Shown: positions 1 through 61,534 of the stretch, piece after piece
How positions within the stretch are numbered: the first letter of the stretch is position 1
Layout of the letters: every line of letters starts with the position of its first letter
Virus record (IMG/VR): IMGVR_UViG_3300042539_001144
Coordinates: 1 to 61,534 of that record
Direction: 5' to 3' (one strand)
From: a virus
Lineage: Duplodnaviria; Caudoviricetes
DNA length: 61,534 bases
The notes under the pieces: generated by a model
Databases searched by the model: none
The model's input: the letters and a program-made list of their open reading frames with translations, nothing else
Told to the model about the DNA's origin: nothing
Made by a program: the position numbers and the translations under genes

Positions 1-127
1 AGGGGCTGGCGCCGGGTCCTTGGCGGTCGGTCTGGAGCGGTATCGATTGGTCACATTCCGGACTTGGCCGCCGTGCCACGCCCGGCCGGTTCGCTGCCTA
101 GACCCCCATCGGTTCAGGGCCGCGGCA
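1..127. repeat. Terminal direct repeat, copy 1 (assembly overlap of a circular contig)
   Basis: 1-127 is identical to 61408-61534; 127 nt equals a common assembler k-mer length; an ORF reads through the junction. Confidence 0.95.
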
Positions 128-444
128 ATCCGCTCCGTGCTCCAGCCGTGCTCCCGGGCGAGCGTGGCGGCACGCACTACGGCCATCTCGGCCGGGACCT
201 CTTCGAGTTGCCCGTCACGGCGCACCGCGTACCCGTACGGCGGCCTGCCGACCCATACGCCTTCCTCCCGGCAGCGACTCATCCCCTGTCTGATGAGGGG
301 GCCCGGAGCCATGTTCCGGTTGGTGTGATGCGCCCTGCCGTGACACCGACCGCAGAGCGGCACCGTCTTCGTGCCACCGCGGGAGCGGGGGACGACGTGA
401 TGGTCGACCTCGGCGGGTGAGCCGCACTCGAAGCACTCGGGCAT
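1..444 (-). CDS. HNH endonuclease fused to a serine-recombinase-type DNA-binding domain (5' part; 170 aa across the junction; not in ORF track)
   Basis: Hand translation from ATG 444: MPECFECGSPAEVDHHVVPRSRGGTKTVPLCGRCHGRAH (HNH), then GVWVGRPPYGY...LEEVPAEMAVV...GWSTERIAAALNRWG...GRAWHGGQVRNV (Recombinase-domain-like); continues 61407-61339. Confidence 0.8.
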   Translation of the reverse strand, partial: MPECFECGSPAEVDHHVVPRSRGGTKTVPLCGRCHGRAHHTNRNMAPGPLIRQGMSRCREEGVWVGRPPYGYAVRRDGQLEEVPAEMAVVRAATLAREHGWSTERIAAALNRWGSRQRTGRAWHGGQVRNVTNRYRSRPTAKDPAPAP

Positions 445-718
445 GCGCCGAGTTCAGCGCGAGATGGCGAGGTCGCCAATGCGGTCTCGTTTAGGTGCGT
501 TGAGTGCGTGAGAAGATTTTGCGAGTCAACTCGGGGAGGCACGTATATATGGGGCCGTCGCCGCCGGGGGCCGGGGCCGGGGGCATGCCGCCGCCGCCGC
601 GGACGCCGCGGGCCGCGATTCGCAGGGCGGACGCTGTGCAACGAGGGAACCATGGTTGCACACCCCCAAAAACAGCCTTGATTTTGTAGCCGTTCCCTCC
701 CGCCCGCCATCCCTCCGC

Positions 719-758
719 CCGCGTCGTCCGCATTCATCACGCCGCGTCGTCCGCATTC
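719..758. repeat. 17-bp direct repeat CCGCGTCGTCCGCATTC x2
   Basis: Copies at 719-735 and 742-758, in the non-coding region between divergent transcription units. Confidence 0.75.
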
Positions 759-813
759 GTGGGCGATCTTCCCGCCGCGGCGGGCGGACCGCGTTTCCCC
801 CGGCGATATCGGC

Positions 814-832
814 GAGCGGCTGACTGTTCTGG
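814..832 (+). promoter_or_regulatory. Early junction motif copy
   Basis: GAGCGGCTGACTGTTCTGG; matches consensus GATCGGCTGAnwGTTyy. Confidence 0.55.
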
Positions 833-893
833 AGGGACGACCAACACACCGCGACCGCTCCCCTCCGGTGGTCGTGACGATGGAGGATGAACG

Positions 894-1133
894 ATGGACG
901 CGATCCGCACTCGGCAACTCTCGGTGGCCCTCTCTGGCGACGACGCCACGTTGGTCGTCGCGGCACTCGCCGCGTTCCGGGTGGAGATGGAGACCGCCAT
1001 CTTCAACACGGAGCACACCACGGACCACGACGACGACGACGCGAACGATTCCATGGCGATCAACCGCCGCCGGATCGCACAGTGCCAGCGGTTGTGCGAC
1101 CAGATCGTTTCGGCCCTCGTCTTCGCCCGCTGA
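894..1133 (+). CDS. hypothetical protein
   Basis: GGAGG RBS; 79 aa; first gene of the early block. Confidence 0.7.
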   Translation: MDAIRTRQLSVALSGDDATLVVAALAAFRVEMETAIFNTEHTTDHDDDDANDSMAINRRRIAQCQRLCDQIVSALVFAR

Positions 1134-1137
1134 TCGC

Positions 1138-1157
1138 TGATCGGCTGATTGTTTCGG
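1138..1157 (+). promoter_or_regulatory. Early junction motif copy
   Basis: TGATCGGCTGATTGTTTCGG. Confidence 0.65.
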
Positions 1158-1170
1158 ACACACCACCACG

Positions 1171-1206
1171 ACGGCCCGCACGGGAGCGTTTCCCGCTGCG
1201 GGCCGT
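1171..1206 (+). other. GCGTT-loop bulged hairpin
   Basis: ACGGCCCGCA-CGGGA-GCGTT-TCCCG-C-TGCGGGCCGT, followed by TTTCAGGAG RBS. Confidence 0.7.
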
Positions 1207-1229
1207 TCGCATTTCAGGAGACCCCATCG

Positions 1230-2126
1230 ATGATCGCGTGCAACACCACCACCGGCCCGGTTCCCCTGATCGAACCGGCGGGCGAAGAGTTTCAGGTCGG
1301 CGAGATTCTCACGACGAACGCCAAACTGGAGAAGGCCCCCGACGGCGACGAGATCATGGTCCGCGGCGTCAGCATGGCACCGGCGAAGCGTAGCGGCGTC
1401 GGCAACGTCTGCCTGTTCGCGACCCGGGCCTGCATCATGGCGTGCGTGCTCTGGTTCGGCGGTCGCACCGTCACCGAGTCCGTGCGGCACGCTGCCATCG
1501 CCCGGACGCTGCTGTTCTTCCTGCACCCCGGCGTGTTCTTCGCCCGCCTCGACCGCGAACTGCGGAAGTGGCTGCGGGCGGCTGAGAAGGCTGGCGTGCG
1601 GTTGTACGTCCGCCTCAACACGGCGTCGGACATCACCTACGCCCCGTGGTTCATGCGGCAGTACCCCGGCTGCACGTTCTACGACTACACGAAGGACTAC
1701 GACCGGGCCTTGGCGTACGGTCGCGGGCTGCTGGCCGACAACTACCACGTCTCGTTCAGCGTGAGCGAATCCACGACGTGGGAGCAGGTCGCCACGCTCC
1801 ACGCCCTCGGCGTCAACCTTGTCGTGCCCGTGTCGTCGCACTACGTGCCGCAGGAGCACCAGTACGGCTACCTGCCCGAGCAGATCGTGTTCGTCGGCCC
1901 CTGCGGCGAGCGGATCACCACCGTCTGCCGCGACGGCGACAAGAGCGATCCCCGCGTGCCGGAGTACGACGGCCGCGGCGTGAGCGTGGGCCTGCGTGGC
2001 AAGGGAACCAACGCCGCGAAGGCTGCCGCGAACGAGCACGAGTTCTTCCGCCCCTTCGGCCTCGGCGACCAGTACTTCGCCGAGTTCCGCCAGAAGGGCA
2101 CCTGCATCGTGCGGCTCGCCGCCTGA
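1230..2126 (+). CDS. GP88-family protein
   Basis: VRLNTASDI, FYDYTK, NYHVSFS, DGDKSDPR and VGLRGKG motifs typical of phage Gp88-like proteins; CAGGAG RBS before ATG 1230. Confidence 0.75.
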   Translation: MIACNTTTGPVPLIEPAGEEFQVGEILTTNAKLEKAPDGDEIMVRGVSMAPAKRSGVGNVCLFATRACIMACVLWFGGRTVTESVRHAAIARTLLFFLHPGVFFARLDRELRKWLRAAEKAGVRLYVRLNTASDITYAPWFMRQYPGCTFYDYTKDYDRALAYGRGLLADNYHVSFSVSESTTWEQVATLHALGVNLVVPVSSHYVPQEHQYGYLPEQIVFVGPCGERITTVCRDGDKSDPRVPEYDGRGVSVGLRGKGTNAAKAAANEHEFFRPFGLGDQYFAEFRQKGTCIVRLAA

Positions 2127-2143
2127 TCGGCTGACTGTTTCGG
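2124..2143 (+). promoter_or_regulatory. Early junction motif copy
   Basis: TGATCGGCTGACTGTTTCGG, overlapping the stop codon. Confidence 0.65.
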
Positions 2144-2180
2144 AGTACTGATTCCCCAACCCTCAACGGAGACCCTGACC

Positions 2181-2534
2181 ATGTCCTGCGTCGGCTACAA
2201 ACTCTGCCGCTGCCGTCACTCCACGCCGCACCTTCGCGGCATGGTGGCTTCGTGCCGCCACTCCGGTGCCACCGTGTACCGCATCCGCGTCTGGTTCGGC
2301 GGGCTAACGCCCACCACCGAGAAGCGGGCCACGAAGTGGTCGGCATCCCGGCTGCTGTCCGACGTCATGCGTCGATACCCGCAGGCCGTGCGGATCGACA
2401 TCGACTGCGACACATCGCGTCCCTGCACCGAGGACTCACCCAAGGGCGTCATGTGGGTGGCCGCGAAGCCGCAGACGGTCGAGTGGGAGCGTGACCGCGA
2501 CTGCTACGAGATCAACGACGAGTACCGTTCCTGA
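2181..2534 (+). CDS. hypothetical protein
   Basis: GGAGACCCTGACC-ATG leader; 117 aa. Confidence 0.65.
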   Translation: MSCVGYKLCRCRHSTPHLRGMVASCRHSGATVYRIRVWFGGLTPTTEKRATKWSASRLLSDVMRRYPQAVRIDIDCDTSRPCTEDSPKGVMWVAAKPQTVEWERDRDCYEINDEYRS

Positions 2535-2562
2535 CCCCAACCCCAACCCGGAGACCCTGACC

Positions 2563-2847
2563 GTGAACGTCCACCTCAATGCCGATGCCCCCAACGCCAA
2601 CGATGTGCCGACGCTGCACAACCTGACCTACATGACGCTCGCGGAGTACTGCCGGGTCGGCGGCTTCGACGAGGAGGTCATCCGCGAGACGCTCGCCCTC
2701 TGCGAGGTGACTTGGGGATCGCCTGCCACGGAGACATTCCTCCGTGCGTCCGACGTTGCCCTCGCCTGCGAGTTGCACTGCGTCGATTCTGCGGGGGCTG
2801 TGCCTGCTGGCATCTCCCCCGACCTGTTCGTGCGGCTCGACGCCTGA
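2563..2847 (+). CDS. hypothetical protein
   Basis: Identical GGAGACCCTGACC leader before GTG 2563. Confidence 0.65.
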   Translation: MNVHLNADAPNANDVPTLHNLTYMTLAEYCRVGGFDEEVIRETLALCEVTWGSPATETFLRASDVALACELHCVDSAGAVPAGISPDLFVRLDA

Positions 2848-2870
2848 CCACACACCCACAACCCAGTACT

Positions 2871-2906
2871 GCGGCCCCGCCGGGAGCGTTTCCCGAGCGG
2901 GGCCGC
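2871..2906 (+). other. GCGTT-loop bulged hairpin
   Basis: GCGGCCCCGC-CGGGA-GCGTT-TCCCG-A-GCGGGGCCGC, then GTTTCAGGAG. Confidence 0.7.
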
Positions 2907-2930
2907 GGTCGTTTCAGGAGGAGAGTTCCC

Positions 2931-3311
2931 ATGATCCGCGTTCGATTCCACCTCGGTGCCGGTGCCCACTTCATGCACTGGCAGATCACGCACCACGACG
3001 GCAGCGTGACCTACCACGACCCCGACGCCTGCACCCTCACCATCTGGCAGGGCAGGCTCCGCAACCAGCCCGCCGCTGCGGCCCGCATCCACGCCGGTGC
3101 CAACAAGACCGTGTGTGCGTGGATCGAAGCCGAGCGGGTGGACGTTGACCCGGGCGTGTCGGGCGTGATGGGCGGTGCCCACGCTTCCTACAACCCGCGG
3201 GTCGCACCTCACTGGGTGATCAACGGACAGAACTCGGACGGTCGCAGGTTCCCGGTGCTCACCACCGCAGGGAGCCGCGTGTTCGTGCCCGAGATGCAGG
3301 CGATCGGCTGA
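2931..3311 (+). CDS. hypothetical protein
   Basis: AGGAGG RBS; MIRVRFHLGAGAHFMHWQI start. Confidence 0.7.
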   Translation: MIRVRFHLGAGAHFMHWQITHHDGSVTYHDPDACTLTIWQGRLRNQPAAAARIHAGANKTVCAWIEAERVDVDPGVSGVMGGAHASYNPRVAPHWVINGQNSDGRRFPVLTTAGSRVFVPEMQAIG

Positions 3312-3320
3312 TAGTTCTGG
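3302..3320 (+). promoter_or_regulatory. Early junction motif copy
   Basis: GATCGGCTGATAGTTCTGG; its TGA is the upstream stop codon. Confidence 0.65.
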
Positions 3321-3351
3321 ATCGACAACCTCAACACGAAAGGACGATGCG

Positions 3352-3756
3352 ATGACCATGCGATTTGAAGGCAAGTTCCAGTGCAACCCGCAGCCCGGCG
3401 ACTTCCTGACCCTGAACGTCGGCAGCGTCGAGGTGCGGGCCACCATCAAGCACGACGGCCACTCCCGGCCATCGGACTACGAGTGCTACACGCCAGCCGA
3501 CTGCGAGTCGTGGAGGCGGGGCGAGTGGTACTTCTGCGGCGTCGTGATCTCCGTGCGTGCCAACGGCCGCTCGGTGGACGAGCACCACGAATCCCTGTGG
3601 GGCATCGACGTCAACAACTCGGGCGACTACGTCACCGAGATCGCCAACGACATGGCGAAGCGTGTCGATCTGACCGAAATCGCACTGCGTCTCGGCGAGT
3701 GCTCGCGATCCCTGCGTAACGCACGGGACTCGATGCTGCTCGGCTCGCCCGTCTGA
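3352..3756 (+). CDS. hypothetical protein
   Basis: AAGGA RBS; 134 aa. Confidence 0.7.
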   Translation: MTMRFEGKFQCNPQPGDFLTLNVGSVEVRATIKHDGHSRPSDYECYTPADCESWRRGEWYFCGVVISVRANGRSVDEHHESLWGIDVNNSGDYVTEIANDMAKRVDLTEIALRLGECSRSLRNARDSMLLGSPV

Positions 3757-3841
3757 CCCCGGCCCGTGGTCGGCAGCCCTCCGCGTGGCGGGCTGCCATC
3801 CGTGGATCGTGGATCGCTTGAACCTACCGGAGTACTGAATC

Positions 3842-4297
3842 ATGGCTGACGTGAAGTGGTCGGTGAGCAATGACCGCGAAGACGACGAGGCGTATATCGA
3901 GAACGAGCGTGGCGTGGAGTGCGTCCAGATTCAACGCACAAACGGCCCAGCCCTGACCCGGGGCGAGTTCGACGTGATCGTCGACCTCATCGCTGCCGCA
4001 CCGGAGATGCTCGCCGCACTGCGTGACCTGCGTGCCACGCTGGAGGCGTTGACGGGGTGGCGTGAACTCGACGGCACGCAGATCGATCAACTCATCGCCA
4101 GCGATGGGCTGCACTACCTCGACAAGGTCATCGCCAAGGCCGAGCCGGTTCGCGAGGTTCGCCGGAAGGTGGAAGTCACGGTCGAGGTCACACTCGACGT
4201 GCAGGCGGGCACCGATGACGCCACCCTCGCCATGATCGCGGTCGATGCGGTGCGTGACGGCGGCGGCGCTGTCACTGCCCACAAGGTGATCGGCTGA
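3842..4297 (+). CDS. hypothetical protein
   Basis: LIAAAPEMLAAL motif common in phage early proteins. Confidence 0.75.
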   Translation: MADVKWSVSNDREDDEAYIENERGVECVQIQRTNGPALTRGEFDVIVDLIAAAPEMLAALRDLRATLEALTGWRELDGTQIDQLIASDGLHYLDKVIAKAEPVREVRRKVEVTVEVTLDVQAGTDDATLAMIAVDAVRDGGGAVTAHKVIG

Positions 4298-4306
4298 TAG
4301 TTCCAG
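4287..4306 (+). promoter_or_regulatory. Early junction motif copy
   Basis: TGATCGGCTGATAGTTCCAG. Confidence 0.65.
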
Positions 4307-4314
4307 ACACACAG

Positions 4315-4356
4315 ACCACGACCCCGGCAGGTGCGTTGCCTGACCGGGGTCGTGGT
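4315..4356 (+). other. GCGTT-loop bulged hairpin
   Basis: ACCACGACCCCGG-CAGGT-GCGTT-GCCTG-A-CCGGGGTCGTGGT, then GTTTCAGGAG. Confidence 0.7.
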
Positions 4357-4370
4357 GTTTCAGGAGGTGC

Positions 4371-4718
4371 ATGATGAATCGGTATCAGTTCACGAACGCG
4401 GCGGGCTTTCGCCTCGTCGAGCGGTGCCTCAAGTTCAACACCGCGATGACGCTCGGCGAGGTGCCGTGCCTTGAGGTGGAGGGGTGGCTCGCGGTGGAGG
4501 GGTATCGCGGCGAGTTCGCCATGCACGAGTTCGTGCAGTGGCTCAAGGCCAACGCCCCGTCGTCCACGTCCGCAGCCAAGGTGCTCGGGCTGGTGGCGAT
4601 GGGCATGGCATCGGAGATGGTTCGCGACCGGGAGTTCATCGACAAGGTGGAAGCGTTCCACTCTGCGATGACCCGGCGGTTCGGTGTGGACAAGAGCGAC
4701 GTGAAAGGGGGCGAGTGA
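4371..4718 (+). CDS. hypothetical protein
   Basis: AGGAGG RBS; 115 aa. Confidence 0.7.
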   Translation: MMNRYQFTNAAGFRLVERCLKFNTAMTLGEVPCLEVEGWLAVEGYRGEFAMHEFVQWLKANAPSSTSAAKVLGLVAMGMASEMVRDREFIDKVEAFHSAMTRRFGVDKSDVKGGE

Positions 4719-5047
4719 TGCGACGAGGCACCAACGTCATGCGGCTCCGCGATGAGCGGGCCAAGGACATGAAGGCGGAGCGGTGGTCGAGGGTCAACGT
4801 GCGGGGCATCAACCCGTACACCATCGACCGGGTGGTCGGCACCTTCACCACGGAGTTCTCTCGCACTGGGCGGAGCCTGCCCATCGGCGAGTACTCCACC
4901 GTGGAGGTGCGGGCGTACGACGTGCGGTGCCCGGACGGCACCACGTTCCGGTTCGCCCGACTGAAGGACGCGAAGACGTTCATCGTGTACGAGAGCAACG
5001 GCCTCCTCATCCCGGCAGCCCTCGCTGCTGGCCTGAAGGTGGGCTGA
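4718..5047 (+). CDS. hypothetical protein
   Basis: TGATG coupling to the upstream gene. Confidence 0.6.
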   Translation: MRRGTNVMRLRDERAKDMKAERWSRVNVRGINPYTIDRVVGTFTTEFSRTGRSLPIGEYSTVEVRAYDVRCPDGTTFRFARLKDAKTFIVYESNGLLIPAALAAGLKVG

Positions 5048-5355
5048 TGCGAACCGTCACGGAGGACGAGTACCGGGTGAGCAAGCGAGTCGTGCTCACG
5101 CCCGGCGTGAAGTTCAGGGCAGGCGGCGGGCCGTACTACCGCCTGTCCGATGGCACGAAGGTGAGCCTCGCTGCGGCGGGCCCCTTCACTTTCGTCCGCT
5201 GCCACAGGCGGGGGAAGTACGTGCTGATCGAAGCACTCGACAGGAATGGGTGCTTCGCTCCGCTCCATGTGGCAGGCCGACGGGCAAGGATCACGCCCGC
5301 ACTCGTGCCTCGTCCCTACGTGATCCGTTCCACGGTGAGGAGGAAGGAATCGTGA
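5047..5355 (+). CDS. hypothetical protein
   Basis: TGATG coupling; MRTVTEDEYRVSK start. Confidence 0.6.
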   Translation: MRTVTEDEYRVSKRVVLTPGVKFRAGGGPYYRLSDGTKVSLAAAGPFTFVRCHRRGKYVLIEALDRNGCFAPLHVAGRRARITPALVPRPYVIRSTVRRKES

Positions 5356-5762
5356 AGACCGCGAAGCGAGTGGATCTCCGCCCCATCCGGGCTGCGTTCC
5401 GTGAGTTGATGAAGTACGGCATCCTCTGTGAGGGTGGCCGGTGGACGTGCTGCCAGTCGTGCGGACAGCACGACATGCAGTTGCGGTGGGACAAGGCGGC
5501 CGAGGGCGAGAAGCCTCTCGGCTACGCCTTCTGGCACGCACAGGACGACGACCTGCTGCGTGAGACCGGCGAACTGTGGCTGGCGTTCAATGCCTTCGAT
5601 CAGGTCGACTCCCGGTTCGTGGGCAACCTCGTCGTCGGCGTGCTGAAGAAGCACGGCGTGCGGGCACGGTGGAAGGGCGACGTCCGCACCCGGATCGAGT
5701 GCATCCTCGGGTGGCGCGAAGTGGGCGTGCGATTCGTCACGAAGAAGGGAGGTGCGAAGTGA
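5352..5762 (+). CDS. DUF6891-like protein
   Basis: AFREL..GI...TCCQSCG, GYAFWHAQD, LWLAF and WKGDVRTRI pattern; GTGA coupling. Confidence 0.6.
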   Translation: MKTAKRVDLRPIRAAFRELMKYGILCEGGRWTCCQSCGQHDMQLRWDKAAEGEKPLGYAFWHAQDDDLLRETGELWLAFNAFDQVDSRFVGNLVVGVLKKHGVRARWKGDVRTRIECILGWREVGVRFVTKKGGAK

Positions 5763-5962
5763 GTGGCGATGACGTGCGAGAGACGGTGGCTGGTTTCATG
5801 CGGGCGGCTGGACTGCACCCGTCGCTGATCTACGCCTTCCGCAAGACGGGACTGTTGGTGGGGGAGGATACGCCCCACTCGGATGCAGAGCGGAAGGAGT
5901 TCGTCGATGCCGCCGATGAGTGGTGGAGCCAGAACGAAGTGGTGAAAGGAGGTGCGAAGTGA
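5759..5962 (+). CDS. hypothetical protein
   Basis: MRAAGLHPSLIYAFRKTGLLV; GGAGG RBS; GTGA coupling. Confidence 0.65.
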   Translation: MSGDDVRETVAGFMRAAGLHPSLIYAFRKTGLLVGEDTPHSDAERKEFVDAADEWWSQNEVVKGGAK

Positions 5963-6033
5963 GAGACGAGCAATGGATGCTCGTGATCGAGGTGATCCGC
6001 GTGATCATCGAGATCATCCGGCACGGAGGCTGA
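5959..6033 (+). CDS. small hydrophobic peptide (24 aa)
   Basis: GGAGG RBS, GTGA coupling; MRDEQWMLVIEVIRVIIEIIRHGG; stops at the junction motif. Confidence 0.45.
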   Translation: MRDEQWMLVIEVIRVIIEIIRHGG

Positions 6034-6049
6034 TCGGCTGAGTGTTTTG
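6031..6049 (+). promoter_or_regulatory. Early junction motif copy
   Basis: TGATCGGCTGAGTGTTTTG. Confidence 0.6.
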
Positions 6050-6054
6050 ACGAG

Positions 6055-6098
6055 GCACGGCAGGCCACGGGGGAGCGTTTCCCTCGTGGCCGCCGTGC
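6055..6098 (+). other. GCGTT-loop hairpin
   Basis: GCACGGC-A-GGCCACGG-GGGA-GCGTT-TCCC-TCGTGGCC-GCCGTGC. Confidence 0.65.
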
Positions 6099-6170
6099 TT
6101 TACGGGGGTGGACGGACTCATTGACGGCACCCGGATGATGAACGAGTACTCAATCACAAAGGACTGACAG

Positions 6171-7052
6171 ATGATCGCAACCAATCTCCCCTCGGCTGCC
6201 GAGGGTGCTCTCGTTTGGGTGAACCACGCCGGGCGTGTCCGGGTCAACGTGGTTCGCTCCGTGTTCTCGAACCTCGGGCTGGCGAAGTGCCTGCCCCGCA
6301 AGGAAAAGCGGGCCATCGCCCTGCGGCTGGCGATCAAGGCGTGGCTGATCGCACGGTACGGGAGGAAGGACGCCCGCACCATGCGTCTGTACCCGCTCGA
6401 CCGCCGGGTGCTCGGGTTCGAGGTGCGTCGGAAGGTGGATGGCACCGAGCAGAACGATCACCCGTACGTCTGCACCGTGAAGGCCGACGACCACGGGGCG
6501 TACGTCACGTACGCCGGTGCGGCTGGCCCGCAGCAGGAGACCGACGACGTGACCCGCATCTACCTCGACCGCGTCGAGTGGTACTGCGGCACGACGGTCG
6601 GCTCGCTGATCAAGCGTGCCATCACCGAGAAGTGGATGGGCACCTCGCTCAAGAGCAACGGCGGCCTGTACTTCCTGCCCGGCCAGTACCTGCCCAACTA
6701 CCGGGCGCTGGCCGACGGCATGGAGCGGAGCCCGTCCAACCCGGACTCCGAGTTGGTGATGACCGTCGCCACGTTCGACGTCCGCAACAACCCGAGCGTG
6801 GCCCGTGACGCGATGCTCTCGCTGCGGCAGGAGATCAAGGCGGCGACCGACGAGATCAACGCAGACCTCGTCGGTGCCCACGAGATGACCGAGTCGGGCA
6901 TCGCCAACCGCAAGGCCCGGCTGGCACGGCTGCTCGCACAGGCGGCGGAGTACTCCGCCCTGTTCGAGGCCAGCATCGACGACCTGAAGGGCATGGTCGA
7001 GGGCACGCAGAGCGCCCTTGCCATGGCCGAGTTGGCCGAGGCTTCCGCCTGA
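6171..7052 (+). CDS. hypothetical protein, DUF3150/DUF6744-like
   Basis: GGLYFLP motif and coiled-coil C-terminus; lies beside the AAA/VWA pair. Confidence 0.55.
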   Translation: MIATNLPSAAEGALVWVNHAGRVRVNVVRSVFSNLGLAKCLPRKEKRAIALRLAIKAWLIARYGRKDARTMRLYPLDRRVLGFEVRRKVDGTEQNDHPYVCTVKADDHGAYVTYAGAAGPQQETDDVTRIYLDRVEWYCGTTVGSLIKRAITEKWMGTSLKSNGGLYFLPGQYLPNYRALADGMERSPSNPDSELVMTVATFDVRNNPSVARDAMLSLRQEIKAATDEINADLVGAHEMTESGIANRKARLARLLAQAAEYSALFEASIDDLKGMVEGTQSALAMAELAEASA

Positions 7053-7068
7053 TCGGCTGTGTGTTCTG
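7050..7068 (+). promoter_or_regulatory. Early junction motif copy
   Basis: TGATCGGCTGTGTGTTCTG, then a GC hairpin at 7081-7111. Confidence 0.6.
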
Positions 7069-7143
7069 AGCGATCTCGATGCGGGCGGCGGGCACTGTGC
7101 TCGCCGCCCGCCCTGTTTCACCCCCGAGTTGGAGGACTCTTTG

Positions 7144-8262
7144 ATGTTCAGTCACCCCATGTGGTTCGCGTTCGTTGTCATGCAGACCATGATCCCCACC
7201 CTGCTGATCGGCCCGCCGGGCTGCGGCAAGACGGCCTCGATCATGGCTCTCTCCCACGCCATCAAGCGGCGGTTCGTTCCGCTGATCGGCAGCCAGTGCT
7301 CGCCCGAGGACGTGTCCGGCCTGCCCGTGCCGGACATGGTGAAGTTCCTGTGCCGCATGATGCCCATGTCGTGGGTCGAGGCACTGCTCACCCCGGGCGG
7401 GCTGCTCGCCCTCGACGAGTTCGGCAACACGCCCCCGTCGGTGCATGCCTCGCTGCTCACCGTGATTCAGGACAAGAGGGTCGGCGACCTGACCCTCGAT
7501 CTGGACACGATGATCGTGGCGATGATGAACCCGCCGGAGCAGTCGCCCAACGGCACGCCGCTGTCGCTGCCCACTGCCAATCGGTTCTTCATCACCGAGT
7601 GGAAGAACGACACGGCAGCGTGGATCGACGGGCTCGCAGCCGGGTGCGAGTGGGCTGCCCCGCAGATGCCCATCCTGCCTGACGACTGGAAGACTCGCGT
7701 CCCCCGGTGGGGTGCGCTGCTCGCCACCTATCACCGCCGGTTCCCCGGCCGTGACAACGTGCTGCCGAAGGACGACACGATCCTCCGCTACCCGACCGAG
7801 CGGTCGTGGAGGAACGCCGTTCACTGCCTCGCTGCTGGCGAGGCTGCGGGTGCGGACATGTGGACCGACCAGTCCAACGTCCGGCTCATGGCAGCCGGGT
7901 GCGTCGGTGATCAGGCGGCCGACGAGTTCTGCGAGTGGAAGAGCACGTTCGACATGGCCGATCCGCTCGACATCCTCGACGGCAAGGTGACGTTCAAGCA
8001 CCGCGACGAGCGGCCGGACATCACGATGACCGTGCTCGCTGCTCTCGCCTCGGCGGTGAGCACCGAGTCCACGTTCACGCCGGACCGCTGGGATGCGGCG
8101 GCCATGATCTTCGGTGAGGTTGGCAAGACCAGCCACCCGGAGATGGCGCTCCGCTACACGCGGCTGCTGCTCGATGCGACGGCGAAGTTCAAGCACGCCC
8201 CGTCGGCGAAGGTGCTCAAGCCCCTCGTCGAAATGAACGCGGCGATGAAGGTGGGCGGCTGA
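7144..8262 (+). CDS. MoxR-like AAA+ ATPase
   Basis: Walker A GPPGCGKT, Walker B LALDEF, sensor MNPP, arginine finger ANRF, PTERSW. Confidence 0.9.
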   Translation: MFSHPMWFAFVVMQTMIPTLLIGPPGCGKTASIMALSHAIKRRFVPLIGSQCSPEDVSGLPVPDMVKFLCRMMPMSWVEALLTPGGLLALDEFGNTPPSVHASLLTVIQDKRVGDLTLDLDTMIVAMMNPPEQSPNGTPLSLPTANRFFITEWKNDTAAWIDGLAAGCEWAAPQMPILPDDWKTRVPRWGALLATYHRRFPGRDNVLPKDDTILRYPTERSWRNAVHCLAAGEAAGADMWTDQSNVRLMAAGCVGDQAADEFCEWKSTFDMADPLDILDGKVTFKHRDERPDITMTVLAALASAVSTESTFTPDRWDAAAMIFGEVGKTSHPEMALRYTRLLLDATAKFKHAPSAKVLKPLVEMNAAMKVGG

Positions 8263-8271
8263 TTGTTTCGG
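8253..8271 (+). promoter_or_regulatory. Early junction motif copy
   Basis: GGGCGGCTGATTGTTTCGG, then a GC hairpin at 8274-8303. Confidence 0.6.
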
Positions 8272-8333
8272 GAGGGGCGGCTCGTCACGGTGGCGGGCCG
8301 CCCCATCCCGACCAACACACAAGGGACACAGCG

Positions 8334-9914
8334 ATGGACGCGATGCGAGCGAAGGTTGCCCAGTTCAGGACGGCGGTGAAGAAGATTCTCCCGTACTTCA
8401 CGGGCGAGGTCTACGGCATGATCGCCATCGAGGAGAAGCGCGTCGGCACGATGGCGGTCGACGAGCAGGGGCGGATGTACTACGCCCCCGAGTTCGTGCG
8501 TCGGTGCTCGATCGAGCAGGGCCGGTTCACTGTCTGCCACGAGACGCTGCACGTTGCGCTCGGCCATGCTCGGCTGGCCCGCAAGATTCTCGGCGACAAC
8601 CCGACGCAGTCCATGCTCAAGGCGTGGAACTACGCCGCCGACTGCGTGGTCAACCAGATTCTCGGTGCGTACCTGCACGAGGCGCCGGGCGAGGACGTGC
8701 TCGGCCCGGGTGCCACGATCGTGACGCACCAGACGCTCGGCCTGCCGCCGCGGCTGACCATCACGCAGTACTACGACCTGCTCATGCAGCAGCAGCAGGA
8801 GCAGCCGCAGAACCCGGGCCAGCGTGGCACGGGCAAGGACGATGACACGGAGGACGACGAAGATGAAGACATGGAAGGGGCCGGTGAAGGTGAGCCTGAT
8901 GATCGGGACGGCGAACCTGACGAGCAGGGAGGTGGTGATGGTGGGGAACAAGACGTTCCTCACGATCCTTCTGAAGGCGATGGCGAGGGTGGCGAAGAGG
9001 ACGAAGGCGACGACGACGGTGAAGGTGAGGGTGGCGCTCGTCCCGGCGAAGGAGGTGCCGAACGGGACGGTGGTGCTGATCGCCCGTCGCAAGATGGCGT
9101 CGAGGATTCGTCGGACGCTGAAGGCGAAGGGTGCGACGGCGACCCGGCCGACGACGGTGGGGACGGGTCGTGGTCTCCGACTGGCGGCAGCGGCGCTGAC
9201 GGAGTGCCTCGCGGATACGAGGCCGAGCGAGACCCCTCGTGGGTCGACCGCGAGTACTCGCTCGCCAAGCAACTCGAAGCCGCCATCGAGGAAGCCGAGC
9301 GATCGTCGCCGGGCTCCGTCCCGGGCGAGTTGAAGGCGGCGGTCGGCCTCCGGCTACGGCCACAGCCTGACCCGTACGACGCTCTGCGTGCGTCCGTGGC
9401 TCGGGCTGTGGCCTCGCCGGTCGGTGCCCCCGACTTCACGCTGAAGCGGTTCAGCCGCAGGCAGCAGCCGGGCATGCCGCGCCTGCGTGGCGTGAACAAA
9501 CTCACGCCCAACGTCGTGGTCCTGCTCGACACGAGCGGGTCGATGGGCTTCAGATGCCCGGGCTACGAGCGAGCGGAGCGTGCCCTCGACGTGATCGCGA
9601 AGGGCATACGGAAGTTGAAGTCCGTGCGTGTCATCTGCTGGGACACGCAGAAGCACAGTGCCCGCATGGTGCAGTCCATGCAGGGCTTCGAGGTGCAGGG
9701 TGGTGGCGGCACCGACATGGGGCAGGCCATCGAGACGATCGACAAGGAACTCCGGCCCGACGCCATCCTCATGGTGACGGACTTGGAGACCGGCTGGTGT
9801 GAGCGGAAGCCTAGGGCCCGTGTCGTGATCGCTGCGACCGAGGCGCCGAGCGAGTACTACCCCGTGCCGGGATGGGCGACTGTCGTGGACCTGACACGCG
9901 GAGGTGGGCAATGA
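8334..9914 (+). CDS. DUF2201-family metallopeptidase-VWA protein
   Basis: HETLH zinc motif, WNYAAD, long acidic linker, MIDAS DTSGS, GGGGTD, MVTD. Confidence 0.88.
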   Translation: MDAMRAKVAQFRTAVKKILPYFTGEVYGMIAIEEKRVGTMAVDEQGRMYYAPEFVRRCSIEQGRFTVCHETLHVALGHARLARKILGDNPTQSMLKAWNYAADCVVNQILGAYLHEAPGEDVLGPGATIVTHQTLGLPPRLTITQYYDLLMQQQQEQPQNPGQRGTGKDDDTEDDEDEDMEGAGEGEPDDRDGEPDEQGGGDGGEQDVPHDPSEGDGEGGEEDEGDDDGEGEGGARPGEGGAERDGGADRPSQDGVEDSSDAEGEGCDGDPADDGGDGSWSPTGGSGADGVPRGYEAERDPSWVDREYSLAKQLEAAIEEAERSSPGSVPGELKAAVGLRLRPQPDPYDALRASVARAVASPVGAPDFTLKRFSRRQQPGMPRLRGVNKLTPNVVVLLDTSGSMGFRCPGYERAERALDVIAKGIRKLKSVRVICWDTQKHSARMVQSMQGFEVQGGGGTDMGQAIETIDKELRPDAILMVTDLETGWCERKPRARVVIAATEAPSEYYPVPGWATVVDLTRGGGQ

Positions 9915-10648
9915 CGTTCGACGAACAGGTGGCTGCGCTGCGTGGGAAGGTGGAGCCGAAGCAGTTCAGGGGCGGGAAAGGCGCTGCCACGCCAGAGCAG
10001 TGGGCCGCCCACCTTGACGACGCAGTGCTTTACAAGCGGGCGAGGGCAGAAAGCAGCCCCGAGTGGAGACATCGCTACCGAGAGGCCGACCGCACCTACA
10101 CGCGAGAGTGGAAAAGGAAGAACGCCGGGAGAGTGCGGGAGTACAAGGCAGCGCGGCGCAAGGCCGGGGCCGACGCAGTTCGAGAGCGCGAATACCGCGA
10201 GAAGAACCGGGGGAGGATTCGCGAACGGTACCGGTCGTGGTGTGCTCGTGCTCGCTCAACGGACGTCCACTACCGACTCGTCAAGTCCGTCCGCGGAAGG
10301 CTCCGCGTGGCCGTGAACGGTGGCTACCGATCTGGCTCCGCCGTCCGTGACCTCGGCTGCTCGATCGAGGAACTCAAGTCCCACATCGAACGGCAGTGGG
10401 TCGGCTGTATGTCTTGGGAGAACTGGGGCAGCGGGCCGGGGACTTGGCAGATCGACCACGTCTACCCGCTGGCACAGACAGACCTGACCGACCGGGCCCA
10501 ACTGCTGGCGGCCTGCAACTGGCGGAACCTTCAGCCGATGTGGTTTGAGGACAACGTACGCAAGGGCGATACCGTCACGCCCGAAGCGCAGCAACTGTTT
10601 GACGGGCTGGTCTCGGAGTTCACGGAGGTGCGTGATGAAGTTGCGTAA
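9911..10648 (+). CDS. HNH endonuclease
   Basis: MSWENWG...WQIDHVYPL...NWRNLQPMW..N.RKG; ATGA coupling. Confidence 0.8.
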   Translation: MTFDEQVAALRGKVEPKQFRGGKGAATPEQWAAHLDDAVLYKRARAESSPEWRHRYREADRTYTREWKRKNAGRVREYKAARRKAGADAVREREYREKNRGRIRERYRSWCARARSTDVHYRLVKSVRGRLRVAVNGGYRSGSAVRDLGCSIEELKSHIERQWVGCMSWENWGSGPGTWQIDHVYPLAQTDLTDRAQLLAACNWRNLQPMWFEDNVRKGDTVTPEAQQLFDGLVSEFTEVRDEVA

Positions 10649-11309
10649 GTCGCAGAAGGAGTCGTGGCTGATGCGGGTGCTGATGGATCGGAAGGCCCGG
10701 CCCCTGCCGTACGTCGGAGGCATAGACCTCATGCCCATGGGCCGCACGCTGCTGCGGAAGTGGGCCGACAGGTACTGCGGCGGGTACGGGAAACTCACGC
10801 CGGAACATGCGGTCCGACTGCACGATCGGCTTGTAGTTATGGCGAAGGACATCGACGGTGCGGTCGTCGAGTGCGGCATGGTTCGTGGCCCGGCGTGGCA
10901 GCCCGGATACCTGTGGGCCTACGGTGCCATCGCCGTGCTCGACGAGTACGGCCGGGCGACCAGCGGGTCGGTGCTGATCCCCGGTGCCTCGGCCGTGCCG
11001 TACTACGTGCGCCGCAGCCTGACCAGTCCGAGGCAGTACCACCGCAGCCTCCGCCTGTGGGATGACCTGTGCCCAGTGATCGAGGACATCGCGTCCCCGG
11101 AGACCGTCACCCTCAACCGGAATCAGGTCGCCCGCAAGGACGACGTGAGACCCGGCGACTGCTATCTCTACGACCTGACCCGGGCGCACTCGCCGCGGGT
11201 GGTCGTGGAGAACTTGTACTTCGGCCGGGCCTGTCGGTTCGGCCTGCTCGACGAGATGATTGATACGGCACGGTGCCGTATCGTGTTCGGTTCCCTCGCT
11301 AGTGCGTGA
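10635..11309 (+). CDS. hypothetical protein
   Basis: GGAGG RBS before ATG 10635. Confidence 0.65.
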   Translation: MKLRKSQKESWLMRVLMDRKARPLPYVGGIDLMPMGRTLLRKWADRYCGGYGKLTPEHAVRLHDRLVVMAKDIDGAVVECGMVRGPAWQPGYLWAYGAIAVLDEYGRATSGSVLIPGASAVPYYVRRSLTSPRQYHRSLRLWDDLCPVIEDIASPETVTLNRNQVARKDDVRPGDCYLYDLTRAHSPRVVVENLYFGRACRFGLLDEMIDTARCRIVFGSLASA

Positions 11310-11317
11310 GGTGTGCG

Positions 11318-11413
11318 ATGAACTATCCGTCGGTCCTTGAGATCGTGCAGACGTGGTGCATCATTGTCTGCGTGTACTTCTTCCTCGTAGCCCATAACAG
11401 AATGAGGGTGTGA
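11318..11413 (+). CDS. small membrane peptide (31 aa)
   Basis: GAGGTG RBS; MNYPSVLEIVQTWCIIVCVYFFLVAHNRMRV; fills the gap between neighbours. Confidence 0.4.
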   Translation: MNYPSVLEIVQTWCIIVCVYFFLVAHNRMRV

Positions 11414-11414
11414 C

Positions 11415-11774
11415 ATGACTGGACGATACTGGATGGTCGTGCGGCCCGGCAGATGGTCGCCGGACGAAAAGCGGTTCCCCACCGGGGCCGATGCTCTTGA
11501 GTACGCGCTTCGCTTGGTTCGCCGGGCCAAGCGCAGCGCATTCGTGAAGCACAGGGAGCACTGCCCCGTGCGAGTCTTCGTGGTGACCATGTACGGCGAC
11601 ACCCCCGACGGCATCGCCTACGAGACGGCGATGTACGAGACCGGCGGGCGAGGGGATTACCCAAACTCCGGGCGGTCCATCGACACGGAGTTGCAGGCCG
11701 AGGTCGATGCATCGTGGCAGCACTACTTCATCCACAACCCTGACCAGAAAAGTCTTGAAGAGGAGGACGACTGA
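11415..11774 (+). CDS. hypothetical protein
   Basis: 119 aa; TGATG-coupled to the recombinase. Confidence 0.6.
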   Translation: MTGRYWMVVRPGRWSPDEKRFPTGADALEYALRLVRRAKRSAFVKHREHCPVRVFVVTMYGDTPDGIAYETAMYETGGRGDYPNSGRSIDTELQAEVDASWQHYFIHNPDQKSLEEEDD

Positions 11775-12556
11775 TGGCTACGTGCTACGGATACGGTCGA
11801 GCCAGCACCGACAAGCAGGAACTCACCGAGCAGGTGCAGTCCAAGTCGGTCAAGGAAAAGTACTCCGCCCTGCTCAAGCCCAAGGGCGTCAAGTGGGGCG
11901 GGTGGTACTACGACGCGGCGGTCTCGGGCAGCAAGCCGTTCACCGAGCGGCCCGCTGGCCTGCGCATGTGGATGAACCTCCAGCCCGGGGACTACGTGGT
12001 CACGCACCACAGCGACCGTGCGTTCCGTGACACGGCCGACGGCCTACGGACCTCGGCCCTGTTCCGGGCGAGGGGCGTCGTGCTTGTGATGCCTGACATC
12101 CCGCACGATCTGGAGACTGCGGACGGCGAGATGATGGCGACCATTCAGTTCGCATTGAATCTCCGCGAGCGCCGCAAGGTGGCGGAGCGTACCGCCGCTG
12201 CCATGCGCGTGCTGTCCGAGCGCGGCGTCCGGTTCGGCGGGGCCCGGCAGAGCACGCCAATCGGCTGGCGGTGGGGCGGCGCGGGCTACGTCGAGGACGC
12301 GGAGGAGCGGGCCCGCGTCGAGCAGATGGCCCAGTGGTACGAGTCCGGCCTGTCGCTGGAACGCATCGAGATGCGTGTGTCCTACCCGCCGTACCAGTGG
12401 AAGAGGCGCAGCACTAGCAGTCGCTTCGGAAACTGGTCTCGTCGGTACGTGGCGTTCGCTCTGGAGGCTCGTCGTCTTGGCTATCCGAAGGTCTTCCTGA
12501 ATGGTCGGAGACGCAAGACCGCAGCGCGTCCAGCGCATCAAGCATCCGCGACTTGA
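11774..12556 (+). CDS. serine recombinase (resolvase family)
   Basis: YGYGRASTDKQ catalytic Ser, SG..PFTERPAG, GD.VV...DRAFR, ERRKVAERT helix. Confidence 0.9.
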   Translation: MATCYGYGRASTDKQELTEQVQSKSVKEKYSALLKPKGVKWGGWYYDAAVSGSKPFTERPAGLRMWMNLQPGDYVVTHHSDRAFRDTADGLRTSALFRARGVVLVMPDIPHDLETADGEMMATIQFALNLRERRKVAERTAAAMRVLSERGVRFGGARQSTPIGWRWGGAGYVEDAEERARVEQMAQWYESGLSLERIEMRVSYPPYQWKRRSTSSRFGNWSRRYVAFALEARRLGYPKVFLNGRRRKTAARPAHQASAT

Positions 12557-13016
12557 TCGTCCGCCAGTCCCTGCCTCGGTCTCTTCCGATGGCGTTGAGG
12601 GACTTGCCCTCTAAGACGTGGGCCTCGATGAGTTCCCTGTCCTCCGGCGGCAGCAGGCGCAAGCATGCCATGGCCTGCTGCCGCTGGTCGGTGGCGAACG
12701 ATATGCCGAGGGCCTTGCCGAGATCGATGCGCTCGTTGGCCGCTTCCTTCGATCGCTGCACACGCTTCACTTCCTTGAGAAGGGCGTGGCGGATGGCCGA
12801 CCCGTAGTACGTGGTCGGCTTCGACTTCGACCGATCGTAGGTGAACGACGCCTCGACGACAGCCAACTCCGCTGCACCATTCAGGTCGCAGTGTCGAATC
12901 AGCCGGGCGTAGCACGGGTGCCGAGCGACGAACATTCGCACGGCAGCAGGCACGAGCCCGAGCGCTTCTTCCGCCATCGCCTTCTGCGATGACGACAGCC
13001 GACGCTTCTTCTTCAT
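12414..13016 (-). CDS. sigma-70 family sigma factor (regions 2 and 4)
   Basis: VVEASFTYDRSKSKPTTYYGSAIRHAL (region 2); LPPEDRELIEAHVLEGKSLNAIG (region 4 HTH). Confidence 0.8.
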   Translation of the reverse strand: MKKKRRLSSSQKAMAEEALGLVPAAVRMFVARHPCYARLIRHCDLNGAAELAVVEASFTYDRSKSKPTTYYGSAIRHALLKEVKRVQRSKEAANERIDLGKALGISFATDQRQQAMACLRLLPPEDRELIEAHVLEGKSLNAIGRDRGRDWRTIKSRMLDALDALRSCVSDHSGRPSDSQDDEPPERTPRTDETSFRSDC

Positions 13017-13148
13017 CGCATCTGCCTCACCCACGAGTCGGCCCGCCACGTTCGGGCGCACGCCTTCTCATGGCAGCGCGGGCACAGCGTCGGCTCGCAC
13101 CGCAGGCCGTGGCTGTCCACGCCCACCGTCGCCGGGCGGGAGCCGCAG

Positions 13149-13493
13149 TCAGCGCAGTCGGGAGCGGAGCCTGTTGAGCACGCCGAGGGAGCGGGGTCGG
13201 CCGCCGCCTGCTTCCTCGGTGTACGATCCGTCGCTGACTGTCGACAGGGGCTCGTACTCGATCGCCCCGTTGGCTTGCCGGAGCGCTTCCTGCGCCTGCC
13301 GGGCCCTGTCCCTGAACTTGTAGACGGCACACCCACCTCCGGCAACGGCGCACCCAAGCAGCAGGGCGAGGGCCAGCACCGCAAGGACCAGCAGCCGCCC
13401 GCCACCCGATCCGTCGGGGGGCAGGCTGGCTGCGGAATCATGCACGGACCCCGAGAGGGGGTGCGTGTACGAACGAACAGTATGCATCGTCAT
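13149..13493 (-). CDS. hypothetical membrane protein
   Basis: One hydrophobic segment LLVLAVLALALLLG; competing frames overlap it. Confidence 0.45.
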   Translation of the reverse strand: MTMHTVRSYTHPLSGSVHDSAASLPPDGSGGGRLLVLAVLALALLLGCAVAGGGCAVYKFRDRARQAQEALRQANGAIEYEPLSTVSDGSYTEEAGGGRPRSLGVLNRLRSRLR

Positions 13494-13518
13494 GCGGCAG
13501 TGCGCAACTGCCGTCCAT

Positions 13519-13893
13519 CTATGCGGCAGACCCGGGCTTCCCTGCTTTTATGGCTGCCTTCCGCCCAGCCGCGGCAGGGTTCCGCCATCTCCGGCCGAGG
13601 GTCATGTCCGGGTCGTTGGCGAACCGCTCCAGCGCATCCTGCACGCCGCCCTCTTCGAGCCCGAGGTGCTCGCACGCCTCGGAGAACGGGATCACTGCAT
13701 CGCCCCCGTACATCCACGACCGGGCTGCGTCCCGCTGCCGCCTGAGTTCCTGCCGGTAGAGCAGGGCGGACTTCTTCTCGTTCCGCCGCAGCCCCCGGTC
13801 GGCCAGCACGAACGCAGCCTGCCCGATCAGGGCAGCGCACAGCCTGCGGTACGCCCCGTCGATCTCCTGCCGCGAGAGGTGGTCGAACGTCAC
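13519..13893 (-). CDS. hypothetical protein
   Basis: GGAGG RBS, GTGA coupling; AARSW...FSEACEHLGL motif. Confidence 0.65.
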   Translation of the reverse strand: MTFDHLSRQEIDGAYRRLCAALIGQAAFVLADRGLRRNEKKSALLYRQELRRQRDAARSWMYGGDAVIPFSEACEHLGLEEGGVQDALERFANDPDMTLGRRWRNPAAAGRKAAIKAGKPGSAA

Positions 13894-14273
13894 TGCTGCA
13901 CCTCCACGTTGGCGGCCTTCGGCGGGCGGCAACCCGGCTGACGCAGGTCGTCGTTGAGTTGGGGCCACACTTCCTCCGAGTGGCAGGCGAACAGCAGGTT
14001 CCACGCGGCGTGCCCGAGGTGGTCCTCCGACCTGTCGCCTTCGAGGTACGAGTAGATGTGCGACAGGGCGTGGTTCAAGAACACGCTGATGGGCAAACCC
14101 CGCTCGACGTTGAACGCCCCGTACTTCTCCGCCCCCTCGTGGCTGGCCTGCGCCACACGCCGCAGCCCGACCGGCGTGAGCAACTCGAACCGCACGTCCT
14201 TCGCCGTGCGCTTGGCGCCCATGCCGTACGTCGCCACGCCGTCCTGCACCTTCGGCCGATCGAACAATCCCAT
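13890..14273 (-). CDS. dATP/dGTP diphosphohydrolase domain protein (DUF5664-like)
   Basis: RFELL.P, GAEKYG..N..RG, EDHLGHAAWNLLF. Confidence 0.85.
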   Translation of the reverse strand: MGLFDRPKVQDGVATYGMGAKRTAKDVRFELLTPVGLRRVAQASHEGAEKYGAFNVERGLPISVFLNHALSHIYSYLEGDRSEDHLGHAAWNLLFACHSEEVWPQLNDDLRQPGCRPPKAANVEVQQ

Positions 14274-14761
14274 CACTGCACCCCCTCCGATATGAAGTCG
14301 GACATTGGCCGCAGCGCACGCTGCGGAACAAACCATGCCGACCTGTGTCCATGCGGGTCTTTGATCCACTGGTCTTGCTTTGCCTCGCCCCCGGGCAGCC
14401 AGCCCGCCAGCCTCACGCCAGTGCCCTCGACGATGGCGAGGACGTACCGACGGTCGTTGGCGTCGTTGTCTCTGACAATCAGGCTGCCGTCGGCGCGGTC
14501 GGTGGCCCGAACCTCTACGTCCTTGAGGAAGTCGGGGCGATTGTGGAATGTGTTGATGCTGGGCACGAACCACTTGTTGGTGGCCTTGCCGAGTGCGATC
14601 TCGCCGCACGCCCCGACCACCTCTTCCTTGAGGCGGGTGATCATGTCCCGCTTGTATGTCGAGGAGTGGTTCAGGCCCTGCGAATATGACGCCACGATCC
14701 GCATCATCGCAGTTGATACAGCAAGGTCGAACTCCGGAAGCGTCATCTGCACGGTACTCAT
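14273..14761 (-). CDS. conserved phage protein, possible PD-(D/E)XK fold
   Basis: GACGEIA...PD...VEVR pattern. Confidence 0.6.
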   Translation of the reverse strand: MSTVQMTLPEFDLAVSTAMMRIVASYSQGLNHSSTYKRDMITRLKEEVVGACGEIALGKATNKWFVPSINTFHNRPDFLKDVEVRATDRADGSLIVRDNDANDRRYVLAIVEGTGVRLAGWLPGGEAKQDQWIKDPHGHRSAWFVPQRALRPMSDFISEGVQ

Positions 14762-15096
14762 GCGCGGCTCCTCGCGCCATGGACGTGGGCCGCGAAGACG
14801 TGCATGTCGGCGAGCCGCACGGTGATCATCCACTCGCCGCCGTTCTTGCGGTGGCACACCGCCGGGATCGCCCCAGCCTTGGCCGCGTCGGTGGACGCCT
14901 GCGCCATGGCGTTGTCGATGTTGAGCCGCTCGACGCGCTTGCACTCGAAGTGCAGGCCCGGCAGTTCGTCGACCACGACGTCGCTGTCACCGGCCGTGCC
15001 GCAGTACTGCTGCGTGCGGCGTGCCGTGTAGCCCATCGCACTGAACTGGGCGGCAAGTTCCCTCTCTCCGTTGGCACCCTTGGCACGACTGTTCAT
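14758..15096 (-). CDS. Holliday junction resolvase (Hjc-like)
   Basis: MNSRAKGANGERE...SDVV...HFECKR. Confidence 0.85.
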   Translation of the reverse strand: MNSRAKGANGERELAAQFSAMGYTARRTQQYCGTAGDSDVVVDELPGLHFECKRVERLNIDNAMAQASTDAAKAGAIPAVCHRKNGGEWMITVRLADMHVFAAHVHGARSRA

Positions 15097-15476
15097 CACT
15101 TTCCGGCGTTCCGTCGCCGCTCCTGTTTCGCCCACTCTGGCAACTCGGTCGGGTCCTCCTTTAGGCCCGCCCTCCCCTTCAGCCCGGCAAGAAACTTCAG
15201 GTCGACCTCGCCGTCCTCTTCTTCCTTCGCCTTCAGGATGTGGCCCAGCGTCAGCGGCTTGCCCGAGATGCCTGCGTGGTATGCGCGGTGGCACTCCTCG
15301 CAGACGAGGATCAGGTTCCGATGGTGGTGCGGGTCACGCCCTCTCCTGCCGACGATGTGGTGCAGTTCGCACCGCTTGCCCGGGCGGTACTTCCGCCAGT
15401 AGCACACAGCACACCGCTCGCTTTGGAATGCGTACGCCTCCAGCCACTTGCGGTCGGGCTCCTTCTTACGAGCCAT
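15096..15476 (-). CDS. HNH endonuclease
   Basis: CAVC...ELHHI...NLILVCEECH. Confidence 0.8.
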   Translation of the reverse strand: MARKKEPDRKWLEAYAFQSERCAVCYWRKYRPGKRCELHHIVGRRGRDPHHHRNLILVCEECHRAYHAGISGKPLTLGHILKAKEEEDGEVDLKFLAGLKGRAGLKEDPTELPEWAKQERRRNAGK

Positions 15477-16197
15477 CGGGTTCCTCCGCCTGCGTGAGGA
15501 GTTCCCTGCCGTCCTCGCCGAGCACGTCGGCGAAGGGCTGTGCCTCGAAGTTCTCGATCGCGAGCCGGGCCCGGGCTACCAGCAGGTCGTAGAGGGCGCG
15601 CAGTTCCTCCTTGGGGTATGAGTCGTCCTCCCTGCGGCACACCTGCTCGACGGCGTACTTCGAGTACACGAGCAACTCGATGCAGAATCGGTCGGTCTCT
15701 TGCCGTCGGTCCCACCCGAGTTCCCTGCGGGTGATGCACCCGGCGGTGTACGCAGCCGCCTCGTCGAGCGGGTAGATGGCAACGTCCTGCCAGTCCCGCT
15801 GCGCCTCGATCAGGTACGTCTTGTAGGTCTTGCCCCTGTGCTGGGCCGGGATCGCGTCGGCGACGTGAGCCAGTTTCGTCCTGCGTGGGATCGGCACCTG
15901 CCACGCCACGCCGTCGAGCAGGTAGAAGCCGCGCTGCTTCCCGTTGCTGTGCCGCGAGTTCACGAAGTGCGTCCCCTCGTGGGCCCACGTAATGAGACAG
16001 CCATCCCCAGCCCGGGCATGCTCGGCATCAGCGGCCGGGAGCCGGGAGAGAATGTCCGTCAACGCTGGGGGCAGCGTCTTGTCGGCACACTTGCGGATGG
16101 CCGGAGCGTCGACGTCGTCGCCGATTAGCAGCCCGCCGATCCACGCCACCACCACGAACAGCAGAAACACCCACCCGATATCACGAGTCCAGTTCAT
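15466..16197 (-). CDS. membrane-anchored HExxH protein
   Basis: N-terminal TM helix; TWAHEGTH; YPLDE. Confidence 0.6.
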   Translation of the reverse strand: MNWTRDIGWVFLLFVVVAWIGGLLIGDDVDAPAIRKCADKTLPPALTDILSRLPAADAEHARAGDGCLITWAHEGTHFVNSRHSNGKQRGFYLLDGVAWQVPIPRRTKLAHVADAIPAQHRGKTYKTYLIEAQRDWQDVAIYPLDEAAAYTAGCITRRELGWDRRQETDRFCIELLVYSKYAVEQVCRREDDSYPKEELRALYDLLVARARLAIENFEAQPFADVLGEDGRELLTQAEEPDGS

Positions 16198-16337
16198 CGC
16201 CGCCTCCTTGCGTTGTCTCGCTCGATCTCCTCCATCAAGCCCCGCACCACCACGACCATGATCACCACCGCCGAGATCGCGAGGGTGACCAGCGACGTGG
16301 TGACGATCAGCAGCACGTCACGCAGCATCGGATTCAT
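16194..16337 (-). CDS. small single-TM protein (47 aa)
   Basis: MNPMLRDVLLIVTTSLVTLAISAVVIMVVVVRGL...RRRR; ATGA coupling. Confidence 0.5.
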   Translation of the reverse strand: MNPMLRDVLLIVTTSLVTLAISAVVIMVVVVRGLMEEIERDNARRRR

Positions 16338-16662
16338 CGTCGTCTTCCTCCATGTCCAACATCTCCTCGGCCTGACGCATGGCAGTCGATGCGGCGATGA
16401 GCCACTTCGCCATGGCCTCCACCTGATCCGCGTTCTCCAGAATGCAGACGGCCTCCGTCTGCAAGGTGACGCACGGGCGGTCGACCGGAAACGACGCCGT
16501 CAGCAGGTGGCGCGGCGTCTCGCGGTACTCGTCCACGTTGCACATGTCCTTCGCCAGCATCGAGTTCGCCGAGCCGTTGCGGTACGCCAGCGTGACGGCC
16601 CATCGGCTGCCCTGCGTGACGATGCACAGCGACTCGTGGTCTTCGCTTGGCATCGTGTTCAT
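16318..16662 (-). CDS. hypothetical protein
   Basis: ATGA-coupled to the helicase; 114 aa. Confidence 0.55.
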   Translation of the reverse strand: MNTMPSEDHESLCIVTQGSRWAVTLAYRNGSANSMLAKDMCNVDEYRETPRHLLTASFPVDRPCVTLQTEAVCILENADQVEAMAKWLIAASTAMRQAEEMLDMEEDDDESDAA

Positions 16663-18191
16663 GCGGGCACCTTCGACAGTTCCCTCTTGATCGCCCTGAC
16701 CAGCCACTCGTTGCCGGGGCTGCGGCGCATCGTCCGCAGAATCTTCTGGAGGTCCTGCCTCGGGATGGTCCGCACGGGCTGGCCCTTGTAGGGGCCCCAC
16801 AGCATCCGGGCTTCCCGTCGCTTCGGCGTCTCGACCGTGGGCTTGCCGGTCACGTCCACCGACTCGGAGTCGAACTGCACGCCGACGCGAATCTGCGCAC
16901 GCCGCTCCTTCTCCGCGGCCATCTCTGCGAGGGCACGCTCCTTGTCGAGCCGCTCCTGCTCCCGCAGTTCGGCCTCGACCTCGGCGAGTTCGACCTCCTC
17001 GTCCTCGGATCGCTTGAGAAGTTTCTCGCGGTACTTCTCCACCTTGGCGGGCGGCAGCACCACGTCGATGGCCGAGCACACGCGATGGAACTTCGTGTTG
17101 TCTTGGTAGTCGAGGATGCGGCAGTGAGGCTTCGGCCCCTGTGCGATGGCGAGCCGACGCAGGTACTCGGTCGGCTGCCCGTCCACGACGCCCTTGCCCG
17201 GGCGGAGGGCGCGGCCCACGATCTGGAGGTAGCGCTGGAGGCTGCGAGTCGGCATCAGCAGATGCAGTTCCTCGACGGCGGAGTCCCACCCCATGGTCAG
17301 GATGGAGATGTTCGCGATGAGGCTGGCCTCGCCCGACTCGTAGCGGTGCATCTCCTCCTGCCGCTGCGTAACGCTCATCCCCGAGTGGACGAGGGCGCAC
17401 TTCACGCCGTACCGCCCCTCGATCATGTCGCGGAACGCGATGGCGTGGGCGCGGTTGTAGCAGTAGACGGCGCCGCGCTTCTTGTGGTTCGCCGCCACGA
17501 GTGCGGCGTGCTCGTGGATCAGCGCCTCGTCCTTGAGGATGCGAGTCACGTCGTCGGCGGAGAAGTCACCGAGCCCGCCACGGATGGCGCTCGTGTCCAG
17601 CCCGCGGAGCACGACTCGCTTGGCCGAGATCGGCGTGAGCCAGCCGTGTGCAATGGCTGGCACCACGCCGTACTGGACAGGGCACCTTCCGTAGTACCGC
17701 ATCGCGGGGCTGCCGTGAGGGGTTGCTGTCAAGCCACACACTACGGCGCCCCGCGAGCGGTACAGGTCGAGCAGGTCCTTGGCTGGCCCGGTGCAGCCAT
17801 AGTGGGCCTCGTCCACGATGACGAGGTCCGGCGAGAACTTCGCACCCCGGTTCCCTGTGAGCAGCGACTGGAGCGAGGCCACGACGATCGGGGCGTCCGA
17901 GCGGGCGTACTTGTCAGCCTGCTCCACCTCGACGTCTCGGAGCCTGTACTCCTCGATGCCCTTGGCGATCTGCCCGCACAGCACCACGCGAGGATCGATC
18001 ACCAACGTCCGGCGGTAACGCTCGGACAGCATGGCGGCGACCAGCGTCTTTCCTGTCCCGGTGGCGAGTTCCCCGAGTGCGATCCCGTCCGAGCACATGG
18101 CACCATGCAGCGACTCGACGGAGTACTGCTGGTAGTCACGAGGCTTCGGCCGGGGGTCGACGAACAGGGTGCGAGCAGGGTGTTGCATCAC
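16659..18191 (-). CDS. superfamily 2 DEAH helicase
   Basis: ATGTGKT, IVDEAH, GLTATP, MGWD, QIVGRALR. Confidence 0.92.
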   Translation of the reverse strand: MMQHPARTLFVDPRPKPRDYQQYSVESLHGAMCSDGIALGELATGTGKTLVAAMLSERYRRTLVIDPRVVLCGQIAKGIEEYRLRDVEVEQADKYARSDAPIVVASLQSLLTGNRGAKFSPDLVIVDEAHYGCTGPAKDLLDLYRSRGAVVCGLTATPHGSPAMRYYGRCPVQYGVVPAIAHGWLTPISAKRVVLRGLDTSAIRGGLGDFSADDVTRILKDEALIHEHAALVAANHKKRGAVYCYNRAHAIAFRDMIEGRYGVKCALVHSGMSVTQRQEEMHRYESGEASLIANISILTMGWDSAVEELHLLMPTRSLQRYLQIVGRALRPGKGVVDGQPTEYLRRLAIAQGPKPHCRILDYQDNTKFHRVCSAIDVVLPPAKVEKYREKLLKRSEDEEVELAEVEAELREQERLDKERALAEMAAEKERRAQIRVGVQFDSESVDVTGKPTVETPKRREARMLWGPYKGQPVRTIPRQDLQKILRTMRRSPGNEWLVRAIKRELSKVPA

Positions 18192-18529
18192 GCTGCCTCC
18201 GTCGCGAGGCGGCGGCGAAGCGAGGCGTACATCCGCTGGAGCCGCTCGTTCCGGTAGTTGGCGCCCACGTAGCGGGTGGCCCGCTCACTCGGGCTCCAAC
18301 TCTCCCTGATGGCTGCGGCCCGCTCTTCGATCTCCTGCGGGGTAGGGTCCGTACGGTTCGGGAGACCCCTCCTCAACGGCGGGCGGCGTGTGTTCGTGAA
18401 CTTCAGGTAGGCGTAGAGCGACGTCTTCGAGATGCCGCACGCCATCGCCGACTTCATCACCGACACGCCCGACAGGTACATCTCCACCGCCTTCGACACC
18501 TGCATCGACCTCGACCCGATCCGATCCAT
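18188..18529 (-). CDS. HTH DNA-binding protein
   Basis: GVSVMKSAMACGISKTSLY HTH; AAGGAGG RBS. Confidence 0.65.
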   Translation of the reverse strand: MDRIGSRSMQVSKAVEMYLSGVSVMKSAMACGISKTSLYAYLKFTNTRRPPLRRGLPNRTDPTPQEIEERAAAIRESWSPSERATRYVGANYRNERLQRMYASLRRRLATEAA

Positions 18530-18695
18530 GTGGAATCCCTCCTTGAAGAAACGTGCGAACAAACAGGACTGACTGGAGTGCCCTGACCTCCTCGATGAGG
18601 CGTGGCACATCGACGTTGACGATCCTCGGCAGGACTTCGAGCGACAGGTTCTCGATCCGGTACTCGATCTCCTTGATCTCGCGGCTACTGAGCAC
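18285..18695 (-). CDS. hypothetical protein (3' part overlaps the HTH gene)
   Basis: GGAGG RBS before GTG; DVPRLIEEVRAL motif. Confidence 0.45.
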   Translation of the reverse strand: MLSSREIKEIEYRIENLSLEVLPRIVNVDVPRLIEEVRALQSVLFVRTFLQGGIPHGSDRVEVDAGVEGGGDVPVGRVGDEVGDGVRHLEDVALRLPEVHEHTPPAVEEGSPEPYGPYPAGDRRAGRSHQGELEPE

Positions 18696-19359
18696 TCGCC
18701 ACCTCCTTGGGTTTCGGGAGCGGCTTCATCGCCTCCCGGTCACGACGCAGGCCCATCAGTTCGTCCTCGGTCATGCGGCCAGCAGCCGCAGACAGGGCGG
18801 CCTTCGCGAGCACCGTGTCTCGGTCCTGCTCGGTGCGCGCTGCGACGAGTGCCTGTCTGGCGAGCGAGAGGGCCGCATTGCTTTTGGCCTTCGGCCCCTC
18901 CAGACCGGCACCGTCGAGGTCGGAATCCGCGGCCACCCCGCAGAGGCAGGCCGCGTGGTTGCGGCGGAAGTACGTCGTCTCCGACAGAATCTTCTGCGGC
19001 TGCTTCTCGGTGATCACCGACATGGCGCGCTCGAACTGGCCCGACGTGTGGCGGAGCGTCGTGACCAGCAGTTGCTGGTCGCCGATCACGACCGTCTTGC
19101 TGGCGAGGTCGAGGCCGTGCTTCGAGAGGGCCGGGGTGACGGCGTCGATCACCTCGTCGAGCGTGGCGTACATCCCGTAGTTGCCCTTGGCGTTCTTCTT
19201 GACGGGGGCAAACTCCGCCCGAGCACGGCACTTCGCCGCACACAGGACGTCGGTGAACTCCGACTCCATCGATGGGTAGTACGAGGTCTGCGGCTTGAGT
19301 CGGGAGTCGCGGCGGCACACGATGCCGTCGAGGTCGGTGGGTTCAGTCTGCTCGGTCAT
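18685..19359 (-). CDS. erf: ERF-family single-strand annealing protein
   Basis: KNAKGNYGMYATLDEVI..L.KHGL, TLRHTSGQ, TYFRR...GVAADSDLDG. Confidence 0.85.
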   Translation of the reverse strand: MTEQTEPTDLDGIVCRRDSRLKPQTSYYPSMESEFTDVLCAAKCRARAEFAPVKKNAKGNYGMYATLDEVIDAVTPALSKHGLDLASKTVVIGDQQLLVTTLRHTSGQFERAMSVITEKQPQKILSETTYFRRNHAACLCGVAADSDLDGAGLEGPKAKSNAALSLARQALVAARTEQDRDTVLAKAALSAAAGRMTEDELMGLRRDREAMKPLPKPKEVASAQ

Positions 19360-20363
19360 CAGTCGATCTCCTTGAGGGACCACGCGGGGAACTTGAGTTC
19401 GTGGATGTGGCCGTACCCAGCGGGCAGCCAGTTGCCGGTCTCGCGCCGCACCTCGATCTCTTCGAGGTCGTCGGCGATCCACTGGACGCATCGCTCGACG
19501 AGCGCGTCAGGGAGATACACCACCTGCACTTCGTGCGGCGGGACTGTGGACATGGCGACGAACACCATGCCGCCGTGGCCTATGCCAGCGGCCTTGGCGA
19601 TCTCCCCGTAGAGGGCCGCCTGATAGTGGTAGCCGTGGTCGAGCACCGCCTTGTGGAAGTCATCGAGCGGACGCGGGGTGCGGCACGTCTTCCAATCGAG
19701 CACGGTGCCGAGGTGGGTGACCGCGTCGAAGCGGCAGCGGAGCAGGTGGCCGTCGTCGCGATGGTGGATCGCCGACAACTCGTGCCACGCGATCTGCTCG
19801 TACAGTTCGACGGCCTTCGAGTTCTTGAAGAACTGGTCGAGGATCGCCTCGCAGGTGGCGAGGTCGGCCGGGCTGGCGAGCGGCAGGTCCGGGTCCTGAT
19901 CGGCCGCCCACGCCTTGGCCGCCGCCGAGGAGGAGAGTCCACCGGAAGCGGTCAAGTACTCGGCCGGGATTTCCGAGAGGTGACCGCGGTATTTCCCGGG
20001 CCCGAACTCAAGGGCGGCATGAACCACCGACCCGAGTTGCAATGCCCCCGAAGAGAAGGGAGACTGGGATCGGGTGACGTAGCGCTGGTCGTACCAGACC
20101 GGGCCACGGTGCCTGAAGTCCCACAGCGGGGACTTCGAGGGGCATGGCAGCCCGTGGTAGACGCGGTTCGGGAGACCTTCGACGAGAAGTACCTGCCCGG
20201 CCGCCAATGTTTCCATGGCGGCCGGGAGGTCGGAGTCGGGGCGACACGATTCGAACGTGCGACCTCTACGTCCCGAACGTAGCGCTTCCTCGCCGCCGTC
20301 ACCGTGAAAGGTGTCGGCCATGTCTTCATCAGTCAGTTGGGTGGTTGAGTCGCTGAACGTCAT
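19359..20363 (-). CDS. RecE/ExoVIII-like PD-(D/E)XK exonuclease (start uncertain: 20363, 20321 or 20216)
   Basis: LGSVVHAALE, RCRFD...LDWKT, YHYQAALY, FVA; adjacent to ERF. Confidence 0.85.
   Translation of the reverse strand: MTFSDSTTQLTDEDMADTFHGDGGEEALRSGRRGRTFESCRPDSDLPAAMETLAAGQVLLVEGLPNRVYHGLPCPSKSPLWDFRHRGPVWYDQRYVTRSQSPFSSGALQLGSVVHAALEFGPGKYRGHLSEIPAEYLTASGGLSSSAAAKAWAADQDPDLPLASPADLATCEAILDQFFKNSKAVELYEQIAWHELSAIHHRDDGHLLRCRFDAVTHLGTVLDWKTCRTPRPLDDFHKAVLDHGYHYQAALYGEIAKAAGIGHGGMVFVAMSTVPPHEVQVVYLPDALVERCVQWIADDLEEIEVRRETGNWLPAGYGHIHELKFPAWSLKEID
20236..20285 (-). mobile_element. attP: probable attP core: 3' portion of tRNA-Pro(CGG)
   Basis: Minus strand: GCG-CTACG-TTCGGGA-CGTAG-AGGTC-GCACG-TTCGAAT-CGTGT-CGCCCCG-A (anticodon arm, T arm, acceptor 3' strand); 5' half absent; about 120 bp from the integrase start. 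Confidence 0.85.
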
Positions 20364-20406
20364 CGGTATTCTGTCTGAAAAGGACGTAGTGTACAGGGGT
20401 ACAGGT

Positions 20407-21258
20407 ATGGGGTCAATGGGTGAGGTGGCTGGGAACTACCTGCTGGGAAGAGACGTCTCGCGGGGATACGCGGCGAACATCCGGAGGACGGCGGCGAAGA
20501 TGGATGCCGCTGGGATCACCCCTGCGAACATCGATGGCACGCGCGTCAACATCTGGCTCTCCTCCATGAGAACGTCTGGTCTGTCGCCGATCAGTATACG
20601 GTCTGAGCGCCGCAGCGCAATCACAATCTGGCGGCATGGGATCGAGATCGAGGTGATCAAGAATCCCATCCGCCATGTCGTCCAGCCGAAGGTCCCTCGC
20701 AGGGTCACTCGTGCCTTCCGACGCGACGATCTTACGGGTGCTGTCAATAGGTTCAGCGATCTCAATATCTCGGCGCGTTTTCGGGGTAGCGGCTGCCCGA
20801 AGGCGCTCTGGCTCACCGCGTGGACCATGTTCGTCTACGAAACCGGGGCCCGATTCTCCGACGCCTACTCCCTCCGTGGCGAAGCACTCGTTCACGGCGG
20901 GGTTGCGTGGACAGCCAGCAAGACGGGCCTGCCCGTGATCAAGCGGCTGTCGCAGAGTACCGCGGAACGCTTGCAGCAACTGCTGGCACTCTCGCCGGAC
21001 GGCACCGTGTTCCAGTGGGCCGTGTCGAGGCGCCACGCTTTCGCCGCGATCCGCGAGGCGTACGAGGCGGCGGGCCTGAAGGGCGGCCGGACGCAATGGC
21101 TGCGGCGAAGCGGGGCGACCCACGCAGAGATGGACCGGAAGGGGGCCGCGATGGAGTATCTGGCTCACGCCACGCCCGGGCTGGCCGAGACGAACTACCT
21201 CGACTACACGCAACTCCTCGACCGGATCGCAGCGCCACGGCCGCTGGACGCAGGGTGA
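20407..21258 (+). CDS. int: tyrosine recombinase / integrase
   Basis: YETGARFSD (R), ASKTG (K), WLRRSGAT, LAH, TNY (Y). Confidence 0.85.
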   Translation: MGSMGEVAGNYLLGRDVSRGYAANIRRTAAKMDAAGITPANIDGTRVNIWLSSMRTSGLSPISIRSERRSAITIWRHGIEIEVIKNPIRHVVQPKVPRRVTRAFRRDDLTGAVNRFSDLNISARFRGSGCPKALWLTAWTMFVYETGARFSDAYSLRGEALVHGGVAWTASKTGLPVIKRLSQSTAERLQQLLALSPDGTVFQWAVSRRHAFAAIREAYEAAGLKGGRTQWLRRSGATHAEMDRKGAAMEYLAHATPGLAETNYLDYTQLLDRIAAPRPLDAG

Positions 21259-21595
21259 CGGACGCATTGACCATGTCGCGGAACGCGCTAGGATCGATGC
21301 CGTCAACTTGAACGGCATCCATCGCAGCCGAGCGGCCGAGGCGAAAGCACAGCCCAATGCGATGGCCTCCTGCTGGAAGCAGGCATGGTGAGTGCCCGTC
21401 GGTTGTACGACTGTCCGGACGGGGCGTGTGACTCTCACCCGCAGTGCAGGGTCGAACGGCCGCGACTGCGTGACCAAAACCAGCGACCGAGTAGGGTGTG
21501 TCTCCGGCTCCAGCCGACTGACATTCCCACCGACTTCCTGCCGTGCGCAGGGAGTCGGTGTGCCCCCTCACCATCCGACTGCCGATGGTGTTCGG

Positions 21596-24500
21596 CTACC
21601 CCGCCTGCTGCGGCTGCCTCTTGGTGCGGGTCGAGCGGAACCTCTTGGCCCGTCCCTCGGGAGTCTTGACCGACTTGGCCTCGGTCCGCATCTCTTTCTC
21701 GATCTGCTTCTTGCGGGCGACCAGCGCTTGGAACTCCGGCGGCAGGGTGGCGACGACCTCGTCCGGCAGCGTGGTCTTGCTGAAGGTTCGGTTGCCCGGG
21801 ACGCGAGAGATCATCTCGTCGATCACAGCGAGTTCGTCACGCCTCCGCTGGGAGTCGTCAACGAAGTTGCGCCGCACCGGCATGATCGCGTTCCATGCCG
21901 CCTGACCAGTTCGTTCGAGCGGGTCGAGCCGCGGGTCGAGTGCGGTGCCCACAAGGCCAGCCGACGGCCCGAGACCGGGCAGGCCGATGTCGAGTGCGTG
22001 CTTCGCGATGGCTGGCAGGCGGGCGTCCTTGTTGCCCGTCGCTCCGATGAGGACCTTGTCCCACTGCGTGGGCACGGCACCGATGGGTCGCTTCGTGTGC
22101 GAGTCGACGCCCGTCGCCGTCTCCGCCACGGCCTTCACGACCGGGGACATTTGCGACAGCATGTTCTGCGCGGTCGAGTTGGCGGATGCGGAGATGGAGT
22201 CGACGGCACCTGCTGCCGATGGCTTGTACGACAGCATGTTGAGGGCGCTCATGCCGGGGATGTCGACGCCGCTGAACACGGACGACATTCCCTCCGGCGC
22301 CGCTGCGAAGTTCAGCGCGTCGGGCACGCCCGCCGATCGGAGCGTGTCCTCGGCGATACCGAACGCTCCGCGCTCTCGGTAGGTCTGCGGCAGGTATGCC
22401 TCGTCGTCGTCGCCCTGCAAGCGGTCGAGACCCTTGATGACCTGCGCGTACGAGCCGCCCGGGTTGAGCATCTCTTTGGCGGCGTACTGGCCCGACCGCA
22501 GCGTGTATGCAAGGAAGGGCACGAACGTGTCGCGGAGTTGCTTCTCGTACTCGGTGAGGCTCTCGTAGTCGACGTGGACGTCCTTGAGTCTGCGGGCCGC
22601 CTCCTTCGGTGAGACGCCTTGGGCGAGCAGCGCGTTGTACCCCGACAGACGAGTGTGGGCGTCCGACCACTCTCCAGCGTCCTCGAACTTCTTGAAGATC
22701 GGGTTGTTCGTAGTGCGCCGCACGACCGCATCGGGCGCCGAGGACGTCACGCCAAGTGGGTCGGCGTAGGAGTCCTTGGCGTACTGGCCCCACGTCCTCG
22801 GCCGGTTGCCGATCGACACACCCTTGACGCCGAAGAGGTCGAGGGAGTTCTTGTCGGTGACGATGTCGGTGACGGTCTGCGCGTTGGGGATCGGCACGTT
22901 GAGCGGCGTGGACCCGGGCAGCACTTCGAGCAGCGCCTTGCCGGTGCGGTCGCCGATCTCTCGCTCGACTCCACCCATCCCCTTGAGCACACCGGCCTCG
23001 GCAAGGTCCGACAGGTACGCCTTGAGCGTGGCCTCGTCGCCGCCGACGTTGGCGTACGCTGGCATCCCCCGGATGAACCCGATGGCCCTGTCGTAGTTGC
23101 CGTCGAGCAGAGACTGCGAGTGCCACATGCTCTGGACGAGGGGCCGCGGATCGCCGACGGTGATGAAGTTGCCGATGATGCCACTGAGCCAGTCGCGCGT
23201 GATGCGGGCGGGCCGTGCAAGGGCCTGCGCCTTGAAGGCGCGGTTCATCTCGCGGATCAGATTGCCGAACGGCCCGGACTCCTTGGGGGCGGACACAAGG
23301 TTCTGTGCCTTGGTCAGCCGATCGATGAAGGACTCCGGCACGAAGTACGACGAGAGGTCCACGTCGTCGGCCCGGACCTGCCTGCCCTGCTGTTGCAACT
23401 TCTCGGCGATGGCCTCTCGCGCCCGGGCCGCAGCACCGCCCGCCAGTTGCGAGCCCGCCGTCCGCTGGGACTTGAGCCCGACTCTGGCAAGGGCGTCACG
23501 CAGCGACACAGCCTTGCCGCCCGGGTTCGCGCCCGCGGAACCGGCGACTGCCCGGCTGATCACGGAGTCCGCGAGTGCCTCGCCGGTTGCGATGGCACGC
23601 ATGCGCCCGGTGGTGTACCGCGCCACGGCCTCCGCGGGGTGGTTGCCGAACACGACCGGGTCGGCGGGGTCGAGTTGGTTGAGGAACTTGGCGATCTGTC
23701 GAGTCTGCCCCTTGGTCACCATCGGCGTCTGGAGGTCGGGGCCGAGAACCCCGACAGTGTTGCGCTGCTTCTTGGTGAGCCCCTTCGCGGCGGCGGCGCG
23801 GGCCGGGTACAGCGCCGCCTCGCTGCCCTGCACGGTGCTGTAGTACTCGCCCGTCGGGTTGTTGATGTCCGACACGAGCCAGTTGGCGACCTCGTCGTCG
23901 GTCCATCGCTGGCCCGTGGCGGGGTTGATGTCCCGGCCCCCGAGGAACTCCTTCTTCTTGGCGTAGTACCGCAGTTGGTCGATGCCGCCCGGGAGTTGCA
24001 GGAACTTCTTGCGGCGGATCATGTCCCCGGTGGACAGATCGAAGTAGCCGCCCTTGCTGGCGCCCTGCTGGAGGATCTCCCTGTCCAGCGCGGTCGTCAT
24101 CATGTACGGGCGGTATGCCGCACCGAACTTGTGCCTCAACTGGTGGGCGTTGATGCCAGCCGTCTTGCTCTTGTCGAGGAGGTCCGAGCGCATGACGCCC
24201 CACTTCTCCACGAACTCGCGAATCTTCGGGGTGTTCTCGACGAAGTCGATGTCGCGGGGCGTGGCAGCGACACCTTCGAGGTAGCGGTCGATGGCCTCGG
24301 CTGCGTCCACCCCCTTGGCGTCACTGATGCCGGTCCTCCTCGCTACGGCGTCCGGCACCTCGGCGAACTGGATGAGTTGCGCAACGTCGCCAGCCTCGCG
24401 TGCGCCTGCCGAAGCACCTGCGTTGCCTGCTGTGTTGATCTCCGTGGCTGCCGCCTGCGAGATCGGGTCGAGCGTCCCGCCCGTGAGTTTGTTGCTGACC

Positions 24501-25318
24501 TTGTGCGCAAGCCTGCCGACAGGGGACCAGCGTACGGACTCGCCGACTGCATCGAAGAAGCGAGCCGAAGCATCGCCCACAGTCGCACCAAGCGGATCAC
24601 CGACAAGACCGCCGAACCCCCACGAGCCCGAGAGGGGCGTGTCCGCGATGTCTCCATACGTCAGCCTCTTCTTGGAGAGGTAGCCCTGAAGGTGCTGCTG
24701 GAGCCGGGCTGCCTGATCGGGGTCCTTCACTCGATCGACGAGTTGCCGTAGCGTGACCTGCCTCTGCGCCGCACGCTGGCCTACGAGCGGGCGGGCCGAG
24801 TGCTCGGTGAAGTTGTCGATCGAGTCGCGGCCGAGCGCCCGGAGCGTCCGCTTCGCCCGCCCGGGCAGATCAGTCACCATCCCTCTCGCTGCCCGGTCCT
24901 GAAGTTGGCGGCTCGCCACTTCGGCAGCGTCGTCCAGCAGGCCAGCCGCCCGTGCCGCCTTGCCAGCCGGGGTCAGGGCCTTGAGCGGGCCAGCGAGGTA
25001 GGTGAGCGGGTCGGTGGCTACGCCGACGGCCGTGCCCAGCACGAACTTGCCGACGGGGTTCGAGACTCCGAAGGCTCGCTCGGCGATGTCATCCGGGCTG
25101 ACGCGCTGTGCCGCGTCGAGCGGGTTGTTCCACTGCCCATCCATCCCGTAGTCGATGGCGGACCGGACGACCGCACCGGGCGTGTCGAGATACCACAGGG
25201 CGTTGCTGACGCCGCGGAGGGTGCGGCCGACGAGCCCCGGCTGGGACGGGTCAGCCCCGGCCGCCGTGCGCTGCGCTGCGGCGCGCAGGTCGTCCGCAGT
25301 GTCGTACGCCAGACCCAT
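21596..25318 (-). CDS. large internal virion / ejection protein (putative)
   Basis: 1240 aa at the end of the late operon; ATDPLTYL and VDY..LT..E...R..VPF..Y patterns seen in podoviral internal proteins. Confidence 0.6.
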   Translation of the reverse strand: MGLAYDTADDLRAAAQRTAAGADPSQPGLVGRTLRGVSNALWYLDTPGAVVRSAIDYGMDGQWNNPLDAAQRVSPDDIAERAFGVSNPVGKFVLGTAVGVATDPLTYLAGPLKALTPAGKAARAAGLLDDAAEVASRQLQDRAARGMVTDLPGRAKRTLRALGRDSIDNFTEHSARPLVGQRAAQRQVTLRQLVDRVKDPDQAARLQQHLQGYLSKKRLTYGDIADTPLSGSWGFGGLVGDPLGATVGDASARFFDAVGESVRWSPVGRLAHKVSNKLTGGTLDPISQAAATEINTAGNAGASAGAREAGDVAQLIQFAEVPDAVARRTGISDAKGVDAAEAIDRYLEGVAATPRDIDFVENTPKIREFVEKWGVMRSDLLDKSKTAGINAHQLRHKFGAAYRPYMMTTALDREILQQGASKGGYFDLSTGDMIRRKKFLQLPGGIDQLRYYAKKKEFLGGRDINPATGQRWTDDEVANWLVSDINNPTGEYYSTVQGSEAALYPARAAAAKGLTKKQRNTVGVLGPDLQTPMVTKGQTRQIAKFLNQLDPADPVVFGNHPAEAVARYTTGRMRAIATGEALADSVISRAVAGSAGANPGGKAVSLRDALARVGLKSQRTAGSQLAGGAAARAREAIAEKLQQQGRQVRADDVDLSSYFVPESFIDRLTKAQNLVSAPKESGPFGNLIREMNRAFKAQALARPARITRDWLSGIIGNFITVGDPRPLVQSMWHSQSLLDGNYDRAIGFIRGMPAYANVGGDEATLKAYLSDLAEAGVLKGMGGVEREIGDRTGKALLEVLPGSTPLNVPIPNAQTVTDIVTDKNSLDLFGVKGVSIGNRPRTWGQYAKDSYADPLGVTSSAPDAVVRRTTNNPIFKKFEDAGEWSDAHTRLSGYNALLAQGVSPKEAARRLKDVHVDYESLTEYEKQLRDTFVPFLAYTLRSGQYAAKEMLNPGGSYAQVIKGLDRLQGDDDEAYLPQTYRERGAFGIAEDTLRSAGVPDALNFAAAPEGMSSVFSGVDIPGMSALNMLSYKPSAAGAVDSISASANSTAQNMLSQMSPVVKAVAETATGVDSHTKRPIGAVPTQWDKVLIGATGNKDARLPAIAKHALDIGLPGLGPSAGLVGTALDPRLDPLERTGQAAWNAIMPVRRNFVDDSQRRRDELAVIDEMISRVPGNRTFSKTTLPDEVVATLPPEFQALVARKKQIEKEMRTEAKSVKTPEGRAKRFRSTRTKRQPQQAG

Positions 25319-25321
25319 CGG

Positions 25322-27805
25322 TCACTCCACTGCTGCGGAGTCGTCTGAGCCCACGCCACCAGCAGCGGGCGGCCTCGTGCCTCGGAATCGGTGATACCAC
25401 TTGGCTGCGTATGCTCTGTCCTTGATGCCGTGCTGGCGCGCCAGATCAATGAACTCTCTCTCGGAGAGCGGCGGCGGAGCAGGCTTGCCAGCCGCAGTCG
25501 CGGCCTCCACCTCCTGCTGCTTCCCGATCACCATCTTCCAGAAGAAGAACGCTTCGGCAGAGCCCGACGAGACGCTGCCGCTGGCGAGCCGCGACCACGC
25601 ACGGTCTCCGAGCACGCTTCGCACTCGATCCTTCGCGTCGACCTCGCCCATGCCCTGCGCCTCAAGCGCGTGCTGGGCGGCGGCCACCATCGTGTCGAAT
25701 GACGATCCCGGCGGCAGCGAATCGACTGCGTCGTGGACCGTGACGGCGAGCGGGTCTGGCTCCTTCTCTTCCGCCGGAGCCCGACCGCCGCTTGCGTTCG
25801 CCTCCGCCTCGGCCTTGTGACGGGCAGACTCCACCGTGGCGTGGGCGGCCAGTTCGGCCTGCGCCATGGCGGGCTGGCCCATCATGGTGTAGGCGTGAGC
25901 CCGCTGCTGCGGCGTGGAGTTGGGGTCGTCGATGACCTTCCGGGCCGAAGCGGCCATCGCTGCCGGGTGCATGTTGGATTCGCGGTGCCGGTTCGCCGTC
26001 TCGCGCTGGCGGTTGTTGTGCTCCGTGACCGAGTGGATCATGTTCTGCCCGGCCTCGTACACCTCGGGCGACACCATCCCCGTGTCAACGCCCATCTGCT
26101 GGGCGAACGTGTCGAGGTCGATGTTGCGTGCCCGGTACTTGGCCTCGTGGAGCCGATACTTCGCAGCGGCGGCCTTGAACTTGCGGTCCATCATGTCGGC
26201 CGCTTCCTGCGGCGGAGGCCCCTTCGCGCCCGACTCCAAGTGCTCGGCGAGCGCGGCCTCACCAGCGGCGTCGGCAGCGGCACGATCCGCCACGTTGCGA
26301 CGACCGGCGGCGAGATGAGCGGGCTCGGCGGGCGGAGGAGCCTTGGCCTCGGCATCCTTGGCCGCGAATGCTGCGAGGAGGGCCACATCCTCCGCGGCAG
26401 CCTTGGCCGCGGGCGGGATGTCGGCCACAGGCGCGGGCTCCGGGTTCACGCCCATCGCGATGTTGTGGGCATCGACGGCGCTCTGGCGGGCAGCGTCACG
26501 ATCCTTGCCGCGTCGAGCAGCGAGCCGTGCTCCGCCCATGCCGTCAGGGCCGCGGTGCTCGGGGAAGGCCATCTCGGGGGCGAAGCGGTTCTCGTACGCG
26601 CCGACGCCGTGCTTCTTCGCGAAGTCTTCCTTCTCGTCCTCGAAGTCGACCTTCTCGTTGTGCTCGGCAACGCGGCCCTCGAACTTCTTCTTCGAGTCGT
26701 CGTCGAGGTACGTGTACTCGATCGAGACCTTGTGGCCCGTCGCGGTCTGAATCTTGACCGTGCCGGTCTCCGGATCGTAGGAGTGAATCTGGCCGTCGAA
26801 CGCATGGGCGCCGTCGCGGGTGGCGAACCGCTCGAACCCGGGGACCGGGGGCTTCCGAGGATCAACTCGCGGAGCCGGTCCCTTCGGGGGTGGCGGCGGG
26901 ATGCGGCCGGGCCGACCGTTACCGGCCGCAGGTGCCGGAGGCAGCCCCGGCTCGACCGGCCGCTGGGGGCCTCGCGCCGGAGTCTTCATGCCGATCGTCG
27001 GATTCGGCACCATGGCGAGGGGCGTCTCCGTACCGGCGACGGCCGCGGGCATGACGCGGTTCGCGGGCTTCTGGCCCTCGACGCCACCTGCGAACCTGCC
27101 GCCGCCGGGCACGGCCCACCGGGCCGCCGGGGTGTTTTGCAGGGCTTCCACCGCAAGCGGATGTGCCTTCGAGTTGGGGTCGTTCGCGACGATGATCCGG
27201 AGTTGCTCGCCAGCCCACGCCAAAGGGTCGGGCATCCCGGCCGCGTCGGCTGCATCGACGAGTTTGGTGTAGAGCCAATCCTTGCCGATCACATGCATGT
27301 CTTGTCTGGTCCGCTCGCGCGGATCGTCGGGACGCGCTGCCTGCCGAGCGGGCGCTTGCCGAGGCGCAGGCGCGTTGGGCGCTGCCCTTGGAGGGGCGGG
27401 CTGCGCAGCAGGTGGCGGTGCGGCCGGTCTGGCGGCGGGCCGAGGGGAGTAGTTCGGCGCCCTCTTCGGATCGCCGCTCGTGTTCGGGTAGAGGTTGCGA
27501 CCGGCAGGGTTCGCGGCCATGTCGCCAGCCGTGTACTCGTCGATGCCGACGCCGCTCGGCAGCGGGATGGCGGGGTGCAGGCGCCCCATCGCCCCCGCGT
27601 TCGTGCCGCCGACGAGGGCGTACATGCGGTCGCTGTCGCCAGAGGTGGACGGGCTCCACGGTGCGGGTGCGGGCTTCGGCGCAGAGAGGTCCGTGACGGA
27701 GCCGTCCTCGTTGTAGGACAGCGTCCGGGGAGGCGGCGGGCCGCCCGGCTTCCCCTCACGCTCGGCCTTCATCCGGCGGATGCGATCTTCAGCGGTCTCG
27801 GCCAT
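25322..27805 (-). CDS. Pro/Ala-rich putative virion protein with an SHD1-like domain
   Basis: 827 aa; RFATRDGAHAFDGQI...VKIQTATGHKVSIEYTYLDDDSK. Confidence 0.55.
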   Translation of the reverse strand: MAETAEDRIRRMKAEREGKPGGPPPPRTLSYNEDGSVTDLSAPKPAPAPWSPSTSGDSDRMYALVGGTNAGAMGRLHPAIPLPSGVGIDEYTAGDMAANPAGRNLYPNTSGDPKRAPNYSPRPAARPAAPPPAAQPAPPRAAPNAPAPRQAPARQAARPDDPRERTRQDMHVIGKDWLYTKLVDAADAAGMPDPLAWAGEQLRIIVANDPNSKAHPLAVEALQNTPAARWAVPGGGRFAGGVEGQKPANRVMPAAVAGTETPLAMVPNPTIGMKTPARGPQRPVEPGLPPAPAAGNGRPGRIPPPPPKGPAPRVDPRKPPVPGFERFATRDGAHAFDGQIHSYDPETGTVKIQTATGHKVSIEYTYLDDDSKKKFEGRVAEHNEKVDFEDEKEDFAKKHGVGAYENRFAPEMAFPEHRGPDGMGGARLAARRGKDRDAARQSAVDAHNIAMGVNPEPAPVADIPPAAKAAAEDVALLAAFAAKDAEAKAPPPAEPAHLAAGRRNVADRAAADAAGEAALAEHLESGAKGPPPQEAADMMDRKFKAAAAKYRLHEAKYRARNIDLDTFAQQMGVDTGMVSPEVYEAGQNMIHSVTEHNNRQRETANRHRESNMHPAAMAASARKVIDDPNSTPQQRAHAYTMMGQPAMAQAELAAHATVESARHKAEAEANASGGRAPAEEKEPDPLAVTVHDAVDSLPPGSSFDTMVAAAQHALEAQGMGEVDAKDRVRSVLGDRAWSRLASGSVSSGSAEAFFFWKMVIGKQQEVEAATAAGKPAPPPLSEREFIDLARQHGIKDRAYAAKWYHRFRGTRPPAAGGVGSDDSAAVE

Positions 27806-27812
27806 GCGTCAC

Positions 27813-30800
27813 CTAGTCGGAGTAGATCGAACCGGGCCTGCCGACGCGGGAGTTCTGCGCCCGCAACATGGCCGCGCGAGACCGCTGCGCCCTCGCCTCC
27901 CTTATGGCACGGAGGGCGTCAACCTCATTCATCATCGGGGCGGCTGCGGCCGGAACGTCGGGGGCCACCGCCGGGGCGTCCTCCTCCCAACTCGGCGGCG
28001 GGCCGAGCACGTCCGGAACGGTCGGGAACATGGCCCGATAAGCAAACGGAGCGGCAAGGCCAGTGGTCACGACGGCCCCGGTCGTCCACCTCCCGGGGTT
28101 CTCGGGGACGCTGCGGATGATTCCGCGGATGTTGTTCGCAGTCCTGTCCCAGCCCCGCTCCTCGAACACTGTCGACGGCACCGGCTGCTGCGGGGCGCGC
28201 GGATTCGGGGGCTGGAAGTTCGGGTCGAACGGGTTGTCGGACGGGGTCAGCGAGCCGGGGTTCAGACCCGGCAGCGGGTTCGGGTGCGGAGCGGGCCGCT
28301 GTGCCCGGGGCCGCTGCGGCACGAAGTTCGGGTCGAACGGATCGGCGGCGGGGAACAGCGATCCGGGGGCGAGCCCCGGCAGCGGGTCCTGATGAGGGGC
28401 GGGGCGAACCAACTGCTGCGGCGTGAGGCCGTGGTACTCCGGCCGCATCCCGGCCGTGGAGGACCACGGGTTGCCGGGCGACGGCGGCGGCGGGGCGTCC
28501 GGCCCGAGACGGTCCACGGGCGTGTGGTAGTCGTCGTACCCGATCCGGTTCAGGAAGTCCTCGAACGACTGGTCGGCAACGACGGGACGCTCCGGCCCGA
28601 ACATCGGGAACGGGCCGTAGTCACCTGCCGGTGCGGCGGCGCCACGGCGAGCGAACGGCCAGCGGTTCATGTCGTCGGCCGAGGCGATCACGCTGGCAGG
28701 CGGCTGCGACGGCGGCGGGGCGCTCGGCACAACAGGCGCGGCGGCCCGCCCCTTGCCAGCCCGGGGCGCGGGAGCCCCCTGACCGGCGTCCGGCGTCTTC
28801 TGCGGAGGCGCAGCGGGCGGGGCTCCGGCGGCAGGTGGCGGCTCGGCGGCGGGCGCAGCAGCCTTGCGGGGCTTGCGGGCCGCCTGCTCCCGGCGGACGG
28901 AGGCCGCGAGTTCGCTTTGCGGCGGAACGGCCGCGAGGGCCCCCGGGTCGTACCCGTTCGGGTCGATGCCCATGAGGTCCGCATCGGTCGGCCCGGCGTT
29001 GTCCGTGCCGCGGAGTTCGTCCGCGAACTGGCTCATGCCGACGTCACGGTCGGTGCCGCGGAGGGCGCGCTCCTCGGGGGACCAGCCGCCACGCACCGCC
29101 TCTTGGCGGGACTCAACGGTGGTTCCATCGTCGCGACCTGCCGCCGCCTTCATCTCGGACTTCGGCGGCTGCACGGCGGGCTGGCCGGGGCGGCGCTGGC
29201 GACCCGTGGGAGGCGGAACCGGAGCCAGTTCGGCGTTGGGGTCGCGGATCACCTCATCCCCGTCCCCGTCGGCGGGGGCGGTGGTCACCTTCGTGCGCGG
29301 CGGCTTGCGGCCACCGCCAGACGTTTGGGTGCGAGCAGGCGCAGTGGTGATCGGCGGAAGCGGTTTGGTGACCGGAGCCTCGGTCGATCCGACGCTGGCG
29401 CTGGCCCCTTCGAGCGGCTGCACGGTCCCCTTGTCGACTGACGACGACGGCGAGGACTCGCGGAGCGGGAACTCGTCGCCCGGCTGCGACACGGTGGCGC
29501 CCTGCTTCGGGCCCGGCCGGGCCTTCAGGCGCTGGTCGGCGCGCGACCGAGCGCGATCTCGGAGGAAGTCTTGCAGCGACGGGCTCGGGCCGGGCTCGAC
29601 GGGCGGCCTGCTCACGGGGGTGCGGTCCGAGTCGCCGCGGATTGCCGCCACGTCGGCGTCCTCGACGTACTGCGGCATCTTGTTCGGCGTGCGTCGACCG
29701 TAGCCAGCCACGAGCGCCTGCGCCACTCCATGGACGGCGTCGTTGTTCGCGGTTCGTGAGACCTTGGGGCCAGCGAGGTCTCGGTCAGCGATGGCCTCGC
29801 CGATCCGGTACGCAATCTCGTACGCCTCTTCGTCAGAGTCGGCGGCGGAAATGGCCTGAAGGAAGGACTCGCCCTCCTTGGGGTACACCTTCACGGTCGC
29901 CTGCTGGGCTGCGGCGAACCGATCGGTCGGCGACTGCGTGCTGCTGCCCCCGGTCCGGTTGTACGTCTTGCCGTGATCGATCCGGGCCTCTTCGACCTCG
30001 TCCGGCGAGAGCCGCTTCGCAGACTCGGCGGCGTTGGGATTGAACCCCGCGGCATCGGCTGCGGTGTTCATGCGGCGAACGGAATCGGGGACGGCGTTCC
30101 TGATCTGCTCCTTGGTGCCCGGGACGATCCCCTTCGGCAGGAGGTTGTCGTCGTCGCCGTAGACGCGGCGGCGCCCGGTCCCGTCCACGTTGGCGGCCTG
30201 CTCTGCGGCCCGCACCTTTTTGCGGTCGTAGAGCCCGTCCTTGGTCGTGTCGTTCTTGAAGAGGTCCGGGTCGTCCTTCAGCAACTGCCGGACCTGCGCG
30301 GACGTCATCTTGTCGCCCGCCTTGACCTCGACGGCGCCGTTCTTTCCCCGGAACGTGAAGTCGTACGGGGCGGCTGTGCCTCGTCGCTCATCGATCACCA
30401 AGTTGGTGATGCGCGACAGGTAGCCGTCGGACTGCGGGCCGCCGATCTTGCCGATGCGCGAGTCTCGGGCTCGCGTCTCGGGCTTCAGGGACGTCTCGCT
30501 GATCGGACGCAGCGGAACGGGTCGGTCGATCGTGATCGTGCGGGCCTTGGTCTTCGGCGGATCGAGGTCGTTGGCGTCGATCTCCGGCTCTCGGAGGATC
30601 ACCTCATCGTCCGGGGTGCCGATCTCCGTGGTGCGGGGTGCGACCGGGAGTGCCTTGCTGCCGTCGTCTCCGCCAGCGATCACCTCACTGCCACGGGTCT
30701 CCCTGCCGGTGCCTCGCCAGCCGCCCCGATCGAGCGGCGGGTTGATGTCGAGAGGGCCAGCGCCAGCGGGCCCGGGGTTGCGGCGAGTGCGTCGGTTGAT

Positions 30801-31379
30801 GTCGCCGGGCCGCGTCTTACCCTCGGCTCGGCGCCGGGCGTCGGTCACGTTTTCGAGAGCCCGGCCGGTCTTCGCGACGTCGCGCTTCTCGTTCTTCTCG
30901 CCCTCGACCTCGACCTTCTTGCGCACCGACTCCATGGCCCGGTCGGGCATGTCGTACTCGTCGTTGCCTCCGCGCTTGCCCGGCTCCTCCGGGGCGGTCG
31001 TGGCCTTCGGGGCATCCTTGGCGGGGTCGAAGTCCTTGGGCTTCACGCCGAAGGCGACGTGGTCGAACTGCTGCCCCCACAGTTTGTTCTGCTCGTACAG
31101 GCGGCGGCGTATGACGCCCTTGGTCTTGGCTTGCATGCCGCGGAACTTCTCCTGACCGTCCACGGTCTGAAGCATCTCGTGCAGTTCTTCAGCGGCAGTG
31201 TTCTCCCAGTCGTCGGGCCGGACAGGCTCGGACACGGGCTTGCGTGCGCGCCCACGGCCCTCCGTGCCCGGGGCACGGGGGCTCTTCTTGCCGATCTCGT
31301 CTGCCTTGGCGGCAGCCGCGAGGTTGTCCTCGACGTACCGCTGGATGTTGGTCGCTGCGCCGCGAAGCCCGCCTGCCAT
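27813..31379 (-). CDS. large low-complexity putative virion protein
   Basis: 1188 aa, Pro/Arg/Asp-rich; duplicated PLPGL.PGSL.P..(D/N)PFDPNF. Confidence 0.6.
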   Translation of the reverse strand: MAGGLRGAATNIQRYVEDNLAAAAKADEIGKKSPRAPGTEGRGRARKPVSEPVRPDDWENTAAEELHEMLQTVDGQEKFRGMQAKTKGVIRRRLYEQNKLWGQQFDHVAFGVKPKDFDPAKDAPKATTAPEEPGKRGGNDEYDMPDRAMESVRKKVEVEGEKNEKRDVAKTGRALENVTDARRRAEGKTRPGDINRRTRRNPGPAGAGPLDINPPLDRGGWRGTGRETRGSEVIAGGDDGSKALPVAPRTTEIGTPDDEVILREPEIDANDLDPPKTKARTITIDRPVPLRPISETSLKPETRARDSRIGKIGGPQSDGYLSRITNLVIDERRGTAAPYDFTFRGKNGAVEVKAGDKMTSAQVRQLLKDDPDLFKNDTTKDGLYDRKKVRAAEQAANVDGTGRRRVYGDDDNLLPKGIVPGTKEQIRNAVPDSVRRMNTAADAAGFNPNAAESAKRLSPDEVEEARIDHGKTYNRTGGSSTQSPTDRFAAAQQATVKVYPKEGESFLQAISAADSDEEAYEIAYRIGEAIADRDLAGPKVSRTANNDAVHGVAQALVAGYGRRTPNKMPQYVEDADVAAIRGDSDRTPVSRPPVEPGPSPSLQDFLRDRARSRADQRLKARPGPKQGATVSQPGDEFPLRESSPSSSVDKGTVQPLEGASASVGSTEAPVTKPLPPITTAPARTQTSGGGRKPPRTKVTTAPADGDGDEVIRDPNAELAPVPPPTGRQRRPGQPAVQPPKSEMKAAAGRDDGTTVESRQEAVRGGWSPEERALRGTDRDVGMSQFADELRGTDNAGPTDADLMGIDPNGYDPGALAAVPPQSELAASVRREQAARKPRKAAAPAAEPPPAAGAPPAAPPQKTPDAGQGAPAPRAGKGRAAAPVVPSAPPPSQPPASVIASADDMNRWPFARRGAAAPAGDYGPFPMFGPERPVVADQSFEDFLNRIGYDDYHTPVDRLGPDAPPPPSPGNPWSSTAGMRPEYHGLTPQQLVRPAPHQDPLPGLAPGSLFPAADPFDPNFVPQRPRAQRPAPHPNPLPGLNPGSLTPSDNPFDPNFQPPNPRAPQQPVPSTVFEERGWDRTANNIRGIIRSVPENPGRWTTGAVVTTGLAAPFAYRAMFPTVPDVLGPPPSWEEDAPAVAPDVPAAAAPMMNEVDALRAIREARAQRSRAAMLRAQNSRVGRPGSIYSD

Positions 31380-31382
31380 GTG

Positions 31383-31706
31383 TCAGTCCTTCTTCTTCTT
31401 GAACGGGAACGGCTTCTTGCCCTTCTTGAACGGCGGGGCCTTGCCCTTCTTATTGGGCTCGTCCTCTTCCTCTTCGTCGTCGGCGGCACGCTTGAGGTCT
31501 TCGGGCAGGTCGTCGCTCTCGACCTTCGGAGCCTTCGACCCGCCCTTCTGCTCTTCGTGCAGATCGGCGAGGTCTTCCTTCTCCTTGTCGTCAGCGTCGG
31601 CGTCCTTCTCCTTGACCTTCTCGCTCTTGCCCTCCTTGAGCAGGGCCTGACGGAGAAGGCGCTTGAGCACCGAAGGCTTCAGGTCATCGATGTCGATCGA
31701 GTCCAT
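31383..31706 (-). CDS. highly charged hypothetical protein
   Basis: MDSIDIDDLKP start; D/E/K-rich. Confidence 0.6.
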   Translation of the reverse strand: MDSIDIDDLKPSVLKRLLRQALLKEGKSEKVKEKDADADDKEKEDLADLHEEQKGGSKAPKVESDDLPEDLKRAADDEEEEDEPNKKGKAPPFKKGKKPFPFKKKKD

Positions 31707-31714
31707 GGCGTCCC

Positions 31715-32293
31715 CTAGTTGAAGAGTCCTTGCAGCATTCCCATCTGCTGGTTCATCAGCGCTTTCCGGATGGACTCGGCAGCCTGCGCACCGGCGAACT
31801 GCTGGCCCCAACCGGCCTGCGACATGGCGTGCTGCACCATCGCGAGAGCCTGCGCCTCACGCTCGCGGCCGAACTGGAAGTCCAGCCGCGCCTTCGCGTT
31901 GTTCATCTGGTCCTGCGCGGCGATCCCCGCGGAGTCAGCGCGACCCTGCGAGAGCGCCTGCTGCTGGCCGATCTGCGAGAGGTATCCGGTGCCGCGAGAC
32001 GACCCGAGCCCGTTGCGGGCGGCTTGCTTCTGGAACACCCGCTGGTCGCCCATCATGTGGGCCTGACCCATGCGGTTGTTGATCGCGCTCTGCGTGGAGT
32101 CGGCGGAGATGTACTTGGGAGCAGCCTGCGTCGACTGACCGCCGTACGCGCCGTTGCCGGTCTGCGGCGGCTTCGGGGCCGGGACTCCGATCCGGCCCGG
32201 CGACGGCCCGCCGGGGTATCCGGCCTGCGGCGGCTCCGCCGGGCCGCCGTGGTATCGGGTGGTGCTCGCTCCTTGGTTCTGCGATGCGATCAC
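31715..32293 (-). CDS. Gln/Gly-rich putative virion protein
   Basis: 192 aa; coupled to the upstream gene. Confidence 0.6.
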   Translation of the reverse strand: MIASQNQGASTTRYHGGPAEPPQAGYPGGPSPGRIGVPAPKPPQTGNGAYGGQSTQAAPKYISADSTQSAINNRMGQAHMMGDQRVFQKQAARNGLGSSRGTGYLSQIGQQQALSQGRADSAGIAAQDQMNNAKARLDFQFGREREAQALAMVQHAMSQAGWGQQFAGAQAAESIRKALMNQQMGMLQGLFN

Positions 32294-33027
32294 GACATGC
32301 CCCTCATGCCCATGGAGGCGAGGCCCCCGGCGAAGCCGAGGTTGTTCTTGAGGATGTCCGAGGCCAGACCGATCTGAGCGATGCCGCGCTCGGCGTAGTC
32401 GCCGTAGATTTGGGCGAGGTTGCTCGCGCCCTGCGTGGTGGACTCGGCACGCTTGGCCTGCTGGTCCATAAACAGTTGCTGGTTCTGCGCGTCCACGGCG
32501 CGGCCAATCTGCGAGGCGTCGTTCCGCGACGTGGCCCGCATGAAGGCTGACACGTTGGGGTTCGAGGAACTGCCGGTGTCGAGCAGGCCAGCGAGCACTC
32601 CGCCCTTGCCGATGCCGCCGCCGACGTTGATGCTGCTCTGATAGGAGCCGGTCTGCGGGGTCTGCGGAGTCTTGCCCCCGAGCCCGCCACCGAGACCGGC
32701 GGACCGGCCGCCGTCGGGCCGACCGAGTTTGCGGTTGATGGCTGACTGGGCCTCTTTGTCGCGCCTCTGCTGCTCCTGCCGGATGATGTTCGTCCGGTTC
32801 ATCTGGCTGTCTTGGAGGCGCTTGGCATCTCCAGACGGATGCCCCCAGCCCGAGTGCCGGATGAGTTTGCCGTTTCCGGGCTTGCCGTCCGTCTGCCAGA
32901 CGACGCCGTCGGGGCCCCGAGCGCCCACCAACTTTTCGATCTTCGACAGGTTACGCCACCAGTCCGGCGCTTCCTTTCGGTCGACGGTCGTTCGATGGCC
33001 CCATGGGCCAGTTGCTGCGCCCGACAT
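32290..33027 (-). CDS. Gly-rich putative virion protein
   Basis: AGGAGG RBS; CCCCATAA motif upstream. Confidence 0.6.
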   Translation of the reverse strand: MSGAATGPWGHRTTVDRKEAPDWWRNLSKIEKLVGARGPDGVVWQTDGKPGNGKLIRHSGWGHPSGDAKRLQDSQMNRTNIIRQEQQRRDKEAQSAINRKLGRPDGGRSAGLGGGLGGKTPQTPQTGSYQSSINVGGGIGKGGVLAGLLDTGSSSNPNVSAFMRATSRNDASQIGRAVDAQNQQLFMDQQAKRAESTTQGASNLAQIYGDYAERGIAQIGLASDILKNNLGFAGGLASMGMRGMS

Positions 33028-33060
33028 ACCGCCTCCTGCTATCGTGCTGCTCCGCCCTGT

Positions 33061-33068
33061 TTATGGGG
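33061..33068 (-). promoter_or_regulatory. candidate late promoter -10 element
   Basis: CCCCATAA, intergenic, 33 nt upstream of ATG 33027. Confidence 0.5.
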
Positions 33069-33081
33069 CGGGGCACGGCAT

Positions 33082-33504
33082 TCACGGCAGGGCGCCGGGG
33101 TAGCGGGAGCCGCGGCGAATAGCCAGCGCAATCACCGCTTTCCCCGCGGCGTTTGCGTAGGGGAGTTTCCTCTTGCCAGCCTCCTCGGCCAGCCACGAGG
33201 AGATCAGGTCGACGTTGTCCCGGCACCACTGGATGCCGCGCTGGTCCATTTCTTTGGCCCTGCGGTTGCACTTGCAGCCCGGCTTCGACGTGATCCCGAT
33301 CATCTTCAGCAGGCCCTTGAGGGCGGTCCCTGCTCCCGGCGGAGGCTCGGCCTTCGGGGGCCTGACCCGCGGGTAGGCGGGGTGGGTCTCATCGACAGTC
33401 CAGAGGTCCCCGTGCCGGGCGACGACGCAGGGCTCGACCTCCTGCCATCGGTAGCCACGCTCCTTGCATCGAGCGATGAACAGGTCTCGGTGTCCTGTGA
33501 TCAC
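33082..33504 (-). CDS. conserved phage protein
   Basis: GAGTALKGLL..IGI...GCKCNRRAKEMD.RG..WC; coupled to the Cys-rich gene. Confidence 0.7.
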   Translation of the reverse strand: MITGHRDLFIARCKERGYRWQEVEPCVVARHGDLWTVDETHPAYPRVRPPKAEPPPGAGTALKGLLKMIGITSKPGCKCNRRAKEMDQRGIQWCRDNVDLISSWLAEEAGKRKLPYANAAGKAVIALAIRRGSRYPGALP

Positions 33505-36164
33505 GGGAAGGGGTTCTCGGGTGGTGGCGTGCAGATCATGCCGGGCTCAAGCGGGTCGATGTATTCGGGGTCCGACGGCACGCCCTGCGCACCGCCTAGA
33601 CCCTGCCAGTAGTACTCCATCTCTGTGCGCTTCAGGAGGCATTCGGAAACGTCTTTCCACTCATTCGCCGCGCAGTCGTATACGAGCGCTCGGTAGCGAG
33701 TCCGCGTGGAGTATGTGTCGGCGAGGCCGCCCTCTGCGTTTCCCGCGCACCCGGTCCCAGCCACAAGCGTTGTCCGAGAGGTGGTGGCCGTCGTGCGCAA
33801 TATCCCTATGCGGACTCCGGCCGCCTCGTACCGGAGCGCAGCCTTGTAGTCAGCCCAGTTGCAGTCGCAGCCGTCGCCCTCGCAGTCGTCGACCGGCAGC
33901 GGTATTTGCTTGTAGTCGACAGTAAAGCCTCCGTCGGGGAAGATCGTGAGGGACGTCAGATCGGGCACCCGATTGTATGCGCCGATGAAGGGCGAGTTGC
34001 ACGGCTTGAAGTGTATTGACCCTTCCAGCCAGTCGCCGTCCTGCCGGTCGCTGTTCTGGGCAAAGAGGCACACCGAGGCGCTGCCGGTGTCGACGGGCTT
34101 GTATGTGTTGAATGAAAAGCAGTTCGAGATGCTGATCTGCCAGCCGTTCGTGTCGCCTCCGCCCGCCTCGCTGTTCGCGAACTGGAGTTCGTCGTTCAGC
34201 GTGTGGCAGTTCGAGCATGGACCGCAGCAAGCCATCGCGCACAGGTCGGTCGGGACCGTGAACCCCGAAACGTCCGCGCCGTAGGGGTGGCAGGAGTAGT
34301 CGTTGGGGTATTCGTAGGAGCAGATGGACTTACTGCACCCCTCCTCGCATTCCTCCTTGGTATTCCAGAAATCCTCGCCCTGCGGCGCGTAGGTCTCCTC
34401 GCACCTGTACGTCGGGATATCGCACGGGGAGCCCGGGTTCGCCTCGCCCTTGCACACCCAAACGAAACATGTGCAGACGACGTCGTCGCACTTCGCCCCG
34501 CCCGTCCATGTGTACGCGGCGCCGACTCTCGCGGCCTCTTCCCGGCACTGCTCCTCGGTGTATCCGTCGTTGCAGACGGCGTCCTGATATACACCGCGAC
34601 ACTTCTCAAGCGAGAAGCCGATCACCTTCCACCCGTCCCTGTTGTCCGGGCACACCTCCACGAAGGGCTCGCCGCCCAGCGCGCCCGTGTCGCTCGTGGA
34701 ATAAACGTCGCAGCCGTCAGTGATCCATATCTCCTCGTCGTCGGAGGTTTCCTTCACGACGCCGATGCACCCCGCGCCGTTGGGCGGTTCGTAGAAGTAG
34801 ACATGCGTCTGCACGCAGGGCCCGGGCGAGCAGTCGCAGTCCCGAATGCAGCAGGCCCCGACCTCCGGATCGCACTCCCGGTTGCACTCGTCAAGCGTGC
34901 CGTGCCACGAGAGGACCAGTCCCGGGTCCACGATGTCCTCGCGCGGGACGCATTCGTATGTGTCGGTGGTCGTGAGCACGCAGCCGTACCGGCTACAGTC
35001 GCACGAGATGTCCTCGCACTTTTCTCCGGCGCTCCACCTGTGATTGACCGCCCGGCGCTCTGCCTCCTCCTCGCACTCGATCTCCGTGTAGCCATCGAGG
35101 CACTCGTAGTACTCCTCCTCGACGCGCTCGCAGTTCTCCTTGGAGGAGCCGACGAGAGACCACCGCCAGTCGCTGCTTTCGATGTCGTCGCACAGCGAGA
35201 TGTCGGCGTTGATGTCGCTGTTCTTCCAAACCTCGCAGCCGTTCGAGGCCCAAATCTCCTCGCTGTCGCTGGTCTCCTTGGTGACTTCGACGCACGCGCC
35301 GGTTGAGTCCTTCTCCCAGTACGACCACACCTGCGCGCAGGGCGTCTTCGTGCAGTTGTACTCGCACTTGTACAGGCAGCAGGCGCCGGTTTCGTCCACG
35401 CAGGCATACTCGCACTCCCCGAGCGAGTTGTGCTCGGACAGAACGATCAGCGTCGGGTCATCGTCGGTGGCCTTGTAGCACGCCCGGCCCTTGGCGGGGT
35501 CCTCTGACTTGTAGGCGCAGACGTACTTGCCCTCGTAGCAGAACTCCTCGCACTCTTTGAGCGAGCCGTGCTCCGTCAGGGTCACGAACGATGGGTCGCC
35601 GTCGTCCTTCCGGCAGGCCCGGTCGGCGTCTGAACCGTCAACAGGGTATGCGCAGACGTACCCCTCGTCGCAGTTGTCTTCGCACTGCTTGAGGCTGTCG
35701 TACTCGGCGAGCACGATCAGTTCCGGGTCAACGGGGTCCGTCTTCTTCGAGCAGAAGCGACCCTTGGCCGGATCGATGGACCTGTACGCGCAGACGTAGG
35801 TGGCCTCGCAATCCTCTTCGCACTCCTTCTTCGTGTCGTGCTCGGAAAGCACGATGAGGTTCGGGTCGTCGTCCGTGGACGGATAGCACTCACGCTCCGC
35901 AGGGGTCTCCGAATCGCGGTACGCGCAGACGTACTGCGTCTCGCAGTATTTCAGGCACTCCTTCTCGGAGTCGTACTCTCCGAGGACCGACCCCGGCTCC
36001 GTGCCCTTCGGGTAGCAGTCCTGCCCCTCGTCCGGGTCGTCGACCGGGGATCGGTACGCGCAGACGTACTTCGTGCAGCACTTGTTGATGCACTCCATCG
36101 CCGCCGCCATGGCGATCTTGCCACCGCGCATAACGAGTGCGCCGTACTTCTGGAGGAGGCTCAT
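33501..36164 (-). CDS. Cys-rich repeat protein, putative adhesin/tail appendage
   Basis: Five ~45-aa YVCAY...C...E(H/Y)..EC...C repeats plus two longer GACC...KETSD.EEIW..GC...DGYTE repeats. Confidence 0.75.
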   Translation of the reverse strand: MSLLQKYGALVMRGGKIAMAAAMECINKCCTKYVCAYRSPVDDPDEGQDCYPKGTEPGSVLGEYDSEKECLKYCETQYVCAYRDSETPAERECYPSTDDDPNLIVLSEHDTKKECEEDCEATYVCAYRSIDPAKGRFCSKKTDPVDPELIVLAEYDSLKQCEDNCDEGYVCAYPVDGSDADRACRKDDGDPSFVTLTEHGSLKECEEFCYEGKYVCAYKSEDPAKGRACYKATDDDPTLIVLSEHNSLGECEYACVDETGACCLYKCEYNCTKTPCAQVWSYWEKDSTGACVEVTKETSDSEEIWASNGCEVWKNSDINADISLCDDIESSDWRWSLVGSSKENCERVEEEYYECLDGYTEIECEEEAERRAVNHRWSAGEKCEDISCDCSRYGCVLTTTDTYECVPREDIVDPGLVLSWHGTLDECNRECDPEVGACCIRDCDCSPGPCVQTHVYFYEPPNGAGCIGVVKETSDDEEIWITDGCDVYSTSDTGALGGEPFVEVCPDNRDGWKVIGFSLEKCRGVYQDAVCNDGYTEEQCREEAARVGAAYTWTGGAKCDDVVCTCFVWVCKGEANPGSPCDIPTYRCEETYAPQGEDFWNTKEECEEGCSKSICSYEYPNDYSCHPYGADVSGFTVPTDLCAMACCGPCSNCHTLNDELQFANSEAGGGDTNGWQISISNCFSFNTYKPVDTGSASVCLFAQNSDRQDGDWLEGSIHFKPCNSPFIGAYNRVPDLTSLTIFPDGGFTVDYKQIPLPVDDCEGDGCDCNWADYKAALRYEAAGVRIGILRTTATTSRTTLVAGTGCAGNAEGGLADTYSTRTRYRALVYDCAANEWKDVSECLLKRTEMEYYWQGLGGAQGVPSDPEYIDPLEPGMICTPPPENPFP

Positions 36165-36988
36165 GCGATGACGTCGGCGCAGTCAGTGAGCGGCAGGCTG
36201 ACGACGTCGGCGTCACGGTCGTCTCCCGCCAGCACGTACGTCTCGCGGCGCTGGAAGTCGATCGACGACGACCCCATCTCCGCGTTGGTCAGGTACACGA
36301 TCTTCTTGAGGTCGACGGTGAGATCGTCTGCGTCCTTCGAGCCAAGGAGGAACCCGGACTTGCGGGTGCAGATGACCTGCGAGTCGTCGACCTTGATGTC
36401 GGTGATGACCTCGACCTCTTCACCGATGGGCTGCAAGAAGTATTGGAGCGAACCGGCCGTGTACCTGACGCGGAGCAGGTCCGACCTCTGCGACAGAATC
36501 TGGAGAGGCCGACCGTCCAGCCGGTTGTTCCCGAAGACCGCCACGAACCCCGGAGAGCCGTACCCGCGCAAGCCAACTCGTGCCGTCGTGGGGCCGACCG
36601 CGCTCACGTCGATGTACGGGCCGGGGACGATCGAGGTGATCTCGTCCCACGAGCCCTCGCGCCGGGTGGGCCGGAACTGCTTGCGGGGCTGCTGCGGCTC
36701 AACCTCCTCGGGCTGGTTCCTCTTCCGCTTCTTCTCCTCCTTCTCCTCCTCGCGCTTCGGCGGCTTCCGGCGCACGTCCGGAGGGTCCATCCGCGGGAAC
36801 CTGTACTTCCGCAGCGGCGGAGTGACGAAGCGGTAGTCGGGCGGTGTGTAGTCGAACGACACGGGGCCGCGATGCACGAGCGGGGCCGCGCAGTTGGCGA
36901 TGGCGTGCATCGTGTCGTTGGCGGACAGTGGCGACTGCCCGCCCTCGATGAGCGACTGCTCGATGCGACCGGACTGCTTGGTGAACAT
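36161..36988 (-). CDS. putative tail protein
   Basis: TGATG coupling; MFTKQSGRIEQ start; tail-cluster position. Confidence 0.6.
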   Translation of the reverse strand: MFTKQSGRIEQSLIEGGQSPLSANDTMHAIANCAAPLVHRGPVSFDYTPPDYRFVTPPLRKYRFPRMDPPDVRRKPPKREEEKEEKKRKRNQPEEVEPQQPRKQFRPTRREGSWDEITSIVPGPYIDVSAVGPTTARVGLRGYGSPGFVAVFGNNRLDGRPLQILSQRSDLLRVRYTAGSLQYFLQPIGEEVEVITDIKVDDSQVICTRKSGFLLGSKDADDLTVDLKKIVYLTNAEMGSSSIDFQRRETYVLAGDDRDADVVSLPLTDCADVIA

Positions 36989-39441
36989 CAGGCGACCCCG
37001 TACACGTCGAGCGCGTGGATGACGAATGGCCCCGAGTCGGTGCGGTCCGCCGACAACTCCACGGCGACATGCCGGTCGTTCCCTCGGAAGTCGTCGATGG
37101 TCTGCGAGGTGAACAGGGCGCGGCACACGCCGGAGGAGACGCGGTCGGGGAGCAGGCTGGCGTCCATATCGATGGCGGTGACGGGCTCCTGCGTCTCGTA
37201 GCGCTCGCCCGTGCCACGATCCCGGGCGGCCACGTTGATCCGCGGGTACGGCGAGTTGTTGTAGAACAGCCTCAACTTCATGGGGCACGGCCCCTGCGTC
37301 GGCGTGAACAGCATGGCGACGTTGCGGTGCGTGTCCCGCTGCTCGACGGGCATGGAGTCGTGCGGGTACTCCATGTTGCCGGTGCGGACCCAGCACGGCA
37401 CCGGGGTCTTCCCGTCAGCGGCCCGGCATGTGCCGGTGGCCTGCTCGCCGGACTCGGGAGGCTCGATCTCGATCTCGGGGTCGGTGTATCCGTACCCGCC
37501 GCAGCGCACGTACAGCCCGAGCAGCGACCCGTCCGTCCCGACGGCCGCCTCGACCACGGCGCCTGCGCCGTCCCCGGTGACGGTCACCTTGGGCGGTCGG
37601 CGGTATCCGCTGCCCGGCTCGATCAACTTGGCCTCGACGATCGTGCCGTCGGCCCGGTCGAAGTCGCCGGTGCCCAGCGCGAGGATGTCCCCATCGCTCG
37701 TGCCGTAGACGCACTGGACCGAGCCCGACTCGTCCCGCATGTTCGCTCCGCCCACGAGCGGGGATGCGTAGCGCTCCTCCCACCAGCCTTGGAACTCGAA
37801 CGAGTAGCAGTACTGCCGCGTGGGGTAGTCGCCGGGCGAATCGCCCTTGAGGCGCACCGAGATTCGCAGGCACCGGGCCGAGCGGTCGGCGACGACGGAG
37901 AACCACTGCGACTTGGAGAAGTCGATGTCCTCTTGGAAGAGCGTGTTCATCACCGTCGAGATCGGGCGCACGTCCCCCGACAGGTCCATGGCGTACACGC
38001 CCTCGTTGTCCATGCAGAAGATCGTGCCCTGATACTCGTCCCAGCAGCGCTGGTTCAGGCAGCCCCGGTATGCGGCGATCTGCACGTTGGCGTCGATGAT
38101 CGGCTGAGACACGTACGAGAGCCGGTGGGCGTGACGCGACTGCATGATCCCGAGCGAGGCGCCGTACGGGATCAGTGCCGTGATGTGGTCGTGCCCTCGC
38201 ACGTTGGTCTGAAGCACCAACTCGTTGATGTCCGGACAGGACTCGGGCTCGTTGTACTCGGAGAACCGCAGCACGTTCGGCTCGCTTCCGCTGGTGTCGA
38301 CGGCCATCCAGAGGCGGTCCTGATACACGACTGCCACCGCCTTGTCGGACGGCGGCACGCCGAATCGGTTGGCGTTGAGTTCGCCGTTCGGCAGGAGGAT
38401 CGGCATGGCCGCGTACCCGTCCCGCTCGTAGTCCGTCAACTCCATGTCCGTCATGTCCTCGACGAACGAGGTGGCGTCTGGCGGAAGAGTGGCGACCCGG
38501 TAGGCAGTATACGCCTGATCACTCGTGGTGCGCCAGAGTTCGATCGCGACGGCCCGGGGCGAGACGACCGGCGGCAGGCCCCATTCCAGTTGTCCAACGC
38601 CGTCCCCGGCATCGATGGTGGCGACCGGGGAGAGGTTCGAGGGCAGGGGGCCGCCGCGGCTCTCCGGCGTGTCGTCGATGACCCGGTAGTAGCAGTCGTA
38701 CTTGCCGCGGATGTGGGCGCGCATGATCGCGTTGGCGATGGCGCCGCCCGTCATGGCCTCCGCTTTCGGCGGGTCAGTGAAGCCACCGCCATCGGGAACC
38801 TTCGGGTCCCCGACTCCGCCGCCCGGTAGCGGCTTCACCGTCACCCGGCCGCCGCCGCCGTTGCCGCCGTACAGCCTGACCTCGGGCGGCACCGTGTAGC
38901 CGCTGCCGCCCACCACGGTAACGGACTCGACCGGATAGTAGTACCGCCTGTCCGGCGTCTGCGTGATCGGCCTGTCGTAGCCGATCGGGATCGGGCTCAA
39001 GATGGGCGTGATCGTGGCGCCGTCGCCGTGCGTGGCGCCGAGTTTCACGATCGGCGTGTCCGTGTACCCGCGCCCGTAGTCGACGACGTCGATGCTGCCG
39101 ACGGCCGAGCCTTCGAGGAAAGCCCGCAGGGTTGCGGCGCGCGCTGGCGGCTTCGTGCCGTGATCGAGAGTGACGTCCGGCGCCTTGTTGTACCCGGCTC
39201 CACCCTCGATGACGTCCACCCGGGCGACGTAGTACTTCGGCGCGCCCGACATAGTGACGGTGGGCGCGGACGCCGGGGCATCGACCCCCATGTCCACGAC
39301 CATGTCAGCCGTCACCGAGCCGGTGCCGGAGATGTCTACGCGGACAGGGCGGTTCCCGTTCCCTTGGAACAGGTAGCCCCACTGCCTCGGTCCGACGGCC
39401 AGCGTGGCTGGCGTGTTGCTGGCGACAGTGCGCAGTAGCAT
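36988..39441 (-). CDS. tail nozzle/stabilisation-like protein with G.GY...P.V repeats
   Basis: GGAGYNKAPDV, GRGYTDTPIV, GSGYTVPPEV, GSGYRRPPKV repeats; DRLW...LRFSE...PES...ITAL propeller-type motifs. Confidence 0.65.
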   Translation of the reverse strand: MLLRTVASNTPATLAVGPRQWGYLFQGNGNRPVRVDISGTGSVTADMVVDMGVDAPASAPTVTMSGAPKYYVARVDVIEGGAGYNKAPDVTLDHGTKPPARAATLRAFLEGSAVGSIDVVDYGRGYTDTPIVKLGATHGDGATITPILSPIPIGYDRPITQTPDRRYYYPVESVTVVGGSGYTVPPEVRLYGGNGGGGRVTVKPLPGGGVGDPKVPDGGGFTDPPKAEAMTGGAIANAIMRAHIRGKYDCYYRVIDDTPESRGGPLPSNLSPVATIDAGDGVGQLEWGLPPVVSPRAVAIELWRTTSDQAYTAYRVATLPPDATSFVEDMTDMELTDYERDGYAAMPILLPNGELNANRFGVPPSDKAVAVVYQDRLWMAVDTSGSEPNVLRFSEYNEPESCPDINELVLQTNVRGHDHITALIPYGASLGIMQSRHAHRLSYVSQPIIDANVQIAAYRGCLNQRCWDEYQGTIFCMDNEGVYAMDLSGDVRPISTVMNTLFQEDIDFSKSQWFSVVADRSARCLRISVRLKGDSPGDYPTRQYCYSFEFQGWWEERYASPLVGGANMRDESGSVQCVYGTSDGDILALGTGDFDRADGTIVEAKLIEPGSGYRRPPKVTVTGDGAGAVVEAAVGTDGSLLGLYVRCGGYGYTDPEIEIEPPESGEQATGTCRAADGKTPVPCWVRTGNMEYPHDSMPVEQRDTHRNVAMLFTPTQGPCPMKLRLFYNNSPYPRINVAARDRGTGERYETQEPVTAIDMDASLLPDRVSSGVCRALFTSQTIDDFRGNDRHVAVELSADRTDSGPFVIHALDVYGVA

Positions 39442-39448
39442 GTATCCC

Positions 39449-39724
39449 TCACACCGTGACCCCGTCCACGATCGCCAGATTCCCCTCGGCATCCATCACG
39501 AGGGCCCTGTCCGGCTTGCCGATCCCGCCGGAGAAAGGGAACACCTGCTCGACCACGCCCTCCAGCCCTGACTTGTCGTACTTCACCGGGGCCGACCCGC
39601 GGCGGCTCGTGAGTTGCCCGGGGATGGCGAGCGTCATGTTGACCTGCTGCTGCATCCCACCCGGCGGAATGGCGTACGGGCTGGCAGCGAGCACCAGTCC
39701 GCCGAACTTTGAGATGCGCAGCAC
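39449..39724 (-). CDS. small tail protein resembling a nozzle N-terminus
   Basis: FGGL...PYAIPPG...N.....GQL.SRRG. Confidence 0.55.
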   Translation of the reverse strand: MLRISKFGGLVLAASPYAIPPGGMQQQVNMTLAIPGQLTSRRGSAPVKYDKSGLEGVVEQVFPFSGGIGKPDRALVMDAEGNLAIVDGVTV

Positions 39725-39726
39725 GG

Positions 39727-40686
39727 TCAGGCCCCGCCGTCAGGGCCGAGCGGTGCGGTGTACACGCCAGCGTACGGCGCCTGCGTGGCATCGGGCACCC
39801 GATCGTACGGCGCTCGGCGGCCGGAGATGGGCGCGATGACGTCTTGCTCCATGGCGAGTTTCAGGTCGCGGGTGTACAGCGCGACCGCGGCGTCGATGGG
39901 CTTGCCGGTCATGCGGGCGACCCACACCTCGGCGCCGGTGAGGACCGCCGTGAACATCCCCGGCGACACGTCGAGGAGGTCGGAGATCACGAAGCGGCAG
40001 TCCGCGTGCGTGGCGTCCATGGGGTTCTCAAGCGTCAGGCTCGCGGGCCCGCCACGCAGTTCGATGCGGCTCTGCTCCGCGTACGGGTAGAAACCCGACA
40101 GCGGCTCGGGATGGTTCTGCGGCGTGCCGACACGGAGCACCGCGCCGACGCAGCGCCCCGGGAAGTTCGTGTTGGTGCCCGTCACCGAGGTGCCGTTGAC
40201 CGTGACGAAGCCGGTGCGGACCTGCGTCTCGTAGCCCATCAGCGTCAGGGGCTTCGGGCGGCGGCGGTACGTGTACCGCAGCGTCATGCCCGCGGGCAGT
40301 CGGCCGCCGATCTTCAACTCCCAGCGGTCGAAGTTCTTCGGGTCCGTGGACTTGGTGATCGTCCAGTACAGGGCCTCGCCGAGCGTCCACGAGTCCTGCT
40401 CGCGGCGCACCCACTCGGCGGGGGTGATGTACGCGGTGATCGTCGTGCGGTCCTGCGGGATCAGCGCGTCGATGTTCACGCAGTCGACGGGCAGCAGGTA
40501 CGTGTTCTGGTTGGCGTCGATCGTGACCTCGGACTCCGAGACGTACCACAGCCAGTCCTTGGCGTGGGCCACGTCGCGGTAGGAGTGATGCACGGCAGCG
40601 CGCAGGACGCGGTGCTCTTGGTCTTGGGCGCCGCCGCCCACGGACTGCATCAGGTAGTCGATCGCGTCTTGCGCGCAGTAGTACAT
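39727..40686 (-). CDS. head-tail adaptor-like protein
   Basis: W.WY...TI.ANQNTYLLP.D pattern; position. Confidence 0.6.
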   Translation of the reverse strand: MYYCAQDAIDYLMQSVGGGAQDQEHRVLRAAVHHSYRDVAHAKDWLWYVSESEVTIDANQNTYLLPVDCVNIDALIPQDRTTITAYITPAEWVRREQDSWTLGEALYWTITKSTDPKNFDRWELKIGGRLPAGMTLRYTYRRRPKPLTLMGYETQVRTGFVTVNGTSVTGTNTNFPGRCVGAVLRVGTPQNHPEPLSGFYPYAEQSRIELRGGPASLTLENPMDATHADCRFVISDLLDVSPGMFTAVLTGAEVWVARMTGKPIDAAVALYTRDLKLAMEQDVIAPISGRRAPYDRVPDATQAPYAGVYTAPLGPDGGA

Positions 40687-40687
40687 G

Positions 40688-40894
40688 TCAGCCTTCCTTC
40701 GGTCGAGAACCGGCCAGACGATCCTTGGCGAACTGGATCACTTCGGGCGTCCAGTGCTTGGCGGCCATGTCCTTCACGGCTTGCGGGGCGTCATCGGGGA
40801 GCGGGCGGGCGGGGTGGTAGTTGCGAGCCCACAGGCTGCCGCCACGATCCTCGATCACGCCGATGGTCATGTTCTTTTGGAGGGTGACGTTCAT
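40688..40894 (-). CDS. tail-fibre-associated small protein
   Basis: RNYHP...P.AVKDMAAKHWTPEVI. Confidence 0.55.
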   Translation of the reverse strand: MNVTLQKNMTIGVIEDRGGSLWARNYHPARPLPDDAPQAVKDMAAKHWTPEVIQFAKDRLAGSRPKEG

Positions 40895-41400
40895 CCGATC
40901 CTCGCATCGTCGGTGAGGTAGGTGATGTTGATGCAGGCTGTAGTATCACCCGTCGCAGCAGTTATCATCACACTTACTTCGTCGCCCGAGGAACCATTCA
41001 TAGAGGCCGAACCAATCACGCCGTCCTTCTCCGCTGCTGACACTACGGGCGCGCCAAAAAGGGCGGACAACGCAGAAAGATTGTCGTCGTAGAACTCCGC
41101 AACAGAAAACGGCAGGCCGCCTATCCCGTAACGGTCCGGCGCATCGCCCTCGTCCCTATACCTGACGCCGAGCGAAATCGTGAGCGTCACCGCACGGCCC
41201 GCCCGCGTCCAGTAGCCGTCCGCGTCGGCGTCGCAAAGAGGCGTCCACGACCCGCTGAACTGCGTGTCGCCCTTCAGCATCAGCAGCCCATCGCTGCCGA
41301 CCGTGATGGTGTTGCCCGCGTCTTTGCTTGGCTCCGACGGGCCGGGTGGTCCCTTGAGGGATTGCCACCCGGCCCCGTCATGGATGTAGGCGTTCTTCAC
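40891..41400 (-). CDS. tail fibre tip protein
   Basis: GSWTP...GYWTRAGRAVT...IGGLPF C-terminal fibre motif. Confidence 0.65.
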   Translation of the reverse strand: MKNAYIHDGAGWQSLKGPPGPSEPSKDAGNTITVGSDGLLMLKGDTQFSGSWTPLCDADADGYWTRAGRAVTLTISLGVRYRDEGDAPDRYGIGGLPFSVAEFYDDNLSALSALFGAPVVSAAEKDGVIGSASMNGSSGDEVSVMITAATGDTTACINITYLTDDARIG

Positions 41401-41404
41401 CGGG

Positions 41405-42052
41405 TCACTCCTCGATCCAGAAGTCCCCGATGGCAGCCGTGGCGGGCTGGGTCGGGCTCTTGGTCACGTTCACCGAACGGCCATCGGCACCGTCGGCACC
41501 AGTTGCACCATCGGCTCCATCCGCTCCGTCGGTGCCCTTCTTGGCGATCAGTTTCAGGTCGCCGGGGCTGACGAGACCGGCCCGGGTCAGGCCAGAGACG
41601 ACGTAGGTCTCGCCGCCGAACGTGACCACATCGTTGTTGTCGTACTCGGCCCCGGGGTCGTACTCGCCCTTGAAGGTCAGGCCGACGCCGTCAGCACCCG
41701 CAGGCCCATCGGCACCATCGGCACCGGCAGCACCGTCCTGACCCGGAGCCCCGTCAGCACCGGGGGCACCGTCCGCGCCCTTGGGACCACGGATGCCGCC
41801 GACGTTGTTCCACGCCGTGCCGCTCCAGACGAGGCCGTCGCCGGGGTTCGTGCCAGCCGGAAAGCCAGCCGGAACCGGGTCGGGGACGAGCCACATATCG
41901 CCCGTGGTCGGAGCAGCATCCGGCGGGTAGGCGGCGGCGGTGCCCTTGATGGTGACGCCCGAACCGTCCTTGCCGTCCACGCCGTCCTTGCCCGGGGGGC
42001 CGACGATCGAGACCCACGCGCTACCGTCGAAGATGCTGACGTTCTTAGCCAT
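41405..42052 (-). CDS. collagen-like fibre protein
   Basis: Gly-X-Y repeats (GADGAPGADG), FKGEYDP, GDFWI. Confidence 0.8.
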   Translation of the reverse strand: MAKNVSIFDGSAWVSIVGPPGKDGVDGKDGSGVTIKGTAAAYPPDAAPTTGDMWLVPDPVPAGFPAGTNPGDGLVWSGTAWNNVGGIRGPKGADGAPGADGAPGQDGAAGADGADGPAGADGVGLTFKGEYDPGAEYDNNDVVTFGGETYVVSGLTRAGLVSPGDLKLIAKKGTDGADGADGATGADGADGRSVNVTKSPTQPATAAIGDFWIEE

Positions 42053-42063
42053 TGCTCTTTACC

Positions 42064-42261
42064 TCAAGGGGTGTTGCTGATCCATACGTCGCCAGCCTTT
42101 GCCGTCGCGGGCTGGGTGTTCTGCACGTTGACTGCGACCGACTCACCGGGGTCGCCTTTGTCGCCCTTGTCCCCCTTGGGTCCGGGCGTACCTCCACCGC
42201 TCCCACTGCTTATGGGCCGCCACTTTCCGGTCGCGGCGTCGAAGAAGTAGATCGTCGCCAT
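42064..42261 (-). CDS. short collagen-like fibre protein
   Basis: GPKGDKGDKGDPG; GDVWI C-terminus. Confidence 0.65.
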   Translation of the reverse strand: MATIYFFDAATGKWRPISSGSGGGTPGPKGDKGDKGDPGESVAVNVQNTQPATAKAGDVWISNTP

Positions 42262-42262
42262 G

Positions 42263-43600
42263 TCAGTAGGCTGCCTTCCAGCGGATGCCCGAGAAGTTCG
42301 CCTCGCTCGACCGCGCGCCGGGACTACAAGATATGTCACGGCTCTTGCTGCTCACCGAGCAGTAGCCGTAGGTCACGGCAGAGCCGACGAGCCGCATCGC
42401 CAGCGGGTAGTTGGCGTCGATCTCCGCAAGGGGGAACTGTGGTGGAAGCCGGAGGGGGACCCACGCACCGCTGCCAGCACCGAATGACAGGGTGCCCTTG
42501 AGTTCGATGAACCCGCCGATCATCCTCGCCTGAATCTCGGTAGAGACAGACTCCTTCGCCCCATCCATGCGAACCATCCATGTCCAATCAATGTCGGGCG
42601 GCGGCATCTTCGTGCCACCGACGAGCATCAACTTCACCTCGTCAAGGACGGACTTCTTGAACTCAACAAGGGCAGGGTCATTGATCGACGGGGAGCCAAG
42701 CGGACTGATCGCGGTCAGTTTGTCATCGACCTGCTTGCGCGAGTACAGCATCAACGCCATCTGGTTGTCGAAGTCAGCCTTGCTGAAGGCGTCGGTGATC
42801 CGCATGAAGCGGTCATCGGCCTGCTTCTGCGTGTAGACATCAGCCTTGAGGGGGTAGCGGAAGTCCGCTTCAGCCCGCGTGTAGATCGAGTCGAAGATCG
42901 TCTGGACTTGATTGCGGAGAAGGTCGAGGGCTTCAAGCCTGCCGTACCGGGTGTCGGCGGTTGCGAGCGTGACGTACGGGGCGAGGTCAATGACCGGAGC
43001 GGCCTTGCTCTCCAGCGTCTCGATGCGGGGCAGGAGGGCGTTGAGCGGTTCGAGGTCAGACTTGTAGACGAGGAACTCGTTGTCCACGCCGACGTTCAGG
43101 ACGAGCCGCGCCCCGTAGCCTTCTCCCGTGTCCGTGTACCCGAGAGCGACAGGTGGCAGCAACGTGTCGCCAAACCCGTAAGCCTGCGACACGACGGTCT
43201 TGGCGAGGAGCGGCTGCTCCTTGTCCTGCTTGCGGGCGTAACGGTCATCCGCCTCTGGACGGGTGTAGATCGAGTCGAACACCGCCTGCAACTGCGTGGT
43301 GATGAACGTCGTGGTCGAGAGCGGGGCGAACTTGCCGTCTACTTCCACCTTCGTGTAGGTGTCAGCCTTGTCGGCCTTGAGGTCGATCCTCTCCTGCAAC
43401 TGCCGTGCGGTCTCGGTGACGGCGAACAGCACTTGGTTCTGCACGGCGTCGAGGTCGAGGGCACCCTCGTCCCGAGACGCCTTGATCGCGGCGTCAGTCT
43501 GGACAATGGTGTAGTAGCCGTCGAGCGCGCCGGGCGAGCCGACCACTTCCTGCCACTGACCGTTGCTGTAGACGTTGAGGGTCTTCGTGTTAGTAGGCAT
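42263..43600 (-). CDS. tail fibre protein
   Basis: YTK.E.D..F type repeats; C-terminal domain paralogous to 43590-44804. Confidence 0.7.
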   Translation of the reverse strand: MPTNTKTLNVYSNGQWQEVVGSPGALDGYYTIVQTDAAIKASRDEGALDLDAVQNQVLFAVTETARQLQERIDLKADKADTYTKVEVDGKFAPLSTTTFITTQLQAVFDSIYTRPEADDRYARKQDKEQPLLAKTVVSQAYGFGDTLLPPVALGYTDTGEGYGARLVLNVGVDNEFLVYKSDLEPLNALLPRIETLESKAAPVIDLAPYVTLATADTRYGRLEALDLLRNQVQTIFDSIYTRAEADFRYPLKADVYTQKQADDRFMRITDAFSKADFDNQMALMLYSRKQVDDKLTAISPLGSPSINDPALVEFKKSVLDEVKLMLVGGTKMPPPDIDWTWMVRMDGAKESVSTEIQARMIGGFIELKGTLSFGAGSGAWVPLRLPPQFPLAEIDANYPLAMRLVGSAVTYGYCSVSSKSRDISCSPGARSSEANFSGIRWKAAY

Positions 43601-44804
43601 ATGCGGTAGCCCCCGTCAGTTCAGTGCCGGTGATCTTGCCGTCCCCAACCACGCCGACGCCGCCGTCCGGGTAGAACCGAACGAACACGCGGCGGTAAGA
43701 CACGCCAGTGTCGTAGCCGAACGCCACGACGGTTTGTTCGCGGGGTGGCTTCGGGAAGTTCGCTGGCAGTCGCTGCGCTACCGTGAACGTGCCTGTGGCG
43801 GTGACGGTGAGGGTCAGTTCTCCACGCAGTTGGATCATGCCGTTCAGGACACGGGCCTCGATCAGGCCAGAGCCCGCTACCTTCGTGCATGGCGTCCAAT
43901 CAATGTCTGCCGGGACGGTCTTTCCGCCCGAGATCATCTTCCGCACCTCGTCCATGACGCTCTGGCGGAACGCAGCACATGCGGGATCGGAGAGACTGAG
44001 CGTTGCGAGTTGCTTGGCAGCGACTGAAGTGGTTGCGGGGGCCAGCCACAGGTCGCCGTCCTTGAGGTCGCCAGCCGGAGCAGTGGGGCTTTCGTAGACA
44101 GCAGGTCGCTCGCCTTCTGCTCCGGCAGGGAGATTGAACAGGTCAACCACGCCTACGGGAGCAAAGGGCTTGTCGAGTTCGTCGGACGCAAGCCGCAGCC
44201 ACTGACCGCCGTCGTTCTGCGTCAGCGTCGAGGGGTTCTGCGGAGTCGGCAGGCCAGCCTCTGACTTGACGATCTTCGTGACCGAACGCACGGAGCCGTT
44301 GATCACGATGGTGGTCTGGTACTGCTGCCGCTGGATTGCGACGAGGGCACCGGAGCCATCGAAGTAGTGCAGGCCGTCAGCGTAGTCCTTGAAGGCGTCT
44401 TCGAGCCCTTGAGGCGTGGCGGCAGTCGGCTGTGGGGTTGTGCCCGCATGGCCGGTGATCGGCCCGTCGAGGCTGGCCGGAGGAATGGCCGCAATGGCGT
44501 CCGTGACGAACTGCTCGGTGGCGTAGCCGTTTAGGTCAACAGTCCCGCCCGTGACAACCCCGGCGATGGCCGCCGTAATGGCCGCATCCACTTCGGCCTT
44601 GGAGTACAGCGTGGCGATCTGACCGTCCACATAGGCGGTCGTGGCGTAGGCCGACAGGTCCACGGTCTGGAGCCCGCCGCCAGCGGGCAGCGCAGCCAGC
44701 AGGGCATCCACCTCGGCATCGGAATAGTAGCCGACGATCCCCTTGGCCGGGTTGATCGCGCTGGCGAAGTTCTGGTGCGGAGTCGGCCGGTCAGGTGCGG
44801 GCAT
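43590..44804 (-). CDS. tail fibre protein
   Basis: VDLSAYAT repeats, TAP...GDLW, LP..F.KP tip. Confidence 0.7.
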   Translation of the reverse strand: MPAPDRPTPHQNFASAINPAKGIVGYYSDAEVDALLAALPAGGGLQTVDLSAYATTAYVDGQIATLYSKAEVDAAITAAIAGVVTGGTVDLNGYATEQFVTDAIAAIPPASLDGPITGHAGTTPQPTAATPQGLEDAFKDYADGLHYFDGSGALVAIQRQQYQTTIVINGSVRSVTKIVKSEAGLPTPQNPSTLTQNDGGQWLRLASDELDKPFAPVGVVDLFNLPAGAEGERPAVYESPTAPAGDLKDGDLWLAPATTSVAAKQLATLSLSDPACAAFRQSVMDEVRKMISGGKTVPADIDWTPCTKVAGSGLIEARVLNGMIQLRGELTLTVTATGTFTVAQRLPANFPKPPREQTVVAFGYDTGVSYRRVFVRFYPDGGVGVVGDGKITGTELTGATAYAY

Positions 44805-44807
44805 GGT

Positions 44808-45740
44808 TCACTCTGCGATGAGGGGCAGGAGGTAGCGCTTGCCGTTCACGATGATCGGAATGCCGCCAACGATGTCGGGCTGGTAGAAGTTCAGCCCGTC
44901 CGGCGCAAGGCCAATCGGCTGGCCGCTTGACTGCACCGTCGTGATGTCGTCGGCAAACGTGAGCACCGGGTCGCGCAGAGCGGCTGCCGCTGGCGACTCG
45001 ATCAGCGGCAGCATGTACGTCTTGCCGTTCACCCGGATCGGCACAGCGCCGACGATGTCCGGCTGATGGAAGGTGAGGCCGTCCGGCGAGAGACCGATCG
45101 GCAGGCCGTTGGCCTGCTCGGTCAGCATCGAGTCGGAGTACACGGGCGGGTTCGCGTTCGTGTACTCGCCCGTGACGGGCGGCACGGGGTCGCCGGTCGG
45201 GTCCACCCAAATGGCGTTGCCGCCAGTTGGGGCAGGTGGCTCGGTGTCTGAGATCAGCACGGGCTCGGCGAAGTACCAGCCGGTGGCCGGATCGAGGTCG
45301 GACCGCAGGTAGCCGTCGCCCGTCGGGGTCGGCATCTGGTAGCCCGGGCTGGTCATCTTGCCGTCGCGGGCAAGAAGGACGCCGTACCACAGTTCTCCGA
45401 ACGCGCCGCCGTTGGCGATGACGTTGCCGTTGCCGAACACGTCGCCGGGGTTCCAGTCGGGCGAGGTGGCCTGCACCCGGGCGAACGTGACGTCGGTGTC
45501 CTTGAAGGCTGCCTTGAGGACCATCTGCTCCGCCCAAGTCTGGACGGGCATCGCGGGGTCCTCGGGCAATCCGACGGGGTTGCCGACCGTGTTGATCGTG
45601 CCGCTCGGCACGTTTGCCAGCGCGAGGTCGACGAGTTGCTTGACCGTCACTCGCTGCGTGGTGCCGCCGTTGACGACCGGGATGAGGCCGGTCGGCTGGG
45701 CGGTGCCCGCGGGCAGTGCGGAGATTTTGACGTCGGCCAT
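44808..45740 (-). CDS. tail fibre-related protein
   Basis: MADVKISALP N-terminus; duplicated PIGL.PDGL.F.QPDIVG..PI.VNGK.Y.LPLI. Confidence 0.7.
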   Translation of the reverse strand: MADVKISALPAGTAQPTGLIPVVNGGTTQRVTVKQLVDLALANVPSGTINTVGNPVGLPEDPAMPVQTWAEQMVLKAAFKDTDVTFARVQATSPDWNPGDVFGNGNVIANGGAFGELWYGVLLARDGKMTSPGYQMPTPTGDGYLRSDLDPATGWYFAEPVLISDTEPPAPTGGNAIWVDPTGDPVPPVTGEYTNANPPVYSDSMLTEQANGLPIGLSPDGLTFHQPDIVGAVPIRVNGKTYMLPLIESPAAAALRDPVLTFADDITTVQSSGQPIGLAPDGLNFYQPDIVGGIPIIVNGKRYLLPLIAE

Positions 45741-45742
45741 CG

Positions 45743-45904
45743 CTACGGGTTGTTCTGTTCGGTTCGGAGTTTGTCAGCCTTCTCGGTGTTGATCACCTCG
45801 CCCGTCTCGGCGAGGATGCGGTGCGTCTCGATGACTGGCGGCGGTGGCGGAACGTAGCCCCCCTTGCTGCGGTCCTGACACGGCGCAAGGAAGAGGTCGG
45901 CCAT
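45743..45904 (-). CDS. small protein (53 aa)
   Basis: Hand-translated; ILAETGEVINTE; fills the gap between coupled genes. Confidence 0.5.
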   Translation of the reverse strand: MADLFLAPCQDRSKGGYVPPPPPVIETHRILAETGEVINTEKADKLRTEQNNP

Positions 45905-45907
45905 GCA

Positions 45908-46222
45908 TCACCCCTTGACCATGAGAGTCCCCTTGACGTCGGCGCCACGGACAACGAGGTACGTCGCGGCGTAGACGCCGTGGGGGAACTCGTAGGCGCT
46001 GCCCTCGGCCACCGTGAGGGTGCAGGGCTGCGCCTCCTGATTGATCAGAGGCGACGGCTCGTCGCCGGGCTTCGCGACCACGCAGAGTTCGAGCGTGCCG
46101 CCACCTTCCTCGACCAGAAGGATCGCACCCGAGACGGCGGCGAACTGCACGACAGTGCCGGAGCCGTCGGCCTTGAAGTCGACCGGGTACGATCCGCCGC
46201 CGCGCTTTACTACAGGGGGCAT
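45908..46222 (-). CDS. hypothetical virion protein
   Basis: GAGG RBS; CGCCATAA upstream. Confidence 0.65.
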   Translation of the reverse strand: MPPVVKRGGGSYPVDFKADGSGTVVQFAAVSGAILLVEEGGGTLELCVVAKPGDEPSPLINQEAQPCTLTVAEGSAYEFPHGVYAATYLVVRGADVKGTLMVKG

Positions 46223-46252
46223 GCCAGCCTCTCCGTGGGTGCTTCGCCCTTG

Positions 46253-46285
46253 TTATGGCGTCGGCCACGGCAGGCCCAGCATCAC
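46253..46285 (-). promoter_or_regulatory. candidate late promoter
   Basis: GTGATGCT-N17-CGCCATAA. Confidence 0.55.
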
Positions 46286-46830
46286 TTGCCCTTGCGCTTC
46301 CAGTGCGGCGTGTGCTTGTCCCGAACGCGCTGCTCCGCGGCCGTTCTCGTCAGGCCGGGCTCGGCTGCCATCTCTTTCCGGGCCAGTTCGCGGACGAGTT
46401 TCGGGTTGAGCCCAGCGGCGCGCTGGGGCGGGGCAACGCCCTCGGGCGGCGTGTAGTTCACCTGACCGCGGACCTCCAGCCGACGCTTCTTGGCGACCCG
46501 GAGGAGATCGTCCTTGCCGCTGATCCATGCCTGCGGATCGAGGTGCGCCCGGGAGTCCGCGATCCCGCCGTGGTAGTAGCGGCCCTCGGTCGAGATGCCA
46601 GCCTTCTTGGCTTCCCGCAGCATCCACTGGGCCTGCCGCTTGGGAATCTTGTCGAGCCACTCGGCGTTCTTGCGGCCCTGCATGAACGAGTCGTCCGTGC
46701 CGTGGACGCCCGGCGCGATCTGGAGCGCGCACATCTCGGCGAACCGCGGCGTCTGGCCGTCGGCGATCATCTTCCGGTAGTGCGCCTGCGCCTCGGGCGA
46801 AGCGGACGCGATCTCAAACGGGAGGTCCAT
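46282..46830 (-). CDS. hypothetical protein
   Basis: 182 aa directly after the portal. Confidence 0.7.
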   Translation of the reverse strand: MDLPFEIASASPEAQAHYRKMIADGQTPRFAEMCALQIAPGVHGTDDSFMQGRKNAEWLDKIPKRQAQWMLREAKKAGISTEGRYYHGGIADSRAHLDPQAWISGKDDLLRVAKKRRLEVRGQVNYTPPEGVAPPQRAAGLNPKLVRELARKEMAAEPGLTRTAAEQRVRDKHTPHWKRKGK

Positions 46831-48904
46831 TCATCGGCTCCTCGGGGTTGGTCGTGGCCTCCCCGCCGCCTTCAACGCCATCCGGTGGAGGGGGGCCGGG
46901 AACTGGCGGAGGCGGCGGGGGAGGCGGGATCAGGAAGGGAGTGGCGTCGAGATCGTTGGCCTTGGCCCAAGCGTCGATCAGTGCGTTCATCGGACCGACG
47001 ACCCCGGCGCCCACCAGCGGCTGGAGCAGCGGGCCAAGGGTCTGGAACGCCATCGCCATGCGGTCCATCTCCGCCTGCTTGTTGAGGCGACGGGCCGAGC
47101 CGCTCGCGATGGTGTACTCGTACTCGCGCGTGATGGACGAGAAGTTCATCCCATCCTTGGGCGTGACGTGCATGGCCCACGCCTCGGCGCCGAGCGGACC
47201 GAGCACCGGGGACACGTCCTGCGGGCGCAGCAGCCATCGGGCGGCCATCGCCTCCTTGCGGGCCACCCGGGACATGAAGTCCTCGAAGTTCTGCGCCATG
47301 TCGTCGGGCCGGATCGACAGGTTGTCCTGCTTGACCTGCGCCTCACTGGCCGAGCGCATCTGGTTCCGCGTGGAGCCGTACACGAGTTCGGTGAGGCCGA
47401 CTCGTTTGTCGAACTGCTCCGCCACGGCGGCCAAAATGTCCCACATGTCCCGCGTCACGCCGGGGACGGCGAAGACCGATACGATGTCGCTGACCGATCG
47501 GCCGAGCGACTCGCTGATCTCCAGCAGTTTGAAGCCGTTCTCCGACGGGGCGAGGAGTTGGCCCTTGATGTCCGAGTCCGCCGCCTTAGACACGCCGATG
47601 ATCGTCTCGCACGACGTGGCGATGCGAGTCATCAGGAAGGACATTCCCCAGTTCAAGAATCGAAGTTCCCCGATCCCCGGGCGGATGTGGCTCACGGGCC
47701 AGAGCGCGTTCGGCTTTCGGTGGGGCGCGAACATCTCGAACGGCCAGCCGCCGTTGTCAGCCCACAGCGGAATGGGCCACGAGGTCCGGATGCGCAGGGA
47801 CTGCGGCATGCCCTCCTCGTCGAGTTCCTCATCCAGAGCAGATGGCGGGACGTTGAGCGGGTAGTCCACGCCCTCGGCGACCACGATGTAGCAGTTGTCG
47901 CCCAGCGGATCGAACACGCCGCGGTCGCTCTTCTTGGCGTCCTTGAGGCGGTCGCCGAAGCCGCACTTGCTCCAGACCTTGTAGAAGGTCACGAGGTCGT
48001 TCGTCTTCCCGGTGCGCTTCTTGCCCGACCGGGAGTCGCCCGTCTTTTCGTCGGTGTGTCGGGACGTCGAGTCGTACGACTCCAAGTTCGCCTTGAGGTC
48101 CGCTCGCTGGAGGCCGAACATGCGAGCCGCCTGATCGATCGGGAGCACGCACTTCTTGGCGCACCATGTGATCTCCTCGATCACCTGCGCGTCCGGGTCC
48201 AGAAGCAGGTTGTCGACCGAGTCGAAGAACGATCCGATGACGAGGGTCGGCTCGGCGGGCGGAATGTTCTGCTGCTCGACGGCCTCGGTCCACAGCACGC
48301 CGCCGCCCTTGATGAGGGCCTCGTCCACCACCTGACGCCCATGGGAGATCAGGTTGTTCTCGATGGGCGTCCAGTTCAGGTACGCCTGCATCAACTCAGC
48401 GACCATGCGCTTCGTCTGGTCCGCTGCGTCGATCGCCTGCGAAGCCTCGATGAACTGCATGACCCGTGGGTCCGGCATCGACTGCCCGGTCATCGGGTCG
48501 ACTTGGTACGCCTCCGGGTCGACGCCCACCATCTGCGGCGGGATCACCGGGAACTTCCGCGGGGTCACAGTGCGGACCGGGTTGCGGTTGTAGATGACCG
48601 CGCCGATGAGTTTCACGACCTCCCACACGCGGTTCACGGTGAGGCGAAACGCGGGCGCCGGGGTGGGGCGCGACATGAGGGTGAGGCCGCGGTTGCTGTT
48701 CTCGAAGAACCACCGTGGCCCGCCGTCGAAGAAGTGCATCGCCTCCTTCGCGTCCGAGTCGAACGCCGACTTGGCCTTCTTCGCAGACGAGATTTTCTTC
48801 AGCCACGCCTGCGCGATCGGCTTCAGTGGCGAGGCAGGGTTCAGGGGAGCCTGCTTGAGGTCCTCCCCGTCGCCCCTGTCCTCCTTGAGATCGTCTTCCG
48901 CCAT
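46814..48904 (-). CDS. portal protein
   Basis: 696 aa after terminase; ALIKGGG.L, LLDPDA and RSASEAQ patterns typical of P22/T7-like portals; Pro-rich tail. Confidence 0.8.
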   Translation of the reverse strand: MAEDDLKEDRGDGEDLKQAPLNPASPLKPIAQAWLKKISSAKKAKSAFDSDAKEAMHFFDGGPRWFFENSNRGLTLMSRPTPAPAFRLTVNRVWEVVKLIGAVIYNRNPVRTVTPRKFPVIPPQMVGVDPEAYQVDPMTGQSMPDPRVMQFIEASQAIDAADQTKRMVAELMQAYLNWTPIENNLISHGRQVVDEALIKGGGVLWTEAVEQQNIPPAEPTLVIGSFFDSVDNLLLDPDAQVIEEITWCAKKCVLPIDQAARMFGLQRADLKANLESYDSTSRHTDEKTGDSRSGKKRTGKTNDLVTFYKVWSKCGFGDRLKDAKKSDRGVFDPLGDNCYIVVAEGVDYPLNVPPSALDEELDEEGMPQSLRIRTSWPIPLWADNGGWPFEMFAPHRKPNALWPVSHIRPGIGELRFLNWGMSFLMTRIATSCETIIGVSKAADSDIKGQLLAPSENGFKLLEISESLGRSVSDIVSVFAVPGVTRDMWDILAAVAEQFDKRVGLTELVYGSTRNQMRSASEAQVKQDNLSIRPDDMAQNFEDFMSRVARKEAMAARWLLRPQDVSPVLGPLGAEAWAMHVTPKDGMNFSSITREYEYTIASGSARRLNKQAEMDRMAMAFQTLGPLLQPLVGAGVVGPMNALIDAWAKANDLDATPFLIPPPPPPPPVPGPPPPDGVEGGGEATTNPEEPMNGPPV

Positions 48905-48922
48905 CCGTGGCCTCCACCCTCG

Positions 48923-48930
48923 TTATGGCG
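48923..48930 (-). promoter_or_regulatory. candidate late promoter -10 element
   Basis: CGCCATAA, 18 nt upstream of the portal ATG. Confidence 0.55.
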
Positions 48931-49287
48931 TCACTCGGCCTTCTTGCTGCTCTGCTGGTTCCGGGCCAGCACGGAGACGACCTGCGGCATCATGGTCCGC
49001 AGTTTCTTCAGCGTCTCCGTTGCCGGGTGGAAGCGCCAGCAGCCCCACTGCCGCCACGCGGAGTTGTCCACGAGACCCGGATCGTCCGCGTGACGCACCG
49101 ACGGCTTCTCGACGAACCCCTCGTCGGGAGAGAAGGTCAGGATGAACACCGTGTTCACGCCCGGGCGACGGGAGACCCAGCCGATCACCGGGTCCTTCTG
49201 GTTCAGGACGTTGCTGTAGAACAGCACCATGTCCCCGAGTTCCACCGTCTGCGTCGGGAAGTCAGACCCATTCGTACTGCTCGACAT
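48931..49287 (-). CDS. hypothetical protein
   Basis: GGAGG RBS; GDMVLFY. Confidence 0.6.
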   Translation of the reverse strand: MSSSTNGSDFPTQTVELGDMVLFYSNVLNQKDPVIGWVSRRPGVNTVFILTFSPDEGFVEKPSVRHADDPGLVDNSAWRQWGCWRFHPATETLKKLRTMMPQVVSVLARNQQSSKKAE

Positions 49288-50965
49288 TCGTCGCCTCCTC
49301 GCTTGACGCCTTGGCGTCGGACTCCGGGCCCAAATAGACGCACGCACCCGCCCGGTTCTTGGTCTTGCGCGCGATGTAGTTGATTATCCACTCGGGGGTC
49401 GTATCAGACTCGTCCTTTTTCGGAGGCGATCGGTACTTCGGCTCCGTCGCTGCCAAGTACTCCATGCACTGGCATGCATGCACCTCGCCGCGGGTGTTCG
49501 GCTCGTCGCTCACCACGGACAGCCCGTTGATGAAGTGGGTCTTCTTCCGGTAGCGCCGCAGTTCCCGCTCAAGGTTCGGGCAGGCCCCGCGCAGCACCCG
49601 GAGGCGCGGCTTGCCGTCTGGCCGGATGTGGAGCGCCGTGCGGACCGCGGAGGTCCGGGCCTGAATGTCATCGCAGCCCGCCAAGAACCCCGCCCCCGTC
49701 GTCAGGGAGCGCAGTTTGAACAGGCGCATCTGCTCCATGTACTGCTCGACCACGGCCCGGCCGGAGCCGATGTCCGTGATCCGGCCGCCGTGCATGTCGA
49801 TGATCCACTGGTAGAAGGTCTGGCCCTGCGCCTTCTCCGCGAACTTGGCGCCGAAGATCGCGGCAGAGCACTGCCGGATGTACAGTTCGTCGTAGATCAG
49901 CATCATCGAGTTGTCGGGCGGGACGGCTGCGAACAGGGCGGCGGTCACTGAGTGCCCCGGGTCGATGGCGACGTAGCGGGTCCAGTCCGCGGGAACCTGC
50001 GAGTCCGGCAGGTCCTCGCGCAGGAGCCCGTGGACCGACATGGCGAAGTTGGGGTAGACGAGGACGGAGTCCGTGATGAACTCGCCCTCGGCGCGCATCC
50101 GGAGCACGTCCTCGCCCTGCGCCGCCCACCGCTCCAGCATCTTGGACTTCTCGGTCGAGTCGATCCAAGCGTTGTCGAGAAAGCGCAGCGTGAACTTCTT
50201 GATGGTGGTCTCGGCGGTGCCTGCCTCCTCCGCGCGGTCGGCGCGCTCGGACAGGGACAGCAGCGACTCCGACTTCGAGTGGGGCATGGCCGACCAGACC
50301 AGCCGCCCCTTCTTGTCGGCGAGCCGGGCCTGCGCCTCGGGGAGGATGTTGTCGTTCCCGACGTCCTCGTCGATGTGGATCAGTGAGGCGGCGTAGCCTT
50401 GGGCAGGTTCCCCTTCGGCGCTGAAGAACTGAATCTTCCAGCCGTTGTGGAGTTCGATGCTGTTGCAGTAGTTGCTGGACTTCAGCACCCACGAGATGGT
50501 CTTGATCATCCGCGGCGGGATCAGCGGCGGCGCGGGCTTCGCGAGGTGCTTGCGGGCCTCATCCGTGGTCGGGTTGAAGGCCCTCCACTTGTTGGTCTGC
50601 TCGTCGCGGATGATCTTGAACGCCCCGGCCTTCAGGAGGTAGGGTACTGCCACGAGCCCGATGTGGGTCCAGTTCCGGCCGATGATCACCAGCAGCCCGT
50701 CCTTCTCGGGGTACTTGCCGTAGGGGTCCTGCCCCGTGGCGGCGCGAGCGTCCTCGACGAACGTGCAGAGTGACTTTCCGGACCGATTCCCCCCGATCAC
50801 GAGCGCTTCGCTGGCGCGGCATTTGTGGAACTCGTCCTGCATCGGCGAGGGCGTGTAGAGTTTCAGCGCCTCGATCCGCCGCTCGTTGATCTCGGCCTGT
50901 AGTTCCCGCAGGCGATCCTGCGCGAACTTGGACGGCTTACCCGGCGGCTTCGGTAGCGGTTGCAT
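49262..50965 (-). CDS. terL: terminase large subunit
   Basis: QDEFH, GGNRSGKS Walker A, IHIDED Walker B, AIDPG nuclease motif, IYDELY. Confidence 0.92.
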   Translation of the reverse strand: MQPLPKPPGKPSKFAQDRLRELQAEINERRIEALKLYTPSPMQDEFHKCRASEALVIGGNRSGKSLCTFVEDARAATGQDPYGKYPEKDGLLVIIGRNWTHIGLVAVPYLLKAGAFKIIRDEQTNKWRAFNPTTDEARKHLAKPAPPLIPPRMIKTISWVLKSSNYCNSIELHNGWKIQFFSAEGEPAQGYAASLIHIDEDVGNDNILPEAQARLADKKGRLVWSAMPHSKSESLLSLSERADRAEEAGTAETTIKKFTLRFLDNAWIDSTEKSKMLERWAAQGEDVLRMRAEGEFITDSVLVYPNFAMSVHGLLREDLPDSQVPADWTRYVAIDPGHSVTAALFAAVPPDNSMMLIYDELYIRQCSAAIFGAKFAEKAQGQTFYQWIIDMHGGRITDIGSGRAVVEQYMEQMRLFKLRSLTTGAGFLAGCDDIQARTSAVRTALHIRPDGKPRLRVLRGACPNLERELRRYRKKTHFINGLSVVSDEPNTRGEVHACQCMEYLAATEPKYRSPPKKDESDTTPEWIINYIARKTKNRAGACVYLGPESDAKASSEEATNVEQYEWV

Positions 50966-51491
50966 CGACCACCTCCAGTGCTGGGACAGCGGGCGCCGGG
51001 AGGCTGATCGAGGCCGCGGCGTCGATCAGTCGTTGCTCGATCTCGGAGTTCAACTCGTCTTCGGTCCAGAACGTGAGGGGCTTCTTCGATCCGCCCTGCT
51101 CGGCATTGGTCGTCACGAGTCGGGTCACCATCTCAAGCAGTTTGGTGCGGGCGGCGCTGCCGGGCTTCGCGTCGAAGTACTGCTTCAGCAGCATGCTGGA
51201 GAACCCAGCCACGCCGCCGAAGTAGTCCATCAACTGCTCAAGCAACTCCGCCGAGTGAGGCACCGTGGCGCCGCCGGACCGGGCCGAGGCGATGAGGGTG
51301 TCGACGGCCTTCCCCTCGATCCGCGCCATCTTGCGGGCGCGGGTCTCGTTCCTCTGCTCCCGGGCGACCTTGCGCTTCTTGGCAACGCAGGCGAGGCACA
51401 TCGTCCTCTGCTTGCGGTACACCGGGAACATGACGTCGTCGTCAGGACGAACGTCACCGCACTCGACGCAGCACTTCTCGCCGGGCCCCAC
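50937..51491 (-). CDS. putative terminase small subunit with N-terminal Zn finger
   Basis: CVEC...CLAC; directly upstream of terL; TEDEL tail. Confidence 0.5.
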   Translation of the reverse strand: MGPGEKCCVECGDVRPDDDVMFPVYRKQRTMCLACVAKKRKVAREQRNETRARKMARIEGKAVDTLIASARSGGATVPHSAELLEQLMDYFGGVAGFSSMLLKQYFDAKPGSAARTKLLEMVTRLVTTNAEQGGSKKPLTFWTEDELNSEIEQRLIDAAASISLPAPAVPALEVVDATATEAAG

Positions 51492-51573
51492 AGGGCACCT
51501 CCTCGCGATGGAAACCCGATCGGGAGCGTCCTCCCGACCGGGCCCCGAGCGTCCGGCGAGCGCCGGACTTGTC

Positions 51574-52149
51574 CTACCCGAGCAGGCCCGACAGCGGGCT
51601 CTTGCCCGGGCTGAATCCCCCGCCCCCGATCCGCTGGCCGCCCGCCCCGTACAGGTTCATGCCGGGCGTGTTCTGTGCGCCACCAGCCAGATTGCCCATC
51701 ACGGAGGCCATCGAGTTGGTCGCGTTGTTCATCGCACCCGTGACGTTCTTCGAGTGCTCCCGCTTCGTGTCCTCGGCGTACATCCCGAGTTGGCGCTGCG
51801 TGCCGGAGTCGAACTTCCGGCGGGCAGCCTCCTCTTGGATGGCCTTCTTCTCGAACTGCTGCTGGCGACGGGCGTCGTCGTACGCCCGGCGGCTGGCGGC
51901 CTGCTGCGCCTCCCACGCCTCTCGGGCGGCGTACTTCTCCGCCTCACGGTTGGGACCGTACATGCCGGTCATCATCTGACTGGCCGAGAGCATCTGCCCG
52001 GTGCCGCGGGTGTCGGTATTGGCGCCGCGGGCGTGCATGGCCGCCTCGTACGCCTGCCGCTCCTGCGCCTGCTGCTGGCGGGCGTAGTAGTCGTCGTACG
52101 ACTCGTCCCAGTCGGACTCGTAGGCGTCGGACTCGTAGGTGTCGGCCAT
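51574..52149 (-). CDS. hypothetical (possible virion) protein
   Basis: AGGAG RBS; acidic YESDAYESD repeat at the N-terminus. Confidence 0.65.
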   Translation of the reverse strand: MADTYESDAYESDWDESYDDYYARQQQAQERQAYEAAMHARGANTDTRGTGQMLSASQMMTGMYGPNREAEKYAAREAWEAQQAASRRAYDDARRQQQFEKKAIQEEAARRKFDSGTQRQLGMYAEDTKREHSKNVTGAMNNATNSMASVMGNLAGGAQNTPGMNLYGAGGQRIGGGGFSPGKSPLSGLLG

Positions 52150-52151
52150 GG

Positions 52152-52541
52152 CTATGCCTGCTCCTTCTTGTTCGGGTCGTGGTACGAGGCGACTCCGCCG
52201 CGAGAGACGCTGCCGCTGGACGAACTGCTCTCGCTGTCGATGCGGGTGCCCGGGAGGACCATCTTGCCTTTGTAGAGGCCGCCTTGGCCGCCGGTCGCGG
52301 CGAAGCCGTCGAGGTAGTCCTTGAGTTCGGCGATGCGCCTGCCGGTCGCGAGCGAGCCCTCGATGTCCCCTCGGTGGAGGTTGGACAACTGCGATGCCTG
52401 TAGGGAGGCCGCTTCGTCGCCGACCTTGTAGGCGGCGTCCTGACCGGAGTGGTCGTAGTTGACGGAGCGAGAGCCGCTTGAGGAAACCTCGCCCCGGCTG
52501 CTCAACTCGTTGACGGGTCCGTACTGAAGCATGCGGCTCAC
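52152..52541 (-). CDS. hypothetical protein
   Basis: 129 aa, Ser-rich. Confidence 0.6.
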   Translation of the reverse strand: MSRMLQYGPVNELSSRGEVSSSGSRSVNYDHSGQDAAYKVGDEAASLQASQLSNLHRGDIEGSLATGRRIAELKDYLDGFAATGGQGGLYKGKMVLPGTRIDSESSSSSGSVSRGGVASYHDPNKKEQA

Positions 52542-52618
52542 CTATGAGAACGGGCGACGGGGCGGCCTCCTGCCATCCCGCCGCCCGCGAGGTCAGTCAG
52601 GCCCGGGCCCGACCGAGA

Positions 52619-52879
52619 TCACTTTTCCGTCGGGGTGTCCTTGTTGGCCTTCTCCAGCGCACGGTCCTCGGTGCGGAGAGCCTTGGCGCGCTCCTCGTAC
52701 TTGGAGGCGTAGAACCGGGCCCGCGCGGCCCGCCGCTCCCGCCGCATCTCCTGCTTCGACTGCTTGATCTGGTGACCAAGTTCGAGGCGGTCGCGGGCGT
52801 CGGTGTGCTCCACCGTGTCACCAGCGAACGCCATCGGGGCGAAGGCCAGCAGCAGGGCGCCGATCAGGAATCGCTTCAT
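52619..52879 (-). CDS. secreted small protein
   Basis: Signal peptide MKRFLIGALLLAFAPMAFA; basic helical body. Confidence 0.6.
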   Translation of the reverse strand: MKRFLIGALLLAFAPMAFAGDTVEHTDARDRLELGHQIKQSKQEMRRERRAARARFYASKYEERAKALRTEDRALEKANKDTPTEK

Positions 52880-52894
52880 GGGGGTCACCTTGGG

Positions 52895-53419
52895 TCAGGG
52901 GATCGTCGGGGTCGTCGTGGTCGCGTCGGTGTCGGCGGCCGGGTCGACGACCACCTCGACCTCTTCCTCGGTGCCGTCGGCGAGGAGTCGCGTGACGGGC
53001 GCCGCGGTGCCGTTGACGACGTTGATCCGCTGCCGCTTGTTCGTGGCCGGGTCCGTGTACGGACCCTGAATCACGAGCCAGCAGACCTCACCGGGCTCGC
53101 AGCCGCCGAGGGCGTCCGCGCCGGTGCCGGTCACCTTCGGCAGGTACTCGTCGACCACGCCCTTGTAGCCCGCCACCGTCTTGGCCGCGCCGGGCGCCCA
53201 CGGGGTCGTGCCCGGGGCGTCGGGGTTGCGGACGGCGAGGCAGGTCACGATCTCGGGCGACAGGACGGCGCCCGTCTTCGCGTGGACGTCGGTGAACTCC
53301 TTCGTGGTCAGCACGACGGAGGCACCCGTGACGGTCGGGTCGGTCTTCTCGATGGGGTGATTCCACCGAGCACCGAGGACGTGGCCGCGACCGAAGCCGG
53401 GATCGAACGTGTAGGACAT
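52895..53419 (-). CDS. putative capsid decoration protein
   Basis: Follows the MCP; GVVDEYLP...G.VCWLVIQGP. Confidence 0.6.
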   Translation of the reverse strand: MSYTFDPGFGRGHVLGARWNHPIEKTDPTVTGASVVLTTKEFTDVHAKTGAVLSPEIVTCLAVRNPDAPGTTPWAPGAAKTVAGYKGVVDEYLPKVTGTGADALGGCEPGEVCWLVIQGPYTDPATNKRQRINVVNGTAAPVTRLLADGTEEEVEVVVDPAADTDATTTTPTIP

Positions 53420-53451
53420 GAGGCGAACCTTTCCTTGGGAGAGTGGGGGGG

Positions 53452-54573
53452 TCAGGCAGCCGCGACCAACTTGAAGAAGTTGCGCGGCGAGACGAAGCGC
53501 ATGTTGGCGAGGACGGACGCCACGTAGCGGTACGACTGGTTCGATTCCGAGTAGTACGGTCCCTCCGCCGTGATCAACTGTCCCTCCATGCAGTGGAGGT
53601 ACATGTTGGCGATCGACAGGCCGTAGCCGCAGCCCGTGGGCACCGCGTACTCCGTGCTGATCTCGACGCCGTCCTGCTCGAACACGTCCGAGAAGCCGTA
53701 GGACTTCAGGCCGTTCGTCCGCGTGACGATCGTGCGCTCCTTCGAGTCGAGCCGGTTCATGTAGTCGATGAACATGCGCCGGTCGAGCATCACGAGGTCG
53801 ATGGCCGACTCCTTCGTGTCGTTGCGCTTCGACTGGTGGACGCCCTCGCGGACGGCCTCGACGCACTGGTCCTTCCACGTCGGGGTCTCGCCCTTGAAGA
53901 ACGAGGACGTGTAGTTGACGATGATCGGGGAGTAGTAGTCATACTCCGGGTCGCACGCGACGTTCGGCCACGATCCCTTCTCCAACTGCGAACCGGCTTC
54001 GGCGCCGAGTTCGGTGGAGAGCGTGGCGTAGGTGTCCTTCGCCCAGCAGAACGGGTCCTCGGGGCGGGCAGTCTTCTCCTGCGCGCCGGTGTCGACGTTC
54101 ACCGTGCCTTCGTACTGGAACATGGAGTCGAGGCCGTTGAACCGCAACTCGTTCCCGACGGCGTCCCCGTTGACGTACACCTCACGCGCGAGGTGCTGCT
54201 CCATCGACTCCTGAAGACGCGAGGCCATCTTCCCGGCGACGTTGATGAGCGCCTGCTGGCCGCGGTTCTCCAGCATCTCCCGACGGTAGATCGCGTCCGT
54301 GACCTGATAGCCGCGCCAATCGAGTTTCGCGGTCTTCCAGAGGTTCTGGCGCGCGAAGGTCCGAGCCGTCGTGCCATCGTTTCCGCTCACCGGCTGGTTG
54401 CGGAATCTCACCTCCCACGAGAAGCCCCTGCCTGACTGATTGGTCAGCACGTTGCCCGAGCCTTCGAGCGCGGCGAACACGCGGAACTTGCGAAGGACGG
54501 CGATCTCCTCCTCGCGGAGGTAGTTGGTGATCGTCGTCCCGATCGCGCGTGCCCAATCAGTGGCCGATGCCAT
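53452..54573 (-). CDS. major capsid protein
   Basis: 373 aa after an acidic scaffold-like gene; N.G.QALIN, G.....FNGL and F.DV..DGVEI patterns. Confidence 0.8.
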   Translation of the reverse strand: MASATDWARAIGTTITNYLREEEIAVLRKFRVFAALEGSGNVLTNQSGRGFSWEVRFRNQPVSGNDGTTARTFARQNLWKTAKLDWRGYQVTDAIYRREMLENRGQQALINVAGKMASRLQESMEQHLAREVYVNGDAVGNELRFNGLDSMFQYEGTVNVDTGAQEKTARPEDPFCWAKDTYATLSTELGAEAGSQLEKGSWPNVACDPEYDYYSPIIVNYTSSFFKGETPTWKDQCVEAVREGVHQSKRNDTKESAIDLVMLDRRMFIDYMNRLDSKERTIVTRTNGLKSYGFSDVFEQDGVEISTEYAVPTGCGYGLSIANMYLHCMEGQLITAEGPYYSESNQSYRYVASVLANMRFVSPRNFFKLVAAA

Positions 54574-54595
54574 GCGTGCGTCCTTGTGTTGGGGG

Positions 54596-55675
54596 CTAGA
54601 TCAGCCCGTCGCCTTCGAGTGTCAGTCGCAGTCGTTCCTCGAACGATGTCCCGAGGCGCGCTGCCGCGGGACTGTTCGTTGTTGCCCCCGCCCGGTTGGC
54701 GGTCCGAGACGCGGCACGCCGCAGGTACTCCATGTTGGCCTCCGCGTGAGACTGCCTCGGGGTGGGCGACGGTGCCGCTTGCCGAGTGGTCTGCGGGAGG
54801 GCGCTCTGGAATGCCTGCTGCTGTGACTGTCTCGCCTGCGCGTCACGAGCCTGATACAGAAGGTCGCGCTCAACCATCTGTAGGGCGTAGTTCCATCGGG
54901 CCTCCGGTGAGGAGATGCCCATGGCCTTCGCCTGCTCGATGTAGTTTCTGGCTGCCTCGCCCTCCGGTGAGACATTCCCGCTCTGGTCGTACAGCCAGTC
55001 TCGGTTCGACTGTTCGAGCGTGGAGACGAACTGATGCCGCTCCATCTCGGCGAAACGAGACTGCACGATCTCCTGCGCCTGCTGCTGCGCGAGGCGCGCG
55101 ACCATGGGGGACAGCGCCTCCTCCGGGTTGGTCAGGAACTTCTCGGCGAAGTTCTGCCGGTACTGGAAGTACTCCGAGATCGCATGCCGGGCATCGATCG
55201 GTGCGTCCGGCGAGATGGCATCGCGGCCGTTCTCGTCCTTGACGATGTACCGCTTGTAGGCGTCACGGAGTTGCGGCGGGTTCCACCACGACTCCTGCTG
55301 GGGCGCCTGCTGCGGCGGAGCCTGCTGAGGCTGCGGCTGGCTGCGAGACGCCAGCCACTTCTCGTACTCGGGGCGGTCTTCGAGGTACTGCCGGGTGTGA
55401 GGCAGGAGTTGCTGGTACTGGGCCAGCGCATGGCTTGCCTGCTTCTCGCGCTCCATCGCCTGATAGAGGCGGACGGCGATCTCCCGGTCGTCGTCAACGC
55501 CTTGGAAGTCGGGCAGCGACCGGAAGGCAGAGAAGATACTCTGCTCCGGCGGCCCCTCGTCGGCTTGCGGCTCGGGATCGACCTCGGGCGCCTCCGGCTC
55601 GGGGGCCTCGTTCTCGATCTCCGGCAGGTTGTCATCCTCGACCGGACCGTCCGACATGACCTCTTCGTCGCTCAT
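54596..55675 (-). CDS. capsid scaffolding protein (putative)
   Basis: Acidic N-terminus, Q-rich helical body, directly before the MCP. Confidence 0.65.
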   Translation of the reverse strand: MSDEEVMSDGPVEDDNLPEIENEAPEPEAPEVDPEPQADEGPPEQSIFSAFRSLPDFQGVDDDREIAVRLYQAMEREKQASHALAQYQQLLPHTRQYLEDRPEYEKWLASRSQPQPQQAPPQQAPQQESWWNPPQLRDAYKRYIVKDENGRDAISPDAPIDARHAISEYFQYRQNFAEKFLTNPEEALSPMVARLAQQQAQEIVQSRFAEMERHQFVSTLEQSNRDWLYDQSGNVSPEGEAARNYIEQAKAMGISSPEARWNYALQMVERDLLYQARDAQARQSQQQAFQSALPQTTRQAAPSPTPRQSHAEANMEYLRRAASRTANRAGATTNSPAAARLGTSFEERLRLTLEGDGLI

Positions 55676-55691
55676 GGGGTTCCCTCGGGGG

Positions 55692-56138
55692 TTACTTGAA
55701 GACCTGCGTGCCGTACGGCTGACCGTCGTTCGTCATCACCACGCCGACGCCGATCTCGCTGTAGTTCGGGTTCAGCATGTTGCGGCGGTGGCCCGGGCTC
55801 GCGTACCACGCCTCGACCATGGCCTCGGGCGACTTGTAGTTCCAGATGACGTTCTCGCCCCACCCGGCGGCGCCGCTGTGGTACATGCGCCGCTGTCTGG
55901 CCTGCGTGCCGCTCCAGCCGCGGGCGAACTTCATCGCCTTCTCGGTGACCTTCAGCGGACGCAGCCCGTGACGTCTCCGGATGGCGTTGGTCAGGTCGAC
56001 GACCTTGTACTCCCACGCACTGCCGACGGTGACTCGACGGCACACGCCGCCGTTGCACTCGGTCCTGATCAGCCTGTTCTCGGCGGTCGCTGCTTGGCAG
56101 AGTGCCAGAGCGACCAGCACGACGATTGCGTGCCGCAT
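55692..56138 (-). CDS. secreted CAP (SCP/PR-1) domain protein
   Basis: Signal peptide; N.IR..HGL.PL, GENV, WYASPGHRRNML, IGVG. Confidence 0.9.
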   Translation of the reverse strand: MRHAIVVLVALALCQAATAENRLIRTECNGGVCRRVTVGSAWEYKVVDLTNAIRRRHGLRPLKVTEKAMKFARGWSGTQARQRRMYHSGAAGWGENVIWNYKSPEAMVEAWYASPGHRRNMLNPNYSEIGVGVVMTNDGQPYGTQVFK

Positions 56139-56169
56139 GGTTGCCTCCTGCTCGATTGGGGCGCCTTGT

Positions 56170-56201
56170 TTATGGCGACGACCGAAGCGAGTGAGACATA
56201 A
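56170..56201. promoter_or_regulatory. divergent candidate late promoters
   Basis: CGCCATAA on - strand (56170-56177) before the CAP/scaffold/MCP operon; GACATAA on + strand before ATG 56209. Confidence 0.5.
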
Positions 56202-56208
56202 GGAGGTC

Positions 56209-57588
56209 ATGGGAAATCCGAACCAAGCACACGTCGACAGCGGGCTCGCCCTGACCCGCAAGCACCTGACCGATGTCGTGGGTCGATACCTGCCCGACGA
56301 GCCCGACCTCGGGCCAGACCAGATCGCATCCATCCTGCTCGGCGAGCCGGACCATCCGATGCGGGGCTACCTCGTTGAGGCCCTCGACGATGCGATGGTG
56401 GCGGCATCGCAGGGCCACTCGCCGGGCATCACCGCAGACGAGCGCGCAGCCGCGGGCGGCAACTCCGTGCTGCCCGACTACCTGCTCGGCGAGGGAGACC
56501 AGCGGCTCTACGGAGTGCTGCGGGACAGCAACCTTCTGAACGCCGTCGTCGGGCGCAAGCCGGTGGCGACGGCCCGTGATCTGGAGAAGGCCAACTACCG
56601 AACTGCCGAGGATGGCTCGGTAGTTCCCGATCGGCCTTGGAGCCCCCCTTGGTACGGCGTCGAGCCGTCCGCGGAGCAGCAGAAGTTTGCCGCCGACTAC
56701 CGCCTCGCGGAGGCAGGGCACAACTTCGAGCAGGCTTCGAGCATGCCGACCAAGCACTCGACGTTCTTCGGGTCACCGTACCCGCAGAACCAAGTCGTCG
56801 GCGAGCCCGAGACCCTCGCCAACTCTTGGACCAACAACGGCGACGGGGTGGTTGGGAATGCGATCACTCCGTTCGTGACGTGGCCCGAAGCGAGCCGCCG
56901 GGCGGTGCGACGGGACGAGCCGGACATTCTCCCGGGAGCAGAGAGCCTCCCGGGGCAGGTCATCAACGTCGCGGGGAAGTGGCTGAAGAACTTCCCCGGG
57001 GAGTTGGCGAACGCGGGCGTGCAGGGCTGGGGGCACACGGCCACCAACAGGGCCAGCCCGCTGGTGCCCCGCGGAGTGAAGGACCCCGAACTCCGTCAGG
57101 CGTCCATCGACAACGTGAAGCACTTCGCCGACTCGGCGCAGGCCCCCGACGTCCATGCGTACGGCGCGTCCAAGGGGATCGGGTACTCGCCCACGGCGGG
57201 GTGGCTGTACGACATGCTGCACGAGTTCGCCGACCCGACCACGCCCGCGATCGGGGTAGGCCGCGGCGCCTACGCAGCAGTGAAGGGCGGCATGCAGGCC
57301 GGGTACAGGGGAGTCCTCGGCGGGCTGCTCAAGGAGGTGCCGAAAGCAGTCGCGGGAGAAGGAGTGGAGGAGGCGTCGAGCCCGACCAACTACGCGGTCG
57401 GCGCCCTCTCGTACCCGTTCGCCGAAGTCGCAAGCAAGCCGACGTGGGGCAAGATGGTCGAGCACGCCCTTACTGCACCGGAGATCAGCCCAAGTCAGCA
57501 GGCGAAGGCGCAGCAGGAGATTGCCGAGCAGGGGCGGAAGAACGACAACGCTTTCCGCAGCCTCCGCGAGGTGCGCGGGGACTACTAG
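56209..57588 (+). CDS. hypothetical protein, possibly virion/ejection
   Basis: AAGGAGG RBS; 459 aa; FADPTT..IG.G motif like that of the 1240-aa protein. Confidence 0.7.
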   Translation: MGNPNQAHVDSGLALTRKHLTDVVGRYLPDEPDLGPDQIASILLGEPDHPMRGYLVEALDDAMVAASQGHSPGITADERAAAGGNSVLPDYLLGEGDQRLYGVLRDSNLLNAVVGRKPVATARDLEKANYRTAEDGSVVPDRPWSPPWYGVEPSAEQQKFAADYRLAEAGHNFEQASSMPTKHSTFFGSPYPQNQVVGEPETLANSWTNNGDGVVGNAITPFVTWPEASRRAVRRDEPDILPGAESLPGQVINVAGKWLKNFPGELANAGVQGWGHTATNRASPLVPRGVKDPELRQASIDNVKHFADSAQAPDVHAYGASKGIGYSPTAGWLYDMLHEFADPTTPAIGVGRGAYAAVKGGMQAGYRGVLGGLLKEVPKAVAGEGVEEASSPTNYAVGALSYPFAEVASKPTWGKMVEHALTAPEISPSQQAKAQQEIAEQGRKNDNAFRSLREVRGDY

Positions 57589-57853
57589 CCTTCAGGGCCT
57601 CGATCTCTTCGAGGGCCAGACGATACTTGGCGTTGAGGGCGTACAACTCCGCCCGCACCCCGTCGGCGATGCTGCGCCACTCGTCGGCCTCCCCTGTGAT
57701 GTGATCCGCCCGGGCCCGCTCGTACCTGTGCCCAAGGCGAAGGCGCTCGACCTCGTGCCGTAGGTCGGCGATCTCCGTGCGGGCGTCCTCGGCGGTGGCG
57801 TACAGCCGCGGGGTGTAGACCCAGTCGGCGAGACGTTCGAGGATGTCAGTCAC
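57485..57853 (-). CDS. coiled-coil hypothetical protein
   Basis: MTDILERL...EIADLR.EVERLR. Confidence 0.6.
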   Translation of the reverse strand: MTDILERLADWVYTPRLYATAEDARTEIADLRHEVERLRLGHRYERARADHITGEADEWRSIADGVRAELYALNAKYRLALEEIEALKASSPRAPRGGCGKRCRSSAPARQSPAAPSPADLG

Positions 57854-58022
57854 TGCTGCCTCTCTCCTGAAGGTACAGGCGACCCTTGAGGTTGATCACC
57901 TCGACTCGGAGTCGGTCGGCTTCGGTGGCGTGGTGCTGGGCTCGGCCGATCCACCAGTCACGGGACTCACGGAGTTCTCGGACCTCGTCTTCGCAGTTCT
58001 CTCTCTCCACTCCTTCATCCAT
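57846..58022 (-). CDS. hypothetical protein
   Basis: AAGGAGG RBS before ATG 58022. Confidence 0.45.
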   Translation of the reverse strand: MDEGVERENCEDEVRELRESRDWWIGRAQHHATEADRLRVEVINLKGRLYLQERGSSD

Positions 58023-58222
58023 GCGTCGACCTCCTTCTCGGAAAAGTACTCCGGCACACAAATCTCGAACGGCAGCGGGAAGTGGCGAAGGATGCCGCGG
58101 GCCTCGGCCCGTACCTCTCCGCGGATGCCCTTGATGCCGCCGGGCGAGTAGACGTACGCGATCCGCTCAAGGAGCCTGCGCGCCTCCATCACCGAGCGGG
58201 TCCGCTGCTCGGGTAGGGTCAT
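57896..58222 (-). CDS. BPSL0761-like protein
   Basis: MTLPEQRTRSV...VRAEARGILRHFP. Confidence 0.6.
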   Translation of the reverse strand: MTLPEQRTRSVMEARRLLERIAYVYSPGGIKGIRGEVRAEARGILRHFPLPFEICVPEYFSEKEVDAWMKEWRERTAKTRSENSVSPVTGGSAEPSTTPPKPTDSESR

Positions 58223-58875
58223 TTGGTCCTCTCCAGCAGGGAGCGGAGCGTGGCGGCAACCCGCAAGCCATCGACTCCTCCAGCCTGATGGCAGTTGAGG
58301 ATTGCCATGTCCACCGCCATCCGCTCCTCGTCGGTGAGCGTGAACGGCGTCAGGGAGCAGTACTGCGTCGTGCGTCCGACGACGTATGGGCACGCCCCCG
58401 CCCCGCCTACATCAGCGACCTCGGTGGCACCGAGGCTTTCGGCAGGGGCAGGGGCGGCCGCCTGATCTGTCGCAGTTTCGCCGTTCGTGCGACACGTCGC
58501 CGCGATCTGTCGCTGGCGAAGACATTCCCGCCAGAGGGCGTCAGCGGCAGCGGCGAGGGTCTTCCTCGCATCGTCGGAGCCGGAGGTGGCGGCGCGAACG
58601 CAGACGATCAGGTCTCTCTTCTTGCCTATCCCGTTCGCATTGACCGACACGGAGAGGTCAAACAAGAGCGACTGCGCGAGGTCCAGCGCATCGAGGACGG
58701 ACTGCTGCACAGGATCGCGCCCTCCCGGCGGGCAGGCCCTCGGCTCGTCTCGGATGGTGGCTTCGAGGCGCATCCTCTCGATCTCGTCCGCCGCCTCGTC
58801 CATGAGGTCTCCGCACGGGACTGCGTTGACCGAGACCGTCCACTTGCGCAGGCGATAAACGATGTCGTCAGTCAT
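58219..58875 (-). CDS. hypothetical protein
   Basis: MTDDIVYRLR...EAADEIERMR phage motif. Confidence 0.65.
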   Translation of the reverse strand: MTDDIVYRLRKWTVSVNAVPCGDLMDEAADEIERMRLEATIRDEPRACPPGGRDPVQQSVLDALDLAQSLLFDLSVSVNANGIGKKRDLIVCVRAATSGSDDARKTLAAAADALWRECLRQRQIAATCRTNGETATDQAAAPAPAESLGATEVADVGGAGACPYVVGRTTQYCSLTPFTLTDEERMAVDMAILNCHQAGGVDGLRVAATLRSLLERTK

Positions 58876-59119
58876 GGTTCCACCTCACCGTGATGTAGGT
58901 GCCAAGGAACGCGCCGAGCACGAGCGGCACGATGTACAGGGGGTTGTGCGAGTACGTCAGGATGCCGTACGCCAGCAGCCCGTAGATCACGGAGGAGAGC
59001 GCCGCGGCCCGGAACGCCCGGCGGCGGCCGACCTCAAGGATGTAGGCGGCGTAGAGGATGTCGATCAGCACGTACGTCGCGAAGACGCAGATCGCGACGA
59101 ATGGGTCAAAATCGGTCAC
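58868..59119 (-). CDS. small membrane protein
   Basis: Three hydrophobic segments; GAFLGTYI. Confidence 0.7.
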   Translation of the reverse strand: MTDFDPFVAICVFATYVLIDILYAAYILEVGRRRAFRAAALSSVIYGLLAYGILTYSHNPLYIVPLVLGAFLGTYITVRWNHD

Positions 59120-59307
59120 GGCTCCTCCTCCAACTGCCTCTTGTTGAGGTCGGCGTTGACGTCTCGCAGGGCGCCGATCAGCCGCCGCATGTTGAGGGCC
59201 TCGGACTTCAGCCGGTCCGATTCGATGTTGGCCTGTTGCAGGGCCTCCCGCAGGAAGTCGATCTCATGCTGGGCCCCGAGCAGGTTCATCAGCCACTGTC
59301 GCATCAC
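59116..59307 (-). CDS. coiled-coil hypothetical protein
   Basis: 63 aa; coupled to neighbours. Confidence 0.55.
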   Translation of the reverse strand: MMRQWLMNLLGAQHEIDFLREALQQANIESDRLKSEALNMRRLIGALRDVNADLNKRQLEEEP

Positions 59308-59666
59308 TCGTCCTCCACCCGGATCAGTCCACGGGCCACCCCGCCCTGATCAACATCTCCCGCAGCCTCTCGATCTCCTTGCGGAGCCTGCGGTTCTCCT
59401 CCTTCAACGACGCCGATGGGTCGGATGAAGATGGGGGTGTGCTCGCCGACGAAGCAGCAGACGGTGTTGAACTCAAGGAAGTCGTCGGCGTCTTCATAGG
59501 TCATCCCGTCGCGCCGCATGAGGGCAGCGATGCACTTCTCGATGTCGTAGACCGCCACGGGGACGCGGTGCGTGTTCACGGTCAGGCCGATGTAGCCGTC
59601 CTCCAGCCCGTCGGCCAGCAGGATGTCGTCGTCGACCTCGGCGATGGCTTCCTTGTCGATGGGCAT
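59304..59666 (-). CDS. conserved phage protein
   Basis: LLADG...IG...AVYD..KC...GMTYEDA.DF.EFN....VGE.TP. Confidence 0.7.
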   Translation of the reverse strand: MPIDKEAIAEVDDDILLADGLEDGYIGLTVNTHRVPVAVYDIEKCIAALMRRDGMTYEDADDFLEFNTVCCFVGEHTPIFIRPIGVVEGGEPQAPQGDREAAGDVDQGGVARGLIRVEDE

Positions 59667-59702
59667 CGCAACTCCTTCCGTGGCAGCGACTTGAGTCCGT
59701 TC

Positions 59703-59751
59703 TGGAAAATGGAAACCAGCCGTCCCGGTTTCAGTGGCCCGGGACGGCTGG
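59703..59751 (-). terminator. rho-independent terminator after ssb
   Basis: 13-bp stem CCAGCCGTCCCGG/CCGGGACGGCTGG followed on the - strand by TTTCCATTTT. Confidence 0.6.
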
Positions 59752-59772
59752 CCCCAACGACCCATCCTTGGG

Positions 59773-60147
59773 TCAGAACCCGCCCCAGTCCTCGGACGCG
59801 CTGGACGACTCGGACTTGGGCCCGCCGCCACGCTTGGGCCACCGCAGGGAGACGCCCACGTCGTCGGCCAAGACGGTGATCGAGGTGCGCTCGTTGCCGT
59901 CCTTGTCCTGATACTTCTCGACCTCCAGCCGCCCGACCACGATCACGCGGTCTCCCTGCTGGACCTTCTCGGAGACGAGGCTCGCCATCTCCTTGAAGCA
60001 CAGCACGTTGACCCACGAGGTCACCGGCTCCCGGCCTTCCTGCTTCCGGGTGCTGGCGACCGAGAAGCGGCACATGCTCTCGCCGCCCTTGGTCTGCTTG
60101 AGTTCGGGCTGCTTGCCCACGTTGCCGTCGATCTCGACACGAATCAT
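59773..60147 (-). CDS. ssb: single-stranded DNA-binding protein
   Basis: GNVGKQPEL, FSVA, W.NV.CF, GDRVIVVGRL; acidic aromatic tail EDWGGF. Confidence 0.92.
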   Translation of the reverse strand: MIRVEIDGNVGKQPELKQTKGGESMCRFSVASTRKQEGREPVTSWVNVLCFKEMASLVSEKVQQGDRVIVVGRLEVEKYQDKDGNERTSITVLADDVGVSLRWPKRGGGPKSESSSASEDWGGF

Positions 60148-60240
60148 CTGCGGGTCCTCCGTTGGGGTGAGCGATCAAACCTCACGCATCGTACGGAGGT
60201 CGTCAATGCGTCCGCGCACATCGATATCTCGGCGCAAAAC

Positions 60241-60273
60241 GTGATGCTCTCCGCGGAATCGCTCACGCCATAA
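60241..60273 (+). promoter_or_regulatory. candidate late promoter
   Basis: GTGATGCT-N17-CGCCATAA, same as 46253-46285. Confidence 0.55.
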
Positions 60274-60315
60274 CGTCAGTGCCCCGAGCAGATCACACCC
60301 TCAAGGTGCCCGCCC

Positions 60316-61086
60316 ATGATCCGCTCTCTGCTCCAGACCGTTGCGTTCGCCATCTCACTCGTCGCCGCGGCCGTGGTTGGTCTCGTGCTGGCGATCGGCG
60401 GTGCCTCGTACGCGCTCGGCGGCACGATCACCGGCACGGCGGAGTACTACGATTCGCCCGTCCGGCTCATGGGCTCGGACGACTTCGCGGTGTGGGGCGG
60501 CCCCAGCCTCACGGCCAGTGCAGTCAAGGGGGCGGGCCTGATCCACTACACGCTCACGGGGGTCGGCGCTGGTGAGTCGTCGCTCGCCAGCGGCAACTAC
60601 GCGGCGGTGTTCGGGACCGGGACCTCGTGGACTCCGGGCGGCATTTACTGGACCGGCAACCAGAACGGCAAGGGCTTCACGCTCACGGTGCCGGGCGATG
60701 CCATGGAGGGAAGGACCCTCGGCGTGTGGGTCTTCACGAACGGCCCGGCGGGCGGCCGACTGATCGCCAGCGGGGTCGGGTTTGACGGGAGCCCCGTGGG
60801 GATGGCCCCGATCACGATCGAGCCGTACCGCCAGACGCTGCTGCTCCTCTCGGCCACCGGGCTGGAGTCAGGGTTGTCCGTCACCCTGACCAGCACGAGC
60901 AGCGTATCCAGCGCCTCGGGGCAGTTCGTCCTCGGCGCCGCAGCACTGACGCCGCTCGCCGTCCCCGAGCCGGAGTACTGGCTGGCGGGGCTGATCGTCC
61001 TGATGGGCATGCTGGCGTACTGGCTGTTCATGTCCACCGTGGGGCGGATCATCCGCGACGGCGACGGGGACCGGCGGGACCCGTAG
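60316..61086 (+). CDS. PEP-CTERM surface protein
   Basis: N-terminal hydrophobic signal; C-terminal AVPEP, TM helix and basic residues. Confidence 0.75.
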   Translation: MIRSLLQTVAFAISLVAAAVVGLVLAIGGASYALGGTITGTAEYYDSPVRLMGSDDFAVWGGPSLTASAVKGAGLIHYTLTGVGAGESSLASGNYAAVFGTGTSWTPGGIYWTGNQNGKGFTLTVPGDAMEGRTLGVWVFTNGPAGGRLIASGVGFDGSPVGMAPITIEPYRQTLLLLSATGLESGLSVTLTSTSSVSSASGQFVLGAAALTPLAVPEPEYWLAGLIVLMGMLAYWLFMSTVGRIIRDGDGDRRDP

Positions 61087-61092
61087 CGCCCC

Positions 61093-61188
61093 TCACGCCG
61101 GGCCGTCGATGAACTCGATCATGGCGTCGAGCAGCGCGAGCATCTCTGCATCGCAGTCCTCGTCAGAGATTTGTTCCCAGCCCGCCAT
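61093..61188 (-). CDS. small acidic peptide (31 aa)
   Basis: GAGGTGG RBS and CGCCATAA upstream; MAGWEQISDEDCDAEMLALLDAMIEFIDGPA. Confidence 0.4.
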   Translation of the reverse strand: MAGWEQISDEDCDAEMLALLDAMIEFIDGPA

Positions 61189-61338
61189 GAGTCCACCTCG
61201 TGGTGGTTATGGCGGGACCATTTTCGTGATTCTCGAATCGCGAAACGTCACCAGACGCAATAGGAGGCGATCTCCCGGCCGATCAGCCTCCGGGGGTGTC
61301 AGGGCAGCCTGAACACCCGTACAGGCCCGGAGAAGTGA

Positions 61339-61534
61339 TTATAGAGCCTCGACGATGGGCAGGGTCTTCTGGCCCGGGAGAAAGCGCTGGTCTGCTACGG
61401 GCGGGGGAGGGGCTGGCGCCGGGTCCTTGGCGGTCGGTCTGGAGCGGTATCGATTGGTCACATTCCGGACTTGGCCGCCGTGCCACGCCCGGCCGGTTCG
61501 CTGCCTAGACCCCCATCGGTTCAGGGCCGCGGCA
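61339..61534 (-). CDS. 3' end of the junction-spanning HNH-recombinase-domain gene
   Basis: Frame continues from position 1 via the overlap to TAA at 61341-61339. Confidence 0.75.
   Translation of the reverse strand, partial: AAALNRWGSRQRTGRAWHGGQVRNVTNRYRSRPTAKDPAPAPPPPVADQRFLPGQKTLPIVEAL
61408..61534. repeat. Terminal direct repeat, copy 2
   Basis: Identical to 1-127. Confidence 0.95.

Follow-up and report, generated by a model that had tools for sequence, protein, structure and literature searches.

Phage HNH endonucleases with add-on DNA-binding modules are already known. Among them, the homing endonuclease I-HmuI is a nickase. The sections of the His-Me finger classification drawn on here (PMC5714182) place I-HmuI and the T4 Mob proteins in groups 1-2. 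Another described type is the terminase-associated HNH of cos phages, which is, in its description (PMC3592412), a small HNH protein with a [CxxC]2 zinc site that is encoded beside the cos site and the terminase genes in many phages. DNA reading by large serine recombinases (LSRs) has been described from the LI integrase-attP structure (Rutherford 2013, PMC3783163), and the portions of that paper used here define the recombinase domain (RD) as the C-terminal end of helix E together with a four-stranded sheet in a four-helix bundle with an HTH-like core. According to the same portions (PMC3783163), the end of helix E lies at the centre of the site, the linker from helix E to beta6 runs in the minor groove, and the HTH of the RD contacts roughly positions 9-12. 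Asn259 of LI integrase is there already assigned to the RD-ZD linker, with the RD extending to ~258.

The gene analyzed here, HNH-RD, was identified in the window, i.e., the whole 61,534-nt stretch of a Caudoviricetes virus (IMG/VR record IMGVR_UViG_3300042539_001144), and its product joins an HNH finger to an LSR-type DNA-binding module. It resembles the phage HNH homing endonucleases (I-HmuI, T4 Mob) in its small size, in the N-terminal HNH followed by a separate DNA-binding module, in its occurrence as a lone gene between conserved genes, and, for one phage group of the family, in its sporadic presence at a hot spot. However, the module of HNH-RD is the end of helix E and the RD core of an LSR, not a NUMOD or an ordinary HTH array. 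The [CxxC]2 zinc site and the small size are also shared with the terminase HNH of cos phages, but in this genome HNH-RD is not a neighbour of the terminase genes, and its DNA-binding domain is of the integrase type. The LSRs (LI/A118, Bxb1, phiC31, and SPbeta; PDB 4kis, 9iu2, 9if5, and 9dxd) share the fold and a detectable sequence similarity with HNH-RD over residues ~46-148, whereas HNH-RD lacks their resolvase catalytic domain, serine nucleophile, zinc ribbon, and coiled coil, has a shortened RD, and cannot be a recombinase. The best sequence matches of the HNH part among solved structures were the IscB/Cas9-type and McrA HNH domains, which have the layout CxxC...HHxxP...GG...LCxxCH in common with it. 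Only the finger of ~40 residues is shared with IscB; HNH-RD is devoid of a RuvC, RNA-binding, or other IscB domain, four residues of the IscB alignment including its Asn are absent, and the NCBIfam model guided_IscB reached 12.4 bits at a cut-off of 175. No description of an HNH joined to the helix-E/RD module of LSRs was found by full-text literature searches, and supplements, which were outside this scope, might list such architectures.

The two ends of the window form an exact direct repeat of 127 nt (1-127 = 61408-61534, 100% identity). The record is classified by IMG/VR under direct terminal repeats with a completeness of 100%, and the actual molecule is either circular, with 61,407 nt, or else permuted or concatemeric. 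An ORF on the minus strand exits the left end of the window after 148 aa, and the minus-strand frame 61339..61533 repeats the last residues of this ORF and then continues with ...PAPAPPPPVADQRFLPGQKTLPIVEAL up to the stop, i.e., 444 + 69 nt give 170 codons and a stop (444 to 1, then 61407 to 61339). In another viral contig (L003:5001-5513), a 170-aa orthologue, 87% identical across the matched part, is encoded without interruption and away from the contig ends, and two further proteins, P0001 (97% identity) and P0002 (85%), are both 170 aa long with the same C-terminal tail as the window protein. Single Logan contigs from two other lake-water runs start below the stop of the ORF, cross position 61534, and extend for 695 and 1094 more letters (a comparison of lengths, not of identity). 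Because contiguous orthologues and bridging contigs occur in independent assemblies, the join is real, and an assembly artefact was ruled out. The 170-aa minus-strand ORF across the junction and the circularity that had been proposed from the letters of the window were thus both confirmed. The absence of this ORF from the ORF track is plausible, as an ORF that runs off an end is listed only when open ends are allowed. The coding signal of the ORF is reasonable, with a GC3 of 0.82 compared to a genome GC of 0.67 (67%). The coordinates of all features are listed in Table 1.

Table 1. Features of the HNH-RD locus and of other genes in the window, with coordinates as window positions.
Feature	Coordinates	Strand	Evidence or remark
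HNH-RD gene, first 148 codons	1..444	-	ATG 442-444; open-ended ORF; own-genome self-match 100%
HNH-RD gene, last 22 codons and stop (61339-61341)	61339..61407	-	Frame across the assembly join; tail shared by P0001, P0002, and L003:5001-5513
HNH (beta-beta-alpha-metal) domain, residues 4-40	325..435	-	PF01844, 22.1 bits; zinc site C4/C7/C31/C34 plus H15, H16, H35, H39
Helix, residues 47-61, similar to the C-terminal end of serine-recombinase helix E	262..306	-	AlphaFold2 helix; aligns with LSR residues from ~134-148 onward
LSR 'recombinase domain' core, residues 62-135	40..261	-	GRPPYGY linker and hairpin, three helices with HTH-like motif; PHROG_95, PF07508, SPbeta integrase, Foldseek, VIA-align
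Tail motif FLPGQKTLPIV, residues 157-167	61351..61383	-	Kept in the closest subgroup only
Conserved upstream region with 28-bp inverted repeat 635-662	445..665	.	Repeat unique in the window; putative link to the HNH-RD protein
Downstream conserved stretch, GC-rich hairpin (possible terminator)	61240..61338	-	Window/L003 alignment, 94% mean column identity
Assembly overlap	61408..61534	.	Exact copy of 1-127, no extra genome
SSB	59773-60174		
TerL	49262-51025	-	Long leftward late operon, ~10 kb from HNH-RD
Portal	46814-48922	-	Same leftward late operon as TerL
Second HNH, single-domain	15096-15575		Far end of the late operon
Serine recombinase	11759-12556		PF00239 at 11786-12229; 77% conserved in the record of L003

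The HNH domain was identified by PF01844, which passed its cut-off of 21.4 bits narrowly and scored 23 bits in the genome scan. A profile built from 54 family members matched the IscB HNH (5.6e-9 to 6.5e-4) and McrA (3.1e-5) among solved structures. The zinc cysteines and the four histidines are invariant or nearly so in the alignment of these 54 sequences. Conservation was also assessed in 97 representatives retrieved by a search that read every protein without a word index: C4, H15, H16, G23, G24, and C31 are kept in all 97, C34, H35, and H39 in 96, and C7 in 95. The HNH part of the AlphaFold2 model comprises two strands (13-17 and 26-30) and a helix (32-38). The middle Asn of the H-N-H signature is not evident, as the segment between GG and LC is a five-residue turn, TKTVP, without Asn, and the longer Asn-bearing loop of IscB appears as a deletion in the alignment of the window protein. 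Positions T25 and T27 of this turn are near-invariant, with T27 occurring in 93 of the 97 representatives. Judging from the kept residues, the HNH nuclease is predicted to be active.

The C-terminal module was assigned to the LSR recombinase domain by several lines of evidence. PHROG_95, annotated as 'integrase', matched residues 51-131 on profile positions 226-307 with an E-value of 4.8e-12, and residues 148-250 of the SPbeta integrase were matched by the family profile at 7.5e-6. The AlphaFold2 model, predicted on the family alignment, has a mean pLDDT of 86 and a pTM of 0.60, with the relative placement of the domains being uncertain. Past the helix-E remnant, it shows two short strands and three helices. 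All ten top-ranked Foldseek rows of the model were LSR chains (SPbeta, Bxb1, and LI/A118; best E 3.2e-4, probability 1.00), and so were the top six rows of VIA-align, an independent all-against-all aligner (SPbeta, Bxb1, phiC31, and LI integrase), in which model residues ~46-148 were aligned to integrase residues ~134-254. The VIA-align Z values were 8.7 for SPbeta, 8.3 for Bxb1, 7.6-7.0 for phiC31, and 7.0 for LI integrase, and the values 8.7, 8.3, 7.6, and 7.0 were obtained at an rmsd of 5.6, 3.1, 2.8, and 2.6 over 127, 101, 101, and 90 aligned residues, respectively. These Z values are middling by the scale of the tool, yet they exceed those of unrelated HTH proteins (Z<=5.5) and agree with the sequence evidence. 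The RD of the window protein aligns to residues 134-227 of LI integrase only, which is ~90-100 residues compared to an RD of ~125 residues. Going by the model, the window protein has the RD core, not a complete RD.

PF07508 (Recombinase) scored 17.6-19.5 bits, below its cut-off of 21.1, and covered positions 1-48 of 102 in the model only; the window protein is only a partial member of the Recombinase-domain family. The Resolvase domain PF00239 was not found in the HNH-RD protein, and the sole match in the genome belongs to a different gene (Table 1). No zinc ribbon and no coiled coil were found in the HNH-RD protein either, which ends at 170 aa. Because the defining resolvase catalytic domain is absent, HNH-RD is not a serine recombinase. 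The RD was also compared to the C-terminal half of P0232, the serine recombinase of this phage, and a similarity was dismissed, as the BLASTP match was not significant (E 0.14). The FLPGQ motif of the tail occurs in five of the 54 aligned family members, including P0006 (53% identity). The earlier note had described the protein as an HNH nuclease fused to the DNA-binding domain of a serine recombinase without its catalytic domain, and this architecture was borne out by PF01844, PHROG_95, the SPbeta profile match, the LSR folds, and the absence of PF00239. All motifs quoted there were found, namely C4xxC7 ... H15H16..P19...G23G24...L30C31..C34H35, followed by G66RPPYGY ... S102...IAAALN..G...G..W124. 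The Pfam check that it suggested stood for the HNH (22.1 vs 21.4) and failed for PF07508 (17.6 vs 21.1), though the C-terminal domain was recovered by PHROG_95. The structure prediction it had called for agreed, with the best matches of the AlphaFold2 model all being large serine recombinases.

Searching with the family profile, 18,235 proteins were found at E<=1e-3, 2,671 at E<=1e-10, and 378 at E<=1e-30, with all counts referring to representatives of 50%-identity clusters. Most of the top matches are 135-170 aa long and cover both domains. Among the 54 aligned members (E<=1e-3), PF01844 was detected in 29, HNH_5 in 19, PF07508 in 18 (best match 2.1e-7), and HTH_62 'Recombinase-like HTH' in 4. 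The sources name these proteins 'hypothetical protein', with one cluster member named 'DNA invertase Pin-like', while the Atlas clusters were named automatically (e.g., 'HNH endonuclease/Recombinase domain-containing protein'); these clusters are 95-100% viral, except for one at 54%. A total of 54 family loci were located in IMG/VR viral contigs. Scanning 185,579 species genomes with one narrow peptide pattern returned 11 loci, ten of which are MAGs or metagenome-derived assemblies and about three of which have both domains. When three family members were compared by tblastn to 50,697 deposited phage genomes, no record covered 80% of the query, and the partial matches were an endonuclease or true serine integrases. 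Megablast of window positions 1-12000 and tblastn of the protein likewise returned no match in deposited phage genomes. The family is large and near virus-only, and almost all of its members come from uncultured viruses.

Conservation differs between the two domains. The mean pairwise identity across the 97 representatives is 0.62 in the HNH and 0.30 in the RD. The corresponding values in alignment A1 are 0.71 and 0.27, of which the HNH figure is inflated by an ascertainment effect, as retrieval relied on shared 5-residue words. In some representatives (P0063, P0064, and P0110), a single HNH head or a pair of them is combined with as many as about five mini-RD units, and P0075 has a resolvase catalytic domain followed by four mini-RD units.

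HNH-RD is a lone leftward unit in the window. It converges with the gene of a 256-aa membrane protein (60316-61086, plus strand) and is oriented divergently from the early operon, which runs rightward from 894. L003 shows the same order of HNH-RD, membrane-protein, and SSB genes, as does the more distant lineage of L022 and L094, and the HNH-RD protein is 87% identical in L003 and 46-49% identical in L022 and L094. Across the syntenic relatives, SSB is 72-77% and the membrane protein 41-93% identical, with 72 and 41% in the L022 lineage, respectively. No empty allele of this locus was found among viral contigs, using SSB and the membrane protein as anchors, or among metagenome contigs queried with the protein. 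This search yielded a near-identical fragment (L089/L092) that ends at 61196, before the gene, and L094 of the L022 lineage. Among 17 loci with relatives of the neighbouring GP88-family gene, HNH-RD was present within 4 kb in the L003/L004 contig only; these relatives were rejected as empty-site controls since the phages are too distant. The contigs L022 and L094 both stop within a few hundred nt upstream of HNH-RD, though at different bases (position 1 of L094 is position 181 of L022), so this is not a defined physical terminus. In this phage lineage, HNH-RD is a stable, separately transcribed gene between the membrane-protein and SSB genes and the early operon.

The stretch downstream of the gene (Table 1) is more conserved between the window and L003 than the adjoining coding tail. 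Its predicted fold of -41.7 kcal/mol is not significant (z -1.66). Scans for sigma-70 promoters and terminators around HNH-RD returned nothing but one terminator-like site at 1129-1145, and the GC-skew profile showed no clear switch at the locus. Upstream of the gene, the first ~220 nt are well conserved with L003 and the remainder less so. This region contains the 28-bp inverted repeat, which lies ~190 nt upstream of the HNH-RD start and consists of 8-bp arms around a 12-bp spacer. The arms are perfect palindromes in four contigs of two lineages with a constant GGTTCC centre, and they differ at three positions at which both sides are changed (TGTGCAAC/GTTGCACA vs GGGGCACC/GGTGCCCC). The repeat resembles a serine-recombinase site in length and layout; its arms are positions 7-14 from the centre and thereby span the positions 9-12 that are read by the integrase RD in the portions of PMC3783163 used here. 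Folded as the plus strand, it has a z of -2.33, with 3 of 200 shuffles folding as well. The early motif, at which cutting by the HNH-RD protein had been suggested, is a real repeated element with seven matches, all on the plus strand, where 0.02 were expected. It is not palindromic, and nothing was found that links it to the protein.

Contexts of the family in other viruses were tallied from 41 two-domain viral loci, of which a crude ORF caller recovered the gene in 30; six near-duplicates were removed and the other 11 loci were left out. The 118 neighbour ORFs scanned from the resulting 24 loci are heterogeneous and include TerL, portal, UvsX-like recombinase, exonuclease, DnaB, clamp, RNR, RusA, endolysin, and tail fibre. 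Individually checked neighbours were TerL within three genes (L032, L038, and L052, always on the strand opposite to HNH-RD), DnaB (L040), a sliding clamp (L031), a tail fibre (L033), a UvsX-like gene and an exonuclease (L061), and an exonuclease (L059).

One of these contexts was found to be a variable site between conserved flanks. The UvsX-like (69-77% identity) and exonuclease (66-76%) genes stand side by side in 11 distinct related contigs, and HNH-RD lies between them in two (L061/L096 and L059). Seven queries, at E<=1e-4, matched no family member in any part of the other nine loci. The junction is occupied by a DNA methylase in L100, by a NUMOD3/REase protein in L103, and by a treble-clef protein in L101; L097, L099, and L102 have short ORFs there that lack a Pfam match or an assignment, and L098, L104, and L105 only a gap of 75-81 nt. 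A TnsA-like ORF lies inside the UvsX gene of L104, and a second HNH gene lies beside HNH-RD in L061. The HNH-RD copies of L061 and L059 are 48% identical, and their flanks about 71-72%. Mobile, free-standing nuclease genes would be expected to produce such a pattern at a hot spot of insertion. Such sporadic presence between conserved flanks was seen for the family in one phage group, whereas all recovered syntenic relatives of the phage in the window (L003, L022, and L094) carry the gene.

HNH-RD is probably a free-standing site-specific HNH endonuclease of the homing or competition type with an integrase-derived targeting module. The zinc-stabilised HNH finger at the N-terminus would do the cutting, and sequence-specific DNA binding would fall, as in integrases, to the helix-E end, the GRPPYGY linker in the minor groove, and the HTH-like RD core. 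The HNH would occupy the place of the serine catalytic domain and, by analogy with integrase-DNA complexes, could be held about one helical turn from the sequence read by the RD. The likely product would be a nick, or a staggered cut if two copies act on a palindrome. A site-specific nickase, as put forward in the earlier note, is a reasonable reading. A homodimer prediction (two copies, alignment A1) scored 0.06 against a mark of 0.42, a result that is uninformative either way on dimerisation. Homing-type behaviour is the best reading of the family as a whole, which is virus-restricted, with a conserved nuclease, a diversifying DNA-binding module, variable contexts, and sporadic presence at a hot spot. 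The homing role raised in the earlier note thus gained support at the family level from the two of 11 contigs with the gene at the UvsX-like/exonuclease junction. The presence of the gene in all recovered syntenic relatives of this phage would be explained equally well by a useful gene that is inherited vertically and by a fixed selfish gene.

A site-specific nickase of phage replication or recombination, which would bind, e.g., the 28-bp repeat and nick to prime replication or resolve intermediates, is a possible but unlikely alternative. Such a role would fit the position of the gene next to SSB, where it diverges from the early operon, and the retention of this position across lineages at 46-87% identity. 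It would also fit the DnaB, clamp, UvsX-like, and exonuclease genes that are frequent neighbours in other phages, the uniqueness of the repeat, its covarying arms over positions 9-12, and its constant GGTTCC. However, several positions of the presumed recognition helix (residues ~125-134) are not the same in the window and in L003, whose repeat arms are identical. The serine recombinase encoded by this phage is no worse a candidate ligand of the repeat than HNH-RD, and the repeat may just as well serve as an operator or form a hairpin. The sporadic presence at the hot spot in another phage group also argues against an essential replication role for the family. A broader version of the modular idea, which is quite unlikely as it stands, would make the mini-RD (a PYGY hairpin and HTH of ~75 aa) a portable integrase-derived DNA-reading module that is coupled to varied catalytic heads and arranged in tandem arrays. 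HNH-RD proteins would then be modular nucleases with swappable specificity, and the copy in the window would cut the 28-bp palindrome at its GGTTCC centre with a resolvase-like geometry.

The packaging role that the earlier note had also raised, in which a terminase-associated HNH would help to cut concatemers at the packaging site, is very unlikely, even though TerL lies within three genes of HNH-RD in 3 of the 24 family loci. It is not expected in this phage because TerL is ~10 kb away; TerL and portal belong to a separate leftward operon with opposite-strand genes in between, and the genome has a second, single-domain HNH. HNH-RD is on the strand opposite to TerL in all three of those loci, and most family loci have non-packaging neighbours. 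It is least plausible, and highly improbable, that HNH-RD is a non-cutting DNA-binding regulator or a competitor for integrase sites with the HNH finger as a zinc structural module. The missing canonical Asn, the capacity of the RD and the helix-E remnant to bind DNA on their own, and the conserved palindrome in the gene's own upstream region would be in line with this, but the histidines H15, H16, H35, and H39 persist in 96-97 of the 97 representatives. A decayed active site would not be expected to retain its general-base and metal-ligand histidines, nor to be more conserved than any other part of the protein, as the HNH is.

The family escaped study because its hosts and phages are uncultured. 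If active and specific, HNH-RD would be a compact (about 140-170 aa) natural nuclease whose targeting module comes from a protein family that is now engineered for genome insertion and whose DNA-bound structure is already understood. Since the structure of LSRs on DNA is understood, target prediction and retargeting are directly testable. For phage biology, the probable homing-type endonucleases described here would add to the nuclease genes of freshwater phages a new class that is likely mobile.

The 28-bp inverted repeat upstream of the gene for HNH-RD, the HNH nuclease with a serine-recombinase recombinase domain (RD), is also found upstream of the HNH-RD genes in the related viral contigs L003, L022, and L094. 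Three compensatory double changes occurred in its arms between lineages, while the GGTTCC centre remained constant. In layout, the repeat resembles an operator or the site of a serine recombinase.

At the other end of the gene, the C-terminal tail of HNH-RD carries the motif FLPGQKTLPIV, which was present in 5 out of 54 HNH-RD family members, one of them at 53% identity. This motif may serve as a short peptide that binds a partner, and it may bear some likeness to clamp-binding motifs. The same strand carries a 31-aa acidic ORF some 150 nt beyond the stop of HNH-RD, with identities of 90% in L003 and 100% in L089, a near-identical fragment ending before the HNH-RD gene. The stretch between the HNH-RD stop and this ORF is more conserved than the adjoining coding sequence.

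Coordinates of the features in the window
Feature	Position	Strand	Details
28-bp inverted repeat	635-662		8-bp arms, 12-bp spacer; single occurrence in window
GP88-family protein gene	1149-2126	+	PF17338, 99.1 bits; PHROG_1617
Serine recombinase	11759-12556	+	PF00239 catalytic domain, 77.4 bits
Second HNH endonuclease gene, single-domain	15096-15575	-	PF01844, 24.9-27 bits
DUF3800-VIII RNA	58392-58457	-	Rfam match, 58.9 bits (gathering score 40.2)
31-aa acidic ORF	61093-61188	-	Good Shine-Dalgarno sequence
FLPGQKTLPIV tail motif of HNH-RD	61351-61383	-	Residues 157-167

The early motif named in the earlier note corresponds to GATCGGCTGAYTGTTYYGGA, which had seven matches (at most 3 mismatches) on the + strand between window positions 814 and 8272, compared with 0.02 expected by chance. 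All seven copies are on this strand and located upstream of early genes. GATCGGCTGAYTGTTYYGGA probably functions as an early promoter or regulatory element. The GP88-family protein is the product of the early operon's second gene; by comparison with the L003 orthologue, its translation probably begins at the ATG near 1227.

Further nuclease and recombinase genes were identified in the window. The C-terminal part of the serine recombinase, which comprises about 110 residues without a Pfam match, resembles a diverged form of the RD start (PIGWRW...). This gene is 77% conserved in the record of L003 and is carried by an apparently lytic-looking genome. The second HNH gene occupies the late operon's distal end. 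One RNA, DUF3800-VIII, was matched as well.

Among the HNH-RD family variants, a short RD unit appeared in tandem arrays in P0063, P0064, P0110, P0075, and P0120, where the catalytic part is either a resolvase catalytic domain or an HNH head, single or double. P0063 (554 aa) contains two HNH motifs and about five RD units, while the resolvase catalytic domain of P0075 is followed by four RD units. In an uncultured phage group (L059, L061/L096, and L097-L105), the junction between the UvsX-like recombinase and exonuclease genes is an insertion hot spot. Its contents vary between HNH-RD, another HNH, a methylase, a NUMOD3/REase protein, or a treble-clef protein, and some junctions hold nothing except a gap of 75-81 nt. 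In L104, about 1.5 kb with a TnsA-like ORF interrupts the UvsX-like gene itself.

Follow-up and report, generated by a model that had tools for sequence, protein, structure and literature searches.

A conserved, oriented motif at gene junctions of a temperate lake phage is a candidate phage-specific promoter class set in modular linkers

Genome and gene content

The window (the whole 61.5-kb stretch of DNA analysed here) is the complete genome of a temperate phage from lake water. A tyrosine integrase gene (20416–21258) adjoins a tRNA-type attP, and the attP-like tRNA-Pro piece of the window matches genomes of Planctomycetota. The phage also encodes recombination genes (resolvase, ERF, HNH nucleases, and an endonuclease VII-like protein) and a small HTH protein (18188–18562). 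The integrase and attP lie about 8 kb from an array of repeated motifs in an arm of plus-strand genes. According to Pfam, the arm proteins belong mainly to families of unknown function, together with a MoxR-type ATPase, a VWA/metallopeptidase protein, a serine resolvase, and relatives of the L5 gp88 and gp82 families. A PHROGs scan of ten arm proteins assigned none of them to a family of known function; many proteins of the phage match no family, and three giant ORFs matched neither a family nor a PDB entry. Elsewhere in the protein searches, the window gave a weak match, below the family cut-off, to the SU10 adaptor protein, SU10 being related to phiEco32.

A repeated motif at the gene junctions of one arm

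Searching the window for GATCGGCTGANWGTTYY with up to two mismatches yielded nine matches against 0.20 expected, and 0 of 100 shuffled sequences reached nine, indicating that the motif does not occur at the frequency of shuffled sequence. Eight of the matches are on the plus strand. The first (814–830) precedes the first gene of the arm, which starts at 894, while the second (1139–1155) has the upstream stop codon 7 nt before it. The first bases of the copy at 2125–2141 overlap the TGA that ends the GP88-family gene; the stop also lies within the motif at 3302–3318 (motif positions 8–10) and at 4288–4304. The copy at 6032–6048 follows a 25-codon ORF, from which its stop was read by eye, and the copies at 7051–7067 and 8253–8269 occupy the junctions between the DUF6744-like and MoxR-type ATPase genes, and between the ATPase and VWA/metallopeptidase genes. 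Altogether, the motif supplies the upstream stop at six of seven between-gene sites (2125, 3302, 4288, 6032, 7051, and 8253). The remaining match, at 10524 on the minus strand (two mismatches, in coding sequence), was treated as a chance match. An extra plus-strand copy, the variant GATCGGCTTGTAGTTAT, lies at 10824–10840 within gene 10632–11309, where it codes for DRLVV.

In a weight-matrix scan of both strands of the whole window, these nine plus-strand sites scored 19.7–30.1 bits; the next-best match (19.1 bits; 34623, minus strand) was intragenic, and no junction site was found outside 814–10824. The first-pass annotation of this DNA had reported eight plus-strand copies at or next to stop codons or ahead of the first gene, and none in the late region. 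All eight are present within 1 base of where it placed them, in the positions it described and with all nine strong sites confined to 814–10824, while the intragenic copy at 10824 was missing from its list.

Structure and conservation of the motif in related phages

The same array was found in the same arm of five related phage genomes (G001, G002, G003, G004, and L521). Seven sites were counted in G001, about 10 in G002, seven in G003, and six in G004, with six found by pattern and two by eye in L521, and all copies in the relatives lie on the coding strand of the arm. A copy precedes the first gene in the window, G002, G003, and G004, and G001 has a degenerate copy only. An upstream gene is called at 29 of the junction sites; the stop codon falls within the motif at 25 of these, and within it or no more than 10 nt away at all 29.

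The motif is a conserved, oriented, strand-specific, single-block cis-element of about 20 nt. Its core is CGGCT-N4-G-W-T, with G5, C7, T8, G13, and T15 invariant and G6 (98% of sites) and C4 (88%) nearly so. When 42 non-identical sites were combined in a sequence logo spanning −45 to +65, every position outside −3 to +22 carried ≤0.69 bit, and no second conserved element was found near the motif; A+T content was 64% at motif positions 9–17 and 35% at positions 1–8. An imperfect palindrome noticed earlier in the core (ATCGGCTGAT) is present in the window but is not kept in the relatives (ATCGGCTTGT, AGCGGCTAGT), and is therefore probably irrelevant.

Motif variants are uniform per genome (TGTA in G001, AGTA in G002), and both variant kinds are present in each genome. 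Intragenic copies differ between the window (10824) and G002 (4324), which amounts to positional turnover. The copy at G002 4324 is a 19-nt exact copy inside a conserved gene, 135 nt before the next gene, and has replaced the conserved peptide DRAQLLA with VRLVVLA; such intragenic copies are translated through in the sole frame without a stop.

Judging by the genomes compared, the motif is restricted to a single small clade, made up of temperate phages that infect freshwater Planctomycetota. It is not a host signal: in five planctomycete genomes (20.6 Mb), each of its 10 exact matches falls within a long open frame. No recognisable motif was present in the two loci read, L522 and L528, where the sigma factor is 35–39% identical.

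Hairpins and linker layout

The linkers run from a stop codon in the motif through a short spacer rich in A and C, in many cases followed by a GC-rich hairpin, and a Shine–Dalgarno sequence to a start codon. A hairpin follows the motif, beginning 3–30 nt after it, at 26 of 36 non-intragenic sites (about three quarters), with three more ambiguous, and the motif–spacer–hairpin order never varies where both elements are present. A GCGTT-like apex is common to many hairpins, the stems are followed by a few T residues, and compensatory changes maintain the pairing (5 of 15 pairs, eight sequences compared).

On the plus strand of the window, the hairpin at 1169–1209 has a GCGTT apex and is followed by TTTCAGGAG and the start codon at 1230. 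One of the same family lies at 2871–2906 with no motif directly before it, and another hairpin (3772–3797) separates two genes without a motif. Downstream of the fifth motif copy, the hairpin at 4315–4356 has near-identical counterparts in G001 and in G002 and a similar one in G003; the sixth and eighth copies are followed by hairpins at 6052–6101 and 8274–8304. After the seventh copy (hairpin at 7081–7111), the sequence at the same junction of G002 and G003 has been replaced and a hairpin kept. The succession of spacer, hairpin, and ribosome-binding site that had been ascribed to several copies was thus found at 1139, 4288, 6032, 7051, and 8253, is borderline at 814, and is lacking at 2125, where no hairpin precedes the next start codon, and at 3302, which no hairpin follows.

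Gene exchange at the linkers

Where genes have been gained, lost, or replaced, whether between relatives or within lake populations, the joints often fall at motif linkers, as had been anticipated, although not every joint does: those at start codons or plain gene ends are as frequent as those at motifs. To the right of one motif, G003 and G004 share 99.4% identity, but their sequences to its left are unrelated; G004 carries one additional gene with a motif on one side and a decayed copy on the other.

Phage sigma factor and host-type promoters

The sigma factor named in the first-pass annotation exists (12414–13061, minus strand) and is a candidate reader of the motif. It is ECF-like, with sigma2 and sigma4 regions, and its family scores are at or below the curated cut-offs (27.9 bits with Sigma70_r4_2; E = 1.2e−6 with TIGR02937 over positions 31–164 of 165, below the family cut-off). 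The best 50 PDB fold matches listed are all sigma factors, and the gene is conserved in 6 of 6 motif-bearing genomes.

The pattern TTGNNN-N16–18-TANNNT occurs in 68 of 80 host tRNA-Pro upstream regions, from which we derived the consensus TTGNCC-17-TANNCT; the motif has no paired elements of this kind. Only three host-type sites are present in the non-coding DNA of the window, all at 20345–21294 beside the integrase, and none at the head of the plus-strand arm. A host-type promoter-like site (TTGACC-17-TACACT, 20388–20416, minus strand) heads the minus-strand gene string ending with the sigma gene, and a host-like site does so in G001 as well. The strict host pattern had zero matches in G002–G004, so that the argument by elimination draws on the window and G001 only. 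With host-type promoters in non-coding DNA only beside the integrase, the previous designation of the arm as an early region is doubtful; its genes may instead form a middle class that depends on the sigma. Before the structural operons on the minus strand lies another repeated motif, CCATAA(A)CARGGCG.

A candidate promoter class and its alternatives

Our best explanation, held tentatively and at slightly less than an even chance, is that the motif represents a phage-specific promoter class, probably read by the phage sigma and set in modular linkers. The motif would be the recognition element of promoters driving the plus-strand arm, its reader most likely the host RNA polymerase core with the ECF-like sigma, and transcription would start a few bases past the GTT. 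This would place the hairpin within the 5′ leader and, for RNA that reads through, at the 3′ end as well, and it may act as a stabiliser or a leaky attenuator; recombination between linkers could swap whole genes, because all linkers share the same sequences. A promoter would fit the A+T-rich 3′ half of the motif and the copy that stands before the first gene. There is a precedent in phiEco32, whose sigma gp36 reads single-block promoters with the consensus AATGTA at −11.5 (PMC12276001). Against the promoter reading, no RNA run was found to contain the phage, and RNA started at the motif would run into a terminator-like hairpin within 15–60 nt. The lack of a recognisable motif in the L522 and L528 loci, where the sigma is 35–39% identical, counts against the pairing of sigma and motif. 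ECF sigmas usually require −35 and −10 elements with a spacing of about 17 bp, which also counts against it because the motif has no partner element. As a target for the sigma, CCATAA(A)CARGGCG is an equally good or better candidate than the arm motif.

The fixed motif–spacer–hairpin order, the compensated hairpins with their common apex, and the few T residues present past the stems would also suit an elongation-control site, at which a factor loaded at the motif, either on the DNA or on the nascent RNA, allows RNA polymerase through the hairpins, like lambda nut, RfaH ops, or HK022 put but re-used at each junction. The motif shares a 6-nt overlap (TTGTTC/TTGTTT) with a boxA-like element of host rrn leaders, but the host boxA pattern matched only 3 of 25 leaders, the CGGCT half is missing from three host boxA-like sites, and the boxA core CTTTGA(A/C)AA is missing from the motif. 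Nut and ops act once per operon, unlike nine loaders in one arm. No NusG-type NGN domain was found in the phage and no host-type promoter upstream to feed the arm, and some copies are intragenic or hairpin-less (2125, 3302, and 10824); we consider this reading unlikely. Very unlikely, in our estimate, is an RNA-level site, at which motif and hairpin form an mRNA cleavage or binding site cutting polycistronic RNA into stable units (cf. RNase III sites between T7 genes), or couple translation termination to what follows. Strand specificity, stops inside the motif, and hairpins directly preceding Shine–Dalgarno sequences agree with such a site, whereas the intragenic copies are read through, the motif is unstructured with a GC-rich half unlike known RNase E-type sites, and the arm would still need a promoter. 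A temperate phage with a tyrosine integrase, a tRNA-type attP, and gp88 and gp82 relatives in the arm brings to mind the roadblock of Cluster A mycobacteriophages, where the L5 repressor gp71 on asymmetric prophage sites halts polymerase; here a phage repressor would stop polymerase entering the arm. The sites are likewise asymmetric, co-oriented with transcription, in short intergenic places, and uniform in variant within genomes, yet both variant kinds occur in every genome, leaving no clean specificity switch. They also occupy just 10 kb of the 61.5 kb, the search for an HTH_3-type repressor gave no match, neither Pfam nor PHROGs named a repressor among the scanned proteins, and the A+T-rich 3′ half and the copy before the first gene equally suit a promoter, making this roadblock quite unlikely.

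The breaks in homology at the motif (G003/G004), the extra G004 gene with its motif and decayed copy at either side, the exact copy implanted in a conserved G002 gene, and the encoded resolvase, ERF, HNH nucleases, and endonuclease VII-like protein could instead mark a dedicated recombination site, on which a phage recombinase or nuclease would act to move gene cassettes in integron-like fashion. We judge this highly improbable: neither inverted repeats nor an attC-like structure is present in the motif, its palindrome is not conserved, the tyrosine integrase lies 8 kb off beside its own tRNA-type attP, and the equal number of joints at start codons and plain gene ends fits ordinary homologous recombination between conserved linkers. 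Integron attC sites, whose cores RYYYAAC and GTTRRRY form imperfect inverted repeats with an IntI-type integrase adjoining, were rejected as a match, the motif being asymmetric, with GTT followed by pyrimidines, and the integrase (20416–21258) sitting by a tRNA-type attP. Rather unlikely, too, is a bolder version of the promoter reading, in which the linker doubles as a self-spreading recombination module whose motif is copied into new places, even conserved coding sequence (G002 4324), and which, with the phage recombination genes, drives cassette exchange among co-infecting planctomycete phages; if true, it would be a promoter-based counterpart of the integron.

To our knowledge, Planctomycetota phages and their transcription signals are essentially unstudied, and a targeted literature search returned no description of transcription organisation in such phages, nor a promoter consensus for the phylum. 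The present data offer three testable signals, namely the host-type consensus from 80 tRNA-Pro upstream regions, the arm-specific 20-nt motif class, and the second class before structural genes, with a phage sigma available to test against them. The motif–hairpin linkers give a base-resolution view of gene-sized module exchange in a natural lake population. If the sigma–motif pair is true, it would make a compact orthogonal expression part for planctomycetes.

Comparison with known systems

Of the regulatory or cassette-recombination system first proposed, the conserved oriented element in motif–spacer–hairpin–RBS–gene units, with joints there, is supported, whereas two of its analogies are not. 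Lambda nut (boxA–spacer–boxB) resembles the linkers as a linear element with a short spacer and a hairpin with a conserved apex, but the arm carries nine copies, host boxA shares only TTGTTY with the motif (a likeness of ≤6 nt), and no N-like or NusG-like protein was identifiable in the phage. Cluster A stoperators are 13–14 nt long, unlike the window sites of 17–20 nt, which lie in one arm with no genome-wide distribution and no identifiable repressor. Like the window sites, stoperators (L5 gp71) are asymmetric, transcription-oriented sites in short intergenic places of temperate phages, with lineage-specific variants.

Promoters of the T7 group are phage-specific single blocks of about 20 bp followed by an RNase III hairpin and a ribosome site. 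The linkers are similar in having a gene-co-oriented block that often overlaps the upstream gene end, then a hairpin and ribosome site; a search for the single-subunit RNA polymerase (PF00940) gave no match in the phage, though its control matched nowhere either. The middle and late promoters of phiEco32 gp36 (PMC12276001) belong to a podovirus-type phage with a very divergent sigma made after infection and have one short consensus block, not the two of the host; AATGTA is unrelated to CGGCT-N4-GWT, and the sigma–motif pairing in the window is putative.

The T4-type promoter/stem-loop cassettes (PeSL) of phages RB49 and phi1 fit best among the three analogies of the first-pass annotation (PMC2839356). 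The PeSL promoter follows the host sigma-70 consensus and its stem-loop overlaps the promoter or precedes the start site, whereas the window motif is unlike a host promoter and its hairpin comes after the motif. The principle of module exchange is known from T4-type phages; in the window it is realised with a non-host promoter-like element. In both systems, an intergenic unit of stop, promoter (putative in the window), stem-loop, Shine–Dalgarno sequence, and start is repeated and concentrated among small genes of unknown function, and the insertions, deletions, and replacements that set close relatives apart have their ends at the cassettes (PMC2839356).

A conserved, oriented motif at the gene ends of the + arm

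Eight copies of an oriented motif at gene junctions of the + strand arm had been reported in the first-pass annotation, and these sites are real: nine matches were found in the window against 0.20 expected, and none of 100 shuffled sequences gave nine. A further + strand copy, the ninth beyond the eight reported, lies at 10824. An iterated weight matrix, which drifted to take in weak sites and served for ranking only, gave the nine sites 19.7–30.1 bits and the best other match, within a - strand gene, 19.1 bits.

Searching for homologues of the 293-aa protein encoded at 6171–7052 returned 22 proteins (identity 43–100%), whose alignment located four related viral records, namely G001 (~80–97% DNA identity to the window), G002 (78% protein identity), G003 and G004 (44% protein identity each); five short metagenome loci returned by the same search were left out of the analysis. 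Twelve further loci came from an alignment search with the phage sigma factor, one of which, L521 (sigma 54% identical), has a motif array. The motif takes the form GAYCGGCTTGTAGTTYY in G001 (six sites, plus one window-type copy), GWGCGGCTAGNNGTTYT in G002 (about 10 sites), GAWCGGCTGRTTGATTN or ...GTTN in G003 (seven sites) and G004 (six sites), and GATTGGCTGATTGWTTY in L521 (six sites by pattern and two more by eye), and every copy in the relatives lies on the coding strand of the motif arm. At two loci with a more distant sigma (L522 and L528, 35–39% identical), hairpin-TTTCAGGAGG linkers are present and the motif is not recognisable; de novo 10-mer counts in distant relatives gave GC-rich noise only. 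When the exact variants were sought in 2.9 million viral contigs (IMG/VR), contigs with more than one copy were, among the matches listed, confined to these relatives, and the lone matches listed outside them were taken as chance.

A logo built from 42 non-identical sites (of 45 gathered in six genomes) has a single block spanning -1 to +20, with invariant G5, C7, T8, G13 and T15, G6 in 98% and C4 in 88% of sites; between -45 and +65, every position outside the block carries at most 0.69 bit. The 3' half of the motif is 64% A+T, compared with ~34% genome-wide. Site context was surveyed at 39 curated sites in five genomes, those of G003 and G004 being largely the same sequences and hence not independent. 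Three sites are intragenic. For seven others no gene was called upstream: four of these open their arm, two come after a 25-codon ORF, and one lies close to the end of a record. At the other 29, the upstream stop codon falls at -1 to +2 of the motif in 17, at +8 to +10 in seven, at +11 to +13 in one, and 4–10 nt before the motif in four.

Hairpins downstream of the motif

A hairpin was counted as stable if it lies ahead of the following start codon and has a folding energy of at most -20 kcal/mol. By this measure, one is found downstream of the motif at 26 of 36 non-intragenic sites, with three sites ambiguous and seven without. Junctions lacking the motif can also bear hairpins (2871–2906 and 3772–3797), and the strict one-to-one alternation of motif and hairpin seen in the window is broken in G003. 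At the junction between the DUF6744-like and ATPase genes, the window, G002 and G003 have wholly unlike hairpin sequences, with a GC-rich stem of 13–14 bp retained throughout; in one hairpin family (eight sequences), compensatory changes affect 5 of 15 pairs. A separate hairpin, with a GGGAACC loop, lies in the non-coding stretch ahead of the + arm (445–813) together with CATTC repeats and G runs, and its stem differs in sequence between the window and G002 with pairing retained.

Gene-exchange joints

Breakpoints of gene gain and loss had been proposed as a check on the motif; several joints do fall at it, and roughly half lie instead at gene ends without it. Compared with the window, G001 lacks the genes at 2181–2847, with the left joint (2126) within the motif copy at 2125 and the right joint in a 20-nt sequence common to two gene ends. 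It also lacks the gene at 4371–4718, where the left joint (4367) directly follows the motif copy at 4288 with its hairpin and ribosome site; the remaining joints between these two genomes are plain gene ends. G003 and G004 are 99.4–99.5% identical; leftward of the G003 motif at 56993 their sequences are unrelated, and an extra gene in G004 sits between the equivalent motif and a decayed second copy. Contigs from four lake DNA runs omit or replace single genes (joints 1224 to 2123, 2585 to 2849, 2920 to 3087, 3122 to 3302, 3356 to 3756 and 4146 to 4316), with three of the right ends at or beside a motif start and the left ends at ribosome sites or start codons. The linkers, that is, the units of motif, spacer, hairpin and ribosome site, thus persist while the intervening genes change. 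About half of the joints fall at gene ends without the motif, a pattern more in keeping with ordinary recombination between conserved linkers than with the action of a site-specific enzyme.

Gene content and probable host

The 61,534-bp record has direct terminal repeats, a completeness rating of 100% and a G+C content of 62–73% across its length (2-kb windows). Comparison with GenBank phages found no near relatives at the DNA level and only remote protein matches, to the ATPase and terminase; prophage relatives were not found among one-genome-per-species contigs, nor were tRNA genes in a search of the window. Gene calls from a codon model trained on the window's own long ORFs give a + strand arm of ~19 mostly small genes (894 to 12556), a long - strand arm (56138 down to 12414) and a mixed region (56.2 to 61.5 kb). 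Pfam matches in the + arm are to the L5 gp88 family, DUF6891, a MoxR-type AAA ATPase, DUF2201/VWA and a small serine resolvase, with weak matches, below cut-offs, to the L5 gp82 family and DUF6744; PHROGs added an endonuclease VII-like protein, the remaining matches all being to families of unknown function. The - arm runs from replication and recombination genes (helicase, ERF, PD-(D/E)XK nucleases and HNH) through three giant ORFs (21596–31379), which gave no family match or PDB sequence match, to structural genes for the portal, large terminase, major head protein and SU10-type adaptor, the terminase and adaptor matches both being under family cut-offs.

Several other features of the genome were recorded. 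The product of the - strand gene at 13890–14276 carries the dATP/dGTP diphosphohydrolase N-terminal domain (PF18909, E = 3.5e-15), which hints at nucleotide-pool or modified-base chemistry. The word GCGCAGACGTA occurs five times at spacings of 135–138 bp (35515–36058, within the - strand gene 33501–36164), a recurrence indicating that a large virion protein contains tandem repeats of ~45 residues. An Rfam match to DUF3800-VIII RNA (RF03075) lies at 58392–58457 (- strand; 58.9 bits, gathering score 40.2). The gene at 60316–61086 (+ strand) is transcribed apart from the main arms; its 256-aa product begins with a membrane or signal segment, has a PEP-CTERM-like C terminus, and may serve in lysogenic conversion or exclusion.

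A tyrosine integrase gene (20416–21258) adjoins an attP-like 3' part of tRNA-Pro(CGG) (20236–20283), recognised by eye from its anticodon loop and T arm. This 48-nt piece is matched exactly by 86 stretches in one-genome-per-species contigs, and those listed are nearly all labelled Planctomycetota (Pirellulales, Planctomycetaceae, Thermoguttaceae and others), with a few other labels. Given the integrase and the tRNA-Pro piece, the phage is therefore probably temperate, with a freshwater planctomycete as host. At least half of the window's sampled words occur in each of 24 listed public runs, from 24 studies, which are all lake or freshwater DNA metagenomes, with no RNA runs among them.

Host promoters

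In five planctomycete genomes (20.6 Mb), the 17-nt motif pattern had 10 exact matches and its reversed control none. Each match is within a long open frame, two being at the same conserved coding site, which suggests that the motif does not belong to the host's own signals; in a host using weaker versions, however, elements with the perfect consensus could be rare. A targeted literature search gave no relevant report of a promoter consensus for planctomycetes. Upstream of host tRNA-Pro genes, TTGNNN-N16-18-TANNNT occurs in 68 of 80 regions, the commonest first hexamers being TTGTCC, TTGCCC and TTGACG and the commonest second hexamer TAATCT, with a 17-nt spacer in 55 cases and GGCG ahead of the first hexamer in 31; a host rrn operon has TTGACC-16-TATCTT. 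The tRNA-Pro and rrn upstream regions of the host contigs (L151–L230 and L533) together give a freshwater Planctomycetota consensus of (GGCG)TTGTCC/TTGCCC, a 17-nt spacer and a TAATCT-like hexamer.

The loose form of this pattern occurs three times in the window's non-coding DNA, always beside the integrase: at 20345–20372 (+), ahead of that gene, at 20388–20416 (-), heading the - strand gene string from 20027 to 12414, and at 21267–21294 (+). It is absent from the 370 bp ahead of the + arm, where the best candidate, conserved in G002, has a 19-nt spacer by eye. A stricter host pattern also recovers the 20388–20416 site in G001 and has zero matches in G002–G004. The stretch 20236–20416 holds both the attP-like tRNA-Pro piece and this promoter-like site, with the piece placed between the site and the gene string that ends in sigma. 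Integration at tRNA-Pro would detach the predicted promoter from that string, and the prophage could be silenced without a classical repressor.

Apexes of the linker hairpins are often GCGTT or a near variant such as GCGTT(T/G)CC (~1185–1190, 2885–2890, 4332–4338 and 6075–6080), resembling the GGCGTTGCC / GGCGTTG(T/C)CC context of -35 boxes in host tRNA-Pro promoters. The apex combined with TTTCAG was considered as a host-type promoter and dropped, the -10 lacking TA (by eye, without statistics).

A phage sigma factor and a second motif

The last gene of the - strand string (12414–13061), absent from the gene caller output, encodes an ECF-like sigma factor. It matches Sigma70_r4_2 with 27.9 bits in a six-frame search and 25.4 bits as a protein, and the ECF superfamily TIGR02937 over positions 31–164 of 165 (E = 1.2e-6, under the cut-off); planctomycete-specific sigma subfamilies are among its weaker matches. 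Its AlphaFold model, built from four sequences, has a mean pLDDT of 71 (85–92 for residues 21–100), and PDB fold matches, listed for ranks 1–50, are sigma factors throughout, with low TM-scores as expected for two mobile domains. Identity to the window's protein is 77, 67, 50 and 50% in G001–G004, respectively. Neither a NusG NGN domain nor an HTH_3 domain was found among the phage proteins, which do include a small HTH protein (18188–18562); a search for a T7-type polymerase gave no match in the phage, and none for its positive control.

A second motif, CCATAA(A)CARGGCG (the CCATAAACA element), with short GC inverted repeats on either side, stands 15–30 nt before the ribosome site in each of four structural operons (56162–56175, 48915–48928, 46245–46258 and 33053–33066, all - strand). 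It also occurs in G001 and G002, whereas G003 and G004 yielded no copy of this form, and it is not motif-like by score on the + strand. We regard it as a late-promoter candidate that would compete with the + arm motif for sigma.

Interpretation of the motif

With a confidence a little short of even, we read the + arm motif as a phage-specific promoter class; should it be one, the phage sigma factor is fairly probable as its reader. Placement inside genes accords with such a role. One 19-nt copy in G002, an exact match to another in that genome, lies within an HNH/endonuclease VII-like gene, 135 nt ahead of the next gene, where it changes the conserved peptide DRAQLLA, retained in the window, G001 and G003, to VRLVVLA without an indel. 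The window and G001 have their own intragenic copy, 192 nt into the gene that follows. Both are read in the single stop-free frame of the motif, and the element therefore appears to be wanted in this part of the arm regardless of stop codons or hairpins, as expected for a promoter of distal genes; a stop-linked or hairpin-linked role is less easily squared with these copies.

The main difficulties for this reading are three: the hairpin always comes after the motif, two elements would be anticipated for an ECF-type sigma, and the second motif competes as the sigma target. Alternatively, the motif could act as an elongation-control site of the lambda nut type, which we consider unlikely, as the host boxA-like element, found in 3 of 25 rrn leaders by a pattern built on a boxA consensus, has only TTGTTY in common with it.

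More familiar identities were compared by eye, without statistics, and rejected. A sigma-54 -24/-12 promoter has the wrong spacing and would need a GC doublet that is missing, a sigma-28 -10 on the opposite strand lacks its -35, and the motif as a -35 box has no -10 box 17 nt downstream. Likeness to the 3' part of 16S rRNA is short and unsupported. An ECF -35/-10 pair lacks its partner element in either orientation (by eye, and for the sense strand by the logo).

Read as a promoter class, the motif would join a known theme, that of phage-specific promoter cassettes doubling as recombination joints. Among the closest precedents are the promoter-hairpin-gene units of phage T7. For the linker architecture and gene shuffling, the precedent is the promoter-early stem-loop (PeSL) cassettes of T4-type phages (PMC2839356). 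For a single-block promoter read by a divergent phage sigma, it is phiEco32, whose sigma is reported to recognise a single consensus block at -11.5 of middle and late genes (PMC12276001).

Follow-up and report, generated by a model that had tools for sequence, protein, structure and literature searches.

The window analysed here, the whole stretch of 61,534 nt, is a complete 61.5-kb virus record with a GC content of 66.6%. It belongs to an uncultured phage of high GC, from a lake, with actinophage-like genes; the label 'Actinobacterial' for the host has as its sole basis this GC content and Pfam families that take their names from proteins of mycobacteriophage L5. The linkers between its early genes carry two repeated elements, a hairpin with the loop GCGTT (c1 to c4) and a 16-nt linear motif with the core CGGCT-N4-GTTYYRR (eight copies), together with two further hairpins (h5 and h6).

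814..833, + strand: linear motif, core 817-832, ahead of the early genes, which begin at 894
1139..1158, + strand: linear motif, core ending 12 nt before c1
1170..1207, + strand: hairpin c1, stem 16-17 bp, loop GCGTT 1186-1190, C1196 unpaired on the 3' arm; downstream on the same strand TTT 1212-1214, AGGAG 1216-1220 and ATG 1230 of a GP88-family gene
2125..2144, + strand: linear motif overlapping the GP88 stop codon, no hairpin following
2868..2909, + strand: hairpin c2, stem 18 bp, loop 2886-2890, A2896 unpaired; downstream on the same strand TTT 2912-2914, AGGAGG 2916-2921 and ATG 2931 of an L5 gp82-like gene
3302..3321, + strand: linear motif containing the stop codon of gene 2931-3311, no hairpin following
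4288..4307, + strand: linear motif containing the stop codon of gene 3842-4297, core ending 8 nt before c3
4315..4356, + strand: hairpin c3, stem 18 bp, loop 4333-4337 with a T.G closing pair, A4343 unpaired; downstream on the same strand TTT 4358-4360, AGGAGG 4362-4367 and ATG 4371
6032..6051, + strand: linear motif abutting c4
6052..6101, + strand: hairpin c4, stem 22 bp, loop 6075-6079, A6062 unpaired on the 5' arm, no bulge on the 3' arm
7051..7070, + strand: linear motif preceding h5
7081..7111, + strand: hairpin h5, stem 14 bp, loop CTG, -30.5 kcal/mol
8253..8272, + strand: linear motif overlapping the 5' arm of h6
8268..8311, + strand: hairpin h6, stem 20 bp, -40.2 kcal/mol, starting within the motif copy at 8253

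The four GCGTT stems are as the first-pass annotation described them. A script found 107 GCGTT sites in the window, of which only these four have at least 16 flanking pairs (16, 18, 18 and 22 for c1 to c4), all on the + strand. Just two other sites reach at least eight pairs, a 12-pair stem on the - strand within a coding sequence (6846-6875) and an 8-pair stem (20766-20788), and no such hairpin occurs elsewhere in the complete record. The word itself is not enriched (107 found vs 141.7 expected); GCGTT is distinctive by its place at the tips of paralogous stems, not by its frequency. The four hairpins are paralogues of one repeat unit.

Folding energies of c1 to c4 are -32.7, -39.9, -37.5 and -44.8 kcal/mol (z = -4.3 to -6.1), and 1, 0, 0 and 0 of 200 shuffles, respectively, fold equally well. 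Seven hairpins of -31 kcal/mol or below lie on the + strand; 20 simulated sequences of the same dinucleotide content average 0.9 (range 0-2). Every copy points in the direction of the genes, and each stem of the window starts 17-36 nt past a stop codon (1133 to 1170, 2847 to 2868, 4297 to 4315 and 6033 to 6052).

The family had been placed upstream of ribosome-binding sites (RBSs), which is correct for three of the four. After c1-c3 comes TTTCAGGAG (1212-1220, 2912-2920 and 4358-4366), followed by the start codons at 1230, 2931 and 4371; it accompanies only these hairpins rather than marking genes across the genome. After c4 stands TTTAC, with the nearest downstream start codon 70 nt off and no adjacent RBS; a TTGAC at 6121-6125 is kept in 3/3 genomes. 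The TTT at 6099-6101 can pair weakly with 6052-6054 at the stem end. The unpaired base that had been noticed in c1-c3 interrupts the 3' arm at 5 bp from the loop, whereas that of c4 is on the 5' arm, 12 bp below it.

Conservation and covariation in relatives

Two related viral contigs, L009 and L081, retain all four hairpins, including orthologues of c1 in both. The changes between orthologues are compensatory substitutions, one compensated base-pair insertion and one migrated bulge. In c1, an A-T pair becomes C-G in L009, and in L081 the inner stem is wholly rewritten around an unchanged loop. The pairing of c2 in L081 is preserved through the migrated bulge and wobble pairs, while c4 shows G-C replaced by A-T in L081 and an extra G and an extra C that form a new pair in L009. 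For c3, 40 nt of L081 (11613-11652) are identical to window positions 4316-4355.

The difference between inner stems first noticed within the window (CGGGA/TCCCG versus CAGGT/GCCTG) is real covariation, and the search for covariation in homologues proposed in the first-pass annotation found it in c1-c3 across three genomes. In these nine copies, 94.8% of cells are paired and both sides have changed in 8/17 pairs. The covariation score of 0.492 (0.183 in shuffles) is reached by 0/500 shuffles, and sliding the registers by 1-3 columns leaves just 38-50% pairing. A covariance model built solely from c1-c3 recovers c4 twice, at 33 bits in the window and at 39.3 bits in L009, with no further + strand match in the window at E < 1. 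In 10/12 copies folding favours the + strand over the - strand, and each + strand structure has 0-3 G.U pairs. Selection on the sense-strand structure, as proposed earlier, is well supported by these comparisons.

The loop had also been called identical and the bulge fixed, which describes the window (all four loops, three bulges) better than its relatives. GCGTT is found in 10/12 copies, the exceptions being TCGGT in c4 of L081 and GCGT in c2 of L009; GCGT also occurs in one metagenome contig, and the c2 loop is altered in population contigs. The 3'-arm bulge is present in 8/9 copies of c1-c3 and in 0 copies of c4: one orthologue lacks it, another has it shifted by one position with a changed base, and the bulged base may be C, A, G or T. 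Because loop and bulge vary in this way, base-specific recognition of the MS2/PP7 kind is disfavoured. The outer stem ends have no conserved boxes in common. Beyond the stem, a three-T run is conserved after every GCGTT hairpin copy, and two T (columns T53 and T54) are invariant in 12/12 aligned copies, including c4 and h5.

A hairpin in contig L011 shares outer-stem letters with c1 and is possibly related to it; TTT is absent after its stem, and covariance model R1 finds no match there. The 15-nt hairpin tip also caps canonical T-tract terminators in five unrelated viral contigs (L032, L046, L063, L106 and L124).

Linker architecture and cassette variation

The order of elements in the linkers is the linear motif, a C/A-rich spacer, the hairpin and TTTCAGGAG. 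The h5 linker shares this architecture (motif, hairpin, GTTTCA), although by sequence h5 stands outside the GCGTT family and, like c4, is without an adjacent RBS; h6 has the same architecture without a T run after the stem. A promoter scan detected no sigma-70-type promoter in the linkers. The second repeated motif, the cassette-shuffling context described below and the reading as a terminator or 3'-end stabiliser were all absent from the first-pass annotation.

Close relatives keep the linkers intact while the intervening ORFs are deleted, inserted or replaced. Hairpins c1, c2 and c4 belong to repeat families. The blocks in common with L009 end at 2126/2828, 4367/4769 and 5709/5944, and the motif at 2125..2144 is the left edge of a two-gene block missing from that contig. 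Ordinary direct repeats of 20 and 26 nt flank the indels, which points to homologous recombination. In four lake metagenome runs, 21/30 joint ends fall within 30 nt of an ORF boundary, where such sequence makes up 24% of the region, and 1/30 falls inside a hairpin unit. Since the linkers are kept while the ORFs are swapped, they may double as conserved joints at which cassettes are shuffled, with a putative role in recombination.

Possible roles of the hairpins

That an existing Rfam or terminator model might explain the hairpins had been foreseen; neither an Rfam scan nor a canonical-terminator scan does, and none of the four passes a terminator rule that asks for at least 5 T in 8. Canonical terminators are not above chance in the genome (2+12+12+5 found vs 5.1+9.6+9.5+3.9 expected), leaving the strong hairpins as its only visible punctuation. 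The ORF survey covered 38 translations, 28 against Pfam, 18 against PHROGs and 8 against both. Among the ORFs scanned there was no RNA polymerase and no tyrosine integrase, the only recombinases being serine recombinases, and none of the 38 matched an RNA-binding or antiterminator family.

Given the TTT after the stem and the site just past a stop codon, the simplest and most likely reading is a weak terminator or 3'-end stabiliser. In its full form, to which we give about an even chance, the hairpins would be intrinsic terminators of a leaky, sub-optimal kind, stem-loops that protect 3' ends, or both, embedded with the 16-nt motif in hyper-variable early-region linkers. They would be transcribed within a rightward early operon and fold in the sense RNA just past the stop codon, ahead of a short U run, punctuating the polycistronic early transcript. 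Whether as leaky terminators, possibly aided by NusG as in mycobacteria and Bacillus, or as barriers to exonucleases at the 3' end, or both, they would set the amounts of upstream vs downstream cistrons. At c1-c3 the next gene's Shine-Dalgarno, 5-8 nt beyond, would be left unstructured, and c4 would close the first small-gene block.

A Term-seq study of Streptomyces clavuligerus defines an intrinsic terminator as a stem below -23 kcal/mol with at least three U in the next 8 nt, and gives a read-through of 0.06-0.72 at three non-terminal intrinsic terminators (PMC8269248). All of c1-c4 satisfy this rule, provided that the stem is counted as ending before the first T. Mycobacterial RNAP is described as using weaker U-tracts than the E. 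coli enzyme, with NusG aiding sub-optimal terminators (PMC3993855), and NusG-dependent terminators of B. subtilis as combining interrupted U-tracts with weak terminal A-U/G-U pairs (PMC8060035), the latter being exactly the type seen in c4. Against a terminator, just three U follow the stem before G/C-rich sequence begins. The RNAP of M. bovis failed in vitro to terminate at hairpins without U-tracts, and likewise at a hybrid terminator with an all-U hairpin-proximal U-tract and GC-rich downstream sequence (PMC3993855), so the hairpins here may in reality terminate little or not at all. A terminator does not need stems as long as 16-22 bp, and neither the near-constant loop (10/12) nor the recurrent bulge (8/9 in c1-c3) is required by one. 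The TTT of c1-c3 could be conserved instead as part of the RBS context, and the h6 and L011 hairpins lack it.

The first-pass annotation had also pointed to RNase III. Cleavage by it or another double-strand-specific nuclease, cutting the early RNA into units so that the upstream piece keeps a protective 3' hairpin and the downstream piece a free RBS, would suit the intercistronic position among early genes, the near-perfect duplexes of 16-22 bp, the several similar sites within 6 kb, the RBS 5-8 nt beyond c1-c3 and the conservation of structure rather than sequence. RNase III sites of the T7 early region have an asymmetric internal loop. Here there is only a one-base bulge that relatives lose or move, c1-c3 are shorter than two helical turns, and processing leaves unaccounted for the T run that is invariant also at c4 and h5; we consider such processing unlikely.

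Quite unlikely, in our view, is a binding site for a phage or host RNA-binding regulator, whether a nut-like antitermination site (motif plus hairpin tip) or a translational operator of the next gene. The tip, a 5-bp stem and pentaloop set off by the bulge, has the size of lambda boxB, and its loop is GCGTT in 10/12 copies, among them c1 of L081 with its rewritten inner stem. The conserved linear motif precedes c1 and c3 by 8-12 nt and directly adjoins c4, h5 and h6, and an RBS lies next to c1-c3. This is countered by the loop exceptions in L081, L009 and the metagenome and population contigs, by a bulged base that varies or is missing, by a loop outside the GNRA-like pattern and by the lack of a regulator family among the 38 translations. 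Moreover, there are four to eight sites per operon vs two nut sites in lambdoid phages.

Least probable is that the repeats are kept mainly as DNA (recombination joints, selfish REP/MITE-like palindromes, or the attC-like or N4-like sites suggested earlier) with no role in RNA: paralogous repeats border variable ORF cassettes, one arm has an extrahelical base and crossovers of T4-type phages have been mapped within PeSL (promoter-early stem-loop) elements (PMC2839356), yet cassette breaks flank the hairpin units, the indels indicate homologous recombination, the outer stem ends lack common boxes, and the ORFs scanned hold neither the RNA polymerase nor the tyrosine integrase of the N4 and attC readings. 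RNA fits better than DNA because of the single orientation, the better folding of the sense strand and the conserved T run.

Likeness to known systems

RNase III sites of T7 lie between early cistrons in the first kilobases, and several similar hairpins lie so here; unlike the T7 sites, these lack an internal loop where cleavage would fall, their duplexes are shorter and the stem is followed by a conserved T run. Stoperators of Cluster A mycobacteriophages are short asymmetric sites, present in many copies with an orientation fixed relative to transcription. The linear motif resembles them in its short asymmetric form, many copies in one orientation, short intergenic gaps, overlap with stop codons and the recombinase/integrase-type genes of its phage; its sequence is unrelated, it occurs in the early operon only and it is a putative site without a repressor identified.

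The SAS/ESAS elements of Cluster K mycobacteriophages likewise place an RBS-containing conserved sequence before some genes, with an inverted repeat upstream, in one orientation and in actinophage-type genomes (PMC3203893). ESAS half-sites follow a conserved consensus, departures from it are unmatched in the partner arm, and their authors find little support for an mRNA hairpin (PMC3203893). The arms of the present hairpins vary from copy to copy and do so in concert, and TTTCAGGAG is limited to three hairpins.

Like intrinsic terminators with sub-optimal U-tracts in high-GC Gram-positive bacteria (the 'HS-U-rich' 3' ends of S. clavuligerus, PMC8269248; NusG-aided terminators, PMC3993855 and PMC8060035), the present hairpins have GC-rich stems (-31 to -45 kcal/mol) that follow closely on a stop codon and share the direction of the genes, with at least three U in the next 8 nt and, in c4, weak terminal A-U/G-U pairs. 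They differ in a U run of exactly three before G/C-rich sequence, in their long stems and in being paralogues that share a loop and a recurrent bulge, inside an operon and, at c1-c3, directly before RBSs.

The PeSL cassettes of T4-type phages (PMC2839356, PMC4122927) belong to another lineage, and the high-GC linkers studied here have the 16-nt motif in place of a sigma-70-type promoter. Stems here evolve by compensation, and the word 'compensatory' occurs 0 times in the available text of the PeSL paper (PMC2839356). Both are conserved composite intergenic elements of ~60-100 nt among small ORFans in a hyper-variable region, with a stable stem-loop interpreted as terminator or attenuator and an end in the next gene's Shine-Dalgarno, and both mark sites at which ORFs are inserted, deleted or replaced between close relatives.

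Covarying hairpins between early genes

Four hairpins with a GCGTT loop (c1-c4) lie between early genes of the window, and all were found as the first-pass annotation had described them:

1170-1207, + strand: hairpin c1, 16 pairs, unpaired C1196, loop GCGTT
2868-2909, + strand: hairpin c2, 18 pairs, unpaired A2896, loop GCGTT
4315-4356, + strand: hairpin c3, 18 pairs, unpaired A4343, loop GCGTT
6052-6101, + strand: hairpin c4, 22 pairs, unpaired A6062 on the 5' arm and no 3' bulge, loop GCGTT

Folding energies of the hairpins range from -32.7 to -44.8 kcal/mol (z-scores -4.3 to -6.1). The + strand holds seven hairpins at or below -31 kcal/mol, where 20 simulations matched in composition average 0.9, and five of these seven are in intergenic gaps between 1170 and 8311. 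The sequence TTTCAGGAG follows c1-c3 and is found nowhere else in the genome, and c4 is followed by TTTAC, with the next start codon 70 nt away. A TTGAC that lies about 20 nt after c4 (6121-6125, +) is shared by 3 of 3 genomes. It possibly serves as the -35 element of a promoter from which the next block of genes is read, but no convincing -10 element was found with it.

The copies are paralogous and vary in a manner that preserves pairing. Direct-repeat families link c1 with c2 (71% identity over 63 nt) and c1, c2 and c4 (79% over 28 nt), and at each of the four 5'-arm stem positions that differ between c2 and c3 the partner base is changed as well. All four copies are also present in two related viral contigs, L009/G001 and L081/G002. 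Covariation was scored on the nine copies of c1-c3; c4 was read from its folds and not counted, because the MAFFT alignment mis-registers an inserted base pair. In this set 94.8% of cells pair, and both sides change in 8 of the 17 pairs (26 cells). Covariation scores 0.492 versus 0.183 in shuffles, none of 500 shuffles reaches that value, and pairing falls to 38-50% once the 3' partner is slid by 1-3 columns. The selection on structure claimed in the first-pass annotation is thus borne out.

Individual copies illustrate the same behavior. An A-T pair of c1 becomes C-G in L009, whereas in L081 the inner stem of c1 is rewritten throughout with the loop still GCGTT. Pairing in the L081 c2 is kept through a bulge shifted by one position and wobble pairs, while c4 shows a G-C to A-T change in L081 and one additional G-C pair in L009. 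A covariance model built from c1-c3 alone, the check proposed with that claim, recovers c4 in both the window (33 bits) and L009 (39.3 bits). It misses the L081 c4, whose loop is TCGGT, and brings up no other copy in the window, L010, L011 or G003/G004. Thus, c1-c4 are a structurally conserved, paralogous family of RNA hairpins with real compensatory evolution.

Two features thought to be fixed are less so across the relatives. The loop is identical in all four window copies, as described, but in 10 of 12 copies once the relatives are included, the others being GCGT and TCGGT (one each); population contigs add a G-to-A change and a one-base deletion in the c2 loop. Similarly, the 3'-arm bulge is kept in eight of the nine copies of c1-c3, but is absent in the L081 c1 and shifted in the L081 c2, and the bulged base can be C, A, G or T. 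This variation argues against base-specific recognition of the bulge and weakens the case for recognition of the loop.

Orientation, strand folding and G.U pairs together suggest that the hairpins function as RNA rather than DNA. All copies are co-directional with the genes, and in 10 of 12 copies it is the + strand that gives the better fold, the exceptions being c1 of the window and of L009, by 1-2 kcal/mol. The + strand structures include up to three G.U pairs, which are mismatches on the other strand.

Range of the family and the phage lineage

No existing Rfam model explains the hairpins, in answer to a question left by the first-pass annotation. The hairpin region has no match when the whole window is searched at the gathering threshold, nor is there one in 450-8500 at E-values up to 1. 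The genome's only Rfam match is a full-length DUF3800-VIII RNA motif at 58392-58457 (-), with 58.9 bits against a gathering score of 40.2.

An IMG/VR scan with a 15-nt hairpin tip returned 113 stretches, 22 of which have stems of at least nine pairs. Only two of these 22 come from relatives, namely L081 and L070 (the L009 contig); the others are unrelated and include several ordinary terminators. A second scan with a 20-nt piece of c3 returned the same two relatives only, and a metagenome scan with the flank of c2 gave six short contigs, in which the only new variants are in the bulge (A/T) and the loop (GCGTT/GCGT). The family therefore spans a narrow lineage of uncultured lake phages, with four copies in each genome.

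The identical 15-nt tip also sits on canonical T-tract terminators of the unrelated viral contigs L032, L046, L063, L106 and L124, and L032 (IMGVR_UViG_3300033121_001564) shares the bulged A as well, 5 bp down from the loop. Contig L011 carries a relative of the GP88-family protein encoded just after c1 (48% identity), and its gene is followed, within L011 10850-11085, by a palindrome containing TAGTTC. Next comes a 17-bp hairpin with a c1-like outer stem, a GCGA loop and no TTT, found also in L010 (5369-5407), and then a 33-nt tandem repeat that runs up to the contig end.

At 61,534 bp and 66.6% G+C, the window is a complete virus record of IMG/VR; it has direct terminal repeats, and no tRNA genes were found in it. 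Against cultured phages, megablast gave no nucleotide match to the window and blastn gave one 75-nt match, inside the GP88 gene; there are also two weak terminase hits. Genes from ~890 to ~13,000 are rightward, many of them small ORFs, with family hits to GP88, L5 gp82-like, DUF6891, DUF6744, an AAA_5 ATPase, a VWA/DUF2201 protein and a small serine recombinase. The remaining genome is mostly leftward and includes terminase, portal, major head, helicase and RecE-like exonuclease genes. Four large ORFs of 1240, 827, 1188 and 887 aa (21596-25318, 25322-27805, 27813-31379 and 33501-36164, all -) have no Pfam or PHROG match.

The Pfam families and base composition suggest an 'actinophage-like' virus. 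The GP88 of L009/G001 is 98% identical in amino acids to that of the window, and L081/G002 is more distant. A scan of genome contigs for prophage relatives through GP88 yielded 43 pattern matches, none of them confirmed. The public runs holding the region are all labelled lake-water metagenomes, none of them RNA. The hairpins form a small covarying structured-RNA family, absent from Rfam, from an uncultured lake phage lineage without cultured relatives.

Two further elements lie ahead of the hairpins. A block ATTTTG..GTCAACTCG..GTATATATGGG at 515-556 (+), upstream of the first early gene, is kept in all three related genomes as an A/T-rich island within the 67% GC genome, and may be an early promoter or operator. 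A 23-nt tandem direct repeat is at 708-753 (+).

Cassette-like early region and its linker motif

The early region is hyper-variable and cassette-like. Some ORFs of the window are missing or replaced in L009, where the borders between blocks fall at window positions 2126/2828, 4367/4769 and 5709/5944, and the first and third of these indels have flanking direct repeats of 20 and 26 nt. Short intergenic repeats are abundant here besides the hairpins and the motif described below. Those that flank blocks missing from the close relative L009 are direct repeats of 20-30 nt, 77-95% identical, at ORF ends or ribosome binding site (RBS) regions:

2107-2126 and 2828-2847: direct repeat pair
5744-5769 and 5944-5969: direct repeat pair
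2154-2183 and 2536-2565: direct repeat pair

Contigs from lake metagenomes skip or swap single ORFs exactly at ORF borders, so that early-gene swapping in nature is visible in population data. DNA contigs of four lake runs provided 15 joints with 30 ends, which are not independent, and joints at low likeness may stem from repeats or other organisms. For 21 of these ends an ORF boundary is no more than 30 nt away, and such zones make up 24% of the region. Only one end is inside a hairpin unit, and six are within 20 nt of a unit edge. In L009, c2 comes directly after GP88 and c3 precedes a different gene start, and in two runs GP88 is replaced behind an intact c1. From the positions of the joint ends and the ORF replacement it follows that hairpin units persist while the flanking ORFs change.

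The early linkers also share a 16-nt linear motif with the core CGGCT-N4-GTTYYRR (fuller form GATCGGCTGAnnGTT), present in eight copies where 0.11 are expected by chance:

817, 1142, 2128, 3305, 4291, 6035, 7054 and 8256, + strand: start positions of the linear motif cores

All copies are on the + strand within 814-8272, in the early operon only, and the motif is kept in both relatives (six copies in L009, five in L081). It overlaps or comes after stop codons, often with two successive stop codons inside. Five of the eight copies have a strong hairpin directly or at most 12 nt after them, namely c1, c3, c4 and the further early hairpins h5 and h6. No sigma-70-like -10 element was found in the motif, either by promoter scan or by reading. 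A sigma-70, ECF or sigma-28 promoter was dropped by eye, as key -10 positions vary, and CRISPR-repeat mimicry was considered by eye and set aside. An IMG/VR scan with the motif matched at least 120 stretches; among the 80 listed there is one match per stretch and no other multi-copy lineage. In position and asymmetry the motif is similar to stoperators, and it is possibly a stoperator-like operator, an RNA signal or a recombination linker.

Proposed punctuation of the early operon and known elements

The stems of c1-c4 start 17-36 nt past stop codons, and each is followed by a run of three T, two of which are invariant in all 12 aligned copies. The run is also found after c4 and the unrelated h5 (7081-7111), where there is no adjacent RBS, and it is therefore not only RBS context. 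As in a canonical intrinsic terminator, c1-c4 are GC-rich, co-directional hairpins downstream of a stop codon. The canonical U-tract of about 7-9 nt is absent, and a rule of at least five T in eight calls none of the four. Canonical terminators are not above chance anywhere in this genome, with 31 hairpin plus T-tract terminators versus ~28 expected (four scans; shuffled sequence). Such scarcity is typical of high-GC lineages. Punctuation by hairpins of this kind is thus a possible mode for an early operon in a genome without canonical terminators.

Weaker tails have precedents in high-GC bacteria and beyond. In a Term-seq study of Streptomyces clavuligerus, 3' ends behaved as intrinsic terminators if their stem was below -23 kcal/mol and the 8 nt after it held three or more U ('HS-U-rich'), and three non-terminal terminators show read-through of 0.06-0.72 (PMC8269248). 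The hairpins c1-c4 fit this rule if the stem ends before the first T. By the RNAfold stem, the tails hold three T at c1 and c2, two (window, L009) or four (L081) at c3, and one or two at c4; the counts at c3 and c4 differ since the folded stem takes in the T run, and both tails have three T when the stem is ended before the first. Mycobacterial RNAP is described as tolerating weaker U-tracts than E. coli RNAP, with NusG helping at sub-optimal terminators (PMC3993855). The features given for NusG-dependent terminators of B. subtilis include weak terminal A-U/G-U pairs, interrupted U-tracts and a TTNTTT pause motif (PMC8060035), and the G.U, A-U and G.U pairs that c4 forms with its own TTT fit these.

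On the other side, three U followed by G/C-rich sequence is a very weak terminator tail and counts against termination, and M. bovis RNAP is recorded in vitro as not terminating at an all-U proximal tract with GC-rich downstream DNA (PMC3993855). Because of the weak U run and the M. bovis result, we read c1-c4 as leaky terminators and/or barriers that protect 3' ends formed otherwise, and give this form of punctuation an even chance. Their function is most likely an ordinary one, operon punctuation.

In theory, the linear motif and hairpin tip could together be a cis-acting RNA signal, a nut- or put-like module read by a phage or host factor. We consider this candidate unlikely, and keep it because the loop survives where the stem is rewritten and five of eight motif copies are accompanied by a hairpin. 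Such a module before each weak terminator would switch the early operon between attenuation and read-through. If true, phages of high-GC bacteria would have a new regulatory class of structured RNA; otherwise, the hairpins are a tidy case of ordinary punctuation.

Operon punctuation also has to be weighed against known hairpin elements. T7-type RNase III sites are cleaved in an internal loop that breaks a duplex of about two turns. They share the intercistronic layout of c1-c4, which instead have 16-22 bp and a single-base bulge lost or shifted in L081. The boxB of lambda nut is a short stem with a GNRA-like pentaloop; the hairpins likewise have a 5-bp tip and pentaloop, but their loop, GCGTT (GCGT or TCGGT in relatives), is not GNRA-like. 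A nut site also has a boxA-type linear element upstream and an N-like protein; the window has the linear motif, and no antiterminator family matched among the ORFs scanned. The account of the Cluster K ESAS gives 17-bp inverted repeats with a conserved half-site consensus and uncompensated departures (PMC3203893). This is the opposite of the window hairpins, whose arms covary.

Two DNA-level readings raised in the first-pass annotation find no support. Integron attC sites have conserved outer core boxes, the cassette junction inside the site and a tyrosine integrase nearby; here no conservation is seen among the copies at the outer ends of the stems, a single joint end of 30 is inside a unit, and the only recombinase hits among the ORFs scanned were to serine recombinases, with no tyrosine integrase. 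N4-type promoters are short hairpins used by a virion RNA polymerase, and the 16-22-bp stems, with no RNA polymerase match among ten ORFs searched against Pfam and eight against PHROGs, speak against them.

A further comparison is with the promoter-early stem-loop (PeSL) cassettes of T4-type phages, presented as linkers of conserved promoter, stem-loop and SD between ORFans that act as terminators or attenuators and as modular-shuffling sites (PMC2839356, PMC4122927). PeSL have a strong sigma-70-like early promoter, whereas none is recognizable in the window linkers; a promoter scan of 1-12000 gave one site (11337) and none in the linkers, using an E. coli-type consensus that leaves a divergent promoter possible. 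Like PeSL, the window linkers are a repeated composite of stem-loop and terminal SD between ORFans, at the borders of indels and replacements. They thus offer a high-GC counterpart to the PeSL idea, in which conserved regulatory linkers double as joints for small early genes.
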